Notes under the pieces: generated by a model | What the model was told of the DNA's origin: nothing | The model's input: the letters and a program-made list of their open reading frames with translations, nothing else | Databases searched by the model: none | Shown here: piece by piece, positions 1 through 56,720 of the stretch | How the letters are laid out: the number at the start of each line of letters is the position of its first letter | How positions within the stretch are numbered: the first letter of the stretch is position 1 | From: an uncultured Rickettsiales bacterium | GTDB lineage: Bacteria; Pseudomonadota; Alphaproteobacteria; Rickettsiales; 21-14-0-20-44-7 | Assembly: GCA_964545245.1 (NCBI GenBank) | Contig: CAZJFC010000004.1 | Coordinates: 1-56,720, forward strand | Direction: 5' to 3' | Length of the DNA: 56,720 nt | Translations under genes and position numbers: made by a program

Positions 1-3000
1 CAGGATGATGTCTGAAGCACCGATCGTCCTTGCGAATATGCTGTTGGCGGTAACTGCAGCAAGGGTGATGTTGGCGCCGTCATGCGTCACTGCGCTGAAA
101 TCGTTATCGTCGAGGTCCTGCGCGCCGGTGAGCGTGATATCACCACTGCCGCTGACAAGGTATACATCCGAACCCCAGTTGCTATACGCGCCAATATTGA
201 TATCGCCCTCGCCATCCTCTCGGCCTATGTTCAGCGTACCCGTGGTGATGCTGTCGAGGATACCGGTTGTTAACTCAAGACCGCCAACCCCACCAGCCAC
301 ATTGATCGCTGTCTCCGCCGTGCGCGGAGTAAAGGTTACAGAACCGGTAGAAGCCGTCCCGATTGCGGCAGTATCGGAAATGATCCCGATATTATCGGCA
401 TTGAAGATGATATTATTCGTACCGCCGCCGCCGATAACATTGTGCCCGGTCTCAAACGCTATATCGCGGCTGTTAGCGCCGCTGCCTTTGGTGCCGGTGA
501 TGGTTATATCACCGTCATCGGTTGAGATGACGCTTGCGCTGTCACTGATATAAACACCGTGGTTCTTGCTGCCGCCGGTAGAAGTACCGATACCCGTAAT
601 ATTGATATCACCGGACGCACTCTCGATCTGGCCTTTGATCCAAACACCGATATTATTGTTGCCGGTCGCTTCACTGCCGCCGGTGCCTTTGATCTCGATT
701 TTGCCAGTACCGCCGGCTTTGATCACGCCGCCAGTAAGTATGGCTGAGGAACCACCATTTTTGCTTTGCGTGCTTTCAAGGATAATATCACCATTTGCAG
801 TGCTGATATCGCTGCCGGTCAGATAAATACGTTTATCTGTGTTCTTAATGATAATATCGCCATCACCACCTGCATGGAATTTGCCGGTGTTATCTGTATT
901 GAATCCATTAGTAGTGGTTATCTCGATATTACCGCCGGTAGTGCTGATCTCATTATTTGCGCCGGAGTTGGTAAAGAAGCCGGTATTACCACCATATGCC
1001 TTGATTTTTATATCACCCTGCTCACTTTTGATCATGCCGTTGCTGACCAGATGGACACCAAAATAACTTCCAGAAGAACCATCTATTATTACATCCGCAC
1101 CGCCAAGCGCCTGAATTGTTCTATTACCAACCCTGACACCAGGAGACAAGGTAGATTCACCTTTAATCTCAATATCACCATGACTGGTGATAGTCTGCCC
1201 AGCACGGACACCGTCTGAACTCGCACCAGTTCCGCCTATACCTTCAATGCTCAATTTCCCGGTGTTATTTTCAATCAGGCTGGTTGTTCCATTCAAGTGG
1301 ACACCATGATTCTCTTTTCCCAGCGCGCTTTCGCTACCCTGACCGAAAATAATTATATCCTCACCACTTAAGGAAGAAATCACCCCGTTAGACGTGCGGA
1401 AACCAATGTTGTTGTCACCTGTACCATATGAAGTGCCGGATAATTTGATCTTGCCGCTATTTGCTCCCGCCTCAATCCTGCCGCTAATATTTATACCGTA
1501 ATTATTATCCGTTCCCGCACCGCTATGGCCTTCAAGCGTGATGCTGCCGGTGCCGTTATTGACGATCCTGGCGGTGCTTAGTATACCCGTACCGTTGATG
1601 CCTCCGCCCTTGCCCTCAATCTCAATATCGCCGCCGGTCTGGACGAGGGAGGTCACACCTTGCAGGTAAATCCCGCTGTTATTAGAGCCCGCCATGTTCT
1701 GCCCACCGGTGCCGTTGAGCGTGATTTTGCCGGTATTGCTGGTTATCTTGTTCGTACCGGTGTTGGAAAGGTAGATACCATTATTGTTGCCGCCATCACC
1801 AGCCCCGCCGGTGCCCATCACCTTTATTTCACCGCTATCACTTTCGATTGCCGATGTACCCGTCAGGAATACGCCATATGCACTACCGCCTGTATCATAG
1901 CCTTCGCCATTAACCAAAACCGTACCTGCGCCGGATATGAGTTTTGAAGCACTAAGCTTAATACCCTCAATGTTACCAGCCCAACCCATAGCCGCCTTGC
2001 TTTCCGGCGCATCGCCGCCGCCCAGCGTAATGTCGCCGCCGTTGGTGGTTATGGTTGCGCCGGTCATGGCTATGCGGCCACCATCGATTTCGTCACTGTC
2101 AGAGTTGAGGATTACATCCAGCTTATTGTTGTTCGAGGTTATATCCGCATTAACCAACACGTTGCGCTTCGCTTTCAGCCACAGCTCCGCATCATCGCCC
2201 GTGGTTTTATCGATTTTGGCGTTGACGATAACGTCCTGTTCTGCATCGGCAAGGAAATTGCCACCGATATCGAGCGCAGATGCGATGGTGATATCATTGC
2301 CGCTGAGGAATGTCAGGTCGCTTGCCCATGAGGCGAGGTTGGAGGTTAGGGCGCCCGCCTTGGTTGAGCCGATAATCAAATGGCCAGTTGTGATTGCGTT
2401 AGTCAGATCAGTGCCATAAACCACATCCGCAGCACCGCTTGTTACCGCAACCGTTTTACCGTCGGTACGTGGGCGAATAGTGACAGAGCCAGCATCATTC
2501 GTCTGGATAACCGTGCCGGCAATTGAGTAATCATCCATGTTAAGGATAACGTTATTTGCCTTGGCTATATTACCAATAATATTACCAGTACCATCAGCAA
2601 AGATATCATAGCTGTCCGCACCTGCACCTTTGATACCTGTAAGTTCAATGGTGCTGCTATCGGATGATGTAATCTTAGCGCCACCAGATAAATGGATACC
2701 ATGAGTACCACTTGCCCCGGCATTACTACCACCTGTACCAGTCAGTTTTATATAACCACTGACCGACTCTACTATACCTTTAGAACCAACATAGACACCT
2801 ACGTTCGCAGTTTCGTCGCCAGCGCCGCCTATACCAATAATGGTAATATCGCCACTATTGCTACTGACTTTGTTGCCTGTAGTACCGTGGCTGGAGAAAG
2901 TAATCCCTCCATTACTGCTGCTTGTGGTGGCATGGCTGGTTCCCGTAATTACTATATTACCTTCATCAGAAATAATCTGGCCATCACCTTTTATAAATAA

Positions 3001-6000
3001 CCCATGTGCCTGATTTCCAACAGCTTCACTTTCTGCCGTGATCTCAATAGAACCGGTACCTGTGGCTTTTATAGTTCCACCTTCAATGAAGACACCCTGG
3101 CCGTTACTACCTCCGCCACTCTTACCTTCAATCTCAATATTACCGCCGCTCTGGACCAATGAACCAACATTCAGGTGAACACCATGGTGGGCACTGCCAC
3201 TGATATTGGTGCCGCCAAACCCTGCTAATTTGATACTGCCGGTATCACTGATAATCTTATTGTCTCCGGTACCGGTTAGGTGAATACCCCTGTTATTGCC
3301 ACCTGAACCGCCGCCGCCGGTGCCTTCTATCTCAATGCTGCCGCTGCCGCTCTCGATTTTGCCACTGTTATCTAAAACAACACCGTAATTGCCTGATGCA
3401 TTGCCGTTGCCGCCCTGGCCGGTAATTTTAATAGCACCATCGCCGGTAGTTTTTACAGTGCCACCGGTAATATAAACGCCCTGACCAGTACCGGCAATGC
3501 TGCCAGCACCCTCAATTTCAATATCGCCTTCAGTCTGGACAAGGGAACCGGCTTTCAGATATACCCCAAGGTTACCAGAGCCGGACGCATTATTGCCACC
3601 GTTGCCAGTCAGCATAATCTTGCCGGTATTGCTGGTGATTTTGTTGGTACCTGTATCAGAGAGGTAGATACCATAGTTGCTGCCGCCCGTTCCACCGCCG
3701 CCTGTGCCGGTTATCTCAATTTCACCGCTATCGCTTTTGATAACGCCATCATTATTTAGAATAACACCATAGTTTTTGGTGCCGTTACCGTTGCCGCCAG
3801 TGCCGTTAAGGGTTATCTTGCCGCCGGTTGATTCGACCGTAGAGCCATCCGCTATGCCAATACCATACCTTGAATTACCATCATCATCGTTATAGCCAAC
3901 ACCGGTAATCGTAATATCCCCATCGCCTGAAAGAATCTTTGAAGCGGCATTAAGTCGCACACCGTAGTTATAGCTGCTACACCCCTCTCCATTAACCAAG
4001 ATGTCGCCACCGTTGGAATCAATATATGCGCCCTCTATCCTTGCATGCCCACCGTCCAGATTGTTGGCGTCACCATTCAGTTCTATATTCAGCTTATTAT
4101 GGGTGGATTTAATAGTGCCGGTCACCGCAATACCAGTATCCGCGCGCAAAATAAGGTCGGCGTCATCGCCGGAATCCTTGACTATATTACCGTTCACTAC
4201 GATATTACTTCCCGACAGTGCAGTCAGGTTGCCACCGATTTTGAATTCAACTCCTTCAAAGTTTATGCTGTTTCCAAGGAATGTGAGGTCGTTCAGCCAT
4301 GTATATGAGCCGATCATTATCTTTCCTGCCTTGCTGCTGCCGAATACCAGATGGCTCCAGTCAGTGCTGATTTTATCCAATTCGGTAGCATCAACTTTAA
4401 ACACCCCGGATCCGCTGGCATAACCGATCGTTTTACCATCGGTATATGGTTTAAGGGTCAGGGTTCCGGTACCGTCGATAGCGTCATTGATGGTTATAGC
4501 ATCGGAAGTGAGGGTAATGTTACCATCATTCACCGCCGTGAGCTTGTTGGAGGTTATCGTATTGCCTGAGCCGGTGACGGTAATGTAGATATTCTCCGCC
4601 TGCATCATTGGCAGCAGCAGGCTGTTGACAGCGGTAACGTCGATAGTGCCTAAATCTCCGTCTACATAACCCATCCACGCACCGTTAAAATTGATCGTAT
4701 CGGTGGCTGCGATGATCGAAGCCCCGGCTCCGCCGCCCGGATTGCCCGCCAGATCGGCGCTTGTCGTGATATAACCACCGAAAGTTAGCGTTCCACCGGC
4801 GGTGAAGGTATTGGTGTCACTGCTGCGCGTCCTTATATTGCCATTCAGGTTGATGTCCGTCAGGCTGCTGACATCAGTTCCTATGAGCATTATATGGCTG
4901 GCAGCACCGGTAGTGAAGTTTACTGAGGCATCATCCAGCCCCGCTATGCTATTGAAAAGATATATGTTAGTGCCAATACCATAGAAAGGATCATAGAAAG
5001 TTACGTCACCAATGAACATTCCTGCGGTTGACTGGCCAATATTTATTTTACCCCAGCCATCCTGGATTTTGGATATTTCTGCAGTATTAAGTTGAAGCCC
5101 GCCGCCGCCATAATTGATCCTCGTCTGCCTGAGGGAATCATATGGTCTGAGCGTGATCTCGCCACCGTCTCCGGTGAGGTTGGCGTTGATTCCCATGTCG
5201 TCGGCGGTCATGGTCAGGTCGCTGCCGGTGCCAACAGTCACGGCATCATTGATATTGATGAATTTGCCCGCACCGCTGCTAGTCATGACAAAATCGCCAT
5301 CCACCTCTATCGCGCTGGCGATGGTGATATTGTCGTTGCTGAGATAGGTTAGATTGCTACCCCACTCAGCAAGGTTGGAGGTCAACGCCCCAGCCTTGCT
5401 TGAACCGATAATCAGGTTGCCGGTGGTAACTTTACTCAGCAGGGCGGTGCTGTAGAGGATATCCGCCGCGCCGCTGCCGACGGCGATGGTTTTGCTGTCC
5501 GTATATGGACGGAAGGTGACGGAGCCATCAGCGGAGGTGTTTATCGAGGCAGGCACGCCTGTATAGGAATCAAAGATAAGCTCAATATCACTGTCCGAGC
5601 TCACATCACCGATGATGTCGCTAGCACTTACCGAGAAGGCCGGGCTGTTGGGGCTGATGGCAGTTACCGTGATGTCACCTCCACCGGTGCTGGTTATCTT
5701 GTTGACGCCGGTGCTCATACCGACACCATAGTTCGCTCCCGGCGCGAAGCCGCCGCCGGTACCGGTAATGGTGATGTCACCCTCATCCGTGAAGATGTTG
5801 CTGGTATTATATACGTACACGCCTATATTGAATTTATCGGTGCTGGCCGCGCTGCCGATACCTTCCATCCTGATATTGCCGGTGGATTCGGTCTTGACCG
5901 TGCCGGTGTTCATCAATATGCCGTAATTGCCCGTAACTAATGATGAATCGCCCACAGCCGTGGATTTTCCGTAAATATCAATATCACCACCGTCAGTGGT

Positions 6001-9000
6001 CAGGATATTGCCGGTGATGTTAACGCCATTATTGCCGTGAGTGCCGGTGCCGCCCTCACCATATATGGTGATCTTGCCGGTAGTACTTTCGACCTTTCCT
6101 CCCCCGGTGATGCCAACGCCAACGTTAGAAGTGGTGGTTCCCTGCTTGCTGCCATAACCCTTGATCACTATCTCGCCGGTAGTTTTTACCTTAGCGCTAG
6201 AGAGCAAAACACCATAACCAGTTGTGTTACCACCACTTTCACCTTCAATATCTATATCGCCACCAGTCTGGACAAGTGAATTAGTGTGGAGAATTATGCC
6301 ATAATTGCTAGAACCTGCTGCGTTCTGCCCACCAGTGCCCTTGAGCATAATCTTGCCGGTATTGCTGGTGATCTTGTTGGTACCCGCGTCGGTGAGATAA
6401 ATACCGCGATTGTTTCCACCCGCGCCGGTACCACCGGTGCCGGTTACCTCGATATTGCCGGTATCGCTTTCTATTACACCGCTATTACTCTGTACAACGC
6501 CATAATTATGCGCGCCCGATCCATTACCTCCTTCACCGGTTACTTCTATTTCGCCGGAGTCAGTAACTTTGACTGTCGCCGCATTAATATAAACGCCATA
6601 ACCATATGCATTACCGCCGCCTTTACCTTCCATCTCAATATTACCGCCGGTTTGGACAAGTGAACCCGTATAAAGGTAAACACCATAGTTATTATCGCCC
6701 GCCGCATTCTGCCCACCGGTGCCGTTGAGAGTGATTTTGCCGCTGGTGCTGGTAATCTTGTTGGCGCTGTTATTGAGGTATATCCCATAATTCAATCCAT
6801 TAGTGCCGGAACCACCGATACCGGTAATGTCTATCTCACCGCTGTCGCTCTTTATCTGGCCTGCGGCTGCCATTACGATACCGTAATTACCGAATACCTC
6901 GACTATGCTGCCATCACCACCGGTTCCATGCACCTTTATATTGCCGCTGCCTTTCGCCTGGATAGTGCCGCCCTCGATCCTTACGCCGCTACTTTGTTTT
7001 CCGCCGCCGCCCTTGCCTTCGATATCTATATTTCCACCAGTCTGTATCAGCGCGCCAGCCTTGACCCAAAGCCCGCTATTTCCCGCCCCGGAGAGACTGC
7101 TTCCACCATATGCCTTAATATTGATATTGCCGCTACCGCTTACAACCTTGTTTCCGCCGCTATCCGAGAGAACAACACCATAATTACCTCCACCATCTCC
7201 TGCCCCGCCAGTTCCGAATATATCTATTTGGCCGGTTGCGGTTTCAATTACACCGGAATTAACAAGCGCAATGCCATATTTATTTGCGTTGTTACCATCA
7301 CTGCCTTCGCCATTTATCTTAATTTTGCCGGTGCCGGTGGTTTTTACTGTGGCACCATCAATCCTTACGCCCTGCACAGAGGCTGCACCGCCGCCCTTGC
7401 CGAGGATTTCAATATCCCCACCGGTTTGCACCAGTGAATTTGTATGCAACATTACACCGCTCGTATTAGCGGTTGCCGAGCTGTTTCCCTCACCATCCAG
7501 CTTAATGTTGCCGGTATTACTGATTATCTTATTTACGCCCGTGCCAGTCAGTATTATGCCATGTGAGGTACCTGTCGAAGCCGGGTCACCAACACCAGTA
7601 AGAGTTATGTTACCAGAATCTGATTCAATAGTTGAACCGTCATGAAGGCGTATTGCCTGCGGTGTTCCACCACCTGTATAACTAGCACCGGTTAAAGTAA
7701 TGTTTCCCACACCTGATGAAAGTTTTGAGCCGGTAGTCAAGTGTATGCCAACAGTGCTTCCGGACTTGCCCTTAGCCGCCTTGTTTTCAGGGTCATCACC
7801 GCCGCCGAGGATGATGTTACCACCGCCGGAATCAACAACAGCACTGGTAAGGACAATCGCGCCGCCGTCTGTTTCATCAGTATCGGAGTTGAAGATTATG
7901 TCGCCGCCACTGCCGGTGACGTTGTGGTTCACAAGAACATTACCCGCCGCCGCTAATATGATTTCTCCACCATTGACGGAAGTAAGCTTGTTACCGGTCG
8001 TAATCCCCTGATCCGCTCCGGTAACAGTAATATAAATATTCTCCGCCTGCATTTCCGGCAGCGTGAGGGCATTTACCGAAATCAGGTCAATCGTACCAAG
8101 CTCGCCATAAGCCAGATCACCCTTCCATGCGCCGTTTAAGCTGATCGTATCCGCAGACGCAGTAATTGAGCCGCCTGCCCCACCTGTGCTCGTTGTTACT
8201 CCCTTGAACGATATGTTGCCGCCTGCATTGAATGTAATAATGCCACCGGTACGCATCAAAACAGTATTGTTAAGATTAATATCAGTAAGGCTGCTGATGT
8301 TAGCGCCACCGTATGCGTTTATTACACCATCGAATGTAAGGGATGCATCATCCAGCCCAGTAACATCTCCTTTGAGGTAAACCGGTCTTTTTACAAGTAG
8401 CGGGTCATACCATGTACTCTCTCCCAAATGAACATTGCCACCCCCGTATCCAATCCTGATCTGCCCCCAGCCGTTCTGGATCCTTGCCAGTTCATCAGTA
8501 TCAATCTGCATACCGTCACCGGCGCTGTTAACGCGGGTGGCCAATGAATTATAGGTTCCAAGCCATAATCTACCGCCAGTTCCGGAAAGGTTGCCGTCGA
8601 TTTTGATGTCATCGGCAACCAGAGTGAGGTCTTTGTTGTTGCCGACTGAAATATCATCGTTGATATTAATGAACTTCTCTGCGCCACTGCTGGTCAGGGC
8701 AAAGTCGCCACCAACATCAATCGCGCTGTCGATATTGATATTATCACCGCTTAAATATGTAAGGTTGGTTCCCCATGAGGCGAGGTTGGAAGTAAGTGCG
8801 CCGGCCTTGCTGCTGCCGACAATTAGGTTGCCGGTGGTTATCTGGTCAAGCAACCCGCTGGTAACATCTAAATCCCCGCCACCGCCATTGACGCTGACCG
8901 TCTTACCATCCGTGCGCGGGCGGATGGTTACGGAACCTTCGTCACTGGTTTGAATGGCAATATCGCTTAATGAATGATTATCCGCATTAAGGATGATATT

Positions 9001-12000
9001 ATTTGCACTGTTTATATCGCCTATAACATTACTGCCCTCTGATGAGTAAATATCATAGCTGCCAACTGCCGCACCTCTTGTACCAGTCAACTCGATAGTG
9101 CCTTCACCATAGGCCAGCACCTTACCGCCATTGTTAAACTGTATTCCATGCCATCCGTTTGGGCCTGAACCACCGATACCGTTCAATTTTATATTGCCAT
9201 CAACAGTATCAATTGTACCAGCTGAACCAATATATATGCCTATAGAATTACTGCCGCCACCGCCGGTACCAGTAACAATTATATCCCCGCTGTTGCTGGT
9301 GATTCTGTTATCCGTGCCTGATGTCCCAGAAAGAACAACCCCCATATTGCCACTGTTGGTACCAGCCCCGGCGGTACCAATTATCTCTATTTTGCCGCTG
9401 TCACTCTCAACCTTACCATTACTAGAAAGCATTACGCCACGGTTATTGTTACCGGCACCGTCACTAACAACACCGGTAATCTTAATTTCACCGGTTCCGG
9501 TAGCCTCGACAGTTGCCTTCCTTATAAAGACACCATGGCTACCGCTTCCGCTGCCACCGCCTTTACCCTCAATCTCGATATTACCACCGGTTTGCACGAG
9601 CGAATTGGAATTGAGATAAACACCGCTGTTATTTTCTCCGCTTACATTTTGCCCGGCAGTGCCCTTGAGAGTAATTTTGCCGGTATTGCTGATGATTTTG
9701 TTTATTCCGGTACCAGAGAGGTATATACCCGAATTATGAGTTGTCCCAGTTCCGCTACCACCGGTTCCGGTAACCGCGATTGCACCGCTATCGCTTTCTA
9801 TCACACCGCTGTTATTAAGATATACACCATAATTGTCAGAGCCTGCACCGTTGCTTCCTTCGCCTGTAATCTTAATGCTGCCCGTACCCGTAGCTTTGAC
9901 GGAACTGCCTTCGATGTATACACCGGAACCATTGTTATTGCCGCCGCCCTTGCCTTCAATCTCTATATTATCGGCTGTTTCAACAAATGAGTTAGTATAC
10001 AGATAAACACCATAGTTATTATCGCCCGCTGCATTCTGGCCACCGGTGCCTTTCAGCGTTATTGCGCCAGTATTGCTTATGATTTTATTTGTGCCGCTGT
10101 TGGAAAGATAAATACCATGATTTGAGCCGCCACTGTCACCGCCACCGGTGCCGGTTATTTCGATTTTACCGCTGTCACTCTCGATTATGCCGCTATCGTT
10201 GAGATATATACCATAATTTTTCGCCCCGGTACCAGCCCCGCCGGTGCCGGTAATTTTAACTTCGCCGGTACCGGCGGTTTTAATGGTTGCTGCCTTGAGA
10301 TACACACCATATCCGTTTGCATTGCCGCTAATGCCCTCAATCTCGATATTTCCGCCGGTTTGGACTGACGAATTTGGTTGAATGCTAACGGCATGGATGC
10401 CTGAACCTGCCGTATTACTGGTGCCATACCCAATGAGTTTGATATTGCCGGTATTGCTGCTTATTTCGTTGGAACCGGAACCTCCAAGATAAACCCCCTG
10501 ATGCGAACCGCCGGCGCCGATACCGCCGGTTCCCTTCATCTCAATATCTCCGCTGTTGCTCTTGATTTTACCGCTGTTGTTGACGAAAATGCCATGGTTC
10601 CCACCCCCGGAGCCAGAACCGCCGGTGCCGGTAATTTCGATCTTGCCGCTGTCGCTTTCGATCACGCTGCTATTATTGAGATGTATACCATAATTACTCG
10701 CCCCGTCACCAGAGCCGCCCGTAGCGACGATCTTAACTTCGCCGCTTCCGGTGGTTTTGACAACCCCTCCGTTGAGGTAAACGCCATGCCCACCATTGTT
10801 TCCACCACCTTCACCTTCAATATCTATATTATCGGCTGTTTCAACAAATGAGTTAGTATACAGATAAACACCATAGTTATTATCGCCCGCTGCATTCTGG
10901 CCACCGGTGCCTTTCAGCGTTATTGCGCCAGTATTGCTTATGATTTTATTTGTGCCGCTGTTGGAAAGATAAATACCATGATTTGAGCCGCCACTGTCAC
11001 CGCCACCGGTGCCGGTTATTTCGATTTTACCGCTGTCACTCTCGATTATGCCGCTATTGGCGATGAAAACACCATAACCGCTGCCAGCTCCACCGGTGCC
11101 GGTTATTGTAATCTGTCCACTTCCGGTGGCTTTCACGGTAGCGCCATTGACCGATACCCCGCGAATGACAGATTGCCCGCCGCCTTCCCCCTCGATTTTG
11201 ATGTTACCACCGGTCTGAACCAATGAATTTGTATAAAGGTAAACACCATAATTGTATTCGCCTGCCGCATTCTGCCCGCCAGTGCCTTTCAGGATTATTT
11301 CACCCGTGTTGCTGGTGATTTTATTGGTTCCGGTATTGGAAAGCTGAATACCGGTATTGCTGCCACCAGTTCCACTTCCACCAGCGCCGGTTACCTCGAT
11401 GCTGCCGCTATCACTTGCGATTTTGCCGCCGTTATTAAGCAAAACACCATGATTACTGCTCGCCGTACCGCCGGAACCTTCACCATTAATCTTGACCGAA
11501 CCGGTTCCGGTTGCCTTAACAACCCCGCCATTCAGGACTACGCCAATGCCATTATTACCGGTTCCGCCAGCGATACCTTCAATATTGATATCTCCACCGG
11601 TCTGGACAAGTGAATTAGCACTGTTCAGGTACACGCCATAACCCTTGTTGGTACCGTTGCTACCACCATAACCTTTCAGCGTTATCGCCCCGGTATTGCT
11701 GGTAATTTTGTTTGTGCTACCTTGAGAAAGTACGACACCATAGTTCTCAGTACCATTCCCGGCTCCGCCTGTGCCTATGACTTCAATCGCCCCGCTGTCA
11801 CTCTCAATTGTACTGTTGTTGAACAGACGAACACCATATCTGACTCCGCCGGAACCATACCCTTCACCGGTAATCTTAATATCACCCGCACCGGAGCTAA
11901 GCTTTGAATTATCTAGGAGAATACCATAGGCATTAGCAGCATTACCTAGCGCCGTTTTATTCAGAGGGTCATCACCACCGCCGAGGATGATGTTGCCGCC

Positions 12001-15000
12001 GCCGGAATCAACAACCGCGTTGGTGAGGACAATTGCGCCGCCGTTGGTTTCATCAGTGTCGGAGTTGAAGATTATATCGCCGCCGGAGCCGGTAATGTTG
12101 TGGTTAACCAATACATCACCCGCCGCCGCGAGGGTAATTTCCCCACCATTTGTTGCAGTCAATAAACCGCCGGTGGTTATTGTGCTATCCGCACCAGTGG
12201 TAGTAATAAAAATATTGTCGGCAGTCATTTTCCTCAGCACGATGCTGTCTTCAGCAGTCAGGTTGATAGTTCCCAACTCGCCATAAGTTGCATGACCTTG
12301 CCATGTGTTGGTAAGGTTAATGGTTTTCGCGGTAGCATTCACTGAACCACCCACCGGGCCAATAGAATTAGCGTTATTATAGGTTCTGCTTACCGCCCCT
12401 ATCTTTAGCGTACCGCCAGCGTTGATAGTATAGGTTTCCCCGGCCCAATATACACCCAAAGAGCCGAAAGTAATATCAGTCAAACTACTGATGGAGCCTT
12501 TCCCCACTACAGAATAACCAAAGTTGAAGGACGCATCATCCAGCCCGACTATATCACCATATAAATAGCTGCTGCTACCACTAGTACTGAGCGGGTCATA
12601 CCATGTAACATCACCAAATACGTTATGCCCCCCATCCCTATGATCTAAATTAATTTTACCCCATCCGTTCTGGATATTGGCAACTTCCGGGGTACTGATT
12701 TGTATGGCTGCACCGGCATCCCTATTTATATATATGTGACGGTTATTGCTATAAGTCCTGAGTGTCAGCTCCCCGCCTGTGCCGAAGAGCTTGCCGTTGA
12801 TTTCAAGATCGTCGGCGGTGAGGGTAAGGTTCTGGTTATTCCCGACCGAAATATCATCATTGATATTGATGAATCTTTCTGCCCCGCTGCTGGTCAGGGT
12901 AAAATCACCATCCACATCTATCGCGCTGGCGATGGTGATATCATCACCGCTCAAATATGTAAGGTTGCTTCCCCACGACGCAAGGTTGGAGGTAAGCGCC
13001 CCGGCTTTCGACGAACCGATAATCAAATTACCGGTAGTGATGTTACCAATAAAATCGTTAGCAATATCAAGATCACCGCCGCCATTAATGCCAATCGTCC
13101 TGCCATCCGTGCGCGTGCGGATGGTGACCGAACCTTCGTCACTGGTCTGGATAACCGTACCGGCAATCGAATAATCATCCATGTTCAGGATAATATTATT
13201 CGCCTTCGTCACATCGCCTATTGTGATACCATTCCCGCTGGTACCGGTATAAATATCATAGCTATCCGCACCTTCACCCCTGGTTCCGGTAATTTCGATT
13301 ATACTGCCATCATCTACCAGTATAGAAGCGCCATTGCGAATCTCGACGCCATTATTATTGTCCGCACCTGTTCCTCCATAACCGGTGATCCTGATATCAC
13401 CACCGTCAGTGGATTTTATTACAGCATTAGTGTTTATGCGTACACCACCCCCACTACCTTCTTCAGATTCCAGCCCGCCGGTTCCGATAATGGTTATATC
13501 GCCCGCCTCACTTTCAACCTTACTGCCTGTGGTTATCAAAGTTCCGTAATTAGAAATGCCCTTACCATCTCCGCCCTCGCCGGTAAGCTTGATTTCACCC
13601 GTACCGGTGGTTTTTATCGTTCCGCCGTTCTCAACGGTAATGCCATATCCGTTCTTGCTGCCACCGGCAGTACCCTCAATTTCTATATTTCCGCCGGTCT
13701 GGATTAATGCATTGCTATGTACAAGCTGGACACCGTGGTTATATATATTAGTCACCTCCCTGTCCTCAATCGCGCCACCGTTGCCTGACAAATTAATATT
13801 ACCGCTGGTACTCTTAATATGACCTGCAGCAATACGAATACCTGTATTGCCGTTGCCTGCCTCGACACCACCCGTTCCGGTTACTTCAATCTTGCCGCTG
13901 TCGCTTTCAATCTTGCCGCTGTTGGTAAGGAAAACACCATAATTATTCGCACCGGAACCGCTGCTACCCTCACCGTCTATGGTAATTGTGCCGGTGCCGG
14001 TAGCTTTTACCGTAGAGCCGGCCATATAAACAGCCCATCCGTTTGTCTCCCCACCGCTGGTTCCGGCGATTTCGATATTGCCCCCGGTCTGGACAAGGGA
14101 GCCGGCATTGAGGTAAACACCATAATTGTCTGAAGCAGCAGCATCGCTGCCGCCGTAGCCTTTCAGCACTATCTTACCTGTATTGCTGGTAATTTTGGCG
14201 GCGCTGCCGCTGAGGAAAATACCGTAATTCGTGCCGCCCGCGCCGGAACCGCCTGTACCGGTTATTTCTACCTTACCGCTGGCGCTTTCGATTACGCCGC
14301 TGTTATTAAGATGTACGCCATAATTACCAGCCCCTGCACCGTTGCTTCCTTCGCCCGTAATTTTAATTTCGCCGGTTCCTGTTGTCTTGACAGTGCCGCC
14401 GCTTATGTACACGCCGTATCCATTTGCATTGCCGACACCCTTGCCTTCGATATCTATATTACCACCTGTCTGGATCAATGAATTGGTATTGAGGAAAAAA
14501 CCATAGTTATCTGAAGCAGTAGCCTTGTTACCAGCGTCACCTTTGAGTATTATCGCACCTGTATTGCTGGTGATTTTGTTGATGCCGATACTGGATAGAT
14601 GAATACCATACTTACCTCCAGCCCCGCCACCAGCCAAACCGGTAACTTCAATTTTACCGCTGTCACTTTCAATACTGCTGTCATCGGTAAGGGAAACCCC
14701 TGTTCCATTAACGCTTCCACCTTCACCGAATATCCTGATCTCGCCAGCGCCAGTCGCCCTTATAACCCCGCCTGTAAGCTGCAAGCCCCTGCCATGCGGG
14801 CCACTATATCCCCAAACCTCAATATCGCCTCCTGTTTCAACAAGAGAACCGGTGTCAAGGTCGATAGCACGGTTGCCGGAGCTGTTTGAATAGCTGCCGC
14901 CATAACCCACCAGCTTGATATTACCGCTGTTGCTGATAACCTTATTTGTTCCGGAACTATTAAAGTAGATACCCTTATTATTAGCACCTGAACCGTCACC

Positions 15001-18000
15001 ACCCATTCCGGTAATTTCAATCTGGCCACTGCCGCTTTCGACTTCACTGCTGCCGGTTAGGTAAACACCGTAATTTGTGCTACCAGTTCCGTTACCGCCA
15101 CCGGTGCCGGTCAGTTTTATTGCGCCGCTACCATCCGCTTTTATCTTGGCTCCACCAAGATTTATTCCTCGGCTAGTAGTGCTACCGCCCCCGGTACCTT
15201 CGATTTCAATATCGCCGCTGGTCTGGATTGATGAGCCAGTACTAAGATGAACACCGTAGTTATTGGAGCCAACCGCATTCTGCCCGCCGATACCGCTAAG
15301 GGTGATTTTGCCGCTGGTGCTGGTAATTTTGTTCGTGCCGGAGTTAGAAAGATAAATACCGTAGTTGGTGCCACCCGCGCCGCTGCCGCCGGTGCCAATC
15401 ACCTCAATCTTGCCGCTGTCGCTTTCTATATTTCCAGTGCTAAGGATTACAACACCGTGATTTTCTGCGTCAGATCCGCTACCAGCTATGCCTGTAATTT
15501 TAATTTCGCCGCTTCCAGTAGCCTTAACCACCCCTGCACTGATAAGGACACCGTTTCCCTTGCTTCCGCCTCCGGTACCTTCAATCTCTATATCACCGCC
15601 GGTCTGAACAAGAGAATTACTTCCGTGCAGATAAACTCCTCGATTATCTGCGCTGCCCGTATTCTGCCCGCCGGTACCTTTAAGGATTATGGCTCCCGTG
15701 TTACTGGTAATTTTGTTGGTGCCGGTACTGGCGAGGTATATACCGTAATTGTAGCCGCCAATGCCGCCGCCGCCAATACCCTTTACCTCAATCTTGCCGC
15801 TATCGCTTTGAATGTGGCCACTGTTCTGAATAAGAACACCGTAATTACTGTTAACATCCCCATTTCCGCCTTTACCGGAGATATGGATTTTCCCCCCTCC
15901 ACTGGCTTTAACGGCAGCCCCTTCTATACGGACACCCTGGCTATACGACCCGCCACCTTCGCCTTCAATTTCTATGTCACCACCCGTTTCAACCAATGAG
16001 CCAGTATAAAGATAAACACCATGATTGCCAGAACCAACCGTGTTGCTGCCGCCGTAGCCTTTAAGGGTTATAGCACCTGTATTGCTGGTAATGGTATTAG
16101 TACCAGAGTTAACAAGGAAAATACCGGTATTACTACCGCCGGCATTACTACCGCCTGTACCTGTAATTTCAATCTTACCGCTATCGCTTTCGATTTTTCC
16201 GGTATTGGTGAGAACGATACCATGATTATTCACACCCGTGCCAGCGCCGCCGGTACCGGTGACTTTTATCTCGCCAGTGCCGGTAGTTTTTATAATCCCA
16301 CTATTGCTGACACCATATCCTTTACTAGCGCCGCCACCATAACCTTCAATTTCGATGTTGCCACCGGTACCGATCGATGCACTGCCAAGCCTTACACCAT
16401 AATTGTCATCTCCTGAAGTAGCTGCAACAGTTCCTTTTAGCTTTATATTACCGCTATTGCTGGTAACCTTGCTGCTTTGGTCGACAAGAACACCTGTATT
16501 TAAGCCTGCTATACCATTACCTTCAATATCACCCGTATCGCTGCTGATCTCAGCGCCGTTGGTAATTATAAGCCCGCGGCTAGACGCACTTTCACCCGTC
16601 AGTTTTATGCTGCCTGCGCCACTAGCTTTTACTAAAGTGCCATAAAGATATAAACCATATGCATTTGTCCCGCCGCCACCTGTACCGCTCATTTCAATAT
16701 TGCCGCCGCTTTCAACCAGCACTCCGGTACCCAGGATTATTCCATAATTCTTTGTTCCACCTGCGGCAACCCCACTCCCCGTTAACTTGATTGCACCGCT
16801 GGTACTGGTAATCTTGGCATTACTGCCGTTATTAATATAAATACCATAGTTATTGCCGCCGTCGCCGCTGCCGCCAGTTCCGGTTACATCGATCTTGCCA
16901 CTGTCGCTTTCAATCACGCCGCTGTTGGTAAGGTATACACCATGATTATTCGCGCCGGTTCCTGCGCCGCCGGTTCCCTCAACCGCAATGCTTGCGCCGC
17001 CCGTAGCCCTGATAGTCGCCCCATTGACATATACGCCATAAGCAGAGGCTGCTCCGTCATCAATCCCCGTGGTAGCGGGGTTGCCGTAACCAATGATCGA
17101 TATGTTATTGCCACTTTCTACAAGCGAACCGGTATTAAGAGCAACGCCATAATTATTCTTTGTGTACTTGTTAGCGCCGCCATAACCAGTGATGAATATC
17201 TGCCCGCTGGTACTGGTAATTTTATTTGCACCTGTACCGGATAAAAAAACGCCATAATTACCTTGGTTTCCGCCACTACCACCTTGACCGGTAATATTGA
17301 TAGTGCCGGAAGTGCTCTCTATGGATGAACCGTCAACTAAAACAACACCATAAAGCTGACCGCCCGAATTATAGCCGGCTCCGGAAGCTTTTATATTTCC
17401 GGTGCCGGATTTCAGTGTCGAACCGCTTAAATGCACCCCATGATTATAAGTGGTAGTACCCTTCGCGGCTTTGAATTCTGGGTCGTCATGTCCGCCGAGG
17501 ATAATGTTGCCGCCTGATGAGGTTATGTTGGTGTTGATGAGCGCGATTGCACCGCCACTAACCCCGTCAGTATCGGAGTTAAGAATAACATTCCCGCCGC
17601 CGGAGTTGATATCAAAATCAGTGAGTACAATATCTCTGCCTGCGTTGAAGCGGACATTGCCGCCCGTTGTGGTGCGGGTGGTATTGATGGTGCCTGCTGA
17701 TGAGGTGTAGATATCACCACTCGTTGCAGTGAGCGTGATGTTTCTGTCGGCCACCACATTGAGCGTGTCGCCGCCGAAGTCGAGGTTGATGTAATCATTC
17801 GCGATGAGGTTGATGTGGCTGCCGATGCTCATGGTTTCGAGTTGGGCTACGCTGAATGTGTTCTCCTCATCACCGGGAATTGAGCTGTGTGTAATTGTGA
17901 TATTTGCTGGGTCTAAGAGCCATGTACCTGTGCTACCCTTTGGCGCGGTAGTAAACACCAGCCCGCCAACGGTCAACTTATTTTTCCCAGAGGTCTCCAC

Positions 18001-19218
18001 GAAACCGCCATTGCCGCCTTTCGCGCCGCCCTTCGCTTCGGTATGCCCACGGTAAACGGTTTTATCATCGCTCCAGAAAATTACTTCACCGCCATCACCT
18101 TTTACGATGGCGTTGGCTTTAACGACCGCGCCTTTCTCCACCGTTACATTACGCGCGTTTGGCGTTGCGCCCTTACCTAGATAATCACCACCAATTTTTA
18201 CGCTGCCACCTCCGCTATAGCCGGAAACATCGATTTTCACGGTGGATTTCAGCGTAATATCATCGGCGGTAATAACCACCGAGCCGCCTTTCTGTCCCGC
18301 CTTATTGCCCTTCGCATAAATTTCTGCGCCGACGATAACCTCCGACTTCCCTGCTTTCGGAGTCTTGGCGGAATTTACTCCGCTTGCGCCGATATAAATT
18401 TTCCCATTACGCTGGCCCACGGTATTCGCAACAACGCTTCCACGCACATCAACCAAACTGTTGACTACTTTACGTCCAGCAGCCGCGGTAATATGTATCT
18501 CTCCACCCGAAGCATTGATTGCACCAGTATTTTTCACAAGCTGGGATTTCACGCCATCACTGACTTTCACCTCTATCAGCCCATCACCATACATATCCAA
18601 CGTGAAACTATCACCGGATACAAGCTGCGCCTTACCCAGCTTGGCATTTATGGTTCCGCTGTTAGAAACATTCGGAGCAACCAGCCCCACCAGCCCTGCC
18701 TCCTTCACAGTAATGGTACCTTCGTTTATTACTGATGCATTCGGATCACCGGGTTTGGTGAACTTGATGTTTCCACCTTTCATGAATTGCTTGCTGTCCA
18801 CATCAGCAGTCGTAGCAACAATGCTGTTGACATCCACCTTGGAGCCTTTACCGAACATCACCCCATTCGGATTAACAAGTATGACATTTCCGTTCGCTGT
18901 CAACGTTCCCATTACCTTGGAAGGAGTGTTGCCACCAATACGGTTAAGTGCTATCGCACGACGGCCCGGCTGGTGGAATTGCGTGTGCTCATCAAGCTGA
19001 ATATTGAATTCACGCCAATCAATAACAACACGCTGTGATTTCTGGTGGATATCAAGCTTTTTACCCTTCTCGCTGATTGTGGCGGAACCGCCTTTTACCA
19101 CCCCTCCTTCCGGATTAGCCTGCACAGAAAACGGCAAGCCCACCATAAGCGCAATTGCGGTTGCCTGCCTAACACCAGACAGTATCGTGGAGGTCGTCAG
19201 TAATTGATGTGCGCTCAT
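1..19218 (-). CDS. Giant two-partner-secretion exoprotein (TpsA, filamentous-haemagglutinin-like adhesin); N-terminus at 19218, C-terminus beyond the left window edge (at least 6406 codons in window)
   Basis: ATG at 19218-19216. The reverse frame must stay open to nt 1, because a stop would have produced a listed minus-strand ORF; the listed minus ORFs here are all in another frame. Hand translation starts MSAHQLLTTSTILSGVRQATAIALMVGLPFSVQA/NPEGG, followed by TPS-domain blocks and then Gly-rich beta-helix-type repeats. The TpsB partner gene is adjacent. Confidence 0.92.
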   Translation of the reverse strand, partial: MSAHQLLTTSTILSGVRQATAIALMVGLPFSVQANPEGGVVKGGSATISEKGKKLDIHQKSQRVVIDWREFNIQLDEHTQFHQPGRRAIALNRIGGNTPSKVMGTLTANGNVILVNPNGVMFGKGSKVDVNSIVATTADVDSKQFMKGGNIKFTKPGDPNASVINEGTITVKEAGLVGLVAPNVSNSGTINAKLGKAQLVSGDSFTLDMYGDGLIEVKVSDGVKSQLVKNTGAINASGGEIHITAAAGRKVVNSLVDVRGSVVANTVGQRNGKIYIGASGVNSAKTPKAGKSEVIVGAEIYAKGNKAGQKGGSVVITADDITLKSTVKIDVSGYSGGGSVKIGGDYLGKGATPNARNVTVEKGAVVKANAIVKGDGGEVIFWSDDKTVYRGHTEAKGGAKGGNGGFVETSGKNKLTVGGLVFTTAPKGSTGTWLLDPANITITHSSIPGDEENTFSVAQLETMSIGSHINLIANDYINLDFGGDTLNVVADRNITLTATSGDIYTSSAGTINTTRTTTGGNVRFNAGRDIVLTDFDINSGGGNVILNSDTDGVSGGAIALINTNITSSGGNIILGGHDDPEFKAAKGTTTYNHGVHLSGSTLKSGTGNIKASGAGYNSGGQLYGVVLVDGSSIESTSGTINITGQGGSGGNQGNYGVFLSGTGANKITSTSGQIFITGYGGANKYTKNNYGVALNTGSLVESGNNISIIGYGNPATTGIDDGAASAYGVYVNGATIRATGGASIAVEGTGGAGTGANNHGVYLTNSGVIESDSGKIDVTGTGGSGDGGNNYGIYINNGSNAKITSTSGAIKLTGSGVAAGGTKNYGIILGTGVLVESGGNIEMSGTGGGGTNAYGLYLYGTLVKASGAGSIKLTGESASSRGLIITNGAEISSDTGDIEGNGIAGLNTGVLVDQSSKVTSNSGNIKLKGTVAATSGDDNYGVRLGSASIGTGGNIEIEGYGGGASKGYGVSNSGIIKTTGTGEIKVTGTGGAGTGVNNHGIVLTNTGKIESDSGKIEITGTGGSNAGGSNTGIFLVNSGTNTITSNTGAITLKGYGGSNTVGSGNHGVYLYTGSLVETGGDIEIEGEGGGSYSQGVRIEGAAVKASGGGKIHISGKGGNGDVNSNYGVLIQNSGHIQSDSGKIEVKGIGGGGIGGYNYGIYLASTGTNKITSNTGAIILKGTGGQNTGSADNRGVYLHGSNSLVQTGGDIEIEGTGGGSKGNGVLISAGVVKATGSGEIKITGIAGSGSDAENHGVVILSTGNIESDSGKIEVIGTGGSGAGGTNYGIYLSNSGTNKITSTSGKITLSGIGGQNAVGSNNYGVHLSTGSSIQTSGDIEIEGTGGGSTTSRGINLGGAKIKADGSGAIKLTGTGGGNGTGSTNYGVYLTGSSEVESGSGQIEITGMGGDGSGANNKGIYFNSSGTNKVISNSGNIKLVGYGGSYSNSSGNRAIDLDTGSLVETGGDIEVWGYSGPHGRGLQLTGGVIRATGAGEIRIFGEGGSVNGTGVSLTDDSSIESDSGKIEVTGLAGGGAGGKYGIHLSSIGINKITSNTGAIILKGDAGNKATASDNYGFFLNTNSLIQTGGNIDIEGKGVGNANGYGVYISGGTVKTTGTGEIKITGEGSNGAGAGNYGVHLNNSGVIESASGKVEITGTGGSGAGGTNYGIFLSGSAAKITSNTGKIVLKGYGGSDAAASDNYGVYLNAGSLVQTGGNIEIAGTSGGETNGWAVYMAGSTVKATGTGTITIDGEGSSGSGANNYGVFLTNSGKIESDSGKIEVTGTGGVEAGNGNTGIRIAAGHIKSTSGNINLSGNGGAIEDREVTNIYNHGVQLVHSNALIQTGGNIEIEGTAGGSKNGYGITVENGGTIKTTGTGEIKLTGEGGDGKGISNYGTLITTGSKVESEAGDITIIGTGGLESEEGSGGGVRINTNAVIKSTDGGDIRITGYGGTGADNNNGVEIRNGASILVDDGSIIEITGTRGEGADSYDIYTGTSGNGITIGDVTKANNIILNMDDYSIAGTVIQTSDEGSVTIRTRTDGRTIGINGGGDLDIANDFIGNITTGNLIIGSSKAGALTSNLASWGSNLTYLSGDDITIASAIDVDGDFTLTSSGAERFININDDISVGNNQNLTLTADDLEINGKLFGTGGELTLRTYSNNRHIYINRDAGAAIQISTPEVANIQNGWGKINLDHRDGGHNVFGDVTWYDPLSTSGSSSYLYGDIVGLDDASFNFGYSVVGKGSISSLTDITFGSLGVYWAGETYTINAGGTLKIGAVSRTYNNANSIGPVGGSVNATAKTINLTNTWQGHATYGELGTINLTAEDSIVLRKMTADNIFITTTGADSTITTGGLLTATNGGEITLAAAGDVLVNHNITGSGGDIIFNSDTDETNGGAIVLTNAVVDSGGGNIILGGGDDPLNKTALGNAANAYGILLDNSKLSSGAGDIKITGEGYGSGGVRYGVRLFNNSTIESDSGAIEVIGTGGAGNGTENYGVVLSQGSTNKITSNTGAITLKGYGGSNGTNKGYGVYLNSANSLVQTGGDINIEGIAGGTGNNGIGVVLNGGVVKATGTGSVKINGEGSGGTASSNHGVLLNNGGKIASDSGSIEVTGAGGSGTGGSNTGIQLSNTGTNKITSNTGEIILKGTGGQNAAGEYNYGVYLYTNSLVQTGGNIKIEGEGGGQSVIRGVSVNGATVKATGSGQITITGTGGAGSGYGVFIANSGIIESDSGKIEITGTGGGDSGGSNHGIYLSNSGTNKIISNTGAITLKGTGGQNAAGDNNYGVYLYTNSFVETADNIDIEGEGGGNNGGHGVYLNGGVVKTTGSGEVKIVATGGSGDGASNYGIHLNNSSVIESDSGKIEITGTGGSGSGGGNHGIFVNNSGKIKSNSGDIEMKGTGGIGAGGSHQGVYLGGSGSNEISSNTGNIKLIGYGTSNTAGSGIHAVSIQPNSSVQTGGNIEIEGISGNANGYGVYLKAATIKTAGTGEVKITGTGGAGTGAKNYGIYLNDSGIIESDSGKIEITGTGGGDSGGSNHGIYLSNSGTNKIISNTGAITLKGTGGQNAAGDNNYGVYLYTNSFVETADNIEIEGKGGGNNNGSGVYIEGSSVKATGTGSIKITGEGSNGAGSDNYGVYLNNSGVIESDSGAIAVTGTGGSGTGTTHNSGIYLSGTGINKIISNTGKITLKGTAGQNVSGENNSGVYLNSNSLVQTGGNIEIEGKGGGSGSGSHGVFIRKATVEATGTGEIKITGVVSDGAGNNNRGVMLSSNGKVESDSGKIEIIGTAGAGTNSGNMGVVLSGTSGTDNRITSNSGDIIVTGTGGGGSNSIGIYIGSAGTIDTVDGNIKLNGIGGSGPNGWHGIQFNNGGKVLAYGEGTIELTGTRGAAVGSYDIYSSEGSNVIGDINSANNIILNADNHSLSDIAIQTSDEGSVTIRPRTDGKTVSVNGGGGDLDVTSGLLDQITTGNLIVGSSKAGALTSNLASWGTNLTYLSGDNINIDSAIDVGGDFALTSSGAEKFININDDISVGNNKDLTLVADDIKIDGNLSGTGGRLWLGTYNSLATRVNSAGDGMQIDTDELARIQNGWGQIRIGYGGGNVHLGESTWYDPLLVKRPVYLKGDVTGLDDASLTFDGVINAYGGANISSLTDINLNNTVLMRTGGIITFNAGGNISFKGVTTSTGGAGGSITASADTISLNGAWKGDLAYGELGTIDLISVNALTLPEMQAENIYITVTGADQGITTGNKLTSVNGGEIILAAAGNVLVNHNVTGSGGDIIFNSDTDETDGGAIVLTSAVVDSGGGNIILGGGDDPENKAAKGKSGSTVGIHLTTGSKLSSGVGNITLTGASYTGGGTPQAIRLHDGSTIESDSGNITLTGVGDPASTGTSHGIILTGTGVNKIISNTGNIKLDGEGNSSATANTSGVMLHTNSLVQTGGDIEILGKGGGAASVQGVRIDGATVKTTGTGKIKINGEGSDGNNANKYGIALVNSGVIETATGQIDIFGTGGAGDGGGNYGVVLSDSGGNKVVSGSGNINIKAYGGSSLSGAGNSGLWVKAGALIQTGGNIDIEGKGGGGKQSSGVRIEGGTIQAKGSGNIKVHGTGGDGSIVEVFGNYGIVMAAAGQIKSDSGEIDITGIGGSGTNGLNYGIYLNNSANKITSTSGKITLNGTGGQNAAGDNNYGVYLYTGSLVQTGGNIEMEGKGGGNAYGYGVYINAATVKVTDSGEIEVTGEGGNGSGAHNYGVVQSNSGVIESDTGNIEVTGTGGTGAGGNNRGIYLTDAGTNKITSNTGKIMLKGTGGQNAAGSSNYGIILHTNSLVQTGGDIDIEGESGGNTTGYGVLLSSAKVKTTGEIVIKGYGSKQGTTTSNVGVGITGGGKVESTTGKITIYGEGGTGTHGNNGVNITGNILTTDGGDIDIYGKSTAVGDSSLVTGNYGILMNTGTVKTESTGNIRMEGIGSAASTDKFNIGVYVYNTSNIFTDEGDITITGTGGGFAPGANYGVGMSTGVNKITSTGGGDITVTAISPNSPAFSVSASDIIGDVSSDSDIELIFDSYTGVPASINTSADGSVTFRPYTDSKTIAVGSGAADILYSTALLSKVTTGNLIIGSSKAGALTSNLAEWGSNLTYLSNDNITIASAIEVDGDFVMTSSGAGKFININDAVTVGTGSDLTMTADDMGINANLTGDGGEITLRPYDSLRQTRINYGGGGLQLNTAEISKIQDGWGKINIGQSTAGMFIGDVTFYDPFYGIGTNIYLFNSIAGLDDASVNFTTGAASHIMLIGTDVSSLTDINLNGNIRTRSSDTNTFTAGGTLTFGGYITTSADLAGNPGGGAGASIIAATDTINFNGAWMGYVDGDLGTIDVTAVNSLLLPMMQAENIYITVTGSGNTITSNKLTAVNDGNITLTSDAITINDAIDGTGTLTLKPYTDGKTIGYASGSGVFKVDATELDKISTDWSHLVFGSSKAGKIMIGSYTWLNDLTFLGNSINFEGVEFKIGGNLTALSGSNIVVNGNIVKDSGDDADLILRADTGIAVTGTIKSTHNKLNIELNGDANNLDGGHARIEGAYIDSNGGDILVNGEGCSSYNYGVRLNAASKILSGDGDITITGVGYNDDDGNSRYGIGIADGSTVESTGGKITLNGTGGNGNGTKNYGVILNNDGVIKSDSGEIEITGTGGGGTGGSNYGIYLSDTGTNKITSNTGKIMLTGNGGNNASGSGNLGVYLKAGSLVQTEGDIEIEGAGSIAGTGQGVYITGGTVKTTGDGAIKITGQGGNGNASGNYGVVLDNSGKIESGSGSIEIEGTGGGGSGGNNRGIHLTGTGDNKIISDTGSIKLAGFGGTNISGSAHHGVHLNVGSLVQSGGNIEIEGKSGGGSNGQGVFIEGGTIKATGTGSIEITAESEAVGNQAHGLFIKGDGQIISDEGNIVITGTSHATTSSSNGGITFSSHGTTGNKVSSNSGDITIIGIGGAGDETANVGVYVGSKGIVESVSGYIKLTGTGGSNAGASGTHGIHLSGGAKITSSDSSTIELTGIKGAGADSYDIFADGTGNIIGNIAKANNVILNMDDYSIAGTVIQTNDAGSVTIRPRTDGKTVAVTSGAADVVYGTDLTNAITTGHLIIGSTKAGALTSNLASWASDLTFLSGNDITIASALDIGGNFLADAEQDVIVNAKIDKTTGDDAELWLKAKRNVLVNADITSNNNKLDVILNSDSDEIDGGRIAMTGATITTNGGDITLGGGDAPESKAAMGWAGNIEGIKLSASKLISGAGTVLVNGEGYDTGGSAYGVFLTGTSAIESDSGEIKVMGTGGAGDGGNNNGIYLSNTGTNKITSNTGKITLNGTGGQNMAGSNNSGIYLQGVTSLVQTGGDIEIEGKGGGINGTGILSTARIVNNGTGSITLEGHSGAGTDNNYGINISGRIEAGANSGKIKLSGTSYGTGDNNIGFRTSNGVISSLSGEDIIIFGQGSESALGKENHGVHLNGTTSLIENNTGKLSIEGIGGTGASSDGVRAGQTITSHGDIEIKGESTLSPGVRVGNRTIQALGGADVIIDGSSGSYFGVHLVSNGMIKSEQGDIKIKAYGGNTGFFTNSGANNEISTTGGNIEITTTNGFNTDNTGKFHAGGDGDIIIKNTDKRIYLTGSDISTANGDIILESTQSKNGGSSAILTGGVIKAGGTGKIEIKGTGGSEATGNNNIGVWIKGQIESASGDINITGIGTSTGGSKNHGVYISDSASVISTDDGDITITGTKGSGANSRDIAFETGHNVIGGGGTNNIIFNADNIGIISDTAAIGTASTGSVTFTPRTAETAINVAGGVGGLELTTGILDSITTGTLNIGREDGEGDINIGAYSNWGSDVYLVSGSGDITLTGAQDLDDNDFSAVTHDGANITLAAVTANSIFARTIGASDIIL
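9962..10196. repeat. Copy 1 of a perfect 235-bp direct repeat inside tpsA
   Basis: Base-for-base identical to 10823-11057 when the printed lines are aligned. The offset is 861 bp, which is 287 codons and therefore in frame. Confidence 0.9.
10823..11057. repeat. Copy 2 of the perfect 235-bp direct repeat inside tpsA
   Basis: Identical to 9962-10196. The flanks diverge at 9961/10822 and 10197/11058. Confidence 0.9.
18409..19218 (-). other. Signal peptide plus TPS (haemagglutination-activity) secretion domain of the TpsA protein
   Basis: Hand translation gives NPEGGVVKGGSATISEKGKKLDIHQKSQRVVIDWREFNIQLDEHTQFHQPGRRAIALNRIGGNTPSKVMGTLTANGNVILVNPNGVMFGKGSKVDV. These are the conserved NPxGG / FNI / ALNR / NPNG blocks of TPS domains. 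The C-terminal boundary is approximate. Confidence 0.8.
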
Positions 19219-19401
19219 CTTAACTTAAATTATCCGCCAGATACATTACAATTAGGTTAATTTATCATACAATTTGTGGATTTTTCTTAAACAGAACGAC
19301 TTATCCAAATCATTGTTTTATATGCTTTTTTAAAAATTGATGGCCTTTCTCGAACTTTTTGATTAAGGTCAGCCTGAAAATTTCTACTGGAAACATTAAT
19401 T

Positions 19402-21096
19402 TTGAAAATTATCACATATTTTCAGGGAGTTATGTTTGCGTCATTATCGTTGTTCACGGCTGCGTCCGTGGATGCCGTTGCGCAATCCCCAGTTGGGCCT
19501 GCGGATATTGACAGGATACGCAGTCTACAAGAAAGGTTTGTTGCGCCACAACCTGTTGACGAAACAGTGATTTCCAAACCTAAAGAGCAGCCGGTAGACG
19601 CACCCGAAGGGGCAGACGAAATCCTAATTACAATCAAATCCATAAAATTCAATGGAGTAACAGCTTTTTCCGAAGATGAGATTAAACCTATATATGAGGA
19701 ATATATTGGAAAGGAAACTACTCTGGATACTCTTTGGCTTGTTGCCCAACAGCTTACCAAAAAATACCATGCGCACGGCTACTCCCTATCTCGCGCCTAT
19801 ATCCCCGTACAGGAGGTAGAAGACGGTAATGTTTCCATAAATGTAGTTGAAGGCTTTATCAGCACTGTAGGATTTAGTAATAATGCCAAACCAAATAATC
19901 CAACAAAGCAAATCATTAACAGAATAATATCTCAAAAACCCTTAAATATACCTTCACTTGAAGATAGCTTATTAAAACTTAACGATCTACCTGGATATTC
20001 ATACCGCGCAATCATTGAAGCTGGAGAAGGCTTAGAGGATGATGGATCATTACATCTTACATTGATTCCGGTGGAAAAGCGCAGTGCCGGGCTTATCACT
20101 ATAGATAACTACGGCTCGCGTTACCTTGGCCCGCATGAAGTAACCGGAATTTACAGCACATCCTTACTTGATATAGCAGATATTACCGTATCCGGCCTTT
20201 TTACTCCGCACGATGATGAACTTAGATATGGCGGACTTAGCAATAAATTTTACCTCTTTCCAGAATTAAGCATCGAAACTTATGGTAGCTATACAACAGC
20301 AACTCCAGGATATTTATTGAAAATCAGCGAAATAGACAGCCAGTCCACAACCCTTGGTATCGCCGCTAAATACCAGCTCACACGGCAGCGTGAGTATAAT
20401 ATGGCGTTAAGACTTTCACTTGTAGGCAGGAACACCAACACTGATTTGATAAACACAGCATTAGTACGTGACCGCGTAAGAGTAGCCGGGATTGAGTTTT
20501 TAGCTGATTTTAGTGATCCTCTAGGGGGTTATAGCGACCTCAATTTCAAAATCAGTCGAGGGCTCGACATTTTTGGCGCCAGCCAGGAAGGAGAACTCAA
20601 CCTTTCCCGTGGTAAGGCAACACCGCATTTTACAAAAGTCCAGATTGATGCTGAACGTATACAAGCTTTGGATAATGATTGGTCTTTTGCAACAAAACTC
20701 TCAAGCCAGTGGTCTGACAACCCCTTGTTCTCATCAGAGCAATTTGGTTATGGCGGAATCAGCCTTGGAAGAGCCTATGACGCCTCTGAAATCACCGGGG
20801 ATTCTGGCCTTTCATTCTCATTCGAGCTTAGATATGACGGCTTGGGCCAATTCAGCTGGGTAGCTCTTACACCTTACGGTTTCTATGATATTGGCAAAAT
20901 CTGGAACAAAGATTCAACACAAGTACATCATCAAAGCGCATCCTCAGCTGGTTTTGGACTTCGGGCAGTAACAAACATTAATGTTTCGGCTGATATAGGT
21001 CTTGCCTATCCTCTTACACATGACATATCTGCCCCTCTTTACGGTGCTGACAAAGATGACCCGCGTTTACTATTCTCTATCAACTATAATTTTTAA
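19402..21096 (+). CDS. TpsB outer-membrane transporter (ShlB/FhaC/HecB family haemolysin secretion/activation protein)
   Basis: 564-aa ORF with a TTG start in the track; ATG at 19432 gives MFASLSLFTAASVDAVA/Q as a signal peptide. It has a POTRA-like N-terminal part and a beta-barrel-like C-terminus ending SINYNF. It is divergent from tpsA across a 183-bp AT-rich spacer. Confidence 0.85.
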   Translation: MKIITYFQGVMFASLSLFTAASVDAVAQSPVGPADIDRIRSLQERFVAPQPVDETVISKPKEQPVDAPEGADEILITIKSIKFNGVTAFSEDEIKPIYEEYIGKETTLDTLWLVAQQLTKKYHAHGYSLSRAYIPVQEVEDGNVSINVVEGFISTVGFSNNAKPNNPTKQIINRIISQKPLNIPSLEDSLLKLNDLPGYSYRAIIEAGEGLEDDGSLHLTLIPVEKRSAGLITIDNYGSRYLGPHEVTGIYSTSLLDIADITVSGLFTPHDDELRYGGLSNKFYLFPELSIETYGSYTTATPGYLLKISEIDSQSTTLGIAAKYQLTRQREYNMALRLSLVGRNTNTDLINTALVRDRVRVAGIEFLADFSDPLGGYSDLNFKISRGLDIFGASQEGELNLSRGKATPHFTKVQIDAERIQALDNDWSFATKLSSQWSDNPLFSSEQFGYGGISLGRAYDASEITGDSGLSFSFELRYDGLGQFSWVALTPYGFYDIGKIWNKDSTQVHHQSASSAGFGLRAVTNINVSADIGLAYPLTHDISAPLYGADKDDPRLLFSINYNF

Positions 21097-21313
21097 TCTG
21101 CTCGCCATATACTGGCTCAAAGAAGAGAATAAGAAAAATTTGGCGAAGACCATTCATATTGGTATGCTGACTTAAATATCAAAATCAACTGGATTATTAC
21201 TTTTACCCTATACTTCAGGCAACAACCAGCCCGTAAAGTCAATGCCGAACACCTTGGAGACTGCGGTACAAACTTCATCGTATGCTTCATGCCAATTACC
21301 ACAGCTAAAAGGC

Positions 21314-23209
21314 TTACCTTCCGGAGGCAAACGCTTCCGCCTGCCGTACAGGCACAGGAAATTCCCCGATCGTCTCCAAGAACATCTGGCCGTAACGCTC
21401 GATCTTCTTTTCACCGACACCGTTTATTTCCCTTAGTTCCATCAACGAGCGCGGCTTGACTGATGCCATCTCGTGCAGCGTCCTGTCGTGGAAGATCACA
21501 TAAGGCGGCAGGTTCTGCGCCTTGGCCAGTGTCAAACGCAGGGCTTTGAGCGCAACAAGCAAAGCCGCGTCATCGGAATGCACCACTGGCGTTTCCGTGC
21601 GCGGCTTCTTCATCGCCTTGGCAGGAACCGCCGCAAGCAATGCGCGTAACGCAAGCCTTGGTTTTTCCCGCAAAAACACCTGACCGGAGGGCGTTACCTT
21701 CAGGCCGCCATGCCCGGTGATATCCACCATAAGCAGGTTCTGCGCCGTCAGTTGCCGGAAAATACCCTGCCATTCCTGCTTGGAGAATTCCGTGCCAACA
21801 CCGAAGGTCGGAAGCCGGTCATGCCCGAAGCGCGCCATGCGCTCGTCGCTCTTGCCAGTCAGCACATTTATGAGATACGCGACACCGAAACGCTGCCCGG
21901 TACGCAATACGCACGAAATCGCCTTCAACGCCGCCACCGTGCCATCGAAGGTTTCCGGCTGTTCCAGACAGGTATCGCAATTACCACATGGCGAGGAAGA
22001 TTCCCCGAAATAGTCAAGCAACACCTGCCTTCGGCATCCCGCCGCTTCGCACAATCCTAGTAGCGCGTTCAGCTTCTGGTGCTCAACGCGCTTCTGGTTA
22101 TCGGGTGCATCACCGCCATCAATGAAGCTGCGCTGCTGCGCCGCATCGCCCATCCCATACAGCATCAGCGCTTCCGATGGTAAGCCGTCACGCCCGGCTC
22201 GTCCGGTTTCCTGATAATAGGCTTCGATATTCTTGGGAATACCCATATGAGCGACGAAGCGTACATCCGGCTTGTCAATGCCCATGCCAAACGCAACAGT
22301 GGCCACCATCACCAGCCCTTCCTCGCGCAGGAAACGCTCCTGATGCCGCTGACGCGTCTGCGAATCCAGCCCGGCGTGATAGGGCAACGCCGGGACACCT
22401 TCCCTGCATAGCCACTGCGCCATATCATCGGTCTGGCTGCGCGACAGGCAATATACAATCCCGCTTTCGCCCGCATGGCCCTCCCTGATGAAACGCAGAA
22501 CCTGCTGCTTCGGGTTATCCTTCACCGCGATGCGGTAATGGATGTTCGGACGATCGAACCCGGCAACGAACACGCGCCCGTCCTGAAGATGCAGCTTCTC
22601 CACTATATCCTTACGCGTCGGCGCATCGGCGGTAGCTGTCAGCGCTATCCTCGGTACACCGGGAAAGCGTTCAACCAGTAGCGTGAGCTGTGTGTAGTGC
22701 GGACGGAAATCATGTCCCCACTGCGACACGCAGTGCGCCTCGTCAATCGCAAACAGTGCAATACGGGATTCGGCCAGCAACGCCAGGAAATCCTCCATGA
22801 GCAGGCGCTCCGGCGCGACATATACCATATCGAGCGTACCATCGCGTATGCCGCACTTGGCCATTGCCACCGCTTCCCGCGGAAGGTTGGAGTTGATAGC
22901 CGCCGCCCTGACGCCCAGTTCCTTAAGTGCATCAACCTGATCCTGCATCAGCGCTATCAGCGGCGAGACTATAATCCCCACCCCGTCACGCACCAGCGCA
23001 GGAATCTGGTAGCACAGCGACTTGCCGCCGCCGGTCGGCATCAGCACGAACGCATTGCCACCGCCGCTCACATGGCTGATGATCTCTGCCTGTTGCCCGC
23101 GGAACCGGTCATAACCGTAGGTCTTTTTCAGTATCTCAAGAGCCGTATCCATGAATGTCATACCCATGTTATAAAACCTGTTTCCGCGGCTGGTAATGGT
23201 ATAAAACAA
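21314..23209 (-). CDS. recQ: ATP-dependent DNA helicase RecQ
   Basis: MPTGGGKSLCYQIPAL (Walker A), FAIDEAHCVSQWGHDFRP (DEAH box), a CGNCDTC zinc motif and a C-terminal HRDC-like region. The true start is probably an internal Met at about 23152-23167 (MDTALEILKKTYGY...). Confidence 0.93.
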   Translation of the reverse strand: MFYTITSRGNRFYNMGMTFMDTALEILKKTYGYDRFRGQQAEIISHVSGGGNAFVLMPTGGGKSLCYQIPALVRDGVGIIVSPLIALMQDQVDALKELGVRAAAINSNLPREAVAMAKCGIRDGTLDMVYVAPERLLMEDFLALLAESRIALFAIDEAHCVSQWGHDFRPHYTQLTLLVERFPGVPRIALTATADAPTRKDIVEKLHLQDGRVFVAGFDRPNIHYRIAVKDNPKQQVLRFIREGHAGESGIVYCLSRSQTDDMAQWLCREGVPALPYHAGLDSQTRQRHQERFLREEGLVMVATVAFGMGIDKPDVRFVAHMGIPKNIEAYYQETGRAGRDGLPSEALMLYGMGDAAQQRSFIDGGDAPDNQKRVEHQKLNALLGLCEAAGCRRQVLLDYFGESSSPCGNCDTCLEQPETFDGTVAALKAISCVLRTGQRFGVAYLINVLTGKSDERMARFGHDRLPTFGVGTEFSKQEWQGIFRQLTAQNLLMVDITGHGGLKVTPSGQVFLREKPRLALRALLAAVPAKAMKKPRTETPVVHSDDAALLVALKALRLTLAKAQNLPPYVIFHDRTLHEMASVKPRSLMELREINGVGEKKIERYGQMFLETIGEFPVPVRQAEAFASGR

Positions 23210-23473
23210 CCCTATGCGTGGATGCCTGCCGTTAAATTCGGCTGCCGGAAACCAAGCTGGGAAAGAAATTCAAATCTGCCGAAATTTAATGAGATAAGAA
23301 AACGTTACATAGCGGCATTGCGTGAAACAGATGGCAGAAATTGCGAGCCGCTGTTGGCATTTGCAGAATCGTAGCACACTAGTTTACCCTGAACTATAGT
23401 AAACAGTACGAATAGCGCCACCAGCAGCCCTCCTTAGGGCGCATAGACCAAATATCTCTAAACACTGGGAAAA

Positions 23474-23550
23474 TGGTGGGGCGAGAGGGATTTGAACCCC
23501 CGACCAAGGCGTTATGAGCGCCCTGCTACTAACCGCTGAGCTATCGCCCC
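23474..23550 (-). tRNA. tRNA with CAU anticodon (elongator tRNA-Met, or tRNA-Ile2 if lysidine-modified)
   Basis: The reverse complement is GGGGCGATAGCTCAGCGGTTAGTAGCAGGGCGCTCATAACGCCTTGGTCGGGGGTTCAAATCCCTCTCGCCCCACCA. It has a 7-bp acceptor stem, a CTCATAA anticodon loop, a TTCAAAT T-loop and an encoded CCA. The paired 1:72 position argues against an initiator tRNA. Confidence 0.9.
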
Positions 23551-23615
23551 AGCTAAAAGTCTGGATAGATAATAATCATGATTAAATCAACTCTTTTATG
23601 ACTTCTGAAGATCAA

Positions 23616-23927
23616 TCAGAGTACACCATCACTAATCATGACGTTAACACTTTGGCGGCAATAGTTATAACCGTTATACCAGGCAACTTCATATTGATAA
23701 TTGCCAACCATACTATCATCTCGTTTATAGCCATAAAAACTCTTATAAAAATGGTTCCCAAACACCGCATACCCGGTATGGCAACCGTCATCCCAACCTT
23801 GTTTATAGGCCGGATCTGCCCCCTCTGGAGAATTGGAACGTATCTTGTCGTACCACGGTATAGTTGGGTCAAAATATTTGCACCCGGAAATCGCTATAAC
23901 ACATAATACCAGAAGTGCTTTAAGCAT
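23616..23927 (-). CDS. Small lipoprotein, paralog 5 of 5
   Basis: Lipobox AISGC. Motifs are DPAYKQGWDDGCHTGY ... YEVAWYNGYNYC. Its start overlaps the stop of paralog 4 by 1 nt (TAATG). Confidence 0.7.
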   Translation of the reverse strand: MLKALLVLCVIAISGCKYFDPTIPWYDKIRSNSPEGADPAYKQGWDDGCHTGYAVFGNHFYKSFYGYKRDDSMVGNYQYEVAWYNGYNYCRQSVNVMISDGVL

Positions 23928-24244
23928 TAATCCATACCTCCGGTATAAAAATCATGAGTCTGCCATTTAGCGTTATAGTGCCTGCAATAATCAAAAGCCT
24001 CGTGCCACGCAGCATTATAATGTGGGTTGTGAAGCATTCTGTAATCCTGATAAAAATTATAGAACATTTTCTGTATAGCAGTGCCATATGCAGCAATCCC
24101 ACTTTGGCAACCATCTTCCCAGCCCCTTTTAAATTCAGGTGTTCCGGGGACATCAGTAGACATAAATAAAGGACTTGGACCAGACCACACACATGAGGTT
24201 CCTAGCAGAGCAACTATAATCAAAAATATATTCTTTATTACCAT
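23927..24244 (-). CDS. Small secreted protein or lipoprotein, paralog 4 of 5
   Basis: Signal peptide MVIKNIFLIIVALLGTSC with a non-canonical lipobox. Motifs are TPEFKRGWEDGCQSGI ... YNAAWHEAFDYC. Confidence 0.7.
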   Translation of the reverse strand: MVIKNIFLIIVALLGTSCVWSGPSPLFMSTDVPGTPEFKRGWEDGCQSGIAAYGTAIQKMFYNFYQDYRMLHNPHYNAAWHEAFDYCRHYNAKWQTHDFYTGGMD

Positions 24245-24759
24245 CCTCCCATCACTCCGCTAATACCGTCTTCATTACTTCCCATAAAGACGTTATCGCC
24301 ACCTCCCATTAAAGAATCAACCCCGCCACCGCCTAAAAAGCTATATCCCCGGCTTTCGGTTGATGCACCATAAAATGGAACTGAATTTGTCGTAGGATCA
24401 ACACAATCATCTCCCAGACCATCCAGAGAGCACCATGCTTCCATGTTACGGAATGAATAAGCGAATATATATGTCCGACAGAAATTCTCTGAATCCTTCC
24501 AAGCTTTGTAATATACCGGATTCGTAACCAATGAAGGGTTCTGGCGGAAAGCAAAAGTGGTACGGTAAAAATCGTTACCATGCGCCGCAATCCCTGTTTC
24601 ACATCCATCAAGCCATCCTTCCCTGAACTCTGCAGGGCCACCTTCCGGTGGCCCAGGCATAAATGGCGGTAAAGTTGGGCGAACGCCCCCAGTGCTACCC
24701 AACCCGCAGGAAACAAGTACCGAAAACACGCACATAAGTAACCACTTTCTCTTTCTCAT
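24238..24759 (-). CDS. Small lipoprotein, paralog 3 of 5, with a Gly-rich C-terminal extension
   Basis: I prefer the internal Met at 24759 (MRKRKWLLMCVFSVLVSCG, lipobox) over the track start at 24840. This gives an ATGA stop/start overlap with paralog 2. Motifs are PAEFREGWLDGCETGI ... YYKAWKDSENFC. Confidence 0.7.
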   Translation of the reverse strand: MRKRKWLLMCVFSVLVSCGLGSTGGVRPTLPPFMPGPPEGGPAEFREGWLDGCETGIAAHGNDFYRTTFAFRQNPSLVTNPVYYKAWKDSENFCRTYIFAYSFRNMEAWCSLDGLGDDCVDPTTNSVPFYGASTESRGYSFLGGGGVDSLMGGGDNVFMGSNEDGISGVMGGW

Positions 24760-25154
24760 AAAGGTGATTGCCCTGAATGGTTCCATTGCCTGTTGTAAAC
24801 GAAATACCACATGTAACAATAGTTCCAGGCATCCTTCCAAATTTGGTTATACATTACATTATTTGTGTAGCGTGGGTCCACATGAACACCACCTTGCTGG
24901 GTTCTGATAAAACTGTTACTGGCATAGGCAGATAATGCCGACTTACAGCCATCAGTATAACCCTGACGATATTCTGGTGGCCCGTAATCAACTTCAGTGT
25001 CAAGCAAGAGCGGTTTCGGGTTGTTGATTGGATCAACGCCACAACTAGCAAGCAACAGAACTGCAACCGCTACTACGACTGAATTAAGAGTATGCAGCAG
25101 AACTGCCTTATTCCGGCGCCCTATCCAACTCAAACTTGCAATAAAAATACCCAT
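24756..25154 (-). CDS. Small lipoprotein, paralog 2 of 5
   Basis: Lipobox LLLASC, then PPEYRQGYTDGCKSAL ... YNQIWKDAWNYC. Its 5' end overlaps the upstream paralog by 47 nt, so the start is uncertain. Confidence 0.65.
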   Translation of the reverse strand: MGIFIASLSWIGRRNKAVLLHTLNSVVVAVAVLLLASCGVDPINNPKPLLLDTEVDYGPPEYRQGYTDGCKSALSAYASNSFIRTQQGGVHVDPRYTNNVMYNQIWKDAWNYCYMWYFVYNRQWNHSGQSPL

Positions 25155-25419
25155 CTTTCCACGCTTTATAGTAAACAGAATCGTTTAATGCCTTATCTAC
25201 ATCATAATAAACTTCATTGTACATCAAGTTATAAAATCCTCCCCCAGAGGCCGTAGAGGCCGTTTTACACCCGTCAATTATCCCCTGCTGATAGTTGGGG
25301 GGACCATCAGGAGGAAAATTTGTAGCAAACATTGGGCCAGGAAACATGCCAACCGGACCGCAAGCCGCCATAGCCAATATTAGCCCCAATAGTGCACATC
25401 TAGCCATTGAATCCATCAT
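25108..25419 (-). CDS. Small lipoprotein, paralog 1 of 5 (unrecognised family with conserved Cys residues)
   Basis: Signal peptide with lipobox LAMAAC, then the shared motifs PPNYQQGIIDGCKTAS ... YYKAWKDGYFYC. Confidence 0.7.
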   Translation of the reverse strand: MMDSMARCALLGLILAMAACGPVGMFPGPMFATNFPPDGPPNYQQGIIDGCKTASTASGGGFYNLMYNEVYYDVDKALNDSVYYKAWKDGYFYCKFELDRAPE

Positions 25420-25470
25420 ACCTTATGAATATTGCAGTTTTGTGATATATAGATGCAATTTGATGATTAT

Positions 25471-26077
25471 CTAAGAAGAACATGAAACTTCTATATGTCT
25501 TGCCCACTCTGGGGGATCATTAGAATAACCATCAAATTCCTCTTGTTCTTCCGTTGGTATTCTCAATATTTTCAACAACTTATCGATCTCAGAATAATCC
25601 CTTTCATCTTCTGCCTTGCGTATAGCTTGTTCCGCAAGGTAATTACGGAGAATATATTTAGGATTAGACTTCAGCATTAACTCACGGTTTGGAAGGGTTG
25701 CCCTTTCTTTATAAAGCCTAAACCACGGCTCATAACTTTCAGTATCATCAAACTTATGGCTTAGTTCTTCACCTTTCGAAAATCTACGAAAAAAATTTGT
25801 ATAATCCACATTATTTATTTCCATTAAATCAAGCAAACTTTTTACCAGATGTATATCGTCCGGATGCGTATCTTCTAACCCCAGTTTTGCACGCATCAGC
25901 TCTAAATAATGCTCAGCAAGCACAGGCTGATATTTTTCAAGAATTTTAGCGACCTGCTCCAGAGGCAATAATGGCTCAAATGCCTGGGCCAATAGGCGAC
26001 GGAGCAACTTCACTAAAAAAGTTTTTCCCTAAACTGTAAAATCTACTTGCATATGGAAGATTGGCGACATCAAGCAT
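25471..26077 (-). pseudogene. selO: selO (YdiU/UPF0061 protein adenylyltransferase) remnant with an internal deletion of the catalytic core
   Basis: The 180-codon C-terminal part (...NPKYILRNYLAEQAIRKAE... ending HIEVSCSS) looks like the SelO C-terminus. In another frame, 26077-25976 encodes MLDVANLPYASRFYSLGKNFFSEVAPSPIGPGI*, which looks like the SelO N-terminus. About 270 codons between the two parts are missing and the parts are out of frame. Confidence 0.7.
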
Positions 26078-26094
26078 TTTTCTTAGTCTGCTTA

Positions 26095-27024
26095 TCATCC
26101 ACTCACTTCTAATGCTTTTATAATCGCAGGCGAGATAATCAAAGTAATAAGCGCAATCAACATTAAGGGTATAGTGTAAACAGCAATCTTGGCTGGCAAT
26201 TTACCAGCTTTTTCTTCTGCAAGCATCATTCTCGTCTGCCGGTAATCATCAGAAAGAACACGCAAAGTATCCACAAGGCTTGTACCAAATTTTTCTGATT
26301 GTAGTAGCGCAGCAACTAATGATTTAAACGCTAACAAGTCGGTCCGCTTACCTAAATTAAGGAGCGCCTTTTCCCGGTCATTTAGCATCGTCAATTCCAG
26401 ACGGGTTTTATTAAGCTCCTGCGTAATCTCAGGATGGCTATATTTTAACTCCTTGCAAACACGTGCCAAAGAGACATCAAGCGCCAAGCCAGATTCGACA
26501 CAAACTAGCAATAAATCCAGTGAATCAGGAAAAGAGCGCAGTAGAATTTTTTTCCTGTTTTCAATTGCACCTTGTATCCATAAGTGCGCACCAAATGAAA
26601 CCATCGCCGCTAGAAAAACTCCATTGGCTAAGATTACCCAAAACATCGTCCCTTCATGGGATTGCGCTACAAGATATATTAGAAAAAATATCGCAATTCC
26701 TATAATCCATCCAAAAGTAGAAAAGAATATATAATAACTTACAGCATCTGGAGACGCGGCTCCCGCCTGATATAGATGCAATTCTATACTTTCCCTGTCA
26801 TCACTGGCATTACGAAACGGAACCGTAAGACCTTCAAGCGCAACAGCCAAGGAAGAACGTTCTTGCTGATAATCCTGCTGTATCTCAATAAAACCTTCAT
26901 CTGTATCAGTTAAGCTTTGCACGCGCTTTTTTCTTAACTTATCCTCCCCCATCATCGATTTAGCTACTCTCAAGGTTAGCGTAAAAACGACTACAAACAC
27001 CAGTATAGCAATAACAATATTCAT
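26095..27024 (-). CDS. tadC: Tad pilus inner-membrane platform protein TadC (T2SS F-domain family)
   Basis: 309 aa and polytopic, with T2SSF-like helices. It lies last in the cpa/tad operon order and overlaps tadB by 1 nt. Confidence 0.8.
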   Translation of the reverse strand: MNIVIAILVFVVVFTLTLRVAKSMMGEDKLRKKRVQSLTDTDEGFIEIQQDYQQERSSLAVALEGLTVPFRNASDDRESIELHLYQAGAASPDAVSYYIFFSTFGWIIGIAIFFLIYLVAQSHEGTMFWVILANGVFLAAMVSFGAHLWIQGAIENRKKILLRSFPDSLDLLLVCVESGLALDVSLARVCKELKYSHPEITQELNKTRLELTMLNDREKALLNLGKRTDLLAFKSLVAALLQSEKFGTSLVDTLRVLSDDYRQTRMMLAEEKAGKLPAKIAVYTIPLMLIALITLIISPAIIKALEVSG

Positions 27025-27986
27025 CAGATGTCCAAATCAGTAAGTTTTTTTGTTATATATATTGAAGCTACAATCATAATCAAGGCAACAGTAAGACATA
27101 TATTCCCCGCTGTAGTCTCAAACAACGGATCAAGATATTCTTTTGAAGAAAATCTTACAAATGTCATCTGAAGCAAAGGAATAGCTGCAAAAATTTTTGC
27201 CGTTATCCGCCCTTCAGCAGTCAATGCATTGATCTTTAATTTTAGCTGTTTACGCTTACGAATTATCGTTGAAAGATTTGTAAGAACTTCGGCAAGATTT
27301 CCTCCAGTTTCTTGTTGTACGGATAAAATAACAACAAAGAAATTAACATCCATCAGCCCTATCCTGTCAGCCATTTTTCTTAATGCTTCAGGCATTGGCC
27401 GTCCATAGGATACTTCGTTAATCACTCTTTGAAACTCAGTACTAATAGGCGGTTCAGCATTCTGTGCTATAAGGCGCATCGATGAAATAAGCGGGTGTCC
27501 TGATTTTACACTCCTAACCATCATATCAATTGCATCTGGAAAATGATTAAGAAAGTAATCATTTCTTTTTTCCAGTTTTCGATTCAGCCTAGTGCCATTA
27601 TAATAGAGGATTGCAACCAATCCTATACATACCGCGTATAGTGGTGATTTCAGAAAATAAAATGCCAAAAAACTAACAACAATCCCCACCAGTAACAAAT
27701 AAAATAAGTGAGCACTAAAACTTGTAACATCTCCTGCTTGCTGGAGTTTTCGGTATATGTTACCAAAAAAAGGTACCCCCACTATTTTCTCAGCGAAGAC
27801 CTCTTCCCTTTTAGCAGCCAGCAAATACGATTCACTGTTCTCATCAGAAAAATCTCCCCGTGTAATATTCTCAAGGGATTTTTTTTGATACCTTGACGAT
27901 TTATCGGACAATAACCTTGACAGCAGAAGAAACACCACAACAAACGCAGCAAGAGTAATAACAAATAACAGGACCTTTTGATTCAT
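27024..27986 (-). CDS. tadB: Tad pilus inner-membrane platform protein TadB
   Basis: 320 aa membrane protein paralogous to TadC, located immediately downstream of the ATPase gene. Confidence 0.8.
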   Translation of the reverse strand: MNQKVLLFVITLAAFVVVFLLLSRLLSDKSSRYQKKSLENITRGDFSDENSESYLLAAKREEVFAEKIVGVPFFGNIYRKLQQAGDVTSFSAHLFYLLLVGIVVSFLAFYFLKSPLYAVCIGLVAILYYNGTRLNRKLEKRNDYFLNHFPDAIDMMVRSVKSGHPLISSMRLIAQNAEPPISTEFQRVINEVSYGRPMPEALRKMADRIGLMDVNFFVVILSVQQETGGNLAEVLTNLSTIIRKRKQLKLKINALTAEGRITAKIFAAIPLLQMTFVRFSSKEYLDPLFETTAGNICLTVALIMIVASIYITKKLTDLDI

Positions 27987-28053
27987 TTTAAGCTATTCTT
28001 CCACCGTTTTTTTGTATTATTGAGTCTACGCGCAAAATATCAAACGGCAAGAA

Positions 28054-29568
28054 TTATTGCGAATTGAACTCCAAACAGCGCTCCATTTCCTTGGTAAGGC
28101 CAAAATAATCGATTTGCGAGGCAAACCTTGGACGCAGTTTTGCCGACTTATACTTCCCACGAAGCCTACCATCCTCACCCATTTGTCCTGATTCGAATGA
28201 GAAAAGCTCCTGTAGCGAAATAACATCAGTTTCTATACCAACTACTTCAGTAATGCTGGTTACCCTTCTTCCGCCATCCCGCATACGCTGCACCTGCACA
28301 ATAAGGTCCACAGCGCTGGCTATCTGATGCCTCATGGCCGCAATGGGTAAATTAACCCCTGACAAACCAATCAGGTTCTCCAATCTTGTCAGACAATCTC
28401 TTGGTGTATTCGCGTGTATGGTAGCCATCGACCCTTCATGACCTGTATTCATAGCCTGTAACACATCTATAACTTCCTCTCCACGAATCTCACCAAGAAT
28501 AATACGGTCCGGTCTCATCCTCAATGCGTTTTTTAATAACGCACGCTGAGTGATGGCTCCTACCCCTTCCATGTTGGGTGGCCTAGTTTCCAAACGTAGT
28601 ACATGGGGCTGCCCTAACTGCAACTCTGCAGCATCTTCTATAGTAATGACACGCTCCCCTACATCAATATGCTGCGATAATGCATTTAACAGGGTAGTCT
28701 TACCAGAACCAGTTCCGCCGGAAACCAAAATACTTAGCCTACTGGCACCACAGATTTTCAGAAAATTACACATATTTTCTGACATAGAGCCCAAGCCGAC
28801 ATAGTCATCAAGTGACATCTTATTCTTTTTAAATTTACGTATCGAAACAAGTGCTCCATCAATTGCTAATGGAGGAATAATAGCATTAAAACGTGACCCA
28901 TCAGGCATACGAGCATCCACCATAGGGCTGGACTCATCCACCCTGCGCCCCACCTGAGAAACAATTTTTTGTATAATATTGATTAGATGATGCTCTCCGT
29001 TAAAATTCAGGTCAGTGATATAGATTTTACCAAATTTCTCTACGTACACCTGTTTTGATGTATTAATCATTATATCTGATATATCTGGGTCGTTCAGCAA
29101 TTTCTCCAACGGTCCAAACCCTCTTACATCATCTATAATCTGGCTCTTCATCAAATCTAACTGCTGCTGGTTTAAGGGCAGAGACAAATCGTCAAAAATT
29201 TTGATCGTAAATTGATTGATTTTATCAATTTGCTGTTCCTTAGGAAGGGAGTTAATCAAGCCAAAGTTAAATCTTTCAATAAGAACTTCAAATACAAGAC
29301 TTTTAGATTTCTTATACGCCTCTGACTCTAGCTTAGCATCTGTATAGATAAGTTTTTCGCGCACATCTTCCTGATTGGGTATAAATACACCACCCAATTT
29401 TTTAACAGACTGGCCTAAAACTTCAGCATTTGGAGCAAAATTCCCTATCGCAGCATTAGCAGGATCAGCATTTTGGAAAACAGGAATATCAGGTTTTAAT
29501 ACCTCGTTAACAGGTTTAGGCAAATCCTTATCTGTTTCTATCTTTTTTTTTCCGAACATTTTAATCAC
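28054..29568 (-). CDS. cpaF: Tad/Flp pilus assembly ATPase CpaF/TadA
   Basis: Walker [17 protein letters not shown], a VirB11/GspE-type secretion ATPase core (ITIEDAAEL ... [12 protein letters not shown]) and 504 aa. Confidence 0.92.
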
Positions 29569-30721
29569 CCACGGATTCTTGTTTCATTTCAGATATAGAG
29601 CTAGCTATCTCCAGAAACTGGCGGTTTAATACGCTGTTTCCAATTTCAATCGCAGTTTTCCCCTGATTCTCAGCCATTGTAATTGTTTTGCTATCGTTTG
29701 TTATATAGTGGGAGATTTTTTTCTTGCATACTGCAGCAAATTCAGCCGGGGTAATAGCTTCCTTAAATTTTGAACCGCTACGGTTAAGTATTAATGATAT
29801 CTTTGATGTAAACACACTGTTTGACTGCATGGCATCAAGAAACCTGGATGCATGCGTTGCCGACTTAAGCCATAATTGAGAAACAAGATAATTATGATCT
29901 ACTTCCTTTAGGACAGTGGCAACCCACTCGCTCCATATATGTGGCAAGTCCAAGATAACATATTTATATCTGGATTTTAGTGTATACAATAAATTACCTA
30001 TCATATTAGGTGTGATATTAGGCACGAACCTTAAATTCTTGGGAGCCGCAATCACACTAAGATTATCTTTGTACGGAATCGCAGTTTTCTCTAATAAGGT
30101 AAGATCAATTGAACCTTCAGGATGCTCGTAAAGTTCTCTGATGCCATAACTCGCTGGCAAATCTAAATCCCTTGCTAACATCCCAAATTGGTAATCCATA
30201 TCAACGATTACAACTTTCTGCTGCAGTTCTTTAGCTAACTGATATGCAACATTAAGGGCCACTGTAGTAGCCCCATCTCCTGATGCAGAAGACATAAACG
30301 AGATGATCTTACCACCCGCATTTGTCAAGGCAGGCTTTGGGTTTTCAATATTATTTCTAAAAAAGGCACCCTTAATATCCTGTATGCTTGCAGGTTTAGT
30401 AAAATATTCTGCCACACCTTTTTGTAATAACTGTCTATACAAATTTAAGTCATTTGTATGCCCCATTATAACAACTTTTGTATTCTCGACGCAGTGTTGC
30501 GCCAGTTCATCAATCTCAGGGATAGCCTCAGCCCCACGATTTCCTATATCTATTAATAAATATAACGGGATAAATTTATCATTCGTTGCTAAAAAAGAAA
30601 CAACATCAAGAGGTGTCCCGTGAATGATTTTTGGCTCAACGAAACCCATTTCCGCTGCTACATTATCAGCTAGCTCGGCCGACTCTACATCCTGCACAAC
30701 CGCAAGAAAACTCATAACCAA
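29561..30721 (-). CDS. cpaE: Pilus assembly protein CpaE/TadZ (receiver-like N-domain plus ParA/MinD-type ATPase domain)
   Basis: The N-terminal part is receiver-like (KVVIMGHTNDLNLYRQLLQKGVAEYFTKP). The C-terminal part is ParA-like (ISFMSSASGDGATTVALNVAYQLA). Its operon position is between cpaD and cpaF. Confidence 0.82.
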   Translation of the reverse strand: MVMSFLAVVQDVESAELADNVAAEMGFVEPKIIHGTPLDVVSFLATNDKFIPLYLLIDIGNRGAEAIPEIDELAQHCVENTKVVIMGHTNDLNLYRQLLQKGVAEYFTKPASIQDIKGAFFRNNIENPKPALTNAGGKIISFMSSASGDGATTVALNVAYQLAKELQQKVVIVDMDYQFGMLARDLDLPASYGIRELYEHPEGSIDLTLLEKTAIPYKDNLSVIAAPKNLRFVPNITPNMIGNLLYTLKSRYKYVILDLPHIWSEWVATVLKEVDHNYLVSQLWLKSATHASRFLDAMQSNSVFTSKISLILNRSGSKFKEAITPAEFAAVCKKKISHYITNDSKTITMAENQGKTAIEIGNSVLNRQFLEIASSISEMKQESVGD

Positions 30722-30782
30722 AATTCCTAATTTTACAGTATTTCTATACTAGTATGATGTTTAACAGAGAATAGTTAAATAT

Positions 30783-31367
30783 TTATTGACCGCTGGTACT
30801 TATGGTATCCAAGGATATAGTATCACGAGACAAGTAAGTATCATAGTTCTGAGCAGCCTTTTGACCATCATACCCACCCAGCAATAATGGATCAACAAAT
30901 TGTCTTTTGTCTGAAACCATTTGAACCTGATTTGCAGCTACCGAACAGCCGAAAGTCACATGATTAAGATTATAAGGGTTATTATGGTTGGTGATGTATC
31001 TTGACTCACAGTCACGTGCGACCACATTTTGGAATGATAGGGCAACGCGATTACCAATACCACTAGTCGTGTTATATGGTATATTGTTTCTAGTCAGGAT
31101 TTCAACAGCCTTTGCACAGAATAACCGGTTGGAACAAGTTAACTCGGCAGATGTTGGTTGCTTGGAACCTGCAATTGACTCAAGTTGAATAATACCATTC
31201 CTCTGTGCCAAATCGATAGTGATTTCTTCATTAGAAACCTCAAGCAATGATTCAGGTTGCCCCCGTTCTACATAAGCCTTGCCAGGAATTTGGCTACATG
31301 CGACTAAAGCAGATAACAACGCTAAATTTAAAATTTTTATAGTCTTACTTTTCATACAAATCCTCAC
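30783..31367 (-). CDS. cpaD: Pilus biogenesis lipoprotein CpaD
   Basis: Lipobox LSALVACS and a C-terminal FGCSVAANQVQMVSDKRQFVDPLLLGGYDGQKAAQNYDTY segment resembling the CpaD signature. It sits directly after the secretin gene. Confidence 0.7.
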   Translation of the reverse strand: MRICMKSKTIKILNLALLSALVACSQIPGKAYVERGQPESLLEVSNEEITIDLAQRNGIIQLESIAGSKQPTSAELTCSNRLFCAKAVEILTRNNIPYNTTSGIGNRVALSFQNVVARDCESRYITNHNNPYNLNHVTFGCSVAANQVQMVSDKRQFVDPLLLGGYDGQKAAQNYDTYLSRDTISLDTISTSGQ

Positions 31368-32797
31368 TAATCCATCATGAAGCCTATTGGCCCCTCAAGT
31401 ACAGGAGTTTGAGAAATCCTATCAGCATTACCGCTCATAGATCCCAAAGCACCATAAAACATCATTTCCATAACAGATGGCGTCCTATATTCATCAGAAG
31501 GCATTCTTATGTTGTTAGACACAACAGGATCCACAATATAAGGAGTCACCGCAATAACTAACTCACTTTCTTCCCTTTGATAATCAGTACTTCTAAAAAG
31601 TGCGCTGATAATAGGGATTTCAGCTATGCCCGGCATCTCATTGATAGCCGTATTCACCCTATCACGAATTAAGCCAGCAATCATAAGTGACTCACCTGGA
31701 GCCAACTCAACTGTCGTCTTAGATTTACGCGTTGTCAAAGCCGGTATATTACCAACAGCATTACTTTTATCAATTTCAGAAAGTTCTGGGGCAACCACTA
31801 AACGTACACGATTTCCAGATAAGACATATGGTACAAAGGACAACGAAACACCATATTGCTTAAATGTTGTCTGAGCAGTATCCGATGTCACCTGAGGTAT
31901 AGGAAATTCGCCACCAGCTAGGAAACTGGCAGCCTCACCAGAGACAGTAGTAAGGTTTGGCTCTGCGAGCACCTTGAACAGCCCATCTCCCTCAAGAGCA
32001 TCAAACCAGCCAGCCACTTCAAAATTGCCACGTCTGAACCCCGACGCACCACTTCCAAACGTACCGGCAGCCTGCGACCCGAAATGCCCAATACCAGGAG
32101 CGACACCTTCATCATCACGGATAAAGCCATACTGCCCGCTACCAGTAGCAAACTGAAATATTGAGCTACCTGTCTTTAATGCTGCTTGTAGATTTATGCC
32201 AAGCTGCTTTACTGCAGATCTTTTCATCTCACCAATCTTGACCCGTAACATTACTTGCTGACTACTATTCAGCTTCATTAAATTCACAATACCAGGAAAT
32301 CGGTCATCTTTCTCTGTAAATTTGCCTTCAGTTCCACTACCGACATCATCTTTCCTGGATTCCTTTACAAATTCATAAGAAATTTGCATAATTCTGTTGG
32401 CAGTCTGAGCGTCCGGAACAATTCCGGCAATAGCCAAACTATTATTGATGGTTTCTACAGAAATATCTACATCAGGATAAAATTTCTTTAAAGTCCTTCT
32501 TATGGCTGGCAGATCATAACCGACAATGATATCTAACTCATGTATGAGATTCGATTTAGCATCAAAAAATCTCATATTTGTCGAGCCAATTTTCTTGCCT
32601 ATAACTGAAATCTTCTGCGAGCCATGCACGACAACATCGGCAACTTCTGGATTAGCAATCATAACTTCATTCATGGGCGTAGACAAGGACACCAACTCAG
32701 CCCTGTTTAGACCAATATCAAGAACCCTACCTGCATGGGCTGCAGGCATAAGAGCTAAGGATAAAAATAATACTGCAGCAAAAACTTGCTTTCTCAT
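31367..32797 (-). CDS. cpaC: Tad pilus secretin CpaC/RcpA
   Basis: 476 aa with a signal peptide, an N-terminal pilus-formation domain and a C-terminal secretin-like region (LAEPNLTTVSGEAASFLAGGEFP...). Confidence 0.88.
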   Translation of the reverse strand: MRKQVFAAVLFLSLALMPAAHAGRVLDIGLNRAELVSLSTPMNEVMIANPEVADVVVHGSQKISVIGKKIGSTNMRFFDAKSNLIHELDIIVGYDLPAIRRTLKKFYPDVDISVETINNSLAIAGIVPDAQTANRIMQISYEFVKESRKDDVGSGTEGKFTEKDDRFPGIVNLMKLNSSQQVMLRVKIGEMKRSAVKQLGINLQAALKTGSSIFQFATGSGQYGFIRDDEGVAPGIGHFGSQAAGTFGSGASGFRRGNFEVAGWFDALEGDGLFKVLAEPNLTTVSGEAASFLAGGEFPIPQVTSDTAQTTFKQYGVSLSFVPYVLSGNRVRLVVAPELSEIDKSNAVGNIPALTTRKSKTTVELAPGESLMIAGLIRDRVNTAINEMPGIAEIPIISALFRSTDYQREESELVIAVTPYIVDPVVSNNIRMPSDEYRTPSVMEMMFYGALGSMSGNADRISQTPVLEGPIGFMMD

Positions 32798-33798
32798 GGT
32801 TTTATAACCTCCACTTTCTGTAAAGCTGTACCACGATATACGTTTATATTCATATAAGGGCTAGCCTTCTCTTTATCACCAACATTAATATTATCAGTAC
32901 CTGCGATGGAGCTACCATACAAGTCAACAACACTAAAATCATAAGCTGCATCACTATCAAACAGCGCTGGAAAATAAGCAGGGGGTAGAATTCTACTCAA
33001 ATCCTGTTCCGCAGTTGGCCTTACGCGATCAAAATTGTCCTTGTCTTTCACAGAACGCAGAACCAGAGACAATTTACCCATTTTTTCAGCCAGACGGAGT
33101 TTTTGCGCTCCCTTTTGATTTACTTCCAATGTTACACTGGCCGGAATAACAGGCTGATTATTACTTCCTGCTTGCTGACCAGCTATAACCCTTTGGTCTA
33201 CTGCAAGAATCTTAATATTAGGCATAATAACTTCAGTAAAAGATACGTTACCCCCAGTGTCATTTCTTCCACCTTTAGTAGAAGAAACATCGCTTCCTTC
33301 GATAGCATTTTTTGACAAATCAAATGTGAACATCACATCAACTTTATCGCCTGGCTGGACAAAGCCCGCAACAGAGTCAACAAGATTAACTGAAATTGTA
33401 AGAGCCCTCATACCCTCAGCAAGCTGACCAGCTATATAACCCGGATCATTTGGGTTACGCAGCTTTGCAGCAAGAAGGGGCTCATCTTTGACCAAAGGGG
33501 TGCTTGTAATCATGCCATCTATCACCTGACCTTGTTCACCATAAATCATAGCACCGGGAGGAAGAAGATGTTGTGGCCAAGGCTTTATATCATAATCCGC
33601 TTGGGTAATAGTTGAGCCAATTGGAAGATCACGTTGCGCAACATAAATATTTACTTTCTGGATTGCTGGCTCTGATTGCACCGGTGGCTGATCAAGTACC
33701 CTTGGTTGCGTGACTTCTTGCTCACTAAAAATACCGCTTACTGCAAAAGCTACAAGAAGTGCTACTACTAACGCTACAACTATTATTACAAGCCTCAT
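32794..33798 (-). CDS. cpaB: Flp pilus assembly protein CpaB/RcpC
   Basis: N-terminal TM anchor and a SAF-like region (VNIYVAQRDLPIGSTITQADY). It is the first gene of the operon. Confidence 0.8.
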   Translation of the reverse strand: MRLVIIVVALVVALLVAFAVSGIFSEQEVTQPRVLDQPPVQSEPAIQKVNIYVAQRDLPIGSTITQADYDIKPWPQHLLPPGAMIYGEQGQVIDGMITSTPLVKDEPLLAAKLRNPNDPGYIAGQLAEGMRALTISVNLVDSVAGFVQPGDKVDVMFTFDLSKNAIEGSDVSSTKGGRNDTGGNVSFTEVIMPNIKILAVDQRVIAGQQAGSNNQPVIPASVTLEVNQKGAQKLRLAEKMGKLSLVLRSVKDKDNFDRVRPTAEQDLSRILPPAYFPALFDSDAAYDFSVVDLYGSSIAGTDNINVGDKEKASPYMNINVYRGTALQKVEVIKP

Positions 33799-33969
33799 AA
33801 TGACACCGTGATTGATTAAGGACTTTTCCCCCGTGAAGAAGGCCGTCTTCTCGTTTGCTATGCTATAATTTTTCTTAAGTCAAATGAAATGTATGTTACA
33901 CAATCCATATGAATGATTATTGCATTAGCTATGCGATTAATATAAAAGCACGGGCAAAAGAAAAGGTAT

Positions 33970-35517
33970 ATGGACAATAGAATATTAATTATAGATTTTG
34001 GATCGCAGGTTACGCAGCTTATTGCCAGAAGAGTAAGAGAGGCTGGGGTTTACGCTGAAATTCACCCTTATTTTATTACATTGGATAAGATAAAGGATTT
34101 TGCGCCGAAAGCGATTATTCTTTCAGGTGGGCCTGCTTCGGTCACTGTTGCTGAGTCACCACTAATCCAGAAAGAGGTATTTGACCTTGGTTTACCAATT
34201 CTGGGGATCTGTTATGGTGAGCAACTTACCTGCCAGTTATTGGGGGGAAGAGTTGAAAGCGGTCATCACAGGGAGTTTGGACGCGCGTTCATTGAAATCA
34301 CTGAAAGCAGCCCCCTTTTTGATGGAGTTTGGGAAAAGCAGGGCTCATATGAAGTCTGGATGAGCCATGGAGACCGTGTTACAGCTTTGCCTGAAGGCTT
34401 TAAGATAATTGCAAAAAGCCCTGGAGCCCCTTTTGCGGCAATCGCCAATGAAGACAAGAAAATCTATGGCGTACAATTTCATCCTGAAGTGACACACACT
34501 CCTGATGGCACAAAGATCATTGCCAATTTTGTTCATAATATTGCTGGCCTGAAAAACACTTGGAGTATGGGCGCTTTTCACGATAACGCAGTTAAAAGTA
34601 TTCGCGAAAAAGTTGGTAAATCAAAGGTTCTGTGTGGTGTAAGTGGTGGCGTGGATTCCTCAGTTGTAGCCCGTCTTCTTCATGATGCAATAGGTGACCA
34701 ACTCCTTTGTGTATTCGTTGATACCGGCCTGCTCCGCCTTAATGAAGGACAGCAGGTGCGTGAAATGCTTGACAGGAATTATAAAATCCCTCTGGTGTAT
34801 GTTGACGCCTCAGAAAGATTCCTTGGATTACTGGATGGCGTTAGCGACCCGGAAACAAAACGCAAAATCATAGGCAAAACCTTTATCGACGTATTTGAGG
34901 AAGAGGCCAATAAATATGGGCCATTCGATTACCTTGCTCAGGGAACGCTATACCCTGATGTTATCGAATCTATCAGCTTCAGTGGCGCCCAAACTTCCAC
35001 AATTAAATCGCACCACAATGTCGGCGGACTTCCTGAACGCATGAAACTTAAGCTGATTGAACCAGTACGCGAATTATTCAAAGATGAAGTGCGCGCCCTT
35101 GGCCTTCAGATGGGCATGAGCGATGAATTAATCAAACGCCATCCCTTCCCGGGCCCCGGCCTCGCGATTAGAATTCCTGGCGCTCTCAGCAAAGAAAAAA
35201 TCAAAATCGCTCAATTGGCTGACGCAATATATATAGAAGAAATCCATAAAGCTGGCTTATATGATCAGATTTGGCAGGCTTATGCTGCAGTTCTTCCGGT
35301 TCAGAGTGTAGGTGTAATGGGTGATAGCAGAACATACGAATATATGTGCTCTCTTCGTGCAGTTACTTCAACTGATGGTATGACCGCAGATTTCTTTGCC
35401 TTTGATCATGACTTCCTGTCGCGGGTTTCCAATCGTATCATTAATGAAGTGCGTGGAATAAACAGAGTTGTATATGACATCAGCTCAAAGCCACCCGCCA
35501 CAATTGAGCTTGAGTAA
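33970..35517 (+). CDS. guaA: GMP synthase (glutamine-hydrolysing)
   Basis: 515 aa with a GATase domain ([10 protein letters not shown] ... GVQFHPE), ATP-PPase SGGVDSSV and a C-terminal ...KPPATIELE. Confidence 0.96.
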
Positions 35518-35522
35518 GCATT

Positions 35523-36278
35523 ATGCGAAAAGCCTTTCCTCATATTTTTGTAGGGTTTTCCTTCCTGATTCTGGTTGCCTTGGGTACATGGCAGGTATAT
35601 CGCCTGCAATGGAAAAAAGAAACGATGCAAAAAGTTGAATCCCGCCTTGCTCAAGAACCAATTACGTCTGGGATATTCACAAGCGTTGAGAATGATGAAT
35701 TCAAAACCATGAAAGTTAACGGCATTTTTCTCAACGAAAAAGAAATGGTATTACTCAACAAGAATTTCAATGGCAAACAGGGCTATCACATAATAACACC
35801 GCTCAAAACTCCGCAAGACGAAGTTATTCTTGTTAACCGCGGCTGGACACCCAGTGATAAAGAACCGGCACGCCCTGACACAGAACAGACTGTTACAGGG
35901 ATTATTCGCGGTAGCCAGAAATTGAATTTTATTGGACGTAATATTGTTATCCCGAATACTCCTGAGAAAAATCAATGGTTTACGGTAGATTTGAAAGCAA
36001 TGTATAAGCAAGTAGGTGCGCCAGAGAAACCATATTATCTTGAGGCGATTGATCCTGAAGTTGCGATCAGAAAAGTTCCTAAGTCACGCCAATCAATCTC
36101 AGGAGAAGTAAAACCATCAAGAGAAACCATGCGCCAGACCTACCCATACGGGCTACCTAAGGAAATAAAGATTTACAATGAGCACATACAATATGTGATT
36201 ACATGGTATTCGCTGGCAGCAGCATTGCTTATTATTTATTATTTTAGATTTTTCAAAAAACCTACTAACAAAGAATAA
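35523..36278 (+). CDS. SURF1-family cytochrome oxidase assembly protein
   Basis: N-terminal TM helix followed by GTWQVYRLQWKKE, plus a C-terminal TM helix and 251 aa. Confidence 0.8.
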   Translation: MRKAFPHIFVGFSFLILVALGTWQVYRLQWKKETMQKVESRLAQEPITSGIFTSVENDEFKTMKVNGIFLNEKEMVLLNKNFNGKQGYHIITPLKTPQDEVILVNRGWTPSDKEPARPDTEQTVTGIIRGSQKLNFIGRNIVIPNTPEKNQWFTVDLKAMYKQVGAPEKPYYLEAIDPEVAIRKVPKSRQSISGEVKPSRETMRQTYPYGLPKEIKIYNEHIQYVITWYSLAAALLIIYYFRFFKKPTNKE

Positions 36279-36319
36279 TATATCTTTACTTACTTAGCAT
36301 AATACTCTAGTAGGGTATT

Positions 36320-36745
36320 ATGCTAAGTAACCGAACCAAATATGCTGTGAAGGCTCTTCTTGCCATATACCGCGATAGATCCGGTAAACCAGTACACATA
36401 TACGATATCGCGAAAAATGAAAACATCCCGCAAAAATTTCTGGAGCTCATTATGCTGGATCTCAAAAAAACTGGCGTAATTGATTCCAAGCGTGGCAAAG
36501 GCGGTGGTTATTATCTTACTACAGAACCACAGAGCATTCGCATAGGAGATATTATCCGTGCTTTTGAAGGTCCGCTTGCCCTACTTCCCTGTGCGAGTCT
36601 TACAAATTATAAGCGCTGTAAAGATTGCCATGATGAAAATACCTGCTCATTACGTCACCTAATGCAGGAAGTACGAGAAAAAACCTCTCAAATTCTGGAT
36701 CAAACGAACCTGGCTTCCCTCAGTAGCAAAGGATTGCAGTTTTAA
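36320..36745 (+). CDS. Rrf2-family transcriptional regulator
   Basis: MLSNRTKYAVKALLAIYRD..., wHTH ...SKRGKGGGYYL and a Cys cluster C..(8)..C..C.....C. Confidence 0.85.
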   Translation: MLSNRTKYAVKALLAIYRDRSGKPVHIYDIAKNENIPQKFLELIMLDLKKTGVIDSKRGKGGGYYLTTEPQSIRIGDIIRAFEGPLALLPCASLTNYKRCKDCHDENTCSLRHLMQEVREKTSQILDQTNLASLSSKGLQF

Positions 36746-36775
36746 CTACTTGTTCCCAGCTGACACATACTAAAT

Positions 36776-37570
36776 TCAAACCGTAACTACAATTTTGCCA
36801 GCATTTTTATATTGTTCAATATAATCAAGCGCGGCTTCTTTTTCTTCAAGCGGAAAAGTTTTTGCAATTATTGGTTTAATCTTTCCAAAATATGGAGCTA
36901 TCGCGTCCCTTATTTCGCGTTTCTTGCTAAGTGACAGGCCACGTATAGTTGAACCGAAAACAGACAGATCCTTTATCAGTAGCGGCGCAAGATTAAACTC
37001 CCCCCTTGCTCCACCAATAAACGAGATTATTGTCAGCCTGCCACCTTTTTTCAGTGCTGTAATATTCGCATTAAAATAATCCGCGCCTACAATATCCAGA
37101 ATCACATCATATTTATCTTTGCCGAAATCTTTTTTCCTATAATCAATCGGATCAGCACCAAGAGATTTTATCAGGTCCAGTTTTTCCGGTTTGCCAGAAG
37201 TTGCGTAAACCTCCGCGCCAAGCAGCTTTGCCAATTGAATAGCCACGACACCAACACCGCTACCGCCACCATGAATAAGCACCTTCTCGCCTGCTTGCAA
37301 CTTACCCAATATTACAAGATTATAATAAGCGGTGAATAATGACTCGATAATTGCCACCGCTTCAACAAACTCCATTACTTGTGGAATTTCCAATGCATAC
37401 TCCTCCTGAACTTCAACCTGTTCTGCAAATGCACCGCCATCCATAATCGCAGCAAATTTCCGTCCGTCTTCCGCGACTCCCGCAACTTCCAGTCCTTGCA
37501 CCGGATATTTTCCCTGACGGAAAAACACATCCGCGCGGTTAACTCCGATTGCCTTAACTTCAAGTTTCAT
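36776..37570 (-). CDS. Quinone oxidoreductase-like MDR-family protein, unusually short (possibly 5'-truncated or decaying)
   Basis: It has a Rossmann motif (LIHGGGSGVGVVAIQLAK) and starts within the usual beta-strand ...KAIGVNRAD. About 25-30 N-terminal residues and part of the catalytic-domain loop seem to be missing compared with typical 325-aa Qor proteins. Confidence 0.6.
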   Translation of the reverse strand: MKLEVKAIGVNRADVFFRQGKYPVQGLEVAGVAEDGRKFAAIMDGGAFAEQVEVQEEYALEIPQVMEFVEAVAIIESLFTAYYNLVILGKLQAGEKVLIHGGGSGVGVVAIQLAKLLGAEVYATSGKPEKLDLIKSLGADPIDYRKKDFGKDKYDVILDIVGADYFNANITALKKGGRLTIISFIGGARGEFNLAPLLIKDLSVFGSTIRGLSLSKKREIRDAIAPYFGKIKPIIAKTFPLEEKEAALDYIEQYKNAGKIVVTV

Positions 37571-37583
37571 CTACAAGGCCCTT

Positions 37584-38381
37584 ATGTTGAAAATTCTTGC
37601 TATCATAGCCGCAATTACTGTTGGAGGCAATTCCGCCAGTGAAAACTATATTCAGATGTCCGGCCACCTAAAGCAAGGCGGGCTTGTTGCATTCCGTGCT
37701 ACTCCAAAATCCACAGTGAAAGTAGACGGGATAAAACTGCGTGAATTTAATGGCAAATATTTTGTTGGTTTTGGACGTGATGCACAACCAGAAAGCATTG
37801 TTGAAATCACCTATCCTGACGGGAACATTGAGAAGTATAACTTGCAGATTGAACCGCAGAAATATGATATCCAATACATAAACAAGGTTGATGACGCTAA
37901 AGCCAACCCTAACCCAAAGAATACAAAAATAATTGAAAAAGAAGCCTTCGCCATTGGCAAAACACGTGTTCTGGCAAAACATCCCTGCCCTGACGTTTTG
38001 CAGTTCATACGACCGGCAGATGGCATAGTCAGCGGCGTATTCGGCAGCCAAAGAGTTTACAACGGAGTTCCCGGCAGGCCTCACTCCGGTGTGGACTTTG
38101 CGCAGCCGGAAGGCGCTCCGGCCTACGCTCCGGAAGCAGGTAAAATCATTTACGTTGAAGATATGTTCCTCACTGGCAAGACAATGGTAATTGACCATGG
38201 TTGCGGCATCACCAGCACTTTCATGCATTTAAGCAAAGCCAACGTTAAGACGGGCGATGTCGTTGAACGCGGACAAATTATTGCGCGCATTGGCAGCACA
38301 GGGCTTGCCACTGGCCCGCATCTACACTGGAGCCTTAACCTTCGTCAGGTGCGGCTTGACCCGTTACTGGTGCTGGAGTAA
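37584..38381 (+). CDS. M23-family peptidoglycan metalloendopeptidase
   Basis: Signal peptide plus the HSGVDFA ... GSTGLATGPHLHW motifs. Confidence 0.88.
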   Translation: MLKILAIIAAITVGGNSASENYIQMSGHLKQGGLVAFRATPKSTVKVDGIKLREFNGKYFVGFGRDAQPESIVEITYPDGNIEKYNLQIEPQKYDIQYINKVDDAKANPNPKNTKIIEKEAFAIGKTRVLAKHPCPDVLQFIRPADGIVSGVFGSQRVYNGVPGRPHSGVDFAQPEGAPAYAPEAGKIIYVEDMFLTGKTMVIDHGCGITSTFMHLSKANVKTGDVVERGQIIARIGSTGLATGPHLHWSLNLRQVRLDPLLVLE

Positions 38382-38410
38382 AGAATATTCAAATTTAACA
38401 GGATATATTT

Positions 38411-39061
38411 ATGAAATTTTTTATCGACACTGCTGATGTAGCCGAAATCAGAAAACTTAACGATTATGGCATGGTGAATGGCGTGACCACTAACCCTTCC
38501 CTGATTGCAAAATCAGGCCGTAACTTCATTGATGTGATCAAGGAAATCTCTGAATTCGTGACCGGCCCGATAAGTGCAGAAGTTGTCGCAACCGAAGCAA
38601 GCCAGATGATTGAAGAAGGGAAGAAACTTTCCAAAATTGCAAAAAATATCTGTATTAAATTACCACTCACGCCAGATGGTTTGAAAGCATGCCGCCACTT
38701 CCGCAATGAAGGCATCCAAACCAACGTTACACTCTGCTTTTCACCTAATCAGGCACTGCTTGCTGCAAAAGCCGGTGCGAGCTTCATCTCCCCATTTGTA
38801 GGCAGACTTGATGATATAGGTCAGGAAGGAATGCTGCTGATTGAAGAAATTCGCCAGGTTTATGACAATTACGGTTTCGACACTGAAATCCTCGTTGCAT
38901 CTGCGCGCCATGCAGAACACGTGCGCCAGGCAGCACTTATCGGCGCGGATGTAATTACTCTCCCTCCTGCGGTAGTGTGGCAACTTTATAAGCATGTTCT
39001 CACTGAGAAAGGGCTTGAGGCATTCCTTGCTGATTGGGCAAAGACCGGCCAAAAGATTTAG
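38411..39061 (+). CDS. tal: Transaldolase / fructose-6-phosphate aldolase (short type 3B)
   Basis: [37 protein letters not shown]..., with the Schiff-base Lys context IKLP and 216 aa. Confidence 0.9.
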
Positions 39062-39084
39062 TTGAACACTCACAATTAGAATGA

Positions 39085-40008
39085 TTGAATGGTGGGATGG
39101 AACAACAAGCCACTTCTGCCCCTGCACTAAATAGCTATATAGCTGAGTGGCAATCCTGGCTTGCGAAGCAGCGTAATTACTCACCTAAAACGCTTGAATC
39201 CTATTCAATTGACCTGCGCTATTTTCTTTCGTTCATATTTTCCTATCGAGAACAGGATATTGACCTCAAACTACTTGAATCCCTTGAGGTGCGTGACTTC
39301 CGCGCATGGCTTGCAAAGCGCAAGAACGATAATATGGAGCAATCTTCCAATGCACGCGCTGTTTCATCCATCCGCAGTTTTTTCAATTACCTTGAACGCA
39401 ATAACATTATTACTAACCCGGCAATTCGCGCGGTAAAAGTTTCTGGCCGCAGTAAAAAAATTCCAAAATCCCTTTCTTCAGACCAAATTCTATCAGCGAT
39501 CGAAAATATCGAAGTCACCGATTGGGTAGATTTACGGGATAAAGCCATATTGACCCTGCTTTACGGCGGTGGCATGCGCATTAGCGAAGTGCTTTCACTC
39601 AATAAAAATGATATTGGCAACAACCAGACAATCACTATCCGTGGCAAAGGCTCCAAGCAGCGAGTGATTCCGGTTTTGTCGCAAATGAAACAAGCGGTGA
39701 AAGAATATATGGCATCTTGTCCATTTTCTGGTGAAGCATTGTTTTATGGCGAAAAGGGAAAGCGCTTACGTCCGGAACTGGTTCAGAAAAAACTACGTGA
39801 CCTTCGGGCCATGTATAGTCTGCCAGATTATACCACTCCTCACGCATTAAGGCATAGTTTTGCAACCCACATGCTGGCTGAAGGAGCCGACCTTCGGAGC
39901 ATTCAGGAGTTATTGGGACATGAATCACTTGCCACAACGGAAAAATATACGCATATTGACTCCAGGAGATTAACTGAAGGTTATAAAAAAGCGCATCCGC
40001 GCGGATAG
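39085..40008 (+). CDS. xerC: Tyrosine recombinase XerC/XerD family
   Basis: N-terminal SAM-like domain (SPKTLESYSIDLRYFLSF) and catalytic residues in RISEVLSL ... HALRHSFATHML ... LGHESLATTEKYTHI. The XerC versus XerD assignment is tentative. Confidence 0.8.
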   Translation: MNGGMEQQATSAPALNSYIAEWQSWLAKQRNYSPKTLESYSIDLRYFLSFIFSYREQDIDLKLLESLEVRDFRAWLAKRKNDNMEQSSNARAVSSIRSFFNYLERNNIITNPAIRAVKVSGRSKKIPKSLSSDQILSAIENIEVTDWVDLRDKAILTLLYGGGMRISEVLSLNKNDIGNNQTITIRGKGSKQRVIPVLSQMKQAVKEYMASCPFSGEALFYGEKGKRLRPELVQKKLRDLRAMYSLPDYTTPHALRHSFATHMLAEGADLRSIQELLGHESLATTEKYTHIDSRRLTEGYKKAHPRG

Positions 40009-40026
40009 CATAAGGAAAAGCAAAGT

Positions 40027-40497
40027 ATGCCAAACCCGAATAAATCTTTAAAAGTTCTACTTCTGGAAGAAGCCGCTACGGGAAAAGTACGTGCCATTAG
40101 TTTTCAAAGACACGATATAGATGTTATACACCTACCCGAAGAACCATTAAGTAATTTACGTAGCCTGGTTGCAATTCACCAACCTGATTGCGTTATTATC
40201 TCACGTCAAGGACACTACGACTGTGTTACTGCTAAAGGCTTGATACGTGCCACTACAGAATGGGAATCTGAAAGACCAGTTATAATTGCCATCGCTGAAC
40301 CGGAGTTTCATGCAAAATTCAAAGAAGGTGGCGCTAATCGCTGCTTTGATGTTCTTGAGTTTTCAAAACTTAGTTGCAGGAACCCAAAAGCATGTTTACA
40401 GGGAATCATTTCTGAAGTAAGAGCGGAACAAGCAGATAAAATTTTAACAGAGCTTGGTTTCACACCAGCAAAGGAATCGAGACATGCAAGGAACTAA
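40027..40497 (+). CDS. Hypothetical protein with a degenerate receiver-like (pseudo-receiver) pattern
   Basis: LKVLLLEE ... PDCVIISRQ ... PVIIAIAEP resembles the CheY-fold strand pattern, but the acidic pocket and conserved Lys are not evident. This is a weak call. Confidence 0.35.
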   Translation: MPNPNKSLKVLLLEEAATGKVRAISFQRHDIDVIHLPEEPLSNLRSLVAIHQPDCVIISRQGHYDCVTAKGLIRATTEWESERPVIIAIAEPEFHAKFKEGGANRCFDVLEFSKLSCRNPKACLQGIISEVRAEQADKILTELGFTPAKESRHARN

Positions 40498-40708
40498 AGT
40501 GAGCTTTTTCCAGAGATTTTTTGTTATCACTCTCAGCCTTGTGATCCTTGGCGTATTACTTGCCGCCGGGTTTATTATCTTTGCGCTTAGCCTTATTCTG
40601 GTTCCGGCTTTTATGTTCTTTAACCGCAAATTACAGCGCCAGCGCTCATCCACGAAAGAAAAAACAGACAACCACGCAATTGAAGGTGAATACGAGCGTG
40701 TAAGCTAA
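40484..40708 (+). CDS. Small membrane protein (two predicted TM helices)
   Basis: MQGTKVSFFQRFFVITLSLVILGVLLAAGFIIFALSLILVPAFMFF.... The ATG at 40484 overlaps the end of the upstream ORF by 14 nt. Confidence 0.45.
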   Translation: MQGTKVSFFQRFFVITLSLVILGVLLAAGFIIFALSLILVPAFMFFNRKLQRQRSSTKEKTDNHAIEGEYERVS

Positions 40709-40721
40709 CTTAAAACACTAA

Positions 40722-41291
40722 TTAGTAATTTGCAGGAACAACTCTTGGGCGACTGTCGTTATAGATAACATAAACCCTTTGCCCCGGTTGCAGAACCTGA
40801 TCCATCCCCTGAACAACTGAAATCAGTTCAGTTTTCAGGTTAGTCTGGGTGGAGTTAGTGATTTTTTGCGAAACTTTGCCCTGATTGATAGTGATATTCT
40901 CATTGCTGCTATATGCACTGCCGGAAGCAACATTTTCTTTACTCACCTTCACTATATATTCCATGCCTTGAGAACTGCTTAGACCATCCTGAATTGCCGC
41001 ACCAATAACCGCACCAGCGATTGCGCCGCCAACAGTTGCCACCGTCCTGCCGGATCCGCCGCCAATTGTGCTGCCAACCGCACCGCCTGCTACACCACCT
41101 GCAATCCCGCCCAGAGCATTATCTTGTAACTTATCACTGCCTTTAACATTAACCTGCCTTGCAGAAACAACAACTCCCTCTAAAACAACCCCGGAAGTAT
41201 CTGAGCTTACATAAGTTCCGGAATCAATATTACGAGCACAGCCAGCTATTGTGAGCGAAATAATGGCAACAGTAGCGAACAGTTTTTTCAT
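40722..41291 (-). CDS. Glycine-zipper outer-membrane lipoprotein (SlyB/Pcp-like)
   Basis: Internal Met start MKKLFATVAIISLTIAGC (lipobox) and a Gly-zipper segment GGIAGGVAGGAVGSTIGGGSG...GGAIAGAVIGAAI. Confidence 0.75.
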   Translation of the reverse strand: MKKLFATVAIISLTIAGCARNIDSGTYVSSDTSGVVLEGVVVSARQVNVKGSDKLQDNALGGIAGGVAGGAVGSTIGGGSGRTVATVGGAIAGAVIGAAIQDGLSSSQGMEYIVKVSKENVASGSAYSSNENITINQGKVSQKITNSTQTNLKTELISVVQGMDQVLQPGQRVYVIYNDSRPRVVPANY

Positions 41292-41455
41292 GATAAAACT
41301 CTTGGTAATTTGATTGCCCTGATATAGCACATTAATGCTTATGAATCCAGCGGGATAAAAATTTTGCGGCGCAGAACCATGTATGAAAATCATACTTTAA
41401 TGAGGGCAATCATCGGCCCTGCGCCGCTTCTTACCCGTTTCCGGGTATTCACATT

Positions 41456-41962
41456 CTAGGAAACAATCTCCCACGAACCATCAGGCTGGCGGCACGCTGT
41501 GCCATATCCTTCCTGCCATGCACCACCAACGCTTATTCTCTGGGTAAATTCGCGGCAATATCTGCCATTATCCACCTGATATGTCCTTATTGGGGTGAAA
41601 GTTCCATAATTGCCGGAATCAGGATTTCTCCATTGGGATGTCTGACCTACCGGCATATATTCTAATGAGCTTTGCGCGCTACGTTCATAGTAAACTATAT
41701 CAGCTCTGTCTAACGAAGCACCAACGCTGTTACCGATACCAGCACCAATTAAAGTACCAATTGCAGTGGTAGCAAGCCTGCCCCGACCTTTGCCGAATTG
41801 AGCGCCAGCAAGTGCACCAGCGGCGCCACCAATTACTGTTCCGACCTCGGTTTTACCGATAGCAGAACCACCTGCCCTACGGTCTGCATAAGGCGAGTTC
41901 GCGCAAGCAGATAGGATTAAGGACGCAATAAGAGCTATAGCTGTTAATTTTTTAAATTTCAT
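41456..41962 (-). CDS. 17-kDa surface-antigen-family lipoprotein (Gly-zipper plus C-terminal Cys-containing domain)
   Basis: Lipobox LILSAC, Gly-zipper GTVIGGAAGALAGAQFG...GTLIGAGIGNSVG, and a C-terminal ...GRYCREFTQ...GTACRQPDGSWEIV segment typical of alphaproteobacterial 17-kDa antigens. Confidence 0.75.
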   Translation of the reverse strand: MKFKKLTAIALIASLILSACANSPYADRRAGGSAIGKTEVGTVIGGAAGALAGAQFGKGRGRLATTAIGTLIGAGIGNSVGASLDRADIVYYERSAQSSLEYMPVGQTSQWRNPDSGNYGTFTPIRTYQVDNGRYCREFTQRISVGGAWQEGYGTACRQPDGSWEIVS

Positions 41963-42092
41963 AATGTTACCCTCATTATTTTGATAGCATTTTTAATGCT
42001 AAAATTGATTATAGTTTTAATCTTAATATTGTCAATAAAAATTTGTTTGCAACCTTTCTTTCGCTGGTTTAATGGCAATAGACGGGGATAAT

Positions 42093-43151
42093 ATGAAAAA
42101 AACCGCACTATATGACGCGCATGTTAAATCAGGCGCCAGAATCGTTGAGTTTGCTGGCTATGCAATGCCCGTGCAATATGAAGGCATCATTGCCGAACAT
42201 AGCTGGACACGCGGAAATGTCGGCGTTTTTGACGTTTCCCACATGGGTCAGGCAATAATCTCTGGCGAGGGTGCTGCTGCCTTTACTTCCCGCATTACCC
42301 CCCTTTCATTTGAAGGCACTGCACCATACACAGCAAAATATACCGTTCTTACTAATAACAACGGTGGTATAGTTGACGACCTGATAATCACCAAGCTGGA
42401 TGAACAATCTTTCTTTGTAGTTTATAATGCTGGCTGCCGCGAGAAAGACGAAGCATGGATACGTTCAAACCTTACCGGCAACGTGAAATTCAACCCTCTA
42501 GATCGCTCACTGATAGCCGTTCAGGGCCCTAAAGCCGAAGAAGTTCTGAAGAGTATATTCGACGATATCCCTGAAAAATACATGACACTGGCAGAAGATG
42601 CCGACTGCTTCATCAGCCGCCTTGGTTACACAGGTGAAGACGGATTTGAGATCAGCGTTGCTAATGATAAAGCAGAGGAACTCTGGAATAGAATCCTCAG
42701 CAACCCAGCCGCAAAACCTGTCGGTCTTGGCGCACGCGATTCTTTAAGGCTGGAAATGGGCTACCCGCTTTATGGCCATGACATTAATGACGAAACCTCA
42801 CCAGTTTCTGCCTCTCTTTCGTGGGTTATCGCCAAAACCAATAGCGGTTTTATTGGAGCTGAAAAAATCCTCGGTAGCACACCGGCGCAAAAACGCGTCG
42901 GCATTGAAATTCTGGATAAAGGAATTGTACGTGAAGGTGTTGAGATCTTTAACGCAGAAGGCCAGAAAATTGGCCGCGTAACCAGCGGTGGCTTCTCGCC
43001 AACCTTACAAAAACCGATTGCACAGGGTTATGTCGCTACGGAATTCACGCCGCGTGATACTGTCATCCAACTTGAACTCAGGGGCCGCAAAATCCCCGGC
43101 AAAATAGTGCCGCTTAATTTTATCAAACCAAAAACCAAGAGTGCAAAATGA
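42093..43151 (+). CDS. gcvT: Glycine cleavage system aminomethyltransferase (T protein)
   Basis: MKKTALYDAHVKSGARIVEFAGYAMPVQY...GVFDVSHMGQ. I prefer the ATG at 42093 (GGGGA about 6 nt upstream) over the track start at 42072. Confidence 0.93.
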   Translation: MKKTALYDAHVKSGARIVEFAGYAMPVQYEGIIAEHSWTRGNVGVFDVSHMGQAIISGEGAAAFTSRITPLSFEGTAPYTAKYTVLTNNNGGIVDDLIITKLDEQSFFVVYNAGCREKDEAWIRSNLTGNVKFNPLDRSLIAVQGPKAEEVLKSIFDDIPEKYMTLAEDADCFISRLGYTGEDGFEISVANDKAEELWNRILSNPAAKPVGLGARDSLRLEMGYPLYGHDINDETSPVSASLSWVIAKTNSGFIGAEKILGSTPAQKRVGIEILDKGIVREGVEIFNAEGQKIGRVTSGGFSPTLQKPIAQGYVATEFTPRDTVIQLELRGRKIPGKIVPLNFIKPKTKSAK

Positions 43152-43528
43152 GCAACGTACCAGTAGAACTGAAATACACAAAAGACCATGAATGGGCAAA
43201 AGTTGAAGGTGATATCATCACCATCGGCATCACTGATTTCGCGCAGAATTCACTTGGCGATCTAGTTTATGTCGAGCTCCCTGCGGTTGGCCGCCAGGTT
43301 CAGAAGGGTGAAAACTTTGTGATTGTTGAATCATGTAAAGCCGCATCAGACGTTTATGCCCCGGTAAGTGGTGAAGTTGTTGCAGTTAATGATGCAGCCG
43401 TTGCAGACCCTTCAACCGTAAACAACAACCCATATGAATCTGGCTGGCTGGTAAAAATCAAACCTGCGAATCAGGATGAGCTTAATGAGTTACTTGATTC
43501 CACCAAATACTCCGAATTGGCCGCATAA
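43148..43528 (+). CDS. gcvH: Glycine cleavage system H protein
   Basis: 126 aa with the lipoyl-lysine context VESCKAASDVYAPVSGEV. It shows ATGA overlap with gcvT. Confidence 0.95.
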   Translation: MSNVPVELKYTKDHEWAKVEGDIITIGITDFAQNSLGDLVYVELPAVGRQVQKGENFVIVESCKAASDVYAPVSGEVVAVNDAAVADPSTVNNNPYESGWLVKIKPANQDELNELLDSTKYSELAA

Positions 43529-44799
43529 TGAGATATCTACCGCACACTGAGAAAGATAGAGCAGAGATGCTCGCCAAAATTGGCGTAAGCAATATTGATG
43601 CGCTCTATGATAACGTACCGAAGGATTGCAATCTCAATCCCTCATTAAACCTCCCAAACACCAAGACTGAGGCAGAAGTCGAGTCAATAATCTCCCGCAT
43701 GGCAGCAAAAAACCACGCGGCACAAAATGGGCCGTTCTTCCTTGGCGCAGGTTGCTATTACCACCATATCCCGGCAACGGTCGATTATATTATCCAGCGC
43801 TCTGAATTCCTTACTTCTTACACGCCATATCAGCCTGAAGTTTCACAAGGTACTCTATCGGTTATCTTCCAGTTCCAAAGCATTATCGCAGCGCTTGCAG
43901 GCCAGCAGATCGCAAATGCTTCAATGTATGATGGCGCAACCTCGGCAGCCGAGGCAGCGCTGATGGCAAAACGTATTACCAAACGCCCGAATGTTGCAAT
44001 TCATGGCGAACTTCACCCGCATTATTTTGAAACCCTAAAAACTTATAAAAAGCACCTTGATGGCCACGTAATCGGCTCAGAGCCGGATGAAACCACCGCT
44101 TGCTTAATTGTCCAATACCCAGATTTCCGCGGTAATATTCATGACCTGGCCGCCCTGCGCAAAAAATGTGACGCAGCAGGCTGCCTGATGGTTGTTGTCG
44201 TATCTGAGATTTTATCGCTCGGCCTTCTCCCTGCGCCCTCAATGGCAGACATTGTTTGCGGGGAAGCGCAAAGTATTGGTGTGGGTATGCAATTCGGTGG
44301 CCCTCACCTTGGCTTCTTCGCTACAAAAAAAGAATACCTGCGCCAGATGCCGGGACGTTTATGTGGCGCAACCGTTGACGCCGATGGTAAACGCTCCTTT
44401 GTTCTTACCCTTTCCACCCGTGAGCAGCACATTCGCCGTGAGAAAGCAACCAGCAATATCTGCACCAATGTGGGGCTGATGGCCACTGCTTTCACTGTTC
44501 ATATGAGCCTGCTTGGCGAAGAAGGGTTTAAACATCTGGCAAAATTAAATCACGCCCGCGCCTGTGAAACTGCTGATAAGATTTCTAAACTCAAAGGCTT
44601 CGAAGTTGTGACTAAAAATTTCTTCAACGAGTTCGTGGTCAAAACCCCGGTTAGCGCCTCTCATATTATTGATGAACTGGCCGGTAAAGGTATCATTGCC
44701 GGTCTTAAAATAAGCGGTTATGAAATTCTGATAGCGGTTACTGAAACCACCACAGACCAGCATATTGAAGAGCTGATAAAAGAACTTGCTGCATTCTAA
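43528..44799 (+). CDS. gcvPA: Glycine dehydrogenase (decarboxylating) subunit 1
   Basis: MRYLPHTEKDRAEMLAKIGV... ...SYTPYQPEVSQGTL.... It is translationally coupled to gcvH. Confidence 0.92.
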   Translation: MRYLPHTEKDRAEMLAKIGVSNIDALYDNVPKDCNLNPSLNLPNTKTEAEVESIISRMAAKNHAAQNGPFFLGAGCYYHHIPATVDYIIQRSEFLTSYTPYQPEVSQGTLSVIFQFQSIIAALAGQQIANASMYDGATSAAEAALMAKRITKRPNVAIHGELHPHYFETLKTYKKHLDGHVIGSEPDETTACLIVQYPDFRGNIHDLAALRKKCDAAGCLMVVVVSEILSLGLLPAPSMADIVCGEAQSIGVGMQFGGPHLGFFATKKEYLRQMPGRLCGATVDADGKRSFVLTLSTREQHIRREKATSNICTNVGLMATAFTVHMSLLGEEGFKHLAKLNHARACETADKISKLKGFEVVTKNFFNEFVVKTPVSASHIIDELAGKGIIAGLKISGYEILIAVTETTTDQHIEELIKELAAF

Positions 44800-44914
44800 A
44801 ATCACGCTAATAACAATAGCTTACTTCTTACCAAGCTGGTTAAACCTCTTATTAAATTGACTTTTTCATTAAGATTCGTTAATTTATTATCATCTTTTAA
44901 CGGATTACATAACT

Positions 44915-46300
44915 ATGGCATATACTACTAAGGATTTTGCTGACTTTTCCTCAACCTATAAAAATAAAACCCCAAATGAGGGAATTGAAGCATTGCTTGC
45001 CCACGGGTTCATGCCCCATTCCTCATCAAGCAGCACATATCTGGTCTATTACCATCCTCAGGTGGAAGGAATAATAAGTATCCCACGCAATGCAAACCAC
45101 CTTGGTCCGCAAATCCACAGCAAGATAATTGCGGCCTGCCGAAAAATCGGTTTCTCGGCGGTAACTGCCCATGTAGAGTCATTTCGCCAGTCCGAAGCTG
45201 TTTATTTTGAAGACCTACCGGAAATTCGCAAATATATATCCTATGATTCAAAAATCACCAAGGACGAGCGCGACTACATAAGAACAAAAGCGCTCAGTGA
45301 ACTTGAGAACCTTGTAACCGACAGAGACGAACCTTTGCTGGAACAATACCGCAGACTCAAAAAGGAATATGAAACTGACTGCGGCGTAAAGTTCCACTAT
45401 GACAAATCCAATCATGAAATCATCATCGCGGCGACAGACTCCGGCATTCTAAAACATATCAAATATGAACTGCGCGACGAAGAAGTGCAGAACCAGCCCA
45501 GTTACTCCGATATTCTGCATGCAGTAAAAGCAACTTTATCTGAAGTAGACGAAGTTTTAAGCCGCCGCTTTGCCTTGCTTGCACGTTTTATAGACAAAGA
45601 TGATATCGGCGGTAGCGTAAATGAAACTCAGGATGCATACATCATCACCACACCTGAGATAAATGGCAGAACAAAAGAATTTAAATTACCAAAACTCAGC
45701 CCAACCGGCCATCTCACAGCGAAGGCTGAAGAATATCTTCATAAGGCGATCAAAACGGTGCAGGAGCAGGAAGAGGTAAAAATCAGTGAAGCTGAAAAGG
45801 CCGTCGAAGAAATAGCAATACAACCCAAAGCAACGCCAACTCCGGAAAAAAGTTTCGTGAGAATGGTCAGCATGGAAACATTTTCCTCACATCTAAGCCA
45901 GAATGCGATTCAGGCAAAAAGCGATATGCTCGACGTAATCAGGCTCTTAACCGGAATTGAGGATACAAAAGAAGCCCTTGAAGCAATAAGTATTGGCAGT
46001 GATTATCCGCTCGATAAAAAAGTGCCGGCGAAACTATATATTCTTGGGCAATATCTTGATCCCAAAAACACACTTGCGCCAACACATATCGACAAAACCG
46101 CCCTTGCAGGCTTCTGCAAGAATCTGCTTGAGGTTGTTGCGGAGTTGATTGACAAGACTACGGAGAAATTGCCTGCCAGTAAAGAGAAAATCCTCGCCTG
46201 CTTTAAAGAAGATTTCAAAACCGTACAAAAACAGGCAAACCAGCCAGTTCCCCGCGGCGCTGCTGATGTTATCGAAAAAACCTCACCCGGGTTTTCCTGA
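44915..46300 (+). CDS. Hypothetical 461-aa protein with an N-terminal HicA-like (dsRBD-like) segment, inserted in the gcv operon
   Basis: EALLAHGFMPHSSSSSTYLVYYHPQVEGIISIPRNANHLGPQIHSKIIAACRKIGF follows the HicA pattern L..GF..(n)..H....(n)..iP.h..l....l..Il...G, but without the usual GSH histidine. I do not recognise the rest of the protein. Confidence 0.5.
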   Translation: MAYTTKDFADFSSTYKNKTPNEGIEALLAHGFMPHSSSSSTYLVYYHPQVEGIISIPRNANHLGPQIHSKIIAACRKIGFSAVTAHVESFRQSEAVYFEDLPEIRKYISYDSKITKDERDYIRTKALSELENLVTDRDEPLLEQYRRLKKEYETDCGVKFHYDKSNHEIIIAATDSGILKHIKYELRDEEVQNQPSYSDILHAVKATLSEVDEVLSRRFALLARFIDKDDIGGSVNETQDAYIITTPEINGRTKEFKLPKLSPTGHLTAKAEEYLHKAIKTVQEQEEVKISEAEKAVEEIAIQPKATPTPEKSFVRMVSMETFSSHLSQNAIQAKSDMLDVIRLLTGIEDTKEALEAISIGSDYPLDKKVPAKLYILGQYLDPKNTLAPTHIDKTALAGFCKNLLEVVAELIDKTTEKLPASKEKILACFKEDFKTVQKQANQPVPRGAADVIEKTSPGFS

Positions 46301-46718
46301 AACAGTAGAGGAACATTGCTTTAGCGCGGAAAAACCTGAATGCACTGATGATGGTAATCACTCCCAACATTGCCCCCGCAATCCATGAAACAAGGCTATC
46401 CTCAACATCCTTACCACTGATGGCGGTATAAATATATTCAAGATAAGACATCGGCAGATTGGCTTCTCCCGCTGCAATTTTCACACGCCAGTGCCAGTCC
46501 GTTAACACGCAATACCCTATGTGACCAACATAAAGACCAAGCGCCAGCCATGAAGCCCAAACAACAATCGTAGTAATGAAATGCGCCTTAACCAGCCTCT
46601 TCGACAACCAACCGAAAAGCAGGAAAAAGATAAGCGCAAGATGGATTATGTGGTTGAATATATCAACTGCCATTAAAGCGGAAGAGCCGGAAGGAACGAG
46701 TTGATCAAGAAACTCCAT
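46269..46718 (-). CDS. DUF2784-like small integral membrane protein
   Basis: Four predicted TM helices and a YCVLTDWHWRVK segment reminiscent of the C-P-L-T motif of DUF2784. The likely start is the ATG at 46718 (the track start at 46739 is TTG). It overlaps the previous ORF convergently by 32 nt. Confidence 0.5.
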   Translation of the reverse strand: MEFLDQLVPSGSSALMAVDIFNHIIHLALIFFLLFGWLSKRLVKAHFITTIVVWASWLALGLYVGHIGYCVLTDWHWRVKIAAGEANLPMSYLEYIYTAISGKDVEDSLVSWIAGAMLGVITIISAFRFFRAKAMFLYCFRKTRVRFFR

Positions 46719-46800
46719 GACACAACTATGACAGTCCAAAAGCTAAAGTAAATGCCAATATGCCGATTGACAGGTTAAACCCATATTGTAGAACACCCTC

Positions 46801-48252
46801 ATGCATGTTGAAGAACCACTGTTAATTGAGCAATCAGTAAAGGGCCGCTTGGCTGTGGACTTGCCGCCGCTTACCAGTTTTAAAAACCGCACCGGTACTG
46901 AAACCCGTACCAGTATTGGCCTGCCGGAGGTTTCAGAACCTCAGGTAGTGCGTCATTTCGTTCGCCTTTCGCAGCAAAACTTCTCTATCGATACGAACTT
47001 CTACCCGCTAGGCTCCTGTACAATGAAGCATAACCCAAGGCTAAACGAGAAAATGGCTCGCCTGCCCGGCTTCAACGTCCACCCTATGCAACCGGAATCA
47101 ACGGTTCAGGGCGCACTGGAATTGATGCATGAGTTAGAAAATTACCTCGCCGAACTTACTGGCCTTCCTGGTATTACTCTAAACCCTGCCGCTGGCGCAC
47201 ATGGCGAAATGGCCGGGATTATGGTCATTCACAAAGCACATGAGGTAAAAGGCCGCCAGCGTAAAATTGTCCTAGTACCGGATAATGCGCATGGCACCAA
47301 CCCGGCAACTGCCGCAATGTGCGGATATGAAATTAAAACCATACAATCATTGCCAAACGGCCTTGTTGATATGGAAAAGTTTGAAGCGGCCCTTAATGAG
47401 GATGTTGCAGCTTTCATGCTTACAAACCCAAGCACAGTTGGGTTCTTTGACCCTAACGTCAAGATAATTGCTGATAAACTGCATAACGTTGGAGCATATT
47501 TCTATTGTGACGGCGCGAATTTCAACGCTATCGTTGGTAAGGTTAAACCATCAGATTTTGGCGTTGATGTCATGCACATCAACTTGCATAAAACCTTCTC
47601 TACCCCGCATGGCGGCGGTGGCCCCGGCTCTGGACCAATTGCGGTCAGTAAAGAACTTCAACCTTACCTCCCTGTTCCAAAAGTGGTCAAGGAAAATGGG
47701 GAATTTAAGCTAGTCCATGAAGACAAGAACTCAATTGGCCGCATGAAATCATATCAGGGGCACTTCGGAATGTATGTGCGTGCCCTGACCTATATGCTTT
47801 CCCATGGTGCTGACGGAATGCGCAAAGCCTCGGAAGATGCAGTTCTGAGCGCGAATTACGTGCTTGCGAGCCTGCGCGACAAATACCATGTACCATTCCC
47901 GGATTTCCACTGCATGCACGAATGCCTCCTGACCGATAAAACTCAAAAGGGCAAAGGCATAACCACTATGGATATTGCCAAAACCCTCATTGACCATGGA
48001 ATACACCCAATGACGGTATATTTCCCACTGGTTGTTCAGGGCGCAATGCTGATCGAACCAACGGAGTCCGAGCCAAAGGAAACGCTTGATGAATTCATCT
48101 CAATCATGCGCCGAATTGCCGATGAAGTCGAGGCCGGACGCGGGGAAGAATATCACTCCGCTCCTGTAAAAGCCCCCCGCAAACGTCTTGATGAGGTAAA
48201 AGCCGCACGGGAGCCTAAATTAACGTGGAATGAGCTAAAAACCCATAATTAA
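46801..48252 (+). CDS. gcvPB: Glycine dehydrogenase (decarboxylating) subunit 2
   Basis: 483 aa with PLGSCTMKHNP and the PLP-lysine context HINLHKTFSTPHGGGGPG. Confidence 0.94.
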   Translation: MHVEEPLLIEQSVKGRLAVDLPPLTSFKNRTGTETRTSIGLPEVSEPQVVRHFVRLSQQNFSIDTNFYPLGSCTMKHNPRLNEKMARLPGFNVHPMQPESTVQGALELMHELENYLAELTGLPGITLNPAAGAHGEMAGIMVIHKAHEVKGRQRKIVLVPDNAHGTNPATAAMCGYEIKTIQSLPNGLVDMEKFEAALNEDVAAFMLTNPSTVGFFDPNVKIIADKLHNVGAYFYCDGANFNAIVGKVKPSDFGVDVMHINLHKTFSTPHGGGGPGSGPIAVSKELQPYLPVPKVVKENGEFKLVHEDKNSIGRMKSYQGHFGMYVRALTYMLSHGADGMRKASEDAVLSANYVLASLRDKYHVPFPDFHCMHECLLTDKTQKGKGITTMDIAKTLIDHGIHPMTVYFPLVVQGAMLIEPTESEPKETLDEFISIMRRIADEVEAGRGEEYHSAPVKAPRKRLDEVKAAREPKLTWNELKTHN

Positions 48253-48285
48253 CTTATAATTAACTATAATGCTGTTAATCTCACG

Positions 48286-49062
48286 ATGACAAACATTACT
48301 GGAGAACTTATGGCACAAGCACAACAAAAAGACCAATCAAACAACCAGCCTTTATTCTTTCAGAATCCGGTTCCACTGCAAATCGATAAGCACGCGAAAT
48401 CTGGTCTCTCAAAAGAAATAAATTACAAATTCGCAAAAGATACTAACAGCGCCCCTGTTAACATTCAGGAATTTGGCCTGATTGCGAAGCACTATCCAAT
48501 TGTGTTTACTCCTGATGAAGTTTCTTCACCGGTAGCTGTATTAGGTCTGGAAAACTCAAAAAACCTTTATGTGAACAATAAAGGAGAATGGGAAAAAGAT
48601 ACTTATATCCCGGCCTATGCGCGCCGTTATCCTTTCGCCTTCACTGGTACAAATGATTCGCAGCTTGTGCTGTGCATTGATGAGGCTTCAGATCGTTACA
48701 AAGCCAGCGCAAACAAGGATGATGATAAATTCTTCAGCAATAAGGAACAGACAGAATTTACAAAATCCGCGCTTCAATATTGCGCTGATTATCACCGTGA
48801 CCAGAAAATAACGCTACAATTCACACAAGCATTAAAAGATAAAGGGTTACTAGTTACACGGCAGATTACTGCTACTGTTCCCGGACGTAAAGAGCCTGTT
48901 GTGCTTGGTGGTTTTTCCGTCATTGATGAAGAAAAACTGGCACAACTTGATGAACAGACAATTGTCAAGTGGTTCAGGAACGGTTTTCTGGCATTGATAA
49001 ACTTCCATTTTCTTTCAAGCTCAAACTGGCAGAATCTGGTTTCCCGTCTTTCAAAGAAATAG
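48286..49062 (+). CDS. SapC-family protein
   Basis: ...HYPIVFTPDEVSSPVAVLGL...YIPAYARRYPFAF... matches my memory of the SapC-family signature. The start may be the Met at 48310. Confidence 0.65.
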   Translation: MTNITGELMAQAQQKDQSNNQPLFFQNPVPLQIDKHAKSGLSKEINYKFAKDTNSAPVNIQEFGLIAKHYPIVFTPDEVSSPVAVLGLENSKNLYVNNKGEWEKDTYIPAYARRYPFAFTGTNDSQLVLCIDEASDRYKASANKDDDKFFSNKEQTEFTKSALQYCADYHRDQKITLQFTQALKDKGLLVTRQITATVPGRKEPVVLGGFSVIDEEKLAQLDEQTIVKWFRNGFLALINFHFLSSSNWQNLVSRLSKK

Positions 49063-49172
49063 CAGGGTAATCCTTTGTTTATTGGTTGTTTATGCAATTA
49101 TGGCGTTCATAAATCGAATTTTTATGCACCAGATGTTATATATAATGGGTCTTAATAACCAATGGAGAACCT

Positions 49173-49310
49173 ATGAAACTACTGAATTTAATGCTGATTG
49201 CTTCCCTTATTGCCGTTTCCGCGTGCAACACAATTGAAGGGGCAGGAAAAGACCTAAAGGCAGGTGGTGAAGCCGTAAAAGATACCGCGCGGGAAAACAA
49301 AAATTATTAA
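49173..49310 (+). CDS. Entericidin A/B-family small lipoprotein (45 aa, below the ORF-track length cutoff)
   Basis: GGAGA lies 5 nt upstream of the ATG. The product is MKLLNLMLIASLIAVSAC/NTIEGAGKDLKAGGEAVKDTARENKNY, with a lipobox and the entericidin-type NT(V/I)EGAGKD motif. A terminator follows. Confidence 0.75.
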   Translation: MKLLNLMLIASLIAVSACNTIEGAGKDLKAGGEAVKDTARENKNY

Positions 49311-49321
49311 CCACCTTTTTA

Positions 49322-49343
49322 AGCCCCCTGCCGGGGGCTTTTT
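49322..49343 (+). terminator. Rho-independent terminator after the entericidin-like gene
   Basis: AGCCCCC-TGCC-GGGGGCT followed by a T-run. Confidence 0.75.
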
Positions 49344-49466
49344 ATTATAGCGATTAATAAAGTCTGCTAACTATTAGACAATTAATGTCATTATCAATAT
49401 ACTAACCCTTCATACGGATGAAAACTTTGCTGTTAATAGCAGCAGAATTAAGCAACAGGAAAAAAT

Positions 49467-49976
49467 ATGGCTCAGCATTATTATACCACCATAAAAAGCC
49501 CTCTGGGAGAGCTTTTACTGACATCAAATGGCAAAGAGATCACAGGGCTTTATACTAAAAAAGACTCACATTTTTTCCAAATCGCTAAATCAGGTATCAG
49601 GGAAAATAAGCCTTTTACCCAAGCCATTAAACAGCTTGATGAGTATTTTAACGGCAAACGCCATGAATTCGACCTGCCCATATCCGCGAATGGAACAGAG
49701 TTTCAGCAGAACGTATGGAAATCACTAAAAAAAATCGGTTATGGCAAAACAAAAAGCTATAGCGAACTTGCCAAATCAATTGGTAAGCCGAAAGCTTCAA
49801 GGGCAGTCGGCTCCGCGAATGGCAAAAACCCGCTTTGTATAATAATTCCCTGCCATAGGGTTATTAATTCCGACGGAGGGCTGGGTGGATATAACGGTGG
49901 AATACAAATAAAGAAATGGCTTTTAGAGCATGAGGCAAATAACTCTAACTCATCCGTATTTTACAAAGCCGGTTAG
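49467..49976 (+). CDS. ogt: Methylated-DNA--protein-cysteine methyltransferase
   Basis: Active site IIIPCHRVI plus the YSELAKSIGKPKASRAVGSANGKNP helix-turn-wing segment. Confidence 0.92.
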   Translation: MAQHYYTTIKSPLGELLLTSNGKEITGLYTKKDSHFFQIAKSGIRENKPFTQAIKQLDEYFNGKRHEFDLPISANGTEFQQNVWKSLKKIGYGKTKSYSELAKSIGKPKASRAVGSANGKNPLCIIIPCHRVINSDGGLGGYNGGIQIKKWLLEHEANNSNSSVFYKAG

Positions 49977-49982
49977 GTTATT

Positions 49983-50207
49983 TCATGAGCATGTATTGCA
50001 AATGCCGAAAATATTCACTTCGTGCTCGGCTTTTTTGAAGCCTTTGGGTAATTTAACATCTACCCCGCCACAGTCGATATCATACACTTTGTTACAACTA
50101 TTACATTTGAAATGATGATGATGGTGCTTGTCCTTAAGGCAAAAGCGCAATACATCACCCGGCAGTTTAACCTCTTCAAGTTTATCATCGTCCCTTAAAC
50201 GCTTAAG
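49983..50207 (-). pseudogene. Fur-family regulator, 3' fragment only (74 codons, no start codon, N-terminal DNA-binding half missing)
   Basis: The reverse frame reads LKRLRDDDKLEEVKLPGDVLRFCLKDKHHHHHFKCNSCNKVYDIDCGGVDVKLPKGFKKAEHEVNIFGICNTCS*. This shows the His cluster and the two CxxC pairs of the Fur/Zur/PerR dimerisation domain. The frame is closed by a TAG at 50210-50208, inside the cas9 stump. Confidence 0.75.
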
Positions 50208-51546
50208 CTATTTCACAAGCTTCATCATACCGTGCGCCATTCCTCATATACGGAATGATATTACCAATAGCTTTCAATGAAAGACGGGTGAATTTATCAA
50301 AGCTTATCCCCAGTACTGCATCAATAATTTCCTGCTTTATTCCCGCTTCTGCCAGTTTGGATTTTATATCATCATCATTTTTCTGCAAAGTGAGTTGGGA
50401 AGTAATAATATCCAGCTTCCTATGCTGTTGCTCAAGGCTGTGCCACTCAATATCACCAAGCTTATCAGTAACAGCTTTTTTTAGGGTTTGATAACCTTTC
50501 AGTTCAATATATTTGCCCTTTTCTGGGTCTTTATCTTTTTTGTACGAATAAACCAGCCCCGGTGCCTTGAACTTTTCATCATTTCCAAGCGCAAGCCAAT
50601 TTCTTAACTGGGAGAATTTTATATCTTTCTTTTTGTGCGCTTCATTAAAAACAAGCTCCCTTTCTTCTTCATCCAACCCCCTTTCCTTACCGAACTTATC
50701 AACTATGCGCAGGTTATTTATTTTGGTTAATAATACAAAAACCTCGGATGAATAGGAATGTTTTGCCGCGCGTTTTTCGTTTTGCTCAAATTCGCAAAAA
50801 CCAACCATTTTATCCACAGAACGGATGGGAATCTGCCTGAAGGCATAGTGTTTGAATTCGTTTTTCAGGCTATCCGAAGCTTGTTGGTTGCCGAATTTAC
50901 GTTGTTCCTCAAAAATTATATCCACTTCCCTTTCCAGCATATCACGGGAAATGCTGTTTATATAACTACCAGCTTTGTTGCGCTTGTTATCTGAAAAACG
51001 GGGGTGCCTGAACAGCATTTCGCCTGCTGTCCGGTATACAACCCCATTATCGCCCATTTCCAGCAATGACTCGTTTGTCTCAATCCCACTTAGTAGCTTC
51101 CCTTCGGTTTTATTGGCGCGTAACTTTTCAGTTTCCGCTTTGCTATTGCTCCGGAACCCACGCCTTTTTGCTATATGCGTAAGAACCCTTGCAAATTCTT
51201 TACCGCTCAACTTGCGCTGCAACGCTTCATAACGCAATTCCCATGGTGACAGCACCTCATCACCGGTTATATACAAATTATCTAATTCCCCTTCTGTGAT
51301 AACACCATGTCCTACAAAAAGTTGGCGAATTTTACCAAGGCGTTGTGCCTTCCTTCTAATTAACCGCCTGACAAGCCTTTTGGTACGCCGTGGCGCGGCA
51401 AGCGATTCCCCTGTTTTTGGCTCTTCCGCTTTTGTGAAACATCTGACGCCAGAGCCTACAATTTGTGAATTTGCGTTATCAATGACCGACCAGCCTAAAG
51501 AGGCTATGCCAATATCCAGTCCAAGAATTTTCTGCGCTTTTGCCAT
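50203..51546 (-). pseudogene. cas9: Type II-C-like Cas9, N-terminal 447 codons only (RuvC-I, bridge helix, REC lobe); HNH, RuvC-II/III and PAM-interacting domains absent
   Basis: MAKAQKILGLDIGIASLGWSVID (RuvC-I), PKTGESLAAPRRTKRLVRRLIRRKAQRLGKIRQLF (Arg-rich bridge helix), ending ...SLKAIGNIIPYMRNGARYDEACEIA*. Neisseria-type Cas9 continues at that point (RYDEACAEIYG...). Confidence 0.85.
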
Positions 51547-51574
51547 AACCTTAACTTAAAATTGAGAATCATGG

Positions 51575-51602
51575 TTGACAAGAAAAAAATATAAAAGATA
51601 AT
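51575..51602 (+). promoter_or_regulatory. Sigma70-like promoter for the tracrRNA-like gene
   Basis: TTGACA (51575-51580), a 16-nt spacer, then GATAAT (51597-51602). The predicted start is about 51609. Confidence 0.55.
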
Positions 51603-51608
51603 AGGCTA

Positions 51609-51700
51609 GTTGTAGCTTAAAGCTGTGGGAGCCGTTGCTATAATAAGAGTTTATCTCGTAAGGTATGCCCCTCGCTGCAAAGTGTAGGGGTATCCTTTTT
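51609..51700 (+). ncRNA. tracrRNA-like RNA gene (36-nt anti-repeat, nexus-like segment and intrinsic terminator)
   Basis: GTTGTAGCTTAAAGCTGTGGGAGCCGTTGCTATAAT is followed by AAGAGTTTATCTCGTAAGGTATG. A CCCCTCGC-TGCAAA-GTG(T)AGGGG hairpin and TATCCTTTTT come next. CCGTTGCTATAATAAG closely matches the N. meningitidis tracrRNA anti-repeat/nexus junction CCGUUGCUACAAUAAGG. The gene is divergent from the cas9 stump. The 5' end is inferred from the promoter. Confidence 0.65.
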
Positions 51701-51722
51701 GAACTATGCTCCGTATCAATCC

Positions 51723-52466
51723 CTATAGTTCGCCCGCTAGTTTTTTGATGATAGCGGCTTCTGAAAGTTCTTTTATAGTTTTTTCCAGCAGTTCCGTCCC
51801 ATCAAATTCTACCGCGACGGATGCAAGGGCTTGGCTTAGCTCAAAATAAAAACCTTTATCACCCGTAAGCCTGTGCCAAAATTCTTGGCCAATATACACG
51901 GGATAATGATATTTATTTTCTATCGCAAGGAAATGCCCACTTAATTCATGGCGTTCCCCATACAATACCCCAACTATTAAGTCATCAATGTTGACTTTGA
52001 TGTTATTGGTACGTGCTAGGTTCTTTAGTTTTTTAAAATGGTTATCTATAACTTCAACACCACCAGAGTTAATATTGTTGGGACCTGCTTTTAGCTGGCA
52101 ATATTTTTTCCTGCCATCAATTTGGTCAATAAATTCTATATCCATACCAGCGCCAATGCTGCCCATGGCTTCATTGCCGATAGCACCTTTAAGGTACGGG
52201 ATAAATTTTTGTAAGTTTGTGCCTAGGGAAGTAGTGATAGATGTACCAAGTACACGCGGGTAAATAAGTGCCTTTGCAATGCCTTCCGGGTCGTTTTTTC
52301 CCGTCAAGAACCGGGCGAGGTAATTTACAAGGAATGGGTTGATGTTAAATTCATCTGGGTTAGAAAGCTTGGCCGTATTTTTAATATGGTTTACCGCAAT
52401 CGTTTCACGCAACCATGTCTTGGCTGCATCTAAAATAATTTTTTTATCAATTTTATTCTTCGTCAT
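51723..52466 (-). CDS. Putative type II restriction endonuclease (partner of the adjacent C5-methyltransferase)
   Basis: 247 aa, divergent from the MTase gene across 87 bp. The candidate PD-(D/E)XK-like core is GAGMDIEFIDQIDGRKKYCQLKAGPN. I cannot assign a family or specificity from memory. Confidence 0.6.
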   Translation of the reverse strand: MTKNKIDKKIILDAAKTWLRETIAVNHIKNTAKLSNPDEFNINPFLVNYLARFLTGKNDPEGIAKALIYPRVLGTSITTSLGTNLQKFIPYLKGAIGNEAMGSIGAGMDIEFIDQIDGRKKYCQLKAGPNNINSGGVEVIDNHFKKLKNLARTNNIKVNIDDLIVGVLYGERHELSGHFLAIENKYHYPVYIGQEFWHRLTGDKGFYFELSQALASVAVEFDGTELLEKTIKELSEAAIIKKLAGEL

Positions 52467-52553
52467 TGGATAAACCTAATTGCATTTCTATAGTAACCAT
52501 TGTAAAGTTTGATAATGTTTTTAGCCTTTAATCAAACAAAATTCAAGTAGGTT

Positions 52554-53861
52554 ATGGAAAAACTCTATACTGTTGCACAGGTCGCTGACCTCTTATCCGT
52601 ATCAAAGCAAACAGTAAGGAACTGGGATGTTACCGGCAAATTAAAAGCAGTCCGGCATCCAGTAAATGGTTATAGGCTCTATTCCGAAAAAGATGTTTTT
52701 GCATTAGACAAAGAAGGTGTGTTGACTGGCCGCGATTTGCCTGCGCAGGAAAAACCAAGCCATGATTACCGCGTTATAGAATTGTTTGCGGGCGCAGGTG
52801 GCCTTGCCCTCGGCTTAGAAAAAGCTGGCCTGTCATCATTAATGCTCAATGAAATTGACCGCCATGCTTGCAAAACGTTACGTTTCAACCGCCCACATTG
52901 GAATGTGGTTGAAGGTGATGTGCAGCAAATTGATTTTACCCCTTACCGGGGCAAAGCTGAAATTGTTGCAGGTGGTTTCCCTTGCCAATCATTTAGCTAT
53001 GCCGGGAAAAAATTAGGTTTGGAAGATGCGCGTGGTACAATGTTTTATGAATTTGCCCGTGCCGTCAAAGAAATCCAACCCCTAATTTGCATTGGTGAAA
53101 ATGTACGCGGCCTGCTCAAGCATGATAATGGCCGGACTATTGAAGGTATGGTATCTATCCTTGATGAGTTGGGTTACCGGGTATTACCGCCCCGTGTCCT
53201 CAAAGCAATTTTCCACCGTGTGCCGCAAAAAAGGGAACGCCTGCTGATTGTAGGCATCAGGAAAGATGCAGCTATAAATTATGAATTCCCACGGGCGCAC
53301 AAAGAACATTACACACTGGCTGATGCGCTTAAAGCTGGCAGGCTATTCCCGCAAGACGTTCCTGCGTCTGCTGGCATGGCTTATGCAAAACGCAAAGCAG
53401 AAATACTAAAACACGTTCCCCAAGGTGGTTACTGGCGTGATTTGCCACTAAACCTGCAAAAAGAATATATGCTAAAAAGCTTTTATTTAGGTGGCGGTAA
53501 AACAGGAATGGCTAGGCGTATGAGTTGGGATGAGGCTTGCCTGACATTGACTTGTAGCCCAGCACAAAAACAAACAGAGCGTTGCCACCCCGATGAAACC
53601 CGCCCATTTACAGTAAAGGAATATGCGCGTATCCAAACTTTCCCGGATGATTGGCAATTTGCTGGCCCTATAACTTCACAGTACAAACAGATTGGCAATG
53701 CTGTACCAGTCAATATGGCAGAGGAAATAGGCCATACCCTTGTAAAAGCCCTTAATGATTATTTTGCCAATAAACCCCTTACTGGCAGCAAAAGTGGTTA
53801 CAAGGTTGCGCCCCGCAAATATAAAGAACCACGCTTTGAGCGCATCAAAGCAAGCGCCTAG
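52554..53861 (+). CDS. DNA (cytosine-5)-methyltransferase with an N-terminal MerR/excisionase-type HTH domain
   Basis: HTH YTVAQVADLLSVSKQTVRNWDVTGKLKAVRHPVNGYRLYSEKDV, motif I ELFAGAGGLALG, motif IV GGFPCQSFS, motif VI ENVRGLL and motif X QIGNAVPV. Confidence 0.92.
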   Translation: MEKLYTVAQVADLLSVSKQTVRNWDVTGKLKAVRHPVNGYRLYSEKDVFALDKEGVLTGRDLPAQEKPSHDYRVIELFAGAGGLALGLEKAGLSSLMLNEIDRHACKTLRFNRPHWNVVEGDVQQIDFTPYRGKAEIVAGGFPCQSFSYAGKKLGLEDARGTMFYEFARAVKEIQPLICIGENVRGLLKHDNGRTIEGMVSILDELGYRVLPPRVLKAIFHRVPQKRERLLIVGIRKDAAINYEFPRAHKEHYTLADALKAGRLFPQDVPASAGMAYAKRKAEILKHVPQGGYWRDLPLNLQKEYMLKSFYLGGGKTGMARRMSWDEACLTLTCSPAQKQTERCHPDETRPFTVKEYARIQTFPDDWQFAGPITSQYKQIGNAVPVNMAEEIGHTLVKALNDYFANKPLTGSKSGYKVAPRKYKEPRFERIKASA

Positions 53862-53873
53862 TGGTAAGGATGC

Positions 53874-54353
53874 ATGGCAGACAATGCATTCAAAAAAGCT
53901 GGATATAAAACAACAAAAGAGCGTAGCCGCATTATGGCTACCATACGTTCGTCCAACACTAAGCCTGAATTCATTGTAAGGCGGTTGCTACACCAGCATG
54001 GTTACCGCTACCGGCTGCATTATAAGAAAGCACCGGGAAGCCCAGACCTTGCTTTAACTAAGCAGAAAATTGCTATTTTTGTGAATGGCTGTTTTTGGCA
54101 TTACCACGGCTGCCATATTTCCCATGTCCCCAAAAGCAATTCCGCTTTCTGGCAGGCAAAAATTAAACGTAACCTTGACCGCGATAAAAGAAGTATTGAT
54201 GCATTGTTTGCTATGGGCTGGCGTGTATTGATTATTTGGGAATGCTCTTTGATGACCAATTCAAAATTGGATGAGCAAGACCTGCTGTCTAAAATTCAGG
54301 GTTTTATAAATAGCTCCAAACAGGGTGATGTAATCGGCGGTTCCAAGCCATAA
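53874..54353 (+). CDS. vsr: Very-short-patch repair endonuclease
   Basis: RSRIMATIRSSNTKPEFIVRRLLHQHGYRYRLH...PGSPDLALTKQKIAIFVNGCFWHYHGC. It lies directly after the C5-MTase gene. Confidence 0.9.
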   Translation: MADNAFKKAGYKTTKERSRIMATIRSSNTKPEFIVRRLLHQHGYRYRLHYKKAPGSPDLALTKQKIAIFVNGCFWHYHGCHISHVPKSNSAFWQAKIKRNLDRDKRSIDALFAMGWRVLIIWECSLMTNSKLDEQDLLSKIQGFINSSKQGDVIGGSKP

Positions 54354-54354
54354 T

Positions 54355-54402
54355 ATACGGTATCGCATACCGTATGGCATACCCTATCCGATACCGTATC
54401 CG
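54355..54402. promoter_or_regulatory. Four copies of a 9-bp quasi-palindrome ATAC(C/G)GTAT at exact 12-bp spacing (candidate operator or iteron array)
   Basis: ATACGGTAT cgc ATACCGTAT ggc ATACCCTAT ccg ATACCGTAT ccg, with 9-mers at 54355-63, 54367-75, 54379-87 and 54391-99. The first two also form a 9-bp hairpin just after the vsr stop. Confidence 0.6.
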
Positions 54403-54514
54403 TCATTGCAAACTTGCCAATACATTGAAATAATTGATAAATTCCTTTTTATTCGGATATTTACCGCTATAATTAAACCCAGCAGAAAGCAGTAACGAAT
54501 GAAGGATGTAACGG

Positions 54515-54919
54515 ATGGCGCAAGGCGCATTCCATAGACTTAAACGCGAGATGTTCGCCCCAGTTGGATGGGTGGAATATTCGCCCACAACACGGCAGGT
54601 TTTGCTGAATGATAACCGCGTACTCGCCCGGCTGAATTTCAACGGCCAGAATGATTTAGTGTTCAGCTACATCTACGAAAACCCAAACCGCATTATCACG
54701 CTGGATGAAATTGAGGCCAACGCCACCCGCGAGCCGCTGAGGAAAAACCTGCACGAATTTATCCGTGCATTTGGTTTTTCTGGTTATCTGCGCCAATTTT
54801 TCTTCGATGTAACCAAACAAGCTATCCAGTTCCGCCCGGAAGTTTTTTATGCAGACATCCCGCCTAATTTCTACTGGATACTACAAGACCCCACACTGAA
54901 GTTTGATGAAGTCTTCTGA
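54515..54919 (+). CDS. Hypothetical protein (134 aa), first ORF of the putative mobile-element module
   Basis: Open frame downstream of promoter-like TTGCCA-N17-ATAAAT and a perfect TATAAT near 54466. I recognise no family. Confidence 0.4.
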   Translation: MAQGAFHRLKREMFAPVGWVEYSPTTRQVLLNDNRVLARLNFNGQNDLVFSYIYENPNRIITLDEIEANATREPLRKNLHEFIRAFGFSGYLRQFFFDVTKQAIQFRPEVFYADIPPNFYWILQDPTLKFDEVF

Positions 54920-54971
54920 AATCTTATGACGCTGCTGCGACAGCGCATCCATGCCCCGCTAAATTTATGGC

Positions 54972-55145
54972 ATGGACACAAAACTGAACAACACCCACGC
55001 CGCTATCCAAGAATTATACGATGAGCCGCTTTCTGCCTATGAACTGGCCGAAGCGAAGCGCGTACTGCTTGGCTATTTCAAGGTGCTTATCAAAATCCAC
55101 CAACGCAACGAGCAGAAAAAGAAAAATGAAAATCACCAGAGTTAA
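54972..55145 (+). CDS. Possible small ORF (57 aa, below the track cutoff)
   Basis: MDTKLNNTHAAIQELYDEPLSAYELAEAKRVLLGYFKVLIKIHQRNEQKKKNENHQS*. It fills the gap before the SpoVG-like gene and overlaps its start by 20 nt. No homology is known to me. Confidence 0.3.
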   Translation: MDTKLNNTHAAIQELYDEPLSAYELAEAKRVLLGYFKVLIKIHQRNEQKKKNENHQS

Positions 55146-55422
55146 AATTACGCGCATCCAGCCAACGGGCGGCATGGTCGCATTCGCCGATATTGTGCTG
55201 GAAGAACAGCTTTTACTAAGCAGCATTGCCATACACGAAAAGCGTGATGGAAGTGGCTACCGCCTGACTTATCCATCGAAGGTGAGCGGCAAATATGAGT
55301 TTCCTATCTTTCACCCGGTCAGCCGTGAGCTTGGCCTGCGTATTGAGAAGGCGATAACCCAAAAACTGAAGGATGTAACAGGCAATGAAAATGTTGGACA
55401 CGGTAGCAATAACGCTAAATAG
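55126..55422 (+). CDS. spoVG: SpoVG-family nucleic-acid-binding protein
   Basis: An internal ATG gives MKITRVKITRIQPTGGMVAFADIVLEEQLLLSSIAIHEKRDGSGYRLTYPSKVSGKYEFPIFHPVSRELGLRIEKAI. This aligns with B. subtilis SpoVG (MEVTDVRLRRVN..MRAIASITLD...V...G.F.AMPS......F.DI.HPI......KI..A). Confidence 0.7.
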   Translation: MKITRVKITRIQPTGGMVAFADIVLEEQLLLSSIAIHEKRDGSGYRLTYPSKVSGKYEFPIFHPVSRELGLRIEKAITQKLKDVTGNENVGHGSNNAK

Positions 55423-56419
55423 CAATGAATTCACCATTACCGACCCACGCAAGTTTTCGCCCTCTGCGGAAATTTTGACCAATAGCCGGAATGTGAAAGG
55501 CCGAATTGCCTGCACACAACACTTGAAAAAGGCAGGCCAATATTATCCGCGCCTCACACTTTCCCGCATACCAGCACGGCATGGAGTTATTATTTCCCTA
55601 CGTATCGAGGCATCACTGCCAAAGCTGGTGTATGGCAATAATTTTGATGAGCTGGGCGGCGCAGATTTAAGCAAGGTCGCGTGGCTGCTGTTCTGGGCAT
55701 TAAAAGATATGGGCGTAGAAACCAGCCAAGAGGCTTTATTGAAAGCTAGCGTTTCGGCAATCCATTATTCTAAAAATATCCTGCTTGGCAAATATGCTAC
55801 TTGCTCAATGGTCATTACCGAATTGCAGAAGGTGAATATCAGCAAGCGGCTCGACATCAACCGCACCGTCTTTATCAATGGCGGTATTGCCATTAAATAC
55901 CACGCGAATTCCTATGAGATTGCCGTTTACGATAAGTGGGCGGATTTGCAGCAATCCAAAATCAGCTCGAAACGGGGCATTGAGCGCGATTACGATACGC
56001 AGCACATCTTCCATCAGCGGGTGAAGCAATCGAAGCCCTGTGAAGTCCTGAGGCTGGAAATACGCTTTGTTAAACGTACCTCCTTGAGAGCCGCGCTTAA
56101 ACTTATCGGCTGGCAAAGCGATATGACGCTGGAAGAGTTATTCAACGAAACCCTGTCACAGAAAATATTGCTGCATTACTGGCGGCAGATAATGGCGGCT
56201 TGGGATGTGCTGGCAATTGCCGAGAACCAGCCGGAAGATATTTTCCGTACCATCATCAACGCCGCGCCGGAATTGAAACCGCTAAAAGCATTCCAGCTAA
56301 CAGGTGCGTTATTGGTTGCCCGTTCTGTCGGCATCCGGGGTTTGCGTGGATGCTTCGTGGCTCATCAGACCGTGCGTGGCAAAGTTTGCGTAAGCAGGTC
56401 GAATTTTGTGGACGGTTAA
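55385..56419 (+). CDS. Putative rolling-circle replication initiator (phage/plasmid Rep, gene II/X or Rep_trans-like)
   Basis: N-terminal MLDTVAITL..., IAVYDKWADL and VLRLEIRFVK resemble the conserved YDK / RxE(i/l)R blocks of phage CRI and Rep_trans initiators. Assigned from memory only. Confidence 0.5.
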   Translation: MKMLDTVAITLNSNEFTITDPRKFSPSAEILTNSRNVKGRIACTQHLKKAGQYYPRLTLSRIPARHGVIISLRIEASLPKLVYGNNFDELGGADLSKVAWLLFWALKDMGVETSQEALLKASVSAIHYSKNILLGKYATCSMVITELQKVNISKRLDINRTVFINGGIAIKYHANSYEIAVYDKWADLQQSKISSKRGIERDYDTQHIFHQRVKQSKPCEVLRLEIRFVKRTSLRAALKLIGWQSDMTLEELFNETLSQKILLHYWRQIMAAWDVLAIAENQPEDIFRTIINAAPELKPLKAFQLTGALLVARSVGIRGLRGCFVAHQTVRGKVCVSRSNFVDG

Positions 56420-56466
56420 GTCTAAAAAGCTAGTCTTGAACATAGCAAATTTGCAAAGAGGAAAAC

Positions 56467-56688
56467 ATGAAAACCAGCAATTATTTTACCTACAACGGGG
56501 CAGGCAGAATCTCTGTCAGCCGCAGCGTTCCGCGCAATACCCCGGCAGGATACCGGATGTTCAAAAAACTCGCGCCGGGCAAATGGATTTTTGAGCGGCA
56601 ATATAAACTCGACCAGCAAGCCTACCGGGAACGCTATTTCCGTGAAGTGCTTGCGCCACTTAACCCGGCGTTGTTGCATGGCGGATAG
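56467..56688 (+). CDS. Short ORF resembling the N-terminal half of DUF488 (N3-subclade-like) proteins; possibly truncated
   Basis: MKTSNYFTYNGAGRISVSRSVPRNTPAGYRMFKKLAPGKWIF...YRERYFREVLAPLNP follows the SNY...ISIS...P...Y..LAP......Y...Y...L..L pattern. At 73 aa it is about half the usual length. Confidence 0.35.
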   Translation: MKTSNYFTYNGAGRISVSRSVPRNTPAGYRMFKKLAPGKWIFERQYKLDQQAYRERYFREVLAPLNPALLHGG

Positions 56689-56720
56689 AAGTAAAGAGTG
56701 ATTTCATAGGTAAGTTTATA

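Follow-up and report, generated by a model that had tools for sequence, protein, structure and literature searches.

The window analyzed here (the whole stretch of DNA, 56,720 nt) carries five consecutive minus-strand genes at exactly 23616-25419, as a sequence-only reading had reported and as the list of open reading frames confirmed. These five genes, referred to below as the set, and the features around them are as follows.

26095..33798, minus strand: tad/cpa pilus operon, identified by Pfam matches; upstream of the set on the same strand.
25471..26013, minus strand: selO remnant, matching only positions 301-465 of 466 of the SelO profile.
25108..25419, minus strand: g5, gene 1 of the set; 103 aa (99 aa from a second plausible ATG).
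24756..25154, minus strand: g4, gene 2 of the set; 132 aa from its ATG, with an uncertain start codon; lipobox LLASC.
24238..24759, minus strand: g3, gene 3 of the set; 173 aa from its ATG.
23927..24244, minus strand: g2, gene 4 of the set; 105 aa; atypical lipobox GTSC, in which the Cys is conserved.
23616..23927, minus strand: g1, gene 5 of the set; 103 aa; lipobox ISGC.
23474..23550, minus strand: tRNA gene with a CAT anticodon, called by ARAGORN and Rfam; 66 nt downstream of g1.

All four gene junctions in the set overlap, as read directly from the sequence. More specifically, the g1 start lies over the g2 stop (TAATG at 23927) and is preceded by GGAGG 9 nt upstream; the g3 start shares ATGA at 24756-24759 with the g4 stop; g3 and g2 overlap by 7 nt (ATGGTAA); and g5 and g4 overlap by 47 nt, provided that g4 begins at its ATG. 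The genes had been described as packed with stop/start overlaps on the strength of TAATG and ATGA, both of which were found, and the g3/g2 junction, absent from that list, and the g5/g4 junction extend the pattern. A promoter scan returned 3 promoter-like sites (versus 7.6 expected from shuffled sequence), a terminator scan gave no convincing candidate in the stretch from the set to the tRNA gene, and the tRNA was the sole match in an Rfam scan. The sequence was present in three metagenome DNA runs only, with no RNA run among them.

The five genes are paralogues. Their products match one another at 48-69 bits by BLASTP and each matches the family HMM at E values of 1e-33 to 1e-38, so that their kinship is far beyond chance. 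When the five products were aligned with MAFFT, the other four showed 24-34% identity to g1; the invariant positions of this alignment are the lipobox Cys, the two Pro that follow it, G..DGC and Y...W......C; the shared motif is thus retained in a proper alignment. Across the family, G, G, C, Y, W and C are invariant and D is nearly so. The core pattern proposed from the sequence, which runs from the DGC element through a middle F/Y-Y element to a closing N..Y...W element, proved right in detail, except that g5 has D in place of N and that the middle element is weak in g4. The most conserved orthogroup is that of g5 (core FPPxGPPNYQQGxxDGC...VYYKAWKDGYFYCK), for which an alignment of orthologues (n=26) has a mean column identity of 52%; this alignment was used to scan genomes for related loci. 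We recovered 89 homologues in a 90%-clustered collection, and 834 and 323 clusters at 50% identity matched the family at E<=1e-3 and E<=1e-10, respectively.

The suggestion that the motif lies outside known families was borne out. A Pfam hmmscan of 81 members at E<=10 matched no family other than the lipid-attachment model LPAM_1; a PDB sequence search with the family profile and a PHROGs search returned nothing; cluster look-ups gave no name other than "hypothetical protein"; and literature and accession searches found the family nowhere described. The family is previously unrecognized and has no known relatives in the databases searched.

As proposed earlier, the genes encode apparent lipoproteins, one of them with an odd lipobox. 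All five products carry a signal peptide, with a positively charged n-region and a hydrophobic h-region, that ends in a lipobox Cys at position +1, as in bacterial lipoproteins processed by Lgt and LspA, the GTSC of g2 being atypical. Consistently, the lipobox Cys is invariant in 81/81 aligned family members, 6 of which match LPAM_1, and a lipobox-like site occurs in 188 of 236 family sequences (141 under a strict pattern), many of the sequences that lack one being N-terminally truncated metagenome calls. From these signals we infer that family members are lipidated. The two non-lipobox cysteines, from which a disulfide had been suggested, are also invariant in the family. Mature sequences contain three Cys in 151/188 cases and five in 29/188, corresponding to the anchor plus pairs, and a disulfide is plausible because the extra cysteines occur in pairs. 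Judged from this pattern, the two invariant cysteines probably form a disulfide, which could be within or between subunits. Alternatively, the set might be a periplasmic thiol, redox or metal-binding unit, with the two Cys plus Asp, Tyr and Trp forming an active or metal site instead of a structural disulfide; the invariance of G, G, C, Y, W and C and near-invariance of D speak for this reading, as structural domains often tolerate more change at such positions. We consider it very unlikely, given that the proteins have no CxxC, no known metal motif and no likeness to Dsb, thioredoxin, CopC, CusF or similar families, that the even-numbered extra cysteines fit disulfides, and that five paralogues in a fixed order would be left unexplained.

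For g3, AlphaFold2 placed helices at residues 43-60, 63-68 and 81-106, with pLDDT >90 for about residues 31-105 and <50 over much of 130-173. The mature core is thus predicted, in a confident model, to be a small all-helical fold, and a search with the predicted core found no PDB fold match. In g3, the helical core is accompanied by an extra Cys pair (C..DG..DDC) and by the Gly-rich tail that had been noticed on one paralogue; this tail is rich in Gly, Asp, Asn and aromatic residues, is predicted to be disordered, ends in Trp, and is present in the g3 orthologues P0010, P0013, P0016 and P0020. A model of the natural g2::g1 fusion P0003 was poor (pLDDT 56) and gives no interface; its alignment was lopsided because MAFFT matched both g1-type and g2-type sequences to one and the same half of the fusion.

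The set shares with bacterial lipoproteins in general a signal peptide with a lipobox Cys (LPAM_1) and a small mature domain that would face the periplasm, but this domain belongs to no described lipoprotein family. Moreover, we know of no described lipoprotein arrangement in which five paralogues form a fixed, overlapping operon. DUF2799 (PF10973) likewise comprises small proteobacterial lipoproteins with helix-rich domains, and its motifs (W..G..DG..G and Y..G...G...YC) superficially resemble those of the set (Y..GW.DGC..G and Y..AW.D...YC), whereas motif spacing differs and DUF2799 is not found in sets of five. When the family was aligned with 25 genuine PF10973 proteins by hhalign, only the signal peptide and lipobox matched (probability 56%, 16 columns), and hmmscan at E<=10 found no PF10973 match among the 81 members. 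The lysozyme inhibitors Ivy, MliC/PliC, PliI and PliG, of which MliC/PliC, PliI and PliG are beta-rich, were also rejected as relatives, as no Pfam, PDB sequence or fold match to them was obtained and the core is all-helical. The PulS/OutS pilotins, small helical outer-membrane lipoproteins with a disulfide, are comparable in size and helicity, and the set does lie near secretin or tad genes in a few genomes. In contrast to the set of five, pilotins are single genes; they have no sequence or fold match to the set, and linkage to a secretin is missing in most loci. Pilotin identity was rejected accordingly, neither similarity in sequence or fold nor a conserved secretin linkage having been found.

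The five-gene set recurs in about twenty uncultured alphaproteobacterial genomes, all carriers being uncultured Alphaproteobacteria or "Rickettsiales" metagenome-assembled genomes (MAGs) or metagenome contigs. In each of the 19 fully covered loci, the window included, we counted five family domains, no more and no fewer, arranged in tandem on a single strand. Loci L025 and L026 have only four genes, the second of which holds two domains, and the L024 lineage has a single copy; a lone domain is therefore apparently sufficient in some setting. Gene order is conserved as well: best matches were positional in 12/12 comparisons at every position among the window, L004, L005 and L006, and in 60-90% among 15 Type B loci. 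For example, g5 is the positional orthologue of gene 1 in L004, L005 and L006 (58-63% identity) and also of position 1 in Type B loci; the corresponding identities are 47-56% for g4 in L004-L006, 50-59% for g2, and 40-45% for g1 in L004-L006 (74% in P0011). Since both order and orthology are conserved, the duplications must be older than the divergence of these lineages. Adjacent members are also naturally fused at two different junctions. P0003 and P0090, which share 56% identity, are g2::g1 fusions whose second domain has lost its lipobox, and positions 2 and 3 are fused in P0103, P0136 and L025; such fusions suggest that neighbors act jointly.

These data do not support the idea that the set is a diversified tandem surface array serving host interaction, immunity or inhibition. 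Copy-number variation, lineage expansion and accelerated divergence were not seen among the 19 loci, all of which keep five domains in order, and the presumed strong diversification is not apparent, as orthologue identity (45-61%) equals that of adjacent Tad proteins in the same genome pairs (43-68%). Nor is it established that the bacterium is host-associated: the closest relatives with a name, as judged by GuaA, reach only about 67% identity, and the carriers, all MAGs or metagenome contigs, include some with aquatic-looking labels (groundwater-type CG11, Tara-type ERR598976). A related reading sees the products as five independent binding proteins of the periplasm or surface, such as inhibitors of enzymes from a host or competitor, or immunity-like proteins, with a different target for each. 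It draws on the fact that the proteins are small, secreted and probably disulfide-stabilized, on their strong differences beyond the core (24-34% identity), and on a giant two-partner-secretion exoprotein and transporter encoded nearby. We regard it as improbable, because copy number is invariant in 19 loci with strict positional orthology, divergence is no faster than that of Tad proteins, fusions of neighbors argue for joint action, the operon lacks a cognate toxin gene, and the predicted fold is all-alpha, unlike beta-rich MliC/PliC, PliI and PliG, and has no Pfam match.

The array had been placed beside a tRNA-Met gene regarded as an integration hotspot. A tRNA gene does lie there, on the same strand, but its best E. 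coli match is a gene annotated by PGAP as "tRNA-Ile" with a CAT anticodon, and it is probably tRNA-Ile2 (lysidine type) rather than tRNA-Met, judging from its sequence. In nine genomes, which include both arrangement types, the set is directly followed by the same tRNA(CAT) gene; besides the window, these are L005, L006, L008, L010, L011, L012, L016 and L020 (90% mean identity). The hotspot view is not supported, given this conservation and the finding that no att-like repeat of the tRNA 3' end occurs in the window. On the other side of the set, the dead selO noted earlier was confirmed: the remnant matches SelO profile positions from about 300 to the end only, comprises the C-terminal 180 codons, and lies 82 nt from tadC. 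Because only these 82 nt separate it from tadC, roughly 290 N-terminal codons must have been deleted and not frameshifted. At the same position, selO is intact in L004 and L006 (451 and 469 aa, respectively), and tad-selO-set synteny is common to the window, L004 and L006. In addition, GC content falls from about 0.50 to about 0.42 near the set, the set itself having 0.43 and the tad side 0.38-0.44; the high-GC side consists of a Gly-rich giant gene and recQ.

The adjoining tRNA(CAT), the truncated selO and the nearby drop in GC content would fit an array carried in by a genomic island that had integrated at the tRNA gene, but this explanation is effectively refuted. We found neither an integrase, a border repeat of the tRNA 3' end nor variable presence: the tRNA follows the set in all nine genomes across both arrangement types, synteny with tad and selO is shared with L004 and L006, the repeats around the tRNA are not notable, no integrase-sized open reading frame occurs in 23209-26095 (between recQ and tadC), and the GC content of the set resembles that of the tad side.

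The set does lie downstream of a tad pilus operon on the same strand, as had been stated, with Pfam matches to tadC, tadB, tadA, tadZ, rcpA and cpaB upstream; the operon comprises cpaB/rcpC, the rcpA secretin, a 194-aa gene, a tadZ-like ATPase gene, tadA, tadB and tadC. This linkage loses its value as a functional clue in that it is confined to the clade of the window (the window, L004 and L006), other loci having different surroundings. Elsewhere, ribE-ribBA-ribH-nusB-thiL lies upstream of the set in five other genomes, and tamA-tamB with tolC, tolB with a BON protein gene, or flgB-flgC-fliE-fliQ flank it in some loci; genes for a YdbH-like protein and tatC are also among the flanks. No single conserved functional neighbor was found across loci, contexts differing by lineage, and the window, L004, L006 and L005 are the only loci with a secretin gene no more than about 7 kb away, most other loci having none in their flanks. 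We also observed that the flanks often encode envelope-spanning systems, including tad, secretin or pilin genes, and that a giant two-partner-secretion exoprotein and its transporter are encoded near the set in the window.

Could the set assist type IV filament machines (Tad, T4P, T2SS) as an accessory module, for instance as a docking or pilotin-like lipoprotein ring for the secretin that is cotranscribed with tadC here? Four independent contexts of roughly a dozen point this way: (i) in the window, L004 and L006, tad lies directly upstream on the strand of the set; (ii) in L005, genes for a prepilin peptidase and a secretin lie 1-3 kb upstream; (iii) in L023, a gene for a pilin-like protein (N_methyl and Laminin_G_3) is immediately upstream on the same strand; and (iv) in L019, genes for pilT/pilU-like ATPases adjoin the set on the opposite strand. 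However, most loci have no such neighbor (rib-nusB-thiL in five; tamAB, tolB, fliQ or tatC in others), selO intervenes between tadC and the set in the clade of the window, the proteins have no sequence or fold likeness to PulS/OutS or any other pilotin, and the conserved partner is a tRNA gene and not a secretin gene, so that we judge this explanation unlikely. Our best reading is that the set is neither island cargo nor a dedicated Tad component.

With the same five-gene set recurring across genomes, one five-part envelope complex is the most likely explanation: we favor, with modest confidence, a periplasmic complex of five obligatory lipoprotein subunits that has a housekeeping role in the envelope, in preference to a variable host-interaction array. 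The genes would represent five ancient, non-interchangeable paralogues of one unrecognized lipoprotein family, each mature protein consisting of a putative N-terminal lipid anchor, a short Pro-rich linker that is conserved, and ~70 residues that form a compact helical domain. One operon with overlapping start and stop codons would express all five, and their products may assemble 1:1:1:1:1 into a single hetero-oligomeric complex. The lipid anchors would tether this complex to a periplasmic membrane face, most likely the inner leaflet of the outer membrane because none of the five has Asp at +2, a sorting rule that is taken from E. coli and may not hold in this clade. Its long tail may allow g3 to extend to a partner, for example peptidoglycan, a protein of the outer membrane or a machine spanning the envelope. 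The complex would be inherited vertically, as a housekeeping part of the clade of uncultured Alphaproteobacteria labeled "Rickettsiales," a view to which the housekeeping synteny of the set contributes (thiL upstream in five genomes, tRNA(CAT) directly downstream in nine). We infer the hetero-oligomeric state, localization and envelope role from these features; five distinct functions, each essential by itself, would be compatible with the constant copy number and order as well. A bolder version of the five-subunit complex, which we put forward only tentatively, would be a previously unknown hetero-pentameric lipoprotein assembly, shaped for example as a ring or platform, on the side of the outer membrane that faces the periplasm; as a core structure of a deep, uncultured Rickettsiales-related clade of Alphaproteobacteria, it might be a new type of wall tether or a docking site required by Tad, flagellum, Tol or Tam, with a fold that has no known relative. 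The proposal resembles BamBCDE and LptE in that several coproduced lipoproteins would enter one housekeeping envelope complex. In those cases the subunits are unrelated folds that bind a beta-barrel, whereas here they are paralogues of one tiny helical domain and the operon encodes no barrel partner.

Both the biogenesis and the stability of the outer membrane depend centrally on envelope lipoprotein complexes, nearly all known examples of which come, to our knowledge, from a few model organisms. The family merits a database entry, since every member is now annotated as "hypothetical protein." Its genetic signature is unusually clean (there are always five paralogues, their order is fixed, the genes overlap and some members are fused) and predicts a defined heteromeric complex that would span a large group of uncultured Alphaproteobacteria related to Rickettsiales. 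If this prediction is true, the known envelope machinery of Gram-negative bacteria would gain a new module.

Five consecutive minus-strand ORFs make up the lipoprotein array, and the sequence-only reading had described it correctly as to ORFs, overlaps, lipobox cysteines, shared motif and neighbours. The genes, in order of transcription, and the features on either side of them are as follows (ORF listing and sequence reading for the five genes).

Features of the lipoprotein array and its flanks
25471-26013, minus strand: selO remnant, C-terminal 180 codons only, 82 nt from tadC
25108-25419, minus strand: g5, 103 aa
24756-25154, minus strand: g4, 132 aa
24238-24759, minus strand: g3, 173 aa
23927-24244, minus strand: g2, 105 aa
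23616-23927, minus strand: g1, 103 aa
23474-23550, minus strand: tRNA gene with a CAT anticodon (called tRNA-Met[CAT] by ARAGORN), 66 nt downstream of the set and on the same strand

Overlaps were found at all four junctions: 47 nt at g5/g4 (provided that g4 starts at its ATG), ATGA at g4/g3 (24756-24759), ATGGTAA at g3/g2 (24238-24244), and TAATG at g2/g1 (at 23927). All five products carry an N-terminal signal peptide with a terminal lipobox cysteine; this cysteine, a P..P element, G..DGC, and Y...W......C are invariant in a MAFFT alignment of the five. The other paralogues are 24 to 34% identical to g1, and mutual matches score 48 to 69 bits. An alternative-frame ORF (24333-24755, minus strand) overlaps g3, and this frame is 39 to 40% identical to the same frame at two related loci, L005 and L006 (E values of 4e-15 and 8e-7 in a tiny database), a likeness that most likely stems from conservation of the g3 nucleotide sequence itself.

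The family consists of secreted, lipobox-bearing proteins, and profile searches upheld the earlier claim that it is an unrecognized one. None of g1 to g5 matched Pfam, NCBIfam, or PHROGs; when 81 family members were scanned singly against Pfam at E ≤ 10, the lipid-attachment-site model was the sole match; and the family profile matched no PDB sequence. Literature and accession searches likewise returned no description of this lipoprotein family. Kinship with DUF2799 lipoproteins, considered because of a motif likeness, was rejected, as profile-profile comparison with genuine PF10973 proteins aligned only the signal peptide and lipobox. An AlphaFold2 model of g3, built from an 81-sequence alignment, reached pLDDT >90 over about residues 31 to 105, with predicted helices at 43 to 60, 63 to 68, and 81 to 106 and a Gly-rich tail predicted to be disordered. 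Such a tail (G 17%, D 8%, F 7%, N 7%, W 4%) is borne by one member per set, and 22 of 55 such tails terminate in W or F. Mature family proteins contain the anchor cysteine plus two invariant cysteines, further cysteines being paired (i.e., three in 151 and five in 29 of 188 proteins).

The family is large yet confined to uncultured material: there are 89 homologues in a 90%-clustered collection, all unnamed or "hypothetical," and 834 clusters (50% identity) at E ≤ 1e-3. Scanning of GTDB species representatives gave 18 loci, all from MAGs labeled Alphaproteobacteria, Rickettsiales, Rickettsiaceae, Hyphomicrobiales, or Proteobacteria. The window sequence itself was found in three metagenome DNA runs and in no RNA runs. 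Its GuaA shares 74 to 77% identity with proteins from metagenome contigs on which family members are encoded as well, versus only ~67% at best for named organisms (e.g., Tepidicaulis, Kordiimonas, Parvibaculum, and "Candidatus Odyssella"), so that the earlier designation of the source as host-associated is not established.

Using a family HMM, we found exactly five domains, in tandem and on one strand, in every fully covered locus (19/19, window included). Four loci (Type A: the window, L004, L005, and L006) share the order g5, g4, g3 (the long gene), g2, g1, with positional orthology of 12/12 at each position; in the fifteen others (Type B), the long-tailed member comes last, positional orthology is 60 to 90%, and position 1 corresponds to g5. 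The number is kept despite fusion in L025 and L026, which have four genes, the second with two domains. Neighbouring members have also fused naturally into two-domain proteins, in different lineages and at two separate junctions: g2::g1 (proteins P0003 and P0090, 56% identical to each other) and positions 2 and 3 (P0103, P0136, and L025:6899-7528). In both, the downstream domain has lost its lipobox. Of the loci seen, one alone departs from the five-member pattern: L024:7956-8315, on an alphaproteobacterial metagenome contig, is a lone family gene flanked by rpoD and an aldehyde dehydrogenase gene. The sequence-only reading had proposed a diversified host-interaction or immunity array; a variable array of this kind should show copy-number change and fast divergence. 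Neither was seen: the count is five at all fully covered loci, and the window proteins are 45 to 61% identical to their L004 and L006 orthologues, as against 43 to 68% for the adjoining Tad proteins.

Upstream of the set in the window lie the selO remnant and then a complete tad/cpa operon. As L004 and L006 have an intact selO (451 and 469 aa) at the corresponding place, the window copy, previously noted as dead, has lost ~290 N-terminal codons through a lineage-specific deletion rather than a frameshift. The tad operon also includes a 194-aa gene (30783-31367, minus strand) with 56 to 62% identity in L004 and L006; neither it nor two genes of 248 and 270 aa adjoining a secretin gene in a CG11 MAG (L001:4282-5840) matched Pfam. 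The tad linkage suggested earlier holds for the window, L004, and L006, the only loci sharing the tad-selO-pentad arrangement, but not elsewhere. The set instead adjoins ribE-ribBA-ribH-nusB-thiL in five genomes, and another context has tamA-tamB upstream and a TolC-like gene downstream; outside the window's clade, tolB, flgB-flgC-fliE-fliQ, or a pilin-like gene lies beside it. Further contexts comprise a prepilin peptidase and secretin, or virB9/virB10 or pilT/pilU nearby on the opposite strand, and in L004 a YdbH-like gene follows the set. No protein-coding neighbour was universal among the loci compared. The recurrence of envelope-spanning systems is suggestive but weak; an accessory role specific to Tad, T4P, or T2SS is less probable, being unsupported by most of these contexts.

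Only one neighbour is conserved widely, namely the tRNA(CAT) gene: nine genomes, from both Type A and Type B, have it immediately after the set on the same strand, and the tRNA species is the same in all nine. Because its best E. coli match is annotated tRNA-Ile by PGAP, yet has a CAT anticodon, it is, judging from sequence, probably the lysidine-dependent tRNA-Ile2, read after lysidine modification, rather than the tRNA-Met integration hotspot first envisaged. A genomic-island origin was rejected: the tRNA 3' end has no second copy in the window, no significant repeats flank the set, no integrase-sized ORF lies between recQ and tadC, and the set matches the tad side in GC content. A GC step does occur in the window (~0.48 to 0.52 over 1-24000, ~0.38 to 0.47 over 24000-56720), and it matches a giant Gly-rich ORF and recQ, not the lipoprotein set. 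This giant ORF (1-19224, minus strand, >6,408 codons) runs past the window start, has 20% Gly and no Cys, and by eye has an N terminus resembling a two-partner-secretion domain; divergent from it is a ShlB/FhaC-type TpsB transporter gene (19402-21096, plus strand; POTRA_2 and ShlB). Together, they look like a system of the filamentous-haemagglutinin kind with a very large exoprotein.

Because the number five is invariant, gene order is conserved, the genes overlap, and neighbours have fused twice independently, we infer that the five products probably form one complex of fixed stoichiometry. Its subunits would be lipidated and tether it to the periplasmic face of a membrane, and the invariant cysteines may form a disulfide within the domain or between subunits. 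We favour an envelope function, putatively structural or as a docking site. Small periplasmic lipoproteins from one operon are of a familiar general kind; this family and its fold have no counterpart in the databases queried, and a fixed set of five paralogues is an unusual architecture.

What the first reader, a model, noticed from the sequence alone, without database searches (positions are those of the whole stretch)
50203..51700. Decayed type II-C CRISPR-Cas locus: a Cas9 N-terminal stump beside an apparently intact tracrRNA gene, with no cas1, cas2 or array
The 447-codon minus-strand ORF is clearly Cas9-like at its N-terminus. It has RuvC-I (KILGLDIGIASLGWSVID), an Arg-rich bridge helix (RRTKRLVRRLIRRKAQRL) and a REC-sized helical region. 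It stops at ...GARYDEACEIA*, the point where Neisseria-type II-C Cas9 continues into RuvC-II, HNH, RuvC-III and the PAM-interacting domain. None of those domains, and no cas1, cas2 or repeat-spacer array, is in the window.

Yet 62 nt upstream of the cas9 start, on the opposite strand, the guide-scaffold gene looks complete:
- A near-consensus promoter (TTGACA, 16 nt, GATAAT) would start transcription at about 51609.
- That position is the first base of a 36-nt element, GTTGTAGCTTAAAGCTGTGGGAGCCGTTGCTATAAT.
- The element is followed by AAGAGTTTATCTCGTAAGGTATG, an 8-bp hairpin and a T5 run ending at 51700.
- CCGTTGCTATAATAAG is almost identical to the anti-repeat/nexus junction of the N. meningitidis tracrRNA.
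- A 36-nt unit beginning GTTGTAGC and ending GCTAYAAT is the II-C repeat format.

So the scaffold gene (about 92 nt) looks complete while its nuclease is a stump. Either the decay is very recent, or the RNA is retained for another reason. It could serve a Cas9 and array elsewhere in the genome, or act as a regulatory small RNA. The 5' GUUGUAGC can also pair with GCUAUAAU within the same RNA, giving a self-folded repeat:anti-repeat mimic like natural single guides.
Basis: partly seen in the sequence, partly recalled or inferred. Interest (0 to 1): 0.8.

Follow-up and report, generated by a model that had tools for sequence, protein, structure and literature searches.

The report
Deleted CRISPR-Cas9 locus, guide-scaffold gene intact
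This is the leftover of a type II-C CRISPR-Cas9 immune locus: one deletion removed the back half of cas9, cas1, cas2 and the spacer array, and left the front 447 codons of cas9 and a complete tracrRNA gene, which is an ordinary kind of gene decay.

Summary

- **The ORF.** ORF 50203-51546(-) is the first 447 residues of a type II-C Cas9 (RuvC-I, bridge helix, REC lobe). Its relatives are overwhelmingly full-length Cas9 of about 1050 aa. It is not a stand-alone family.
- **The closest relative.** This is a 1052-aa Cas9, 67% identical, in a metagenome locus with the same layout: a divergent tracrRNA, then cas9, cas1, cas2 and an array of about 50 repeats.
- **The tracrRNA.** Window 51609-51700(+) is a full-length tracrRNA. 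It is 89% identical to that relative's tracrRNA. Its anti-repeat pairs over all 36 nt with that relative's CRISPR repeat. A covariance model built from 46 other II-C loci finds it and nothing else in the window (59.7 bits, E 2.6e-9).
- **The breakpoint.** I mapped it to within 2 nt (50205-50207). There cas9 codon 447 abuts codon 46 of a 119-aa Fur-family gene, so both genes are truncated by one joint.
- **Timing.** No cas1, cas2, cas9 C-terminal half or array is in the window. The stump shows no excess amino-acid change, so the loss is recent.

This is a degraded CRISPR locus, a known phenomenon. Interest is low. Function of the leftover RNA is untested.

The parts
51575..51602 (+). Sigma-70-type promoter of the tracrRNA gene (TTGACA, 16 nt, GATAAT). 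The predicted start is about 51609.
   Evidence: 11 of 12 consensus matches. The -35 TTGACA is conserved at the same place in the closest intact locus, L165.
51609..51644 (+). tracrRNA anti-repeat, 36 nt (GTTGTAGCTTAAAGCTGTGGGAGCCGTTGCTATAAT).
   Evidence: 32 of 36 nt are identical to the L165 anti-repeat. It pairs over its full length with the L165 crRNA repeat at -43.7 kcal/mol, against -13.6 +/- 3.1 for shuffles. It matches Rfam CRISPR-DR34 over positions 1-36, below threshold.
51645..51700 (+). tracrRNA 3' scaffold: AAG, a short nexus stem-loop (GAG/CUC), and a terminal hairpin with a U5 run.
   Evidence: Model R2, built from 46 other loci, matches 51609-51704 over all 97 model positions (59.7 bits, E 2.6e-9). 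The structure is supported by covariation in those loci: 94.8% of cells paired, and 13 of 16 pairs with compensatory changes. Fold.
50206..51546 (-). cas9 5' fragment, codons 1-447: RuvC-I with the catalytic Asp, the Arg-rich bridge helix, and the REC lobe.
   Evidence: It is 67% identical to residues 2-451 of the intact 1052-aa P0043.
50203..50207 (-). Deletion joint. cas9 homology ends at GCT (Ala447, 50206-50208). Fur-family homology starts at CTT (50205-50207). The stump's TAA stop (50203-50205) is made from Fur-derived sequence read out of frame.
   Evidence: DNA alignment to L165, codon comparison with the Fur homologues L167 and L168, and three-frame translation.
49983..50207 (-). 3' fragment of a Fur-family regulator gene: the last 74 of 119 codons plus the stop. 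The N-terminal 45 codons and the promoter are missing.
   Evidence: Pfam FUR profile positions 50-102. It is 82-88% identical over 100% of its length to 119-aa Fur-family proteins P0185-P0188.

Best explanation
The region is the relic of a type II-C CRISPR-Cas9 locus.

The ancestral layout was: tracrRNA (divergent), cas9, cas1, cas2, array, and further on a fur-family gene in the same orientation. A single deletion ran from cas9 codon 447 to fur codon 46. It removed RuvC-II, HNH, RuvC-III and the PAM-interacting domain, cas1, cas2, the array, and whatever lay between the array and fur.

The tracrRNA gene survived only because it lies upstream of cas9, outside the deleted segment.

**Shown:** the identity of both gene fragments, the joint, the completeness of the tracrRNA, and the absence of the other parts.

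**Inferred:**
- The tracrRNA is probably still transcribed, because its promoter and terminator are intact.
- The stump may still be translated.
- Without a crRNA partner, nuclease domains or a PAM-interacting domain, neither product can carry out interference. They are non-functional leftovers of a recent loss.
For: - **Truncation.** The ORF aligns only to residues 5-445 of Cas9 chains of about 1082 aa. Relatives in an exhaustive search are full-length.
- **Closest locus.** L165/L166 has the same divergent tracrRNA-cas9 layout plus cas1, cas2 and an array of about 50 repeats.
- **Extent of homology.** DNA homology between the window and L165 runs from the tracrRNA terminator (51700) to 50206 and stops there.
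- **Other side of the joint.** The sequence is the C-terminal 74 of 119 residues of a Fur-family protein, 88% identical to P0185. So two genes are truncated at one point with at most 2-4 nt of overlap.
- **Missing parts.** tblastn finds no cas1, cas2 or cas9 C-terminal half, and there is no repeat array.
- **tracrRNA.** It is complete and canonical.
- **Recency.** The stump shows no excess lineage-specific amino-acid change relative to its intact sister: 8 vs 12 departures from the outgroup consensus, and 1 vs 1 at strongly conserved columns. The tracrRNA is 89% identical to L165's, while only 130 of 447 cas9 codons are identical.
- **Precedent.** Degraded type II loci are common (PMC6882279). 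An independent relic with the same anatomy exists in L003.
Against: - The joint rests on a single assembled contig. No second contig carries this protein, so read-level support is unknown.
- The window appears to be a whole contig (one search lists the longest contig carrying this protein as 56720 nt), so the rest of the genome was not seen.
- An intact 447-codon ORF, all invariant Cas9 N-terminal residues, a near-consensus promoter and an undamaged tracrRNA would also be expected if the pair were kept by selection.
- The ancestral arrangement, with fur downstream of the array, is inferred. It was not observed in any relative: in L167 and L168 the fur homologue has other neighbours.
Confidence: 0.8

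Rival explanations
1. Assembly chimera. The contig joins two unrelated molecules at about 50205, and no such deletion exists in any cell.
For: A chimeric join would also truncate a gene on each side at one point. Only one contig carries the stump. The left side is syntenic with one relative (L168), while the cas9-tracrRNA side resembles a different source (L165).
Against: Graph-based mis-joins need a shared k-mer of 20 nt or more. Here cas9 homology and Fur homology overlap by only 2-4 nt. G+C content is similar on both sides, 0.39-0.46. A comparable real relic exists in L003, where the stump is fused to its own array.
Confidence: 0.07
2. The stump and the tracrRNA are kept by selection as a working pair. 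The RuvC-I, bridge-helix and REC polypeptide would bind the tracrRNA and act as a regulator, or as a decoy for guide RNAs.
For: - The ORF, the conserved residues, the promoter and the RNA are all undamaged.
- The break lies in the REC to RuvC-II linker. Two other lineages carry Cas9 split into two ORFs at that linker. In the L001 and L171 lineage both halves are under purifying selection: 84 synonymous vs 51 non-synonymous codon changes in the N half, and 125 vs 79 in the C half.
- From my own knowledge of Cas9 structures, the REC lobe and bridge helix contact the repeat:anti-repeat duplex.
Against: - The stop codon comes from out-of-frame Fur sequence at a joint that also destroys a neighbouring gene. 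That is the signature of an accident.
- No second instance of this stump exists.
- Among 80 species-representative II-C loci, none has a Cas9 ending near residue 450.
- There is no crRNA partner for the anti-repeat.
- The intactness is equally well explained by recency.
Confidence: 0.06
3. The tracrRNA still serves a second Cas9 and array elsewhere in the same genome.
For: The rest of the genome is unseen. The RNA is complete and would pair with an L165-type repeat.
Against: In 65 or more of the 80 II-C loci examined, each cas9 has its own tracrRNA immediately upstream, so a second system would normally bring its own. No array with the predicted repeat core occurs in the metagenome or genome collections scanned; there were only single chance matches.
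Confidence: 0.05
4. The 36-nt element is a solitary CRISPR repeat left from the array, not a tracrRNA anti-repeat.
For: It has the II-C repeat format and gives a weak full-length match to Rfam CRISPR-DR34. It ends in TGCTATAAT, which resembles the promoters inside repeats that I recall from Neisseria II-C arrays (own knowledge).
Against: - It sits upstream of cas9, where L165 has its tracrRNA. The L165 array lies beyond cas2.
- It is followed by the conserved nexus and terminal hairpin that model R2 requires.
- Like the L165 anti-repeat, it departs from the complement of the L165 repeat across the internal loop, where it carries CCGTT.
Confidence: 0.02

Closest known systems
Type II-C CRISPR-Cas9 loci with the tracrRNA gene upstream of cas9 (one of the four anti-repeat positions described by Chylinski et al. 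2013, PMC3737331). The closest instance is the metagenomic locus L165/L166.
   Same: - The Cas9 N-terminal 447 aa are 67% identical to L165's Cas9.
- The tracrRNA is divergent, 62-64 nt from the cas9 start.
- The anti-repeat is 32 of 36 nt identical.
- The 3' scaffold and the -35 box are the same.
   Different: The window lacks cas9 codons 448 onward, cas1, cas2 and the array. The L165 nexus carries an extra hairpin of about 19 nt that the window and the family consensus lack.
Solved II-C Cas9 structures (PDB chains 9ar4_A, 8jtj_A, 8uza_A, 6jdq_A and others, 1082-1095 aa). From my own knowledge, the 6jdq group is N. meningitidis Cas9 and the 8jtj/8uza group is Geobacillus Cas9.
   Same: RuvC-I, the bridge helix and the REC lobe align over residues 5-445 at E 1e-78 to 1e-90.
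   Different: Nothing corresponds to RuvC-II, HNH, RuvC-III, WED or the PAM-interacting domain.
Degraded type II CRISPR-Cas loci, for example 8 of 21 systems in Mollicutes, including a locus with a predicted tracrRNA but no cas genes (PMC6882279).
   Same: Partial loss of a type II locus, with some components surviving.
   Different: Here the event is a single clean deletion mapped to within 2 nt, and it also truncates a neighbouring regulator gene. The surviving parts show no further decay.
Regulatory tracrRNA derivatives: the S. pyogenes long tracrRNA (natural single guide), the Francisella scaRNA:tracrRNA pair, and phage-encoded sgRNAs (bioRxiv 10.64898/2026.06.01.729453).
   Same: A tracrRNA-type scaffold that could exist without a normal crRNA partner.
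   Different: Those RNAs carry a short guide segment and need a full-length Cas9. This RNA is predicted to start at the first base of the anti-repeat, with no guide, and the only Cas9 in sight lacks every DNA-binding and cleavage domain beyond the REC lobe.
Engineered split Cas9, with the helical lobe and nuclease lobe expressed separately (own knowledge: Wright et al. 2015).
   Same: The break lies at the junction between the REC lobe and the rest of the nuclease lobe. Natural two-ORF Cas9 genes split at this linker were seen in L001, L171 and L004.
   Different: In the window the second half is absent, not separately encoded.

Membership tests
Cas9 (type II-C effector) | RuvC-I motif with catalytic Asp, Arg-rich bridge helix, REC lobe | tested here: met
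   Asp11, the conserved bridge-helix arginines (R53, R54, R57, R60, R61, R65, R69) and the REC lobe align with 10-25 Cas9 sequences. PDB alignment. Pfam Cas9_a.
Cas9 (type II-C effector) | RuvC-II, HNH, RuvC-III and PAM-interacting domains in the same polypeptide or an adjacent ORF | tested here: not met
   The ORF stops at residue 447. Downstream DNA is Fur-family sequence. tblastn with a Cas9 C-terminal half finds nothing in the window.
Type II-C CRISPR-Cas locus | cas1 and cas2 adaptation genes | tested here: not met
   tblastn with Cas1 and Cas2 from L001 gives only chance hits, with E above 0.09.
Type II-C CRISPR-Cas locus | Repeat-spacer array | tested here: not met
   There is no second copy of the 36-nt element or its complement at up to 10 mismatches, and no spaced repeats outside a giant repeat-protein gene.
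tracrRNA (II-C, upstream-of-cas9 class) | Anti-repeat complementary to the cognate CRISPR repeat | tested here: inconclusive
   The window's own array is gone. By proxy, the anti-repeat pairs over 36 nt with the repeat of the closest locus, L165 (-43.7 kcal/mol, with the same internal loop as L165's own pair).
tracrRNA (II-C, upstream-of-cas9 class) | Conserved 3' scaffold (AAG, nexus stem, terminal hairpin) recognised by a model built from other loci | tested here: met
   R2, built from 46 loci and excluding the window and L165, gives 59.7 bits, E 2.6e-9, over model positions 1-97. It is the only hit in 56.7 kb. Covariation control.
tracrRNA (II-C, upstream-of-cas9 class) | Position next to cas9 | tested here: met
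   It lies 62 nt from the cas9 start, divergent, as in L165, L004 and about 25 of the 80 loci where the hit is on the minus strand.
tracrRNA (II-C, upstream-of-cas9 class) | Own promoter and intrinsic terminator; transcribed as a small RNA | not testable with these tools
   A promoter consensus match and a hairpin with U5 are present. The simple terminator scan is negative. Expression needs RNA data.
Natural single-guide or Cas9-regulating RNAs (tracr-L, scaRNA, vsgRNA) | A short guide segment 5' of a repeat-like arm, with a matching target at a promoter | tested here: not met
   The predicted start (about 51609) is the first base of the anti-repeat, so no guide segment is available. The start site is predicted, not measured.

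The most novel reading that the evidence does not exclude
The REC to RuvC-II linker may be a naturally permissive split point of II-C Cas9. Two-ORF Cas9 genes are kept under purifying selection in other lineages.

On this reading, the window's 447-aa N-terminal polypeptide and its tracrRNA persist as a functional RNA-protein pair. It could be a guide-RNA sink, or a regulator acting on a Cas9 system elsewhere or on incoming elements. It would not be inert debris.
Probability: 0.06. Interest if true: 0.7.

Novelty: new member of a known kind. Interest (0 to 1): 0.25.

Why it matters
As it stands, this is a well-resolved example of how a CRISPR-Cas9 locus is lost. One deletion with almost no junction homology takes out the nuclease half of cas9, the adaptation genes, the array and half of a neighbouring regulator. 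The tracrRNA survives because of where it sits.

It adds a new, deep-branching II-C Cas9 and tracrRNA lineage: 67% identical to the nearest known Cas9 and 45-48% or less to all others found.

It would matter more only if the leftover RNA and stump turned out to be used.

The by-product may deserve more attention than the window's relic: natural two-ORF Cas9 genes split at the same linker and apparently kept by selection.

Tried and rejected
1. **A recurrent breakpoint hot-spot.** The word-indexed protein search returned several Cas9 N-terminal ORFs ending within about 20 residues of YDEAC (P0003, P0005/P0009, P0019, P0027). The exhaustive search showed this was ascertainment. That tool returned no protein longer than 757 aa, while most true relatives are full-length. 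P0019 is cut by a contig end. P0126 ends 31 nt from a contig end. Among 80 representative loci, none breaks near residue 450.

2. **cas9 continuing in another frame past the stop.** The tail AFKGR** resembles L001's EFKGRK**. I rejected this because the same DNA is 82-88% identical at the protein level to Fur-family genes right up to the joint.

3. **Rfam.** There is no tracrRNA-family hit at gathering or at E up to 10. Only a sub-threshold CRISPR-DR34 match appears.

4. **Looking for the same or a close locus.** The exact protein is not on record elsewhere. No close relative turns up in the species-representative genomes. gcvPB places the organism among poorly sampled Alphaproteobacteria, with at most 65% identity, too far for fine synteny.

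5. **Searching for the lost array's repeat.** The pattern CCCACAGYTTTNNGCTAYAA gave only single chance matches in metagenome contigs and genome contigs, and no arrays.

6. **Prophage or mobile-element origin of the flank.** PHROGs and Pfam give nothing diagnostic for ORFs in 54.5-56.7 kb.
Full report
**Observation**

The window holds a 447-codon ORF at 50203..51546 on the minus strand, ending ...GARYDEACEIA*.
- Against all PDB chains, it aligns to residues 5-445 of Cas9 proteins of 1082-1095 aa (best E 2.5e-90). Nothing aligns to their C-terminal 57%.
- Pfam sees only the Cas9 helical lobe. PADLOC Cas9 profiles are matched only in their N-terminal part.
- In alignments with 10 and 25 Cas9 sequences, the RuvC-I Asp (D11), the conserved bridge-helix arginines and the other conserved N-terminal positions are all present.

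The RNA gene lies 62 nt upstream, on the other strand.
- The promoter TTGACA-16-GATAAT at 51575-51602 matches 11 of 12 consensus positions.
- It precedes a 36-nt element at 51609-51644 that is unique in the window.
- The 94-nt stretch 51609-51702 folds at -34.4 kcal/mol (z = -3.7) into a short stem-loop and a long terminal hairpin, followed by U5 ending at 51700.
- Rfam has no significant match. Only CRISPR-DR34 appears, end to end but below threshold.

**Is the ORF a truncated Cas9 or a family of its own?**

The word-indexed protein search returned only fragments, several about 455 aa long. That briefly suggested a stand-alone family or a breakpoint hot-spot.

The exhaustive search of 1.84 billion representatives settles it. 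There are 4178 relatives, and most of the best 150 (about 110) are 1000-1200 aa. The short ones have scattered lengths typical of contig ends.

Among 80 species-representative II-C loci, tblastn with a full-length Cas9 finds an uninterrupted gene in all but three, and none of those three breaks near residue 450. So the ORF is a stump.

**The closest relative and the tracrRNA**

P0043 is 1052 aa and 67% identical over residues 2-446. It is encoded in two metagenome contigs, L165 and L166. That locus reads: integrase genes, a divergent small-RNA gene, cas9, cas1, cas2, and an array of about 50 repeats.
- The RNA gene sits 64 nt from the cas9 start on the opposite strand, exactly as in the window.
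- Its anti-repeat, GTTATAGTTTAAAACTGTGGGAACCGTTGCTATAAT, is 32 of 36 identical to the window's.
- Overall the two RNAs have 82 matches and 10 mismatches, plus an extra nexus hairpin of about 19 nt in L165. By contrast, only 130 of 447 cas9 codons are identical.
- The L165 repeat in crRNA sense is GTTATAGCTTCCGTTCCCACAGTTTTTGGCTATAAT. It pairs with the window's anti-repeat over all 36 nt, with the same internal loop as with L165's own anti-repeat: -43.7 vs -41.2 kcal/mol. Shuffles give -13.6 +/- 3.1, and repeats of three other II-C loci give -10.7 to -21.8.

I then tested family membership with covariance models.
- A model seeded with five such RNAs finds one strong hit just upstream of cas9, on either strand, in about 65 of 80 II-C loci.
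- A second model was built from 46 of those hits, without the window or L165. It hits the window only at 51609-51704, over the whole model: 59.7 bits, E 2.6e-9.
- In those 46 loci the nexus stem and terminal hairpin are 94.8% paired, with compensatory changes at 13 of 16 pairs. Slid controls are paired at 56% or less. One caveat applies: the alignment was fitted to the model.
- The family consensus has the short nexus seen in the window, so the window's RNA is canonical and L165 carries an insertion.

The tracrRNA gene is therefore complete.

**The breakpoint**

DNA homology to L165 runs from the tracrRNA terminator (51700) to GCT, Ala447 (50206-50208), and then stops. L165 continues GGA TAT AAC, while the window continues TAAGCGTTTAAGG.

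From CTT (50205-50207) onward, in another frame, the sequence encodes LKRLRDDDKLEEVKLPGDVLRFCLKDKHHHHHFKC...CS*.
- This matches Pfam FUR from profile position 50.
- It is 82-88% identical, over its full 74 residues, to residues 46-119 of 119-aa Fur-family proteins.

So cas9 loses its 3' 57% and the fur-family gene loses its first 45 codons and its promoter at the same point, with at most 2-4 nt of overlap. The stump's stop codon is Fur-derived sequence read out of frame.

Both fragments point the same way, as a simple deletion requires. No cas1, cas2, cas9 C-terminal half or array exists elsewhere in the window.

**Timing**

A relative-rate test compared the stump with its intact sister, using 24 outgroup Cas9 sequences. 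It shows no acceleration in the stump:
- 8 vs 12 lineage-specific departures from the outgroup consensus;
- 1 vs 1 at columns conserved in 90% or more of sequences.

The 1341-nt ORF has no stop or frameshift, and the tracrRNA has kept every helix. By my rough estimate, an unconstrained ORF of this length is unlikely to stay open beyond about 1-2% neutral divergence. Either the deletion is very recent or the parts are under selection. The accidental character of the joint favours recency.

**Mechanism, as far as supported**

Shown: the anatomy described above.

Inferred:
- The RNA is probably still made, because its promoter and terminator are intact.
- The stump may be translated.
- From general knowledge of Cas9 structure, the bridge helix and REC lobe contact the repeat:anti-repeat duplex. 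With no crRNA, no HNH or complete RuvC domain and no PAM-interacting domain, there can be no DNA targeting.

The relic sits beside an intact type II restriction-modification module: an EcoO109I-like endonuclease, an HTH-fused C5 methylase, and Vsr. That fits a defence-gene neighbourhood.

**Rivals**
- An assembly chimera would give the same two-sided truncation, but it needs a long shared k-mer that is not there. It cannot be excluded without reads.
- Continued use of the RNA by another Cas9 and array, or a function for the stump-RNA pair, cannot be excluded, because the rest of the genome is unseen.
- No array with the predicted repeat core exists in the collections scanned, and II-C cas9 genes normally bring their own tracrRNA.
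- The idea that the element is a solitary repeat is contradicted by its position, its scaffold and the model match.

**Comparison with what is known**
- Anti-repeats upstream of cas9 are one of the four known tracrRNA positions, and truncated Cas9 sequences were already set aside in the first survey (PMC3737331).
- Degraded type II systems are frequent. Examples are 8 of 21 systems in Mollicutes, including a locus with a predicted tracrRNA but no cas genes (PMC6882279).
- Regulatory tracrRNA derivatives and phage sgRNAs need a guide segment and a full Cas9. This RNA has neither.

The finding is a new instance of a known kind of decay, in a previously unsampled II-C lineage.

**Seen on the way**
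1. L003 holds an independent relic. A 456-aa Cas9 stump is fused directly to the last two repeats of its own array, with an intact tracrRNA upstream and no cas9 C-terminal half, cas1 or cas2.
2. In L001/L002 and in L171-L173, cas9 is split at the same linker into overlapping ORFs of 454/455 and 637 aa. These loci are 88% identical to each other and lie in different genomic contexts. Synonymous changes outnumber non-synonymous ones in both halves (84 vs 51 and 125 vs 79 codons), and L001 keeps cas1, cas2 and a 19-repeat array. L004 has an independent split (466 + 578 aa) beside an array of more than 50 repeats. These look like natural two-piece Cas9 genes or programmed frameshifts, and they deserve their own study.

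Noticed in passing
L001 8001-11229; L002 3702-6930; L171 936-4164; L172/L173 1920 onward: cas9 is split into two overlapping ORFs (454/455 aa and 637 aa, the second in the +1 frame) at the REC to RuvC-II linker. The split is shared by two lineages that are 88% identical and sit in different genomic contexts. Synonymous codon changes outnumber non-synonymous ones in both halves (84 vs 51 and 125 vs 79). cas1, cas2 and a 19-repeat array are intact in L001. This may be a natural two-piece Cas9 or a programmed frameshift.
   Followed up: partly
L004 8001-11164: An independent split of cas9 at the same linker (466 + 578 aa, the second ORF in the -1 frame), beside cas1, cas2 and an array of more than 50 repeats. 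The tracrRNA is divergent upstream (7859-7953, minus strand).
   Followed up: partly
L003 5237-6908: A second, unrelated Cas9 relic. An intact tracrRNA (5237-5356) precedes a 456-aa Cas9 stump (5436-6806), whose stop is followed at once by two CRISPR repeats with one 30-nt spacer (6807-6908). There is no cas9 C-terminal half, cas1 or cas2, so the deletion fused mid-cas9 to the array.
   Followed up: partly
window 51723-54353: An apparently intact type II restriction-modification module lies directly beside the tracrRNA. It comprises an EcoO109I-family endonuclease (51723-52466, minus strand), a C5 cytosine methylase with an N-terminal MerR/HTH domain (52554-53861), and a Vsr mismatch endonuclease (53874-54353). 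Homology to the L165 cas locus ends exactly at the tracrRNA terminator, so this module is a separate acquisition.
   Followed up: partly
window 1-19224, minus strand: One open reading frame of at least 6408 codons runs off the left end of the window. It is full of imperfect repeats with a period of about 100 nt (families of 21, 6 and 4 copies). It is presumably a giant repetitive surface protein.
   Followed up: no
L165 5805-9818 and 19865-20197: The closest intact II-C locus sits next to two integrase genes, an AlpA-like gene and a further integrase fragment. This suggests that this Cas9 lineage travels on an integrative island.
   Followed up: no
window 51636-51644: The 3' end of the anti-repeat reads TGCTATAAT, a perfect extended -10 box. 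From my own knowledge, Neisseria-type II-C repeats carry such internal promoters. A short transcript starting near 51651 and covering only the nexus and terminator is conceivable.
   Followed up: no
window 23477-27722 vs L168 11669-20355: A tRNA (anticodon CAU) and a block of pilus/secretion-type genes are syntenic with an NCBI MAG contig (GCA_043757405.1). In that contig the intact fur homologue lies about 1.3 kb from the tRNA. In the window the fur fragment is 26 kb away and inverted, so the genomes are rearranged relative to each other.
   Followed up: partly
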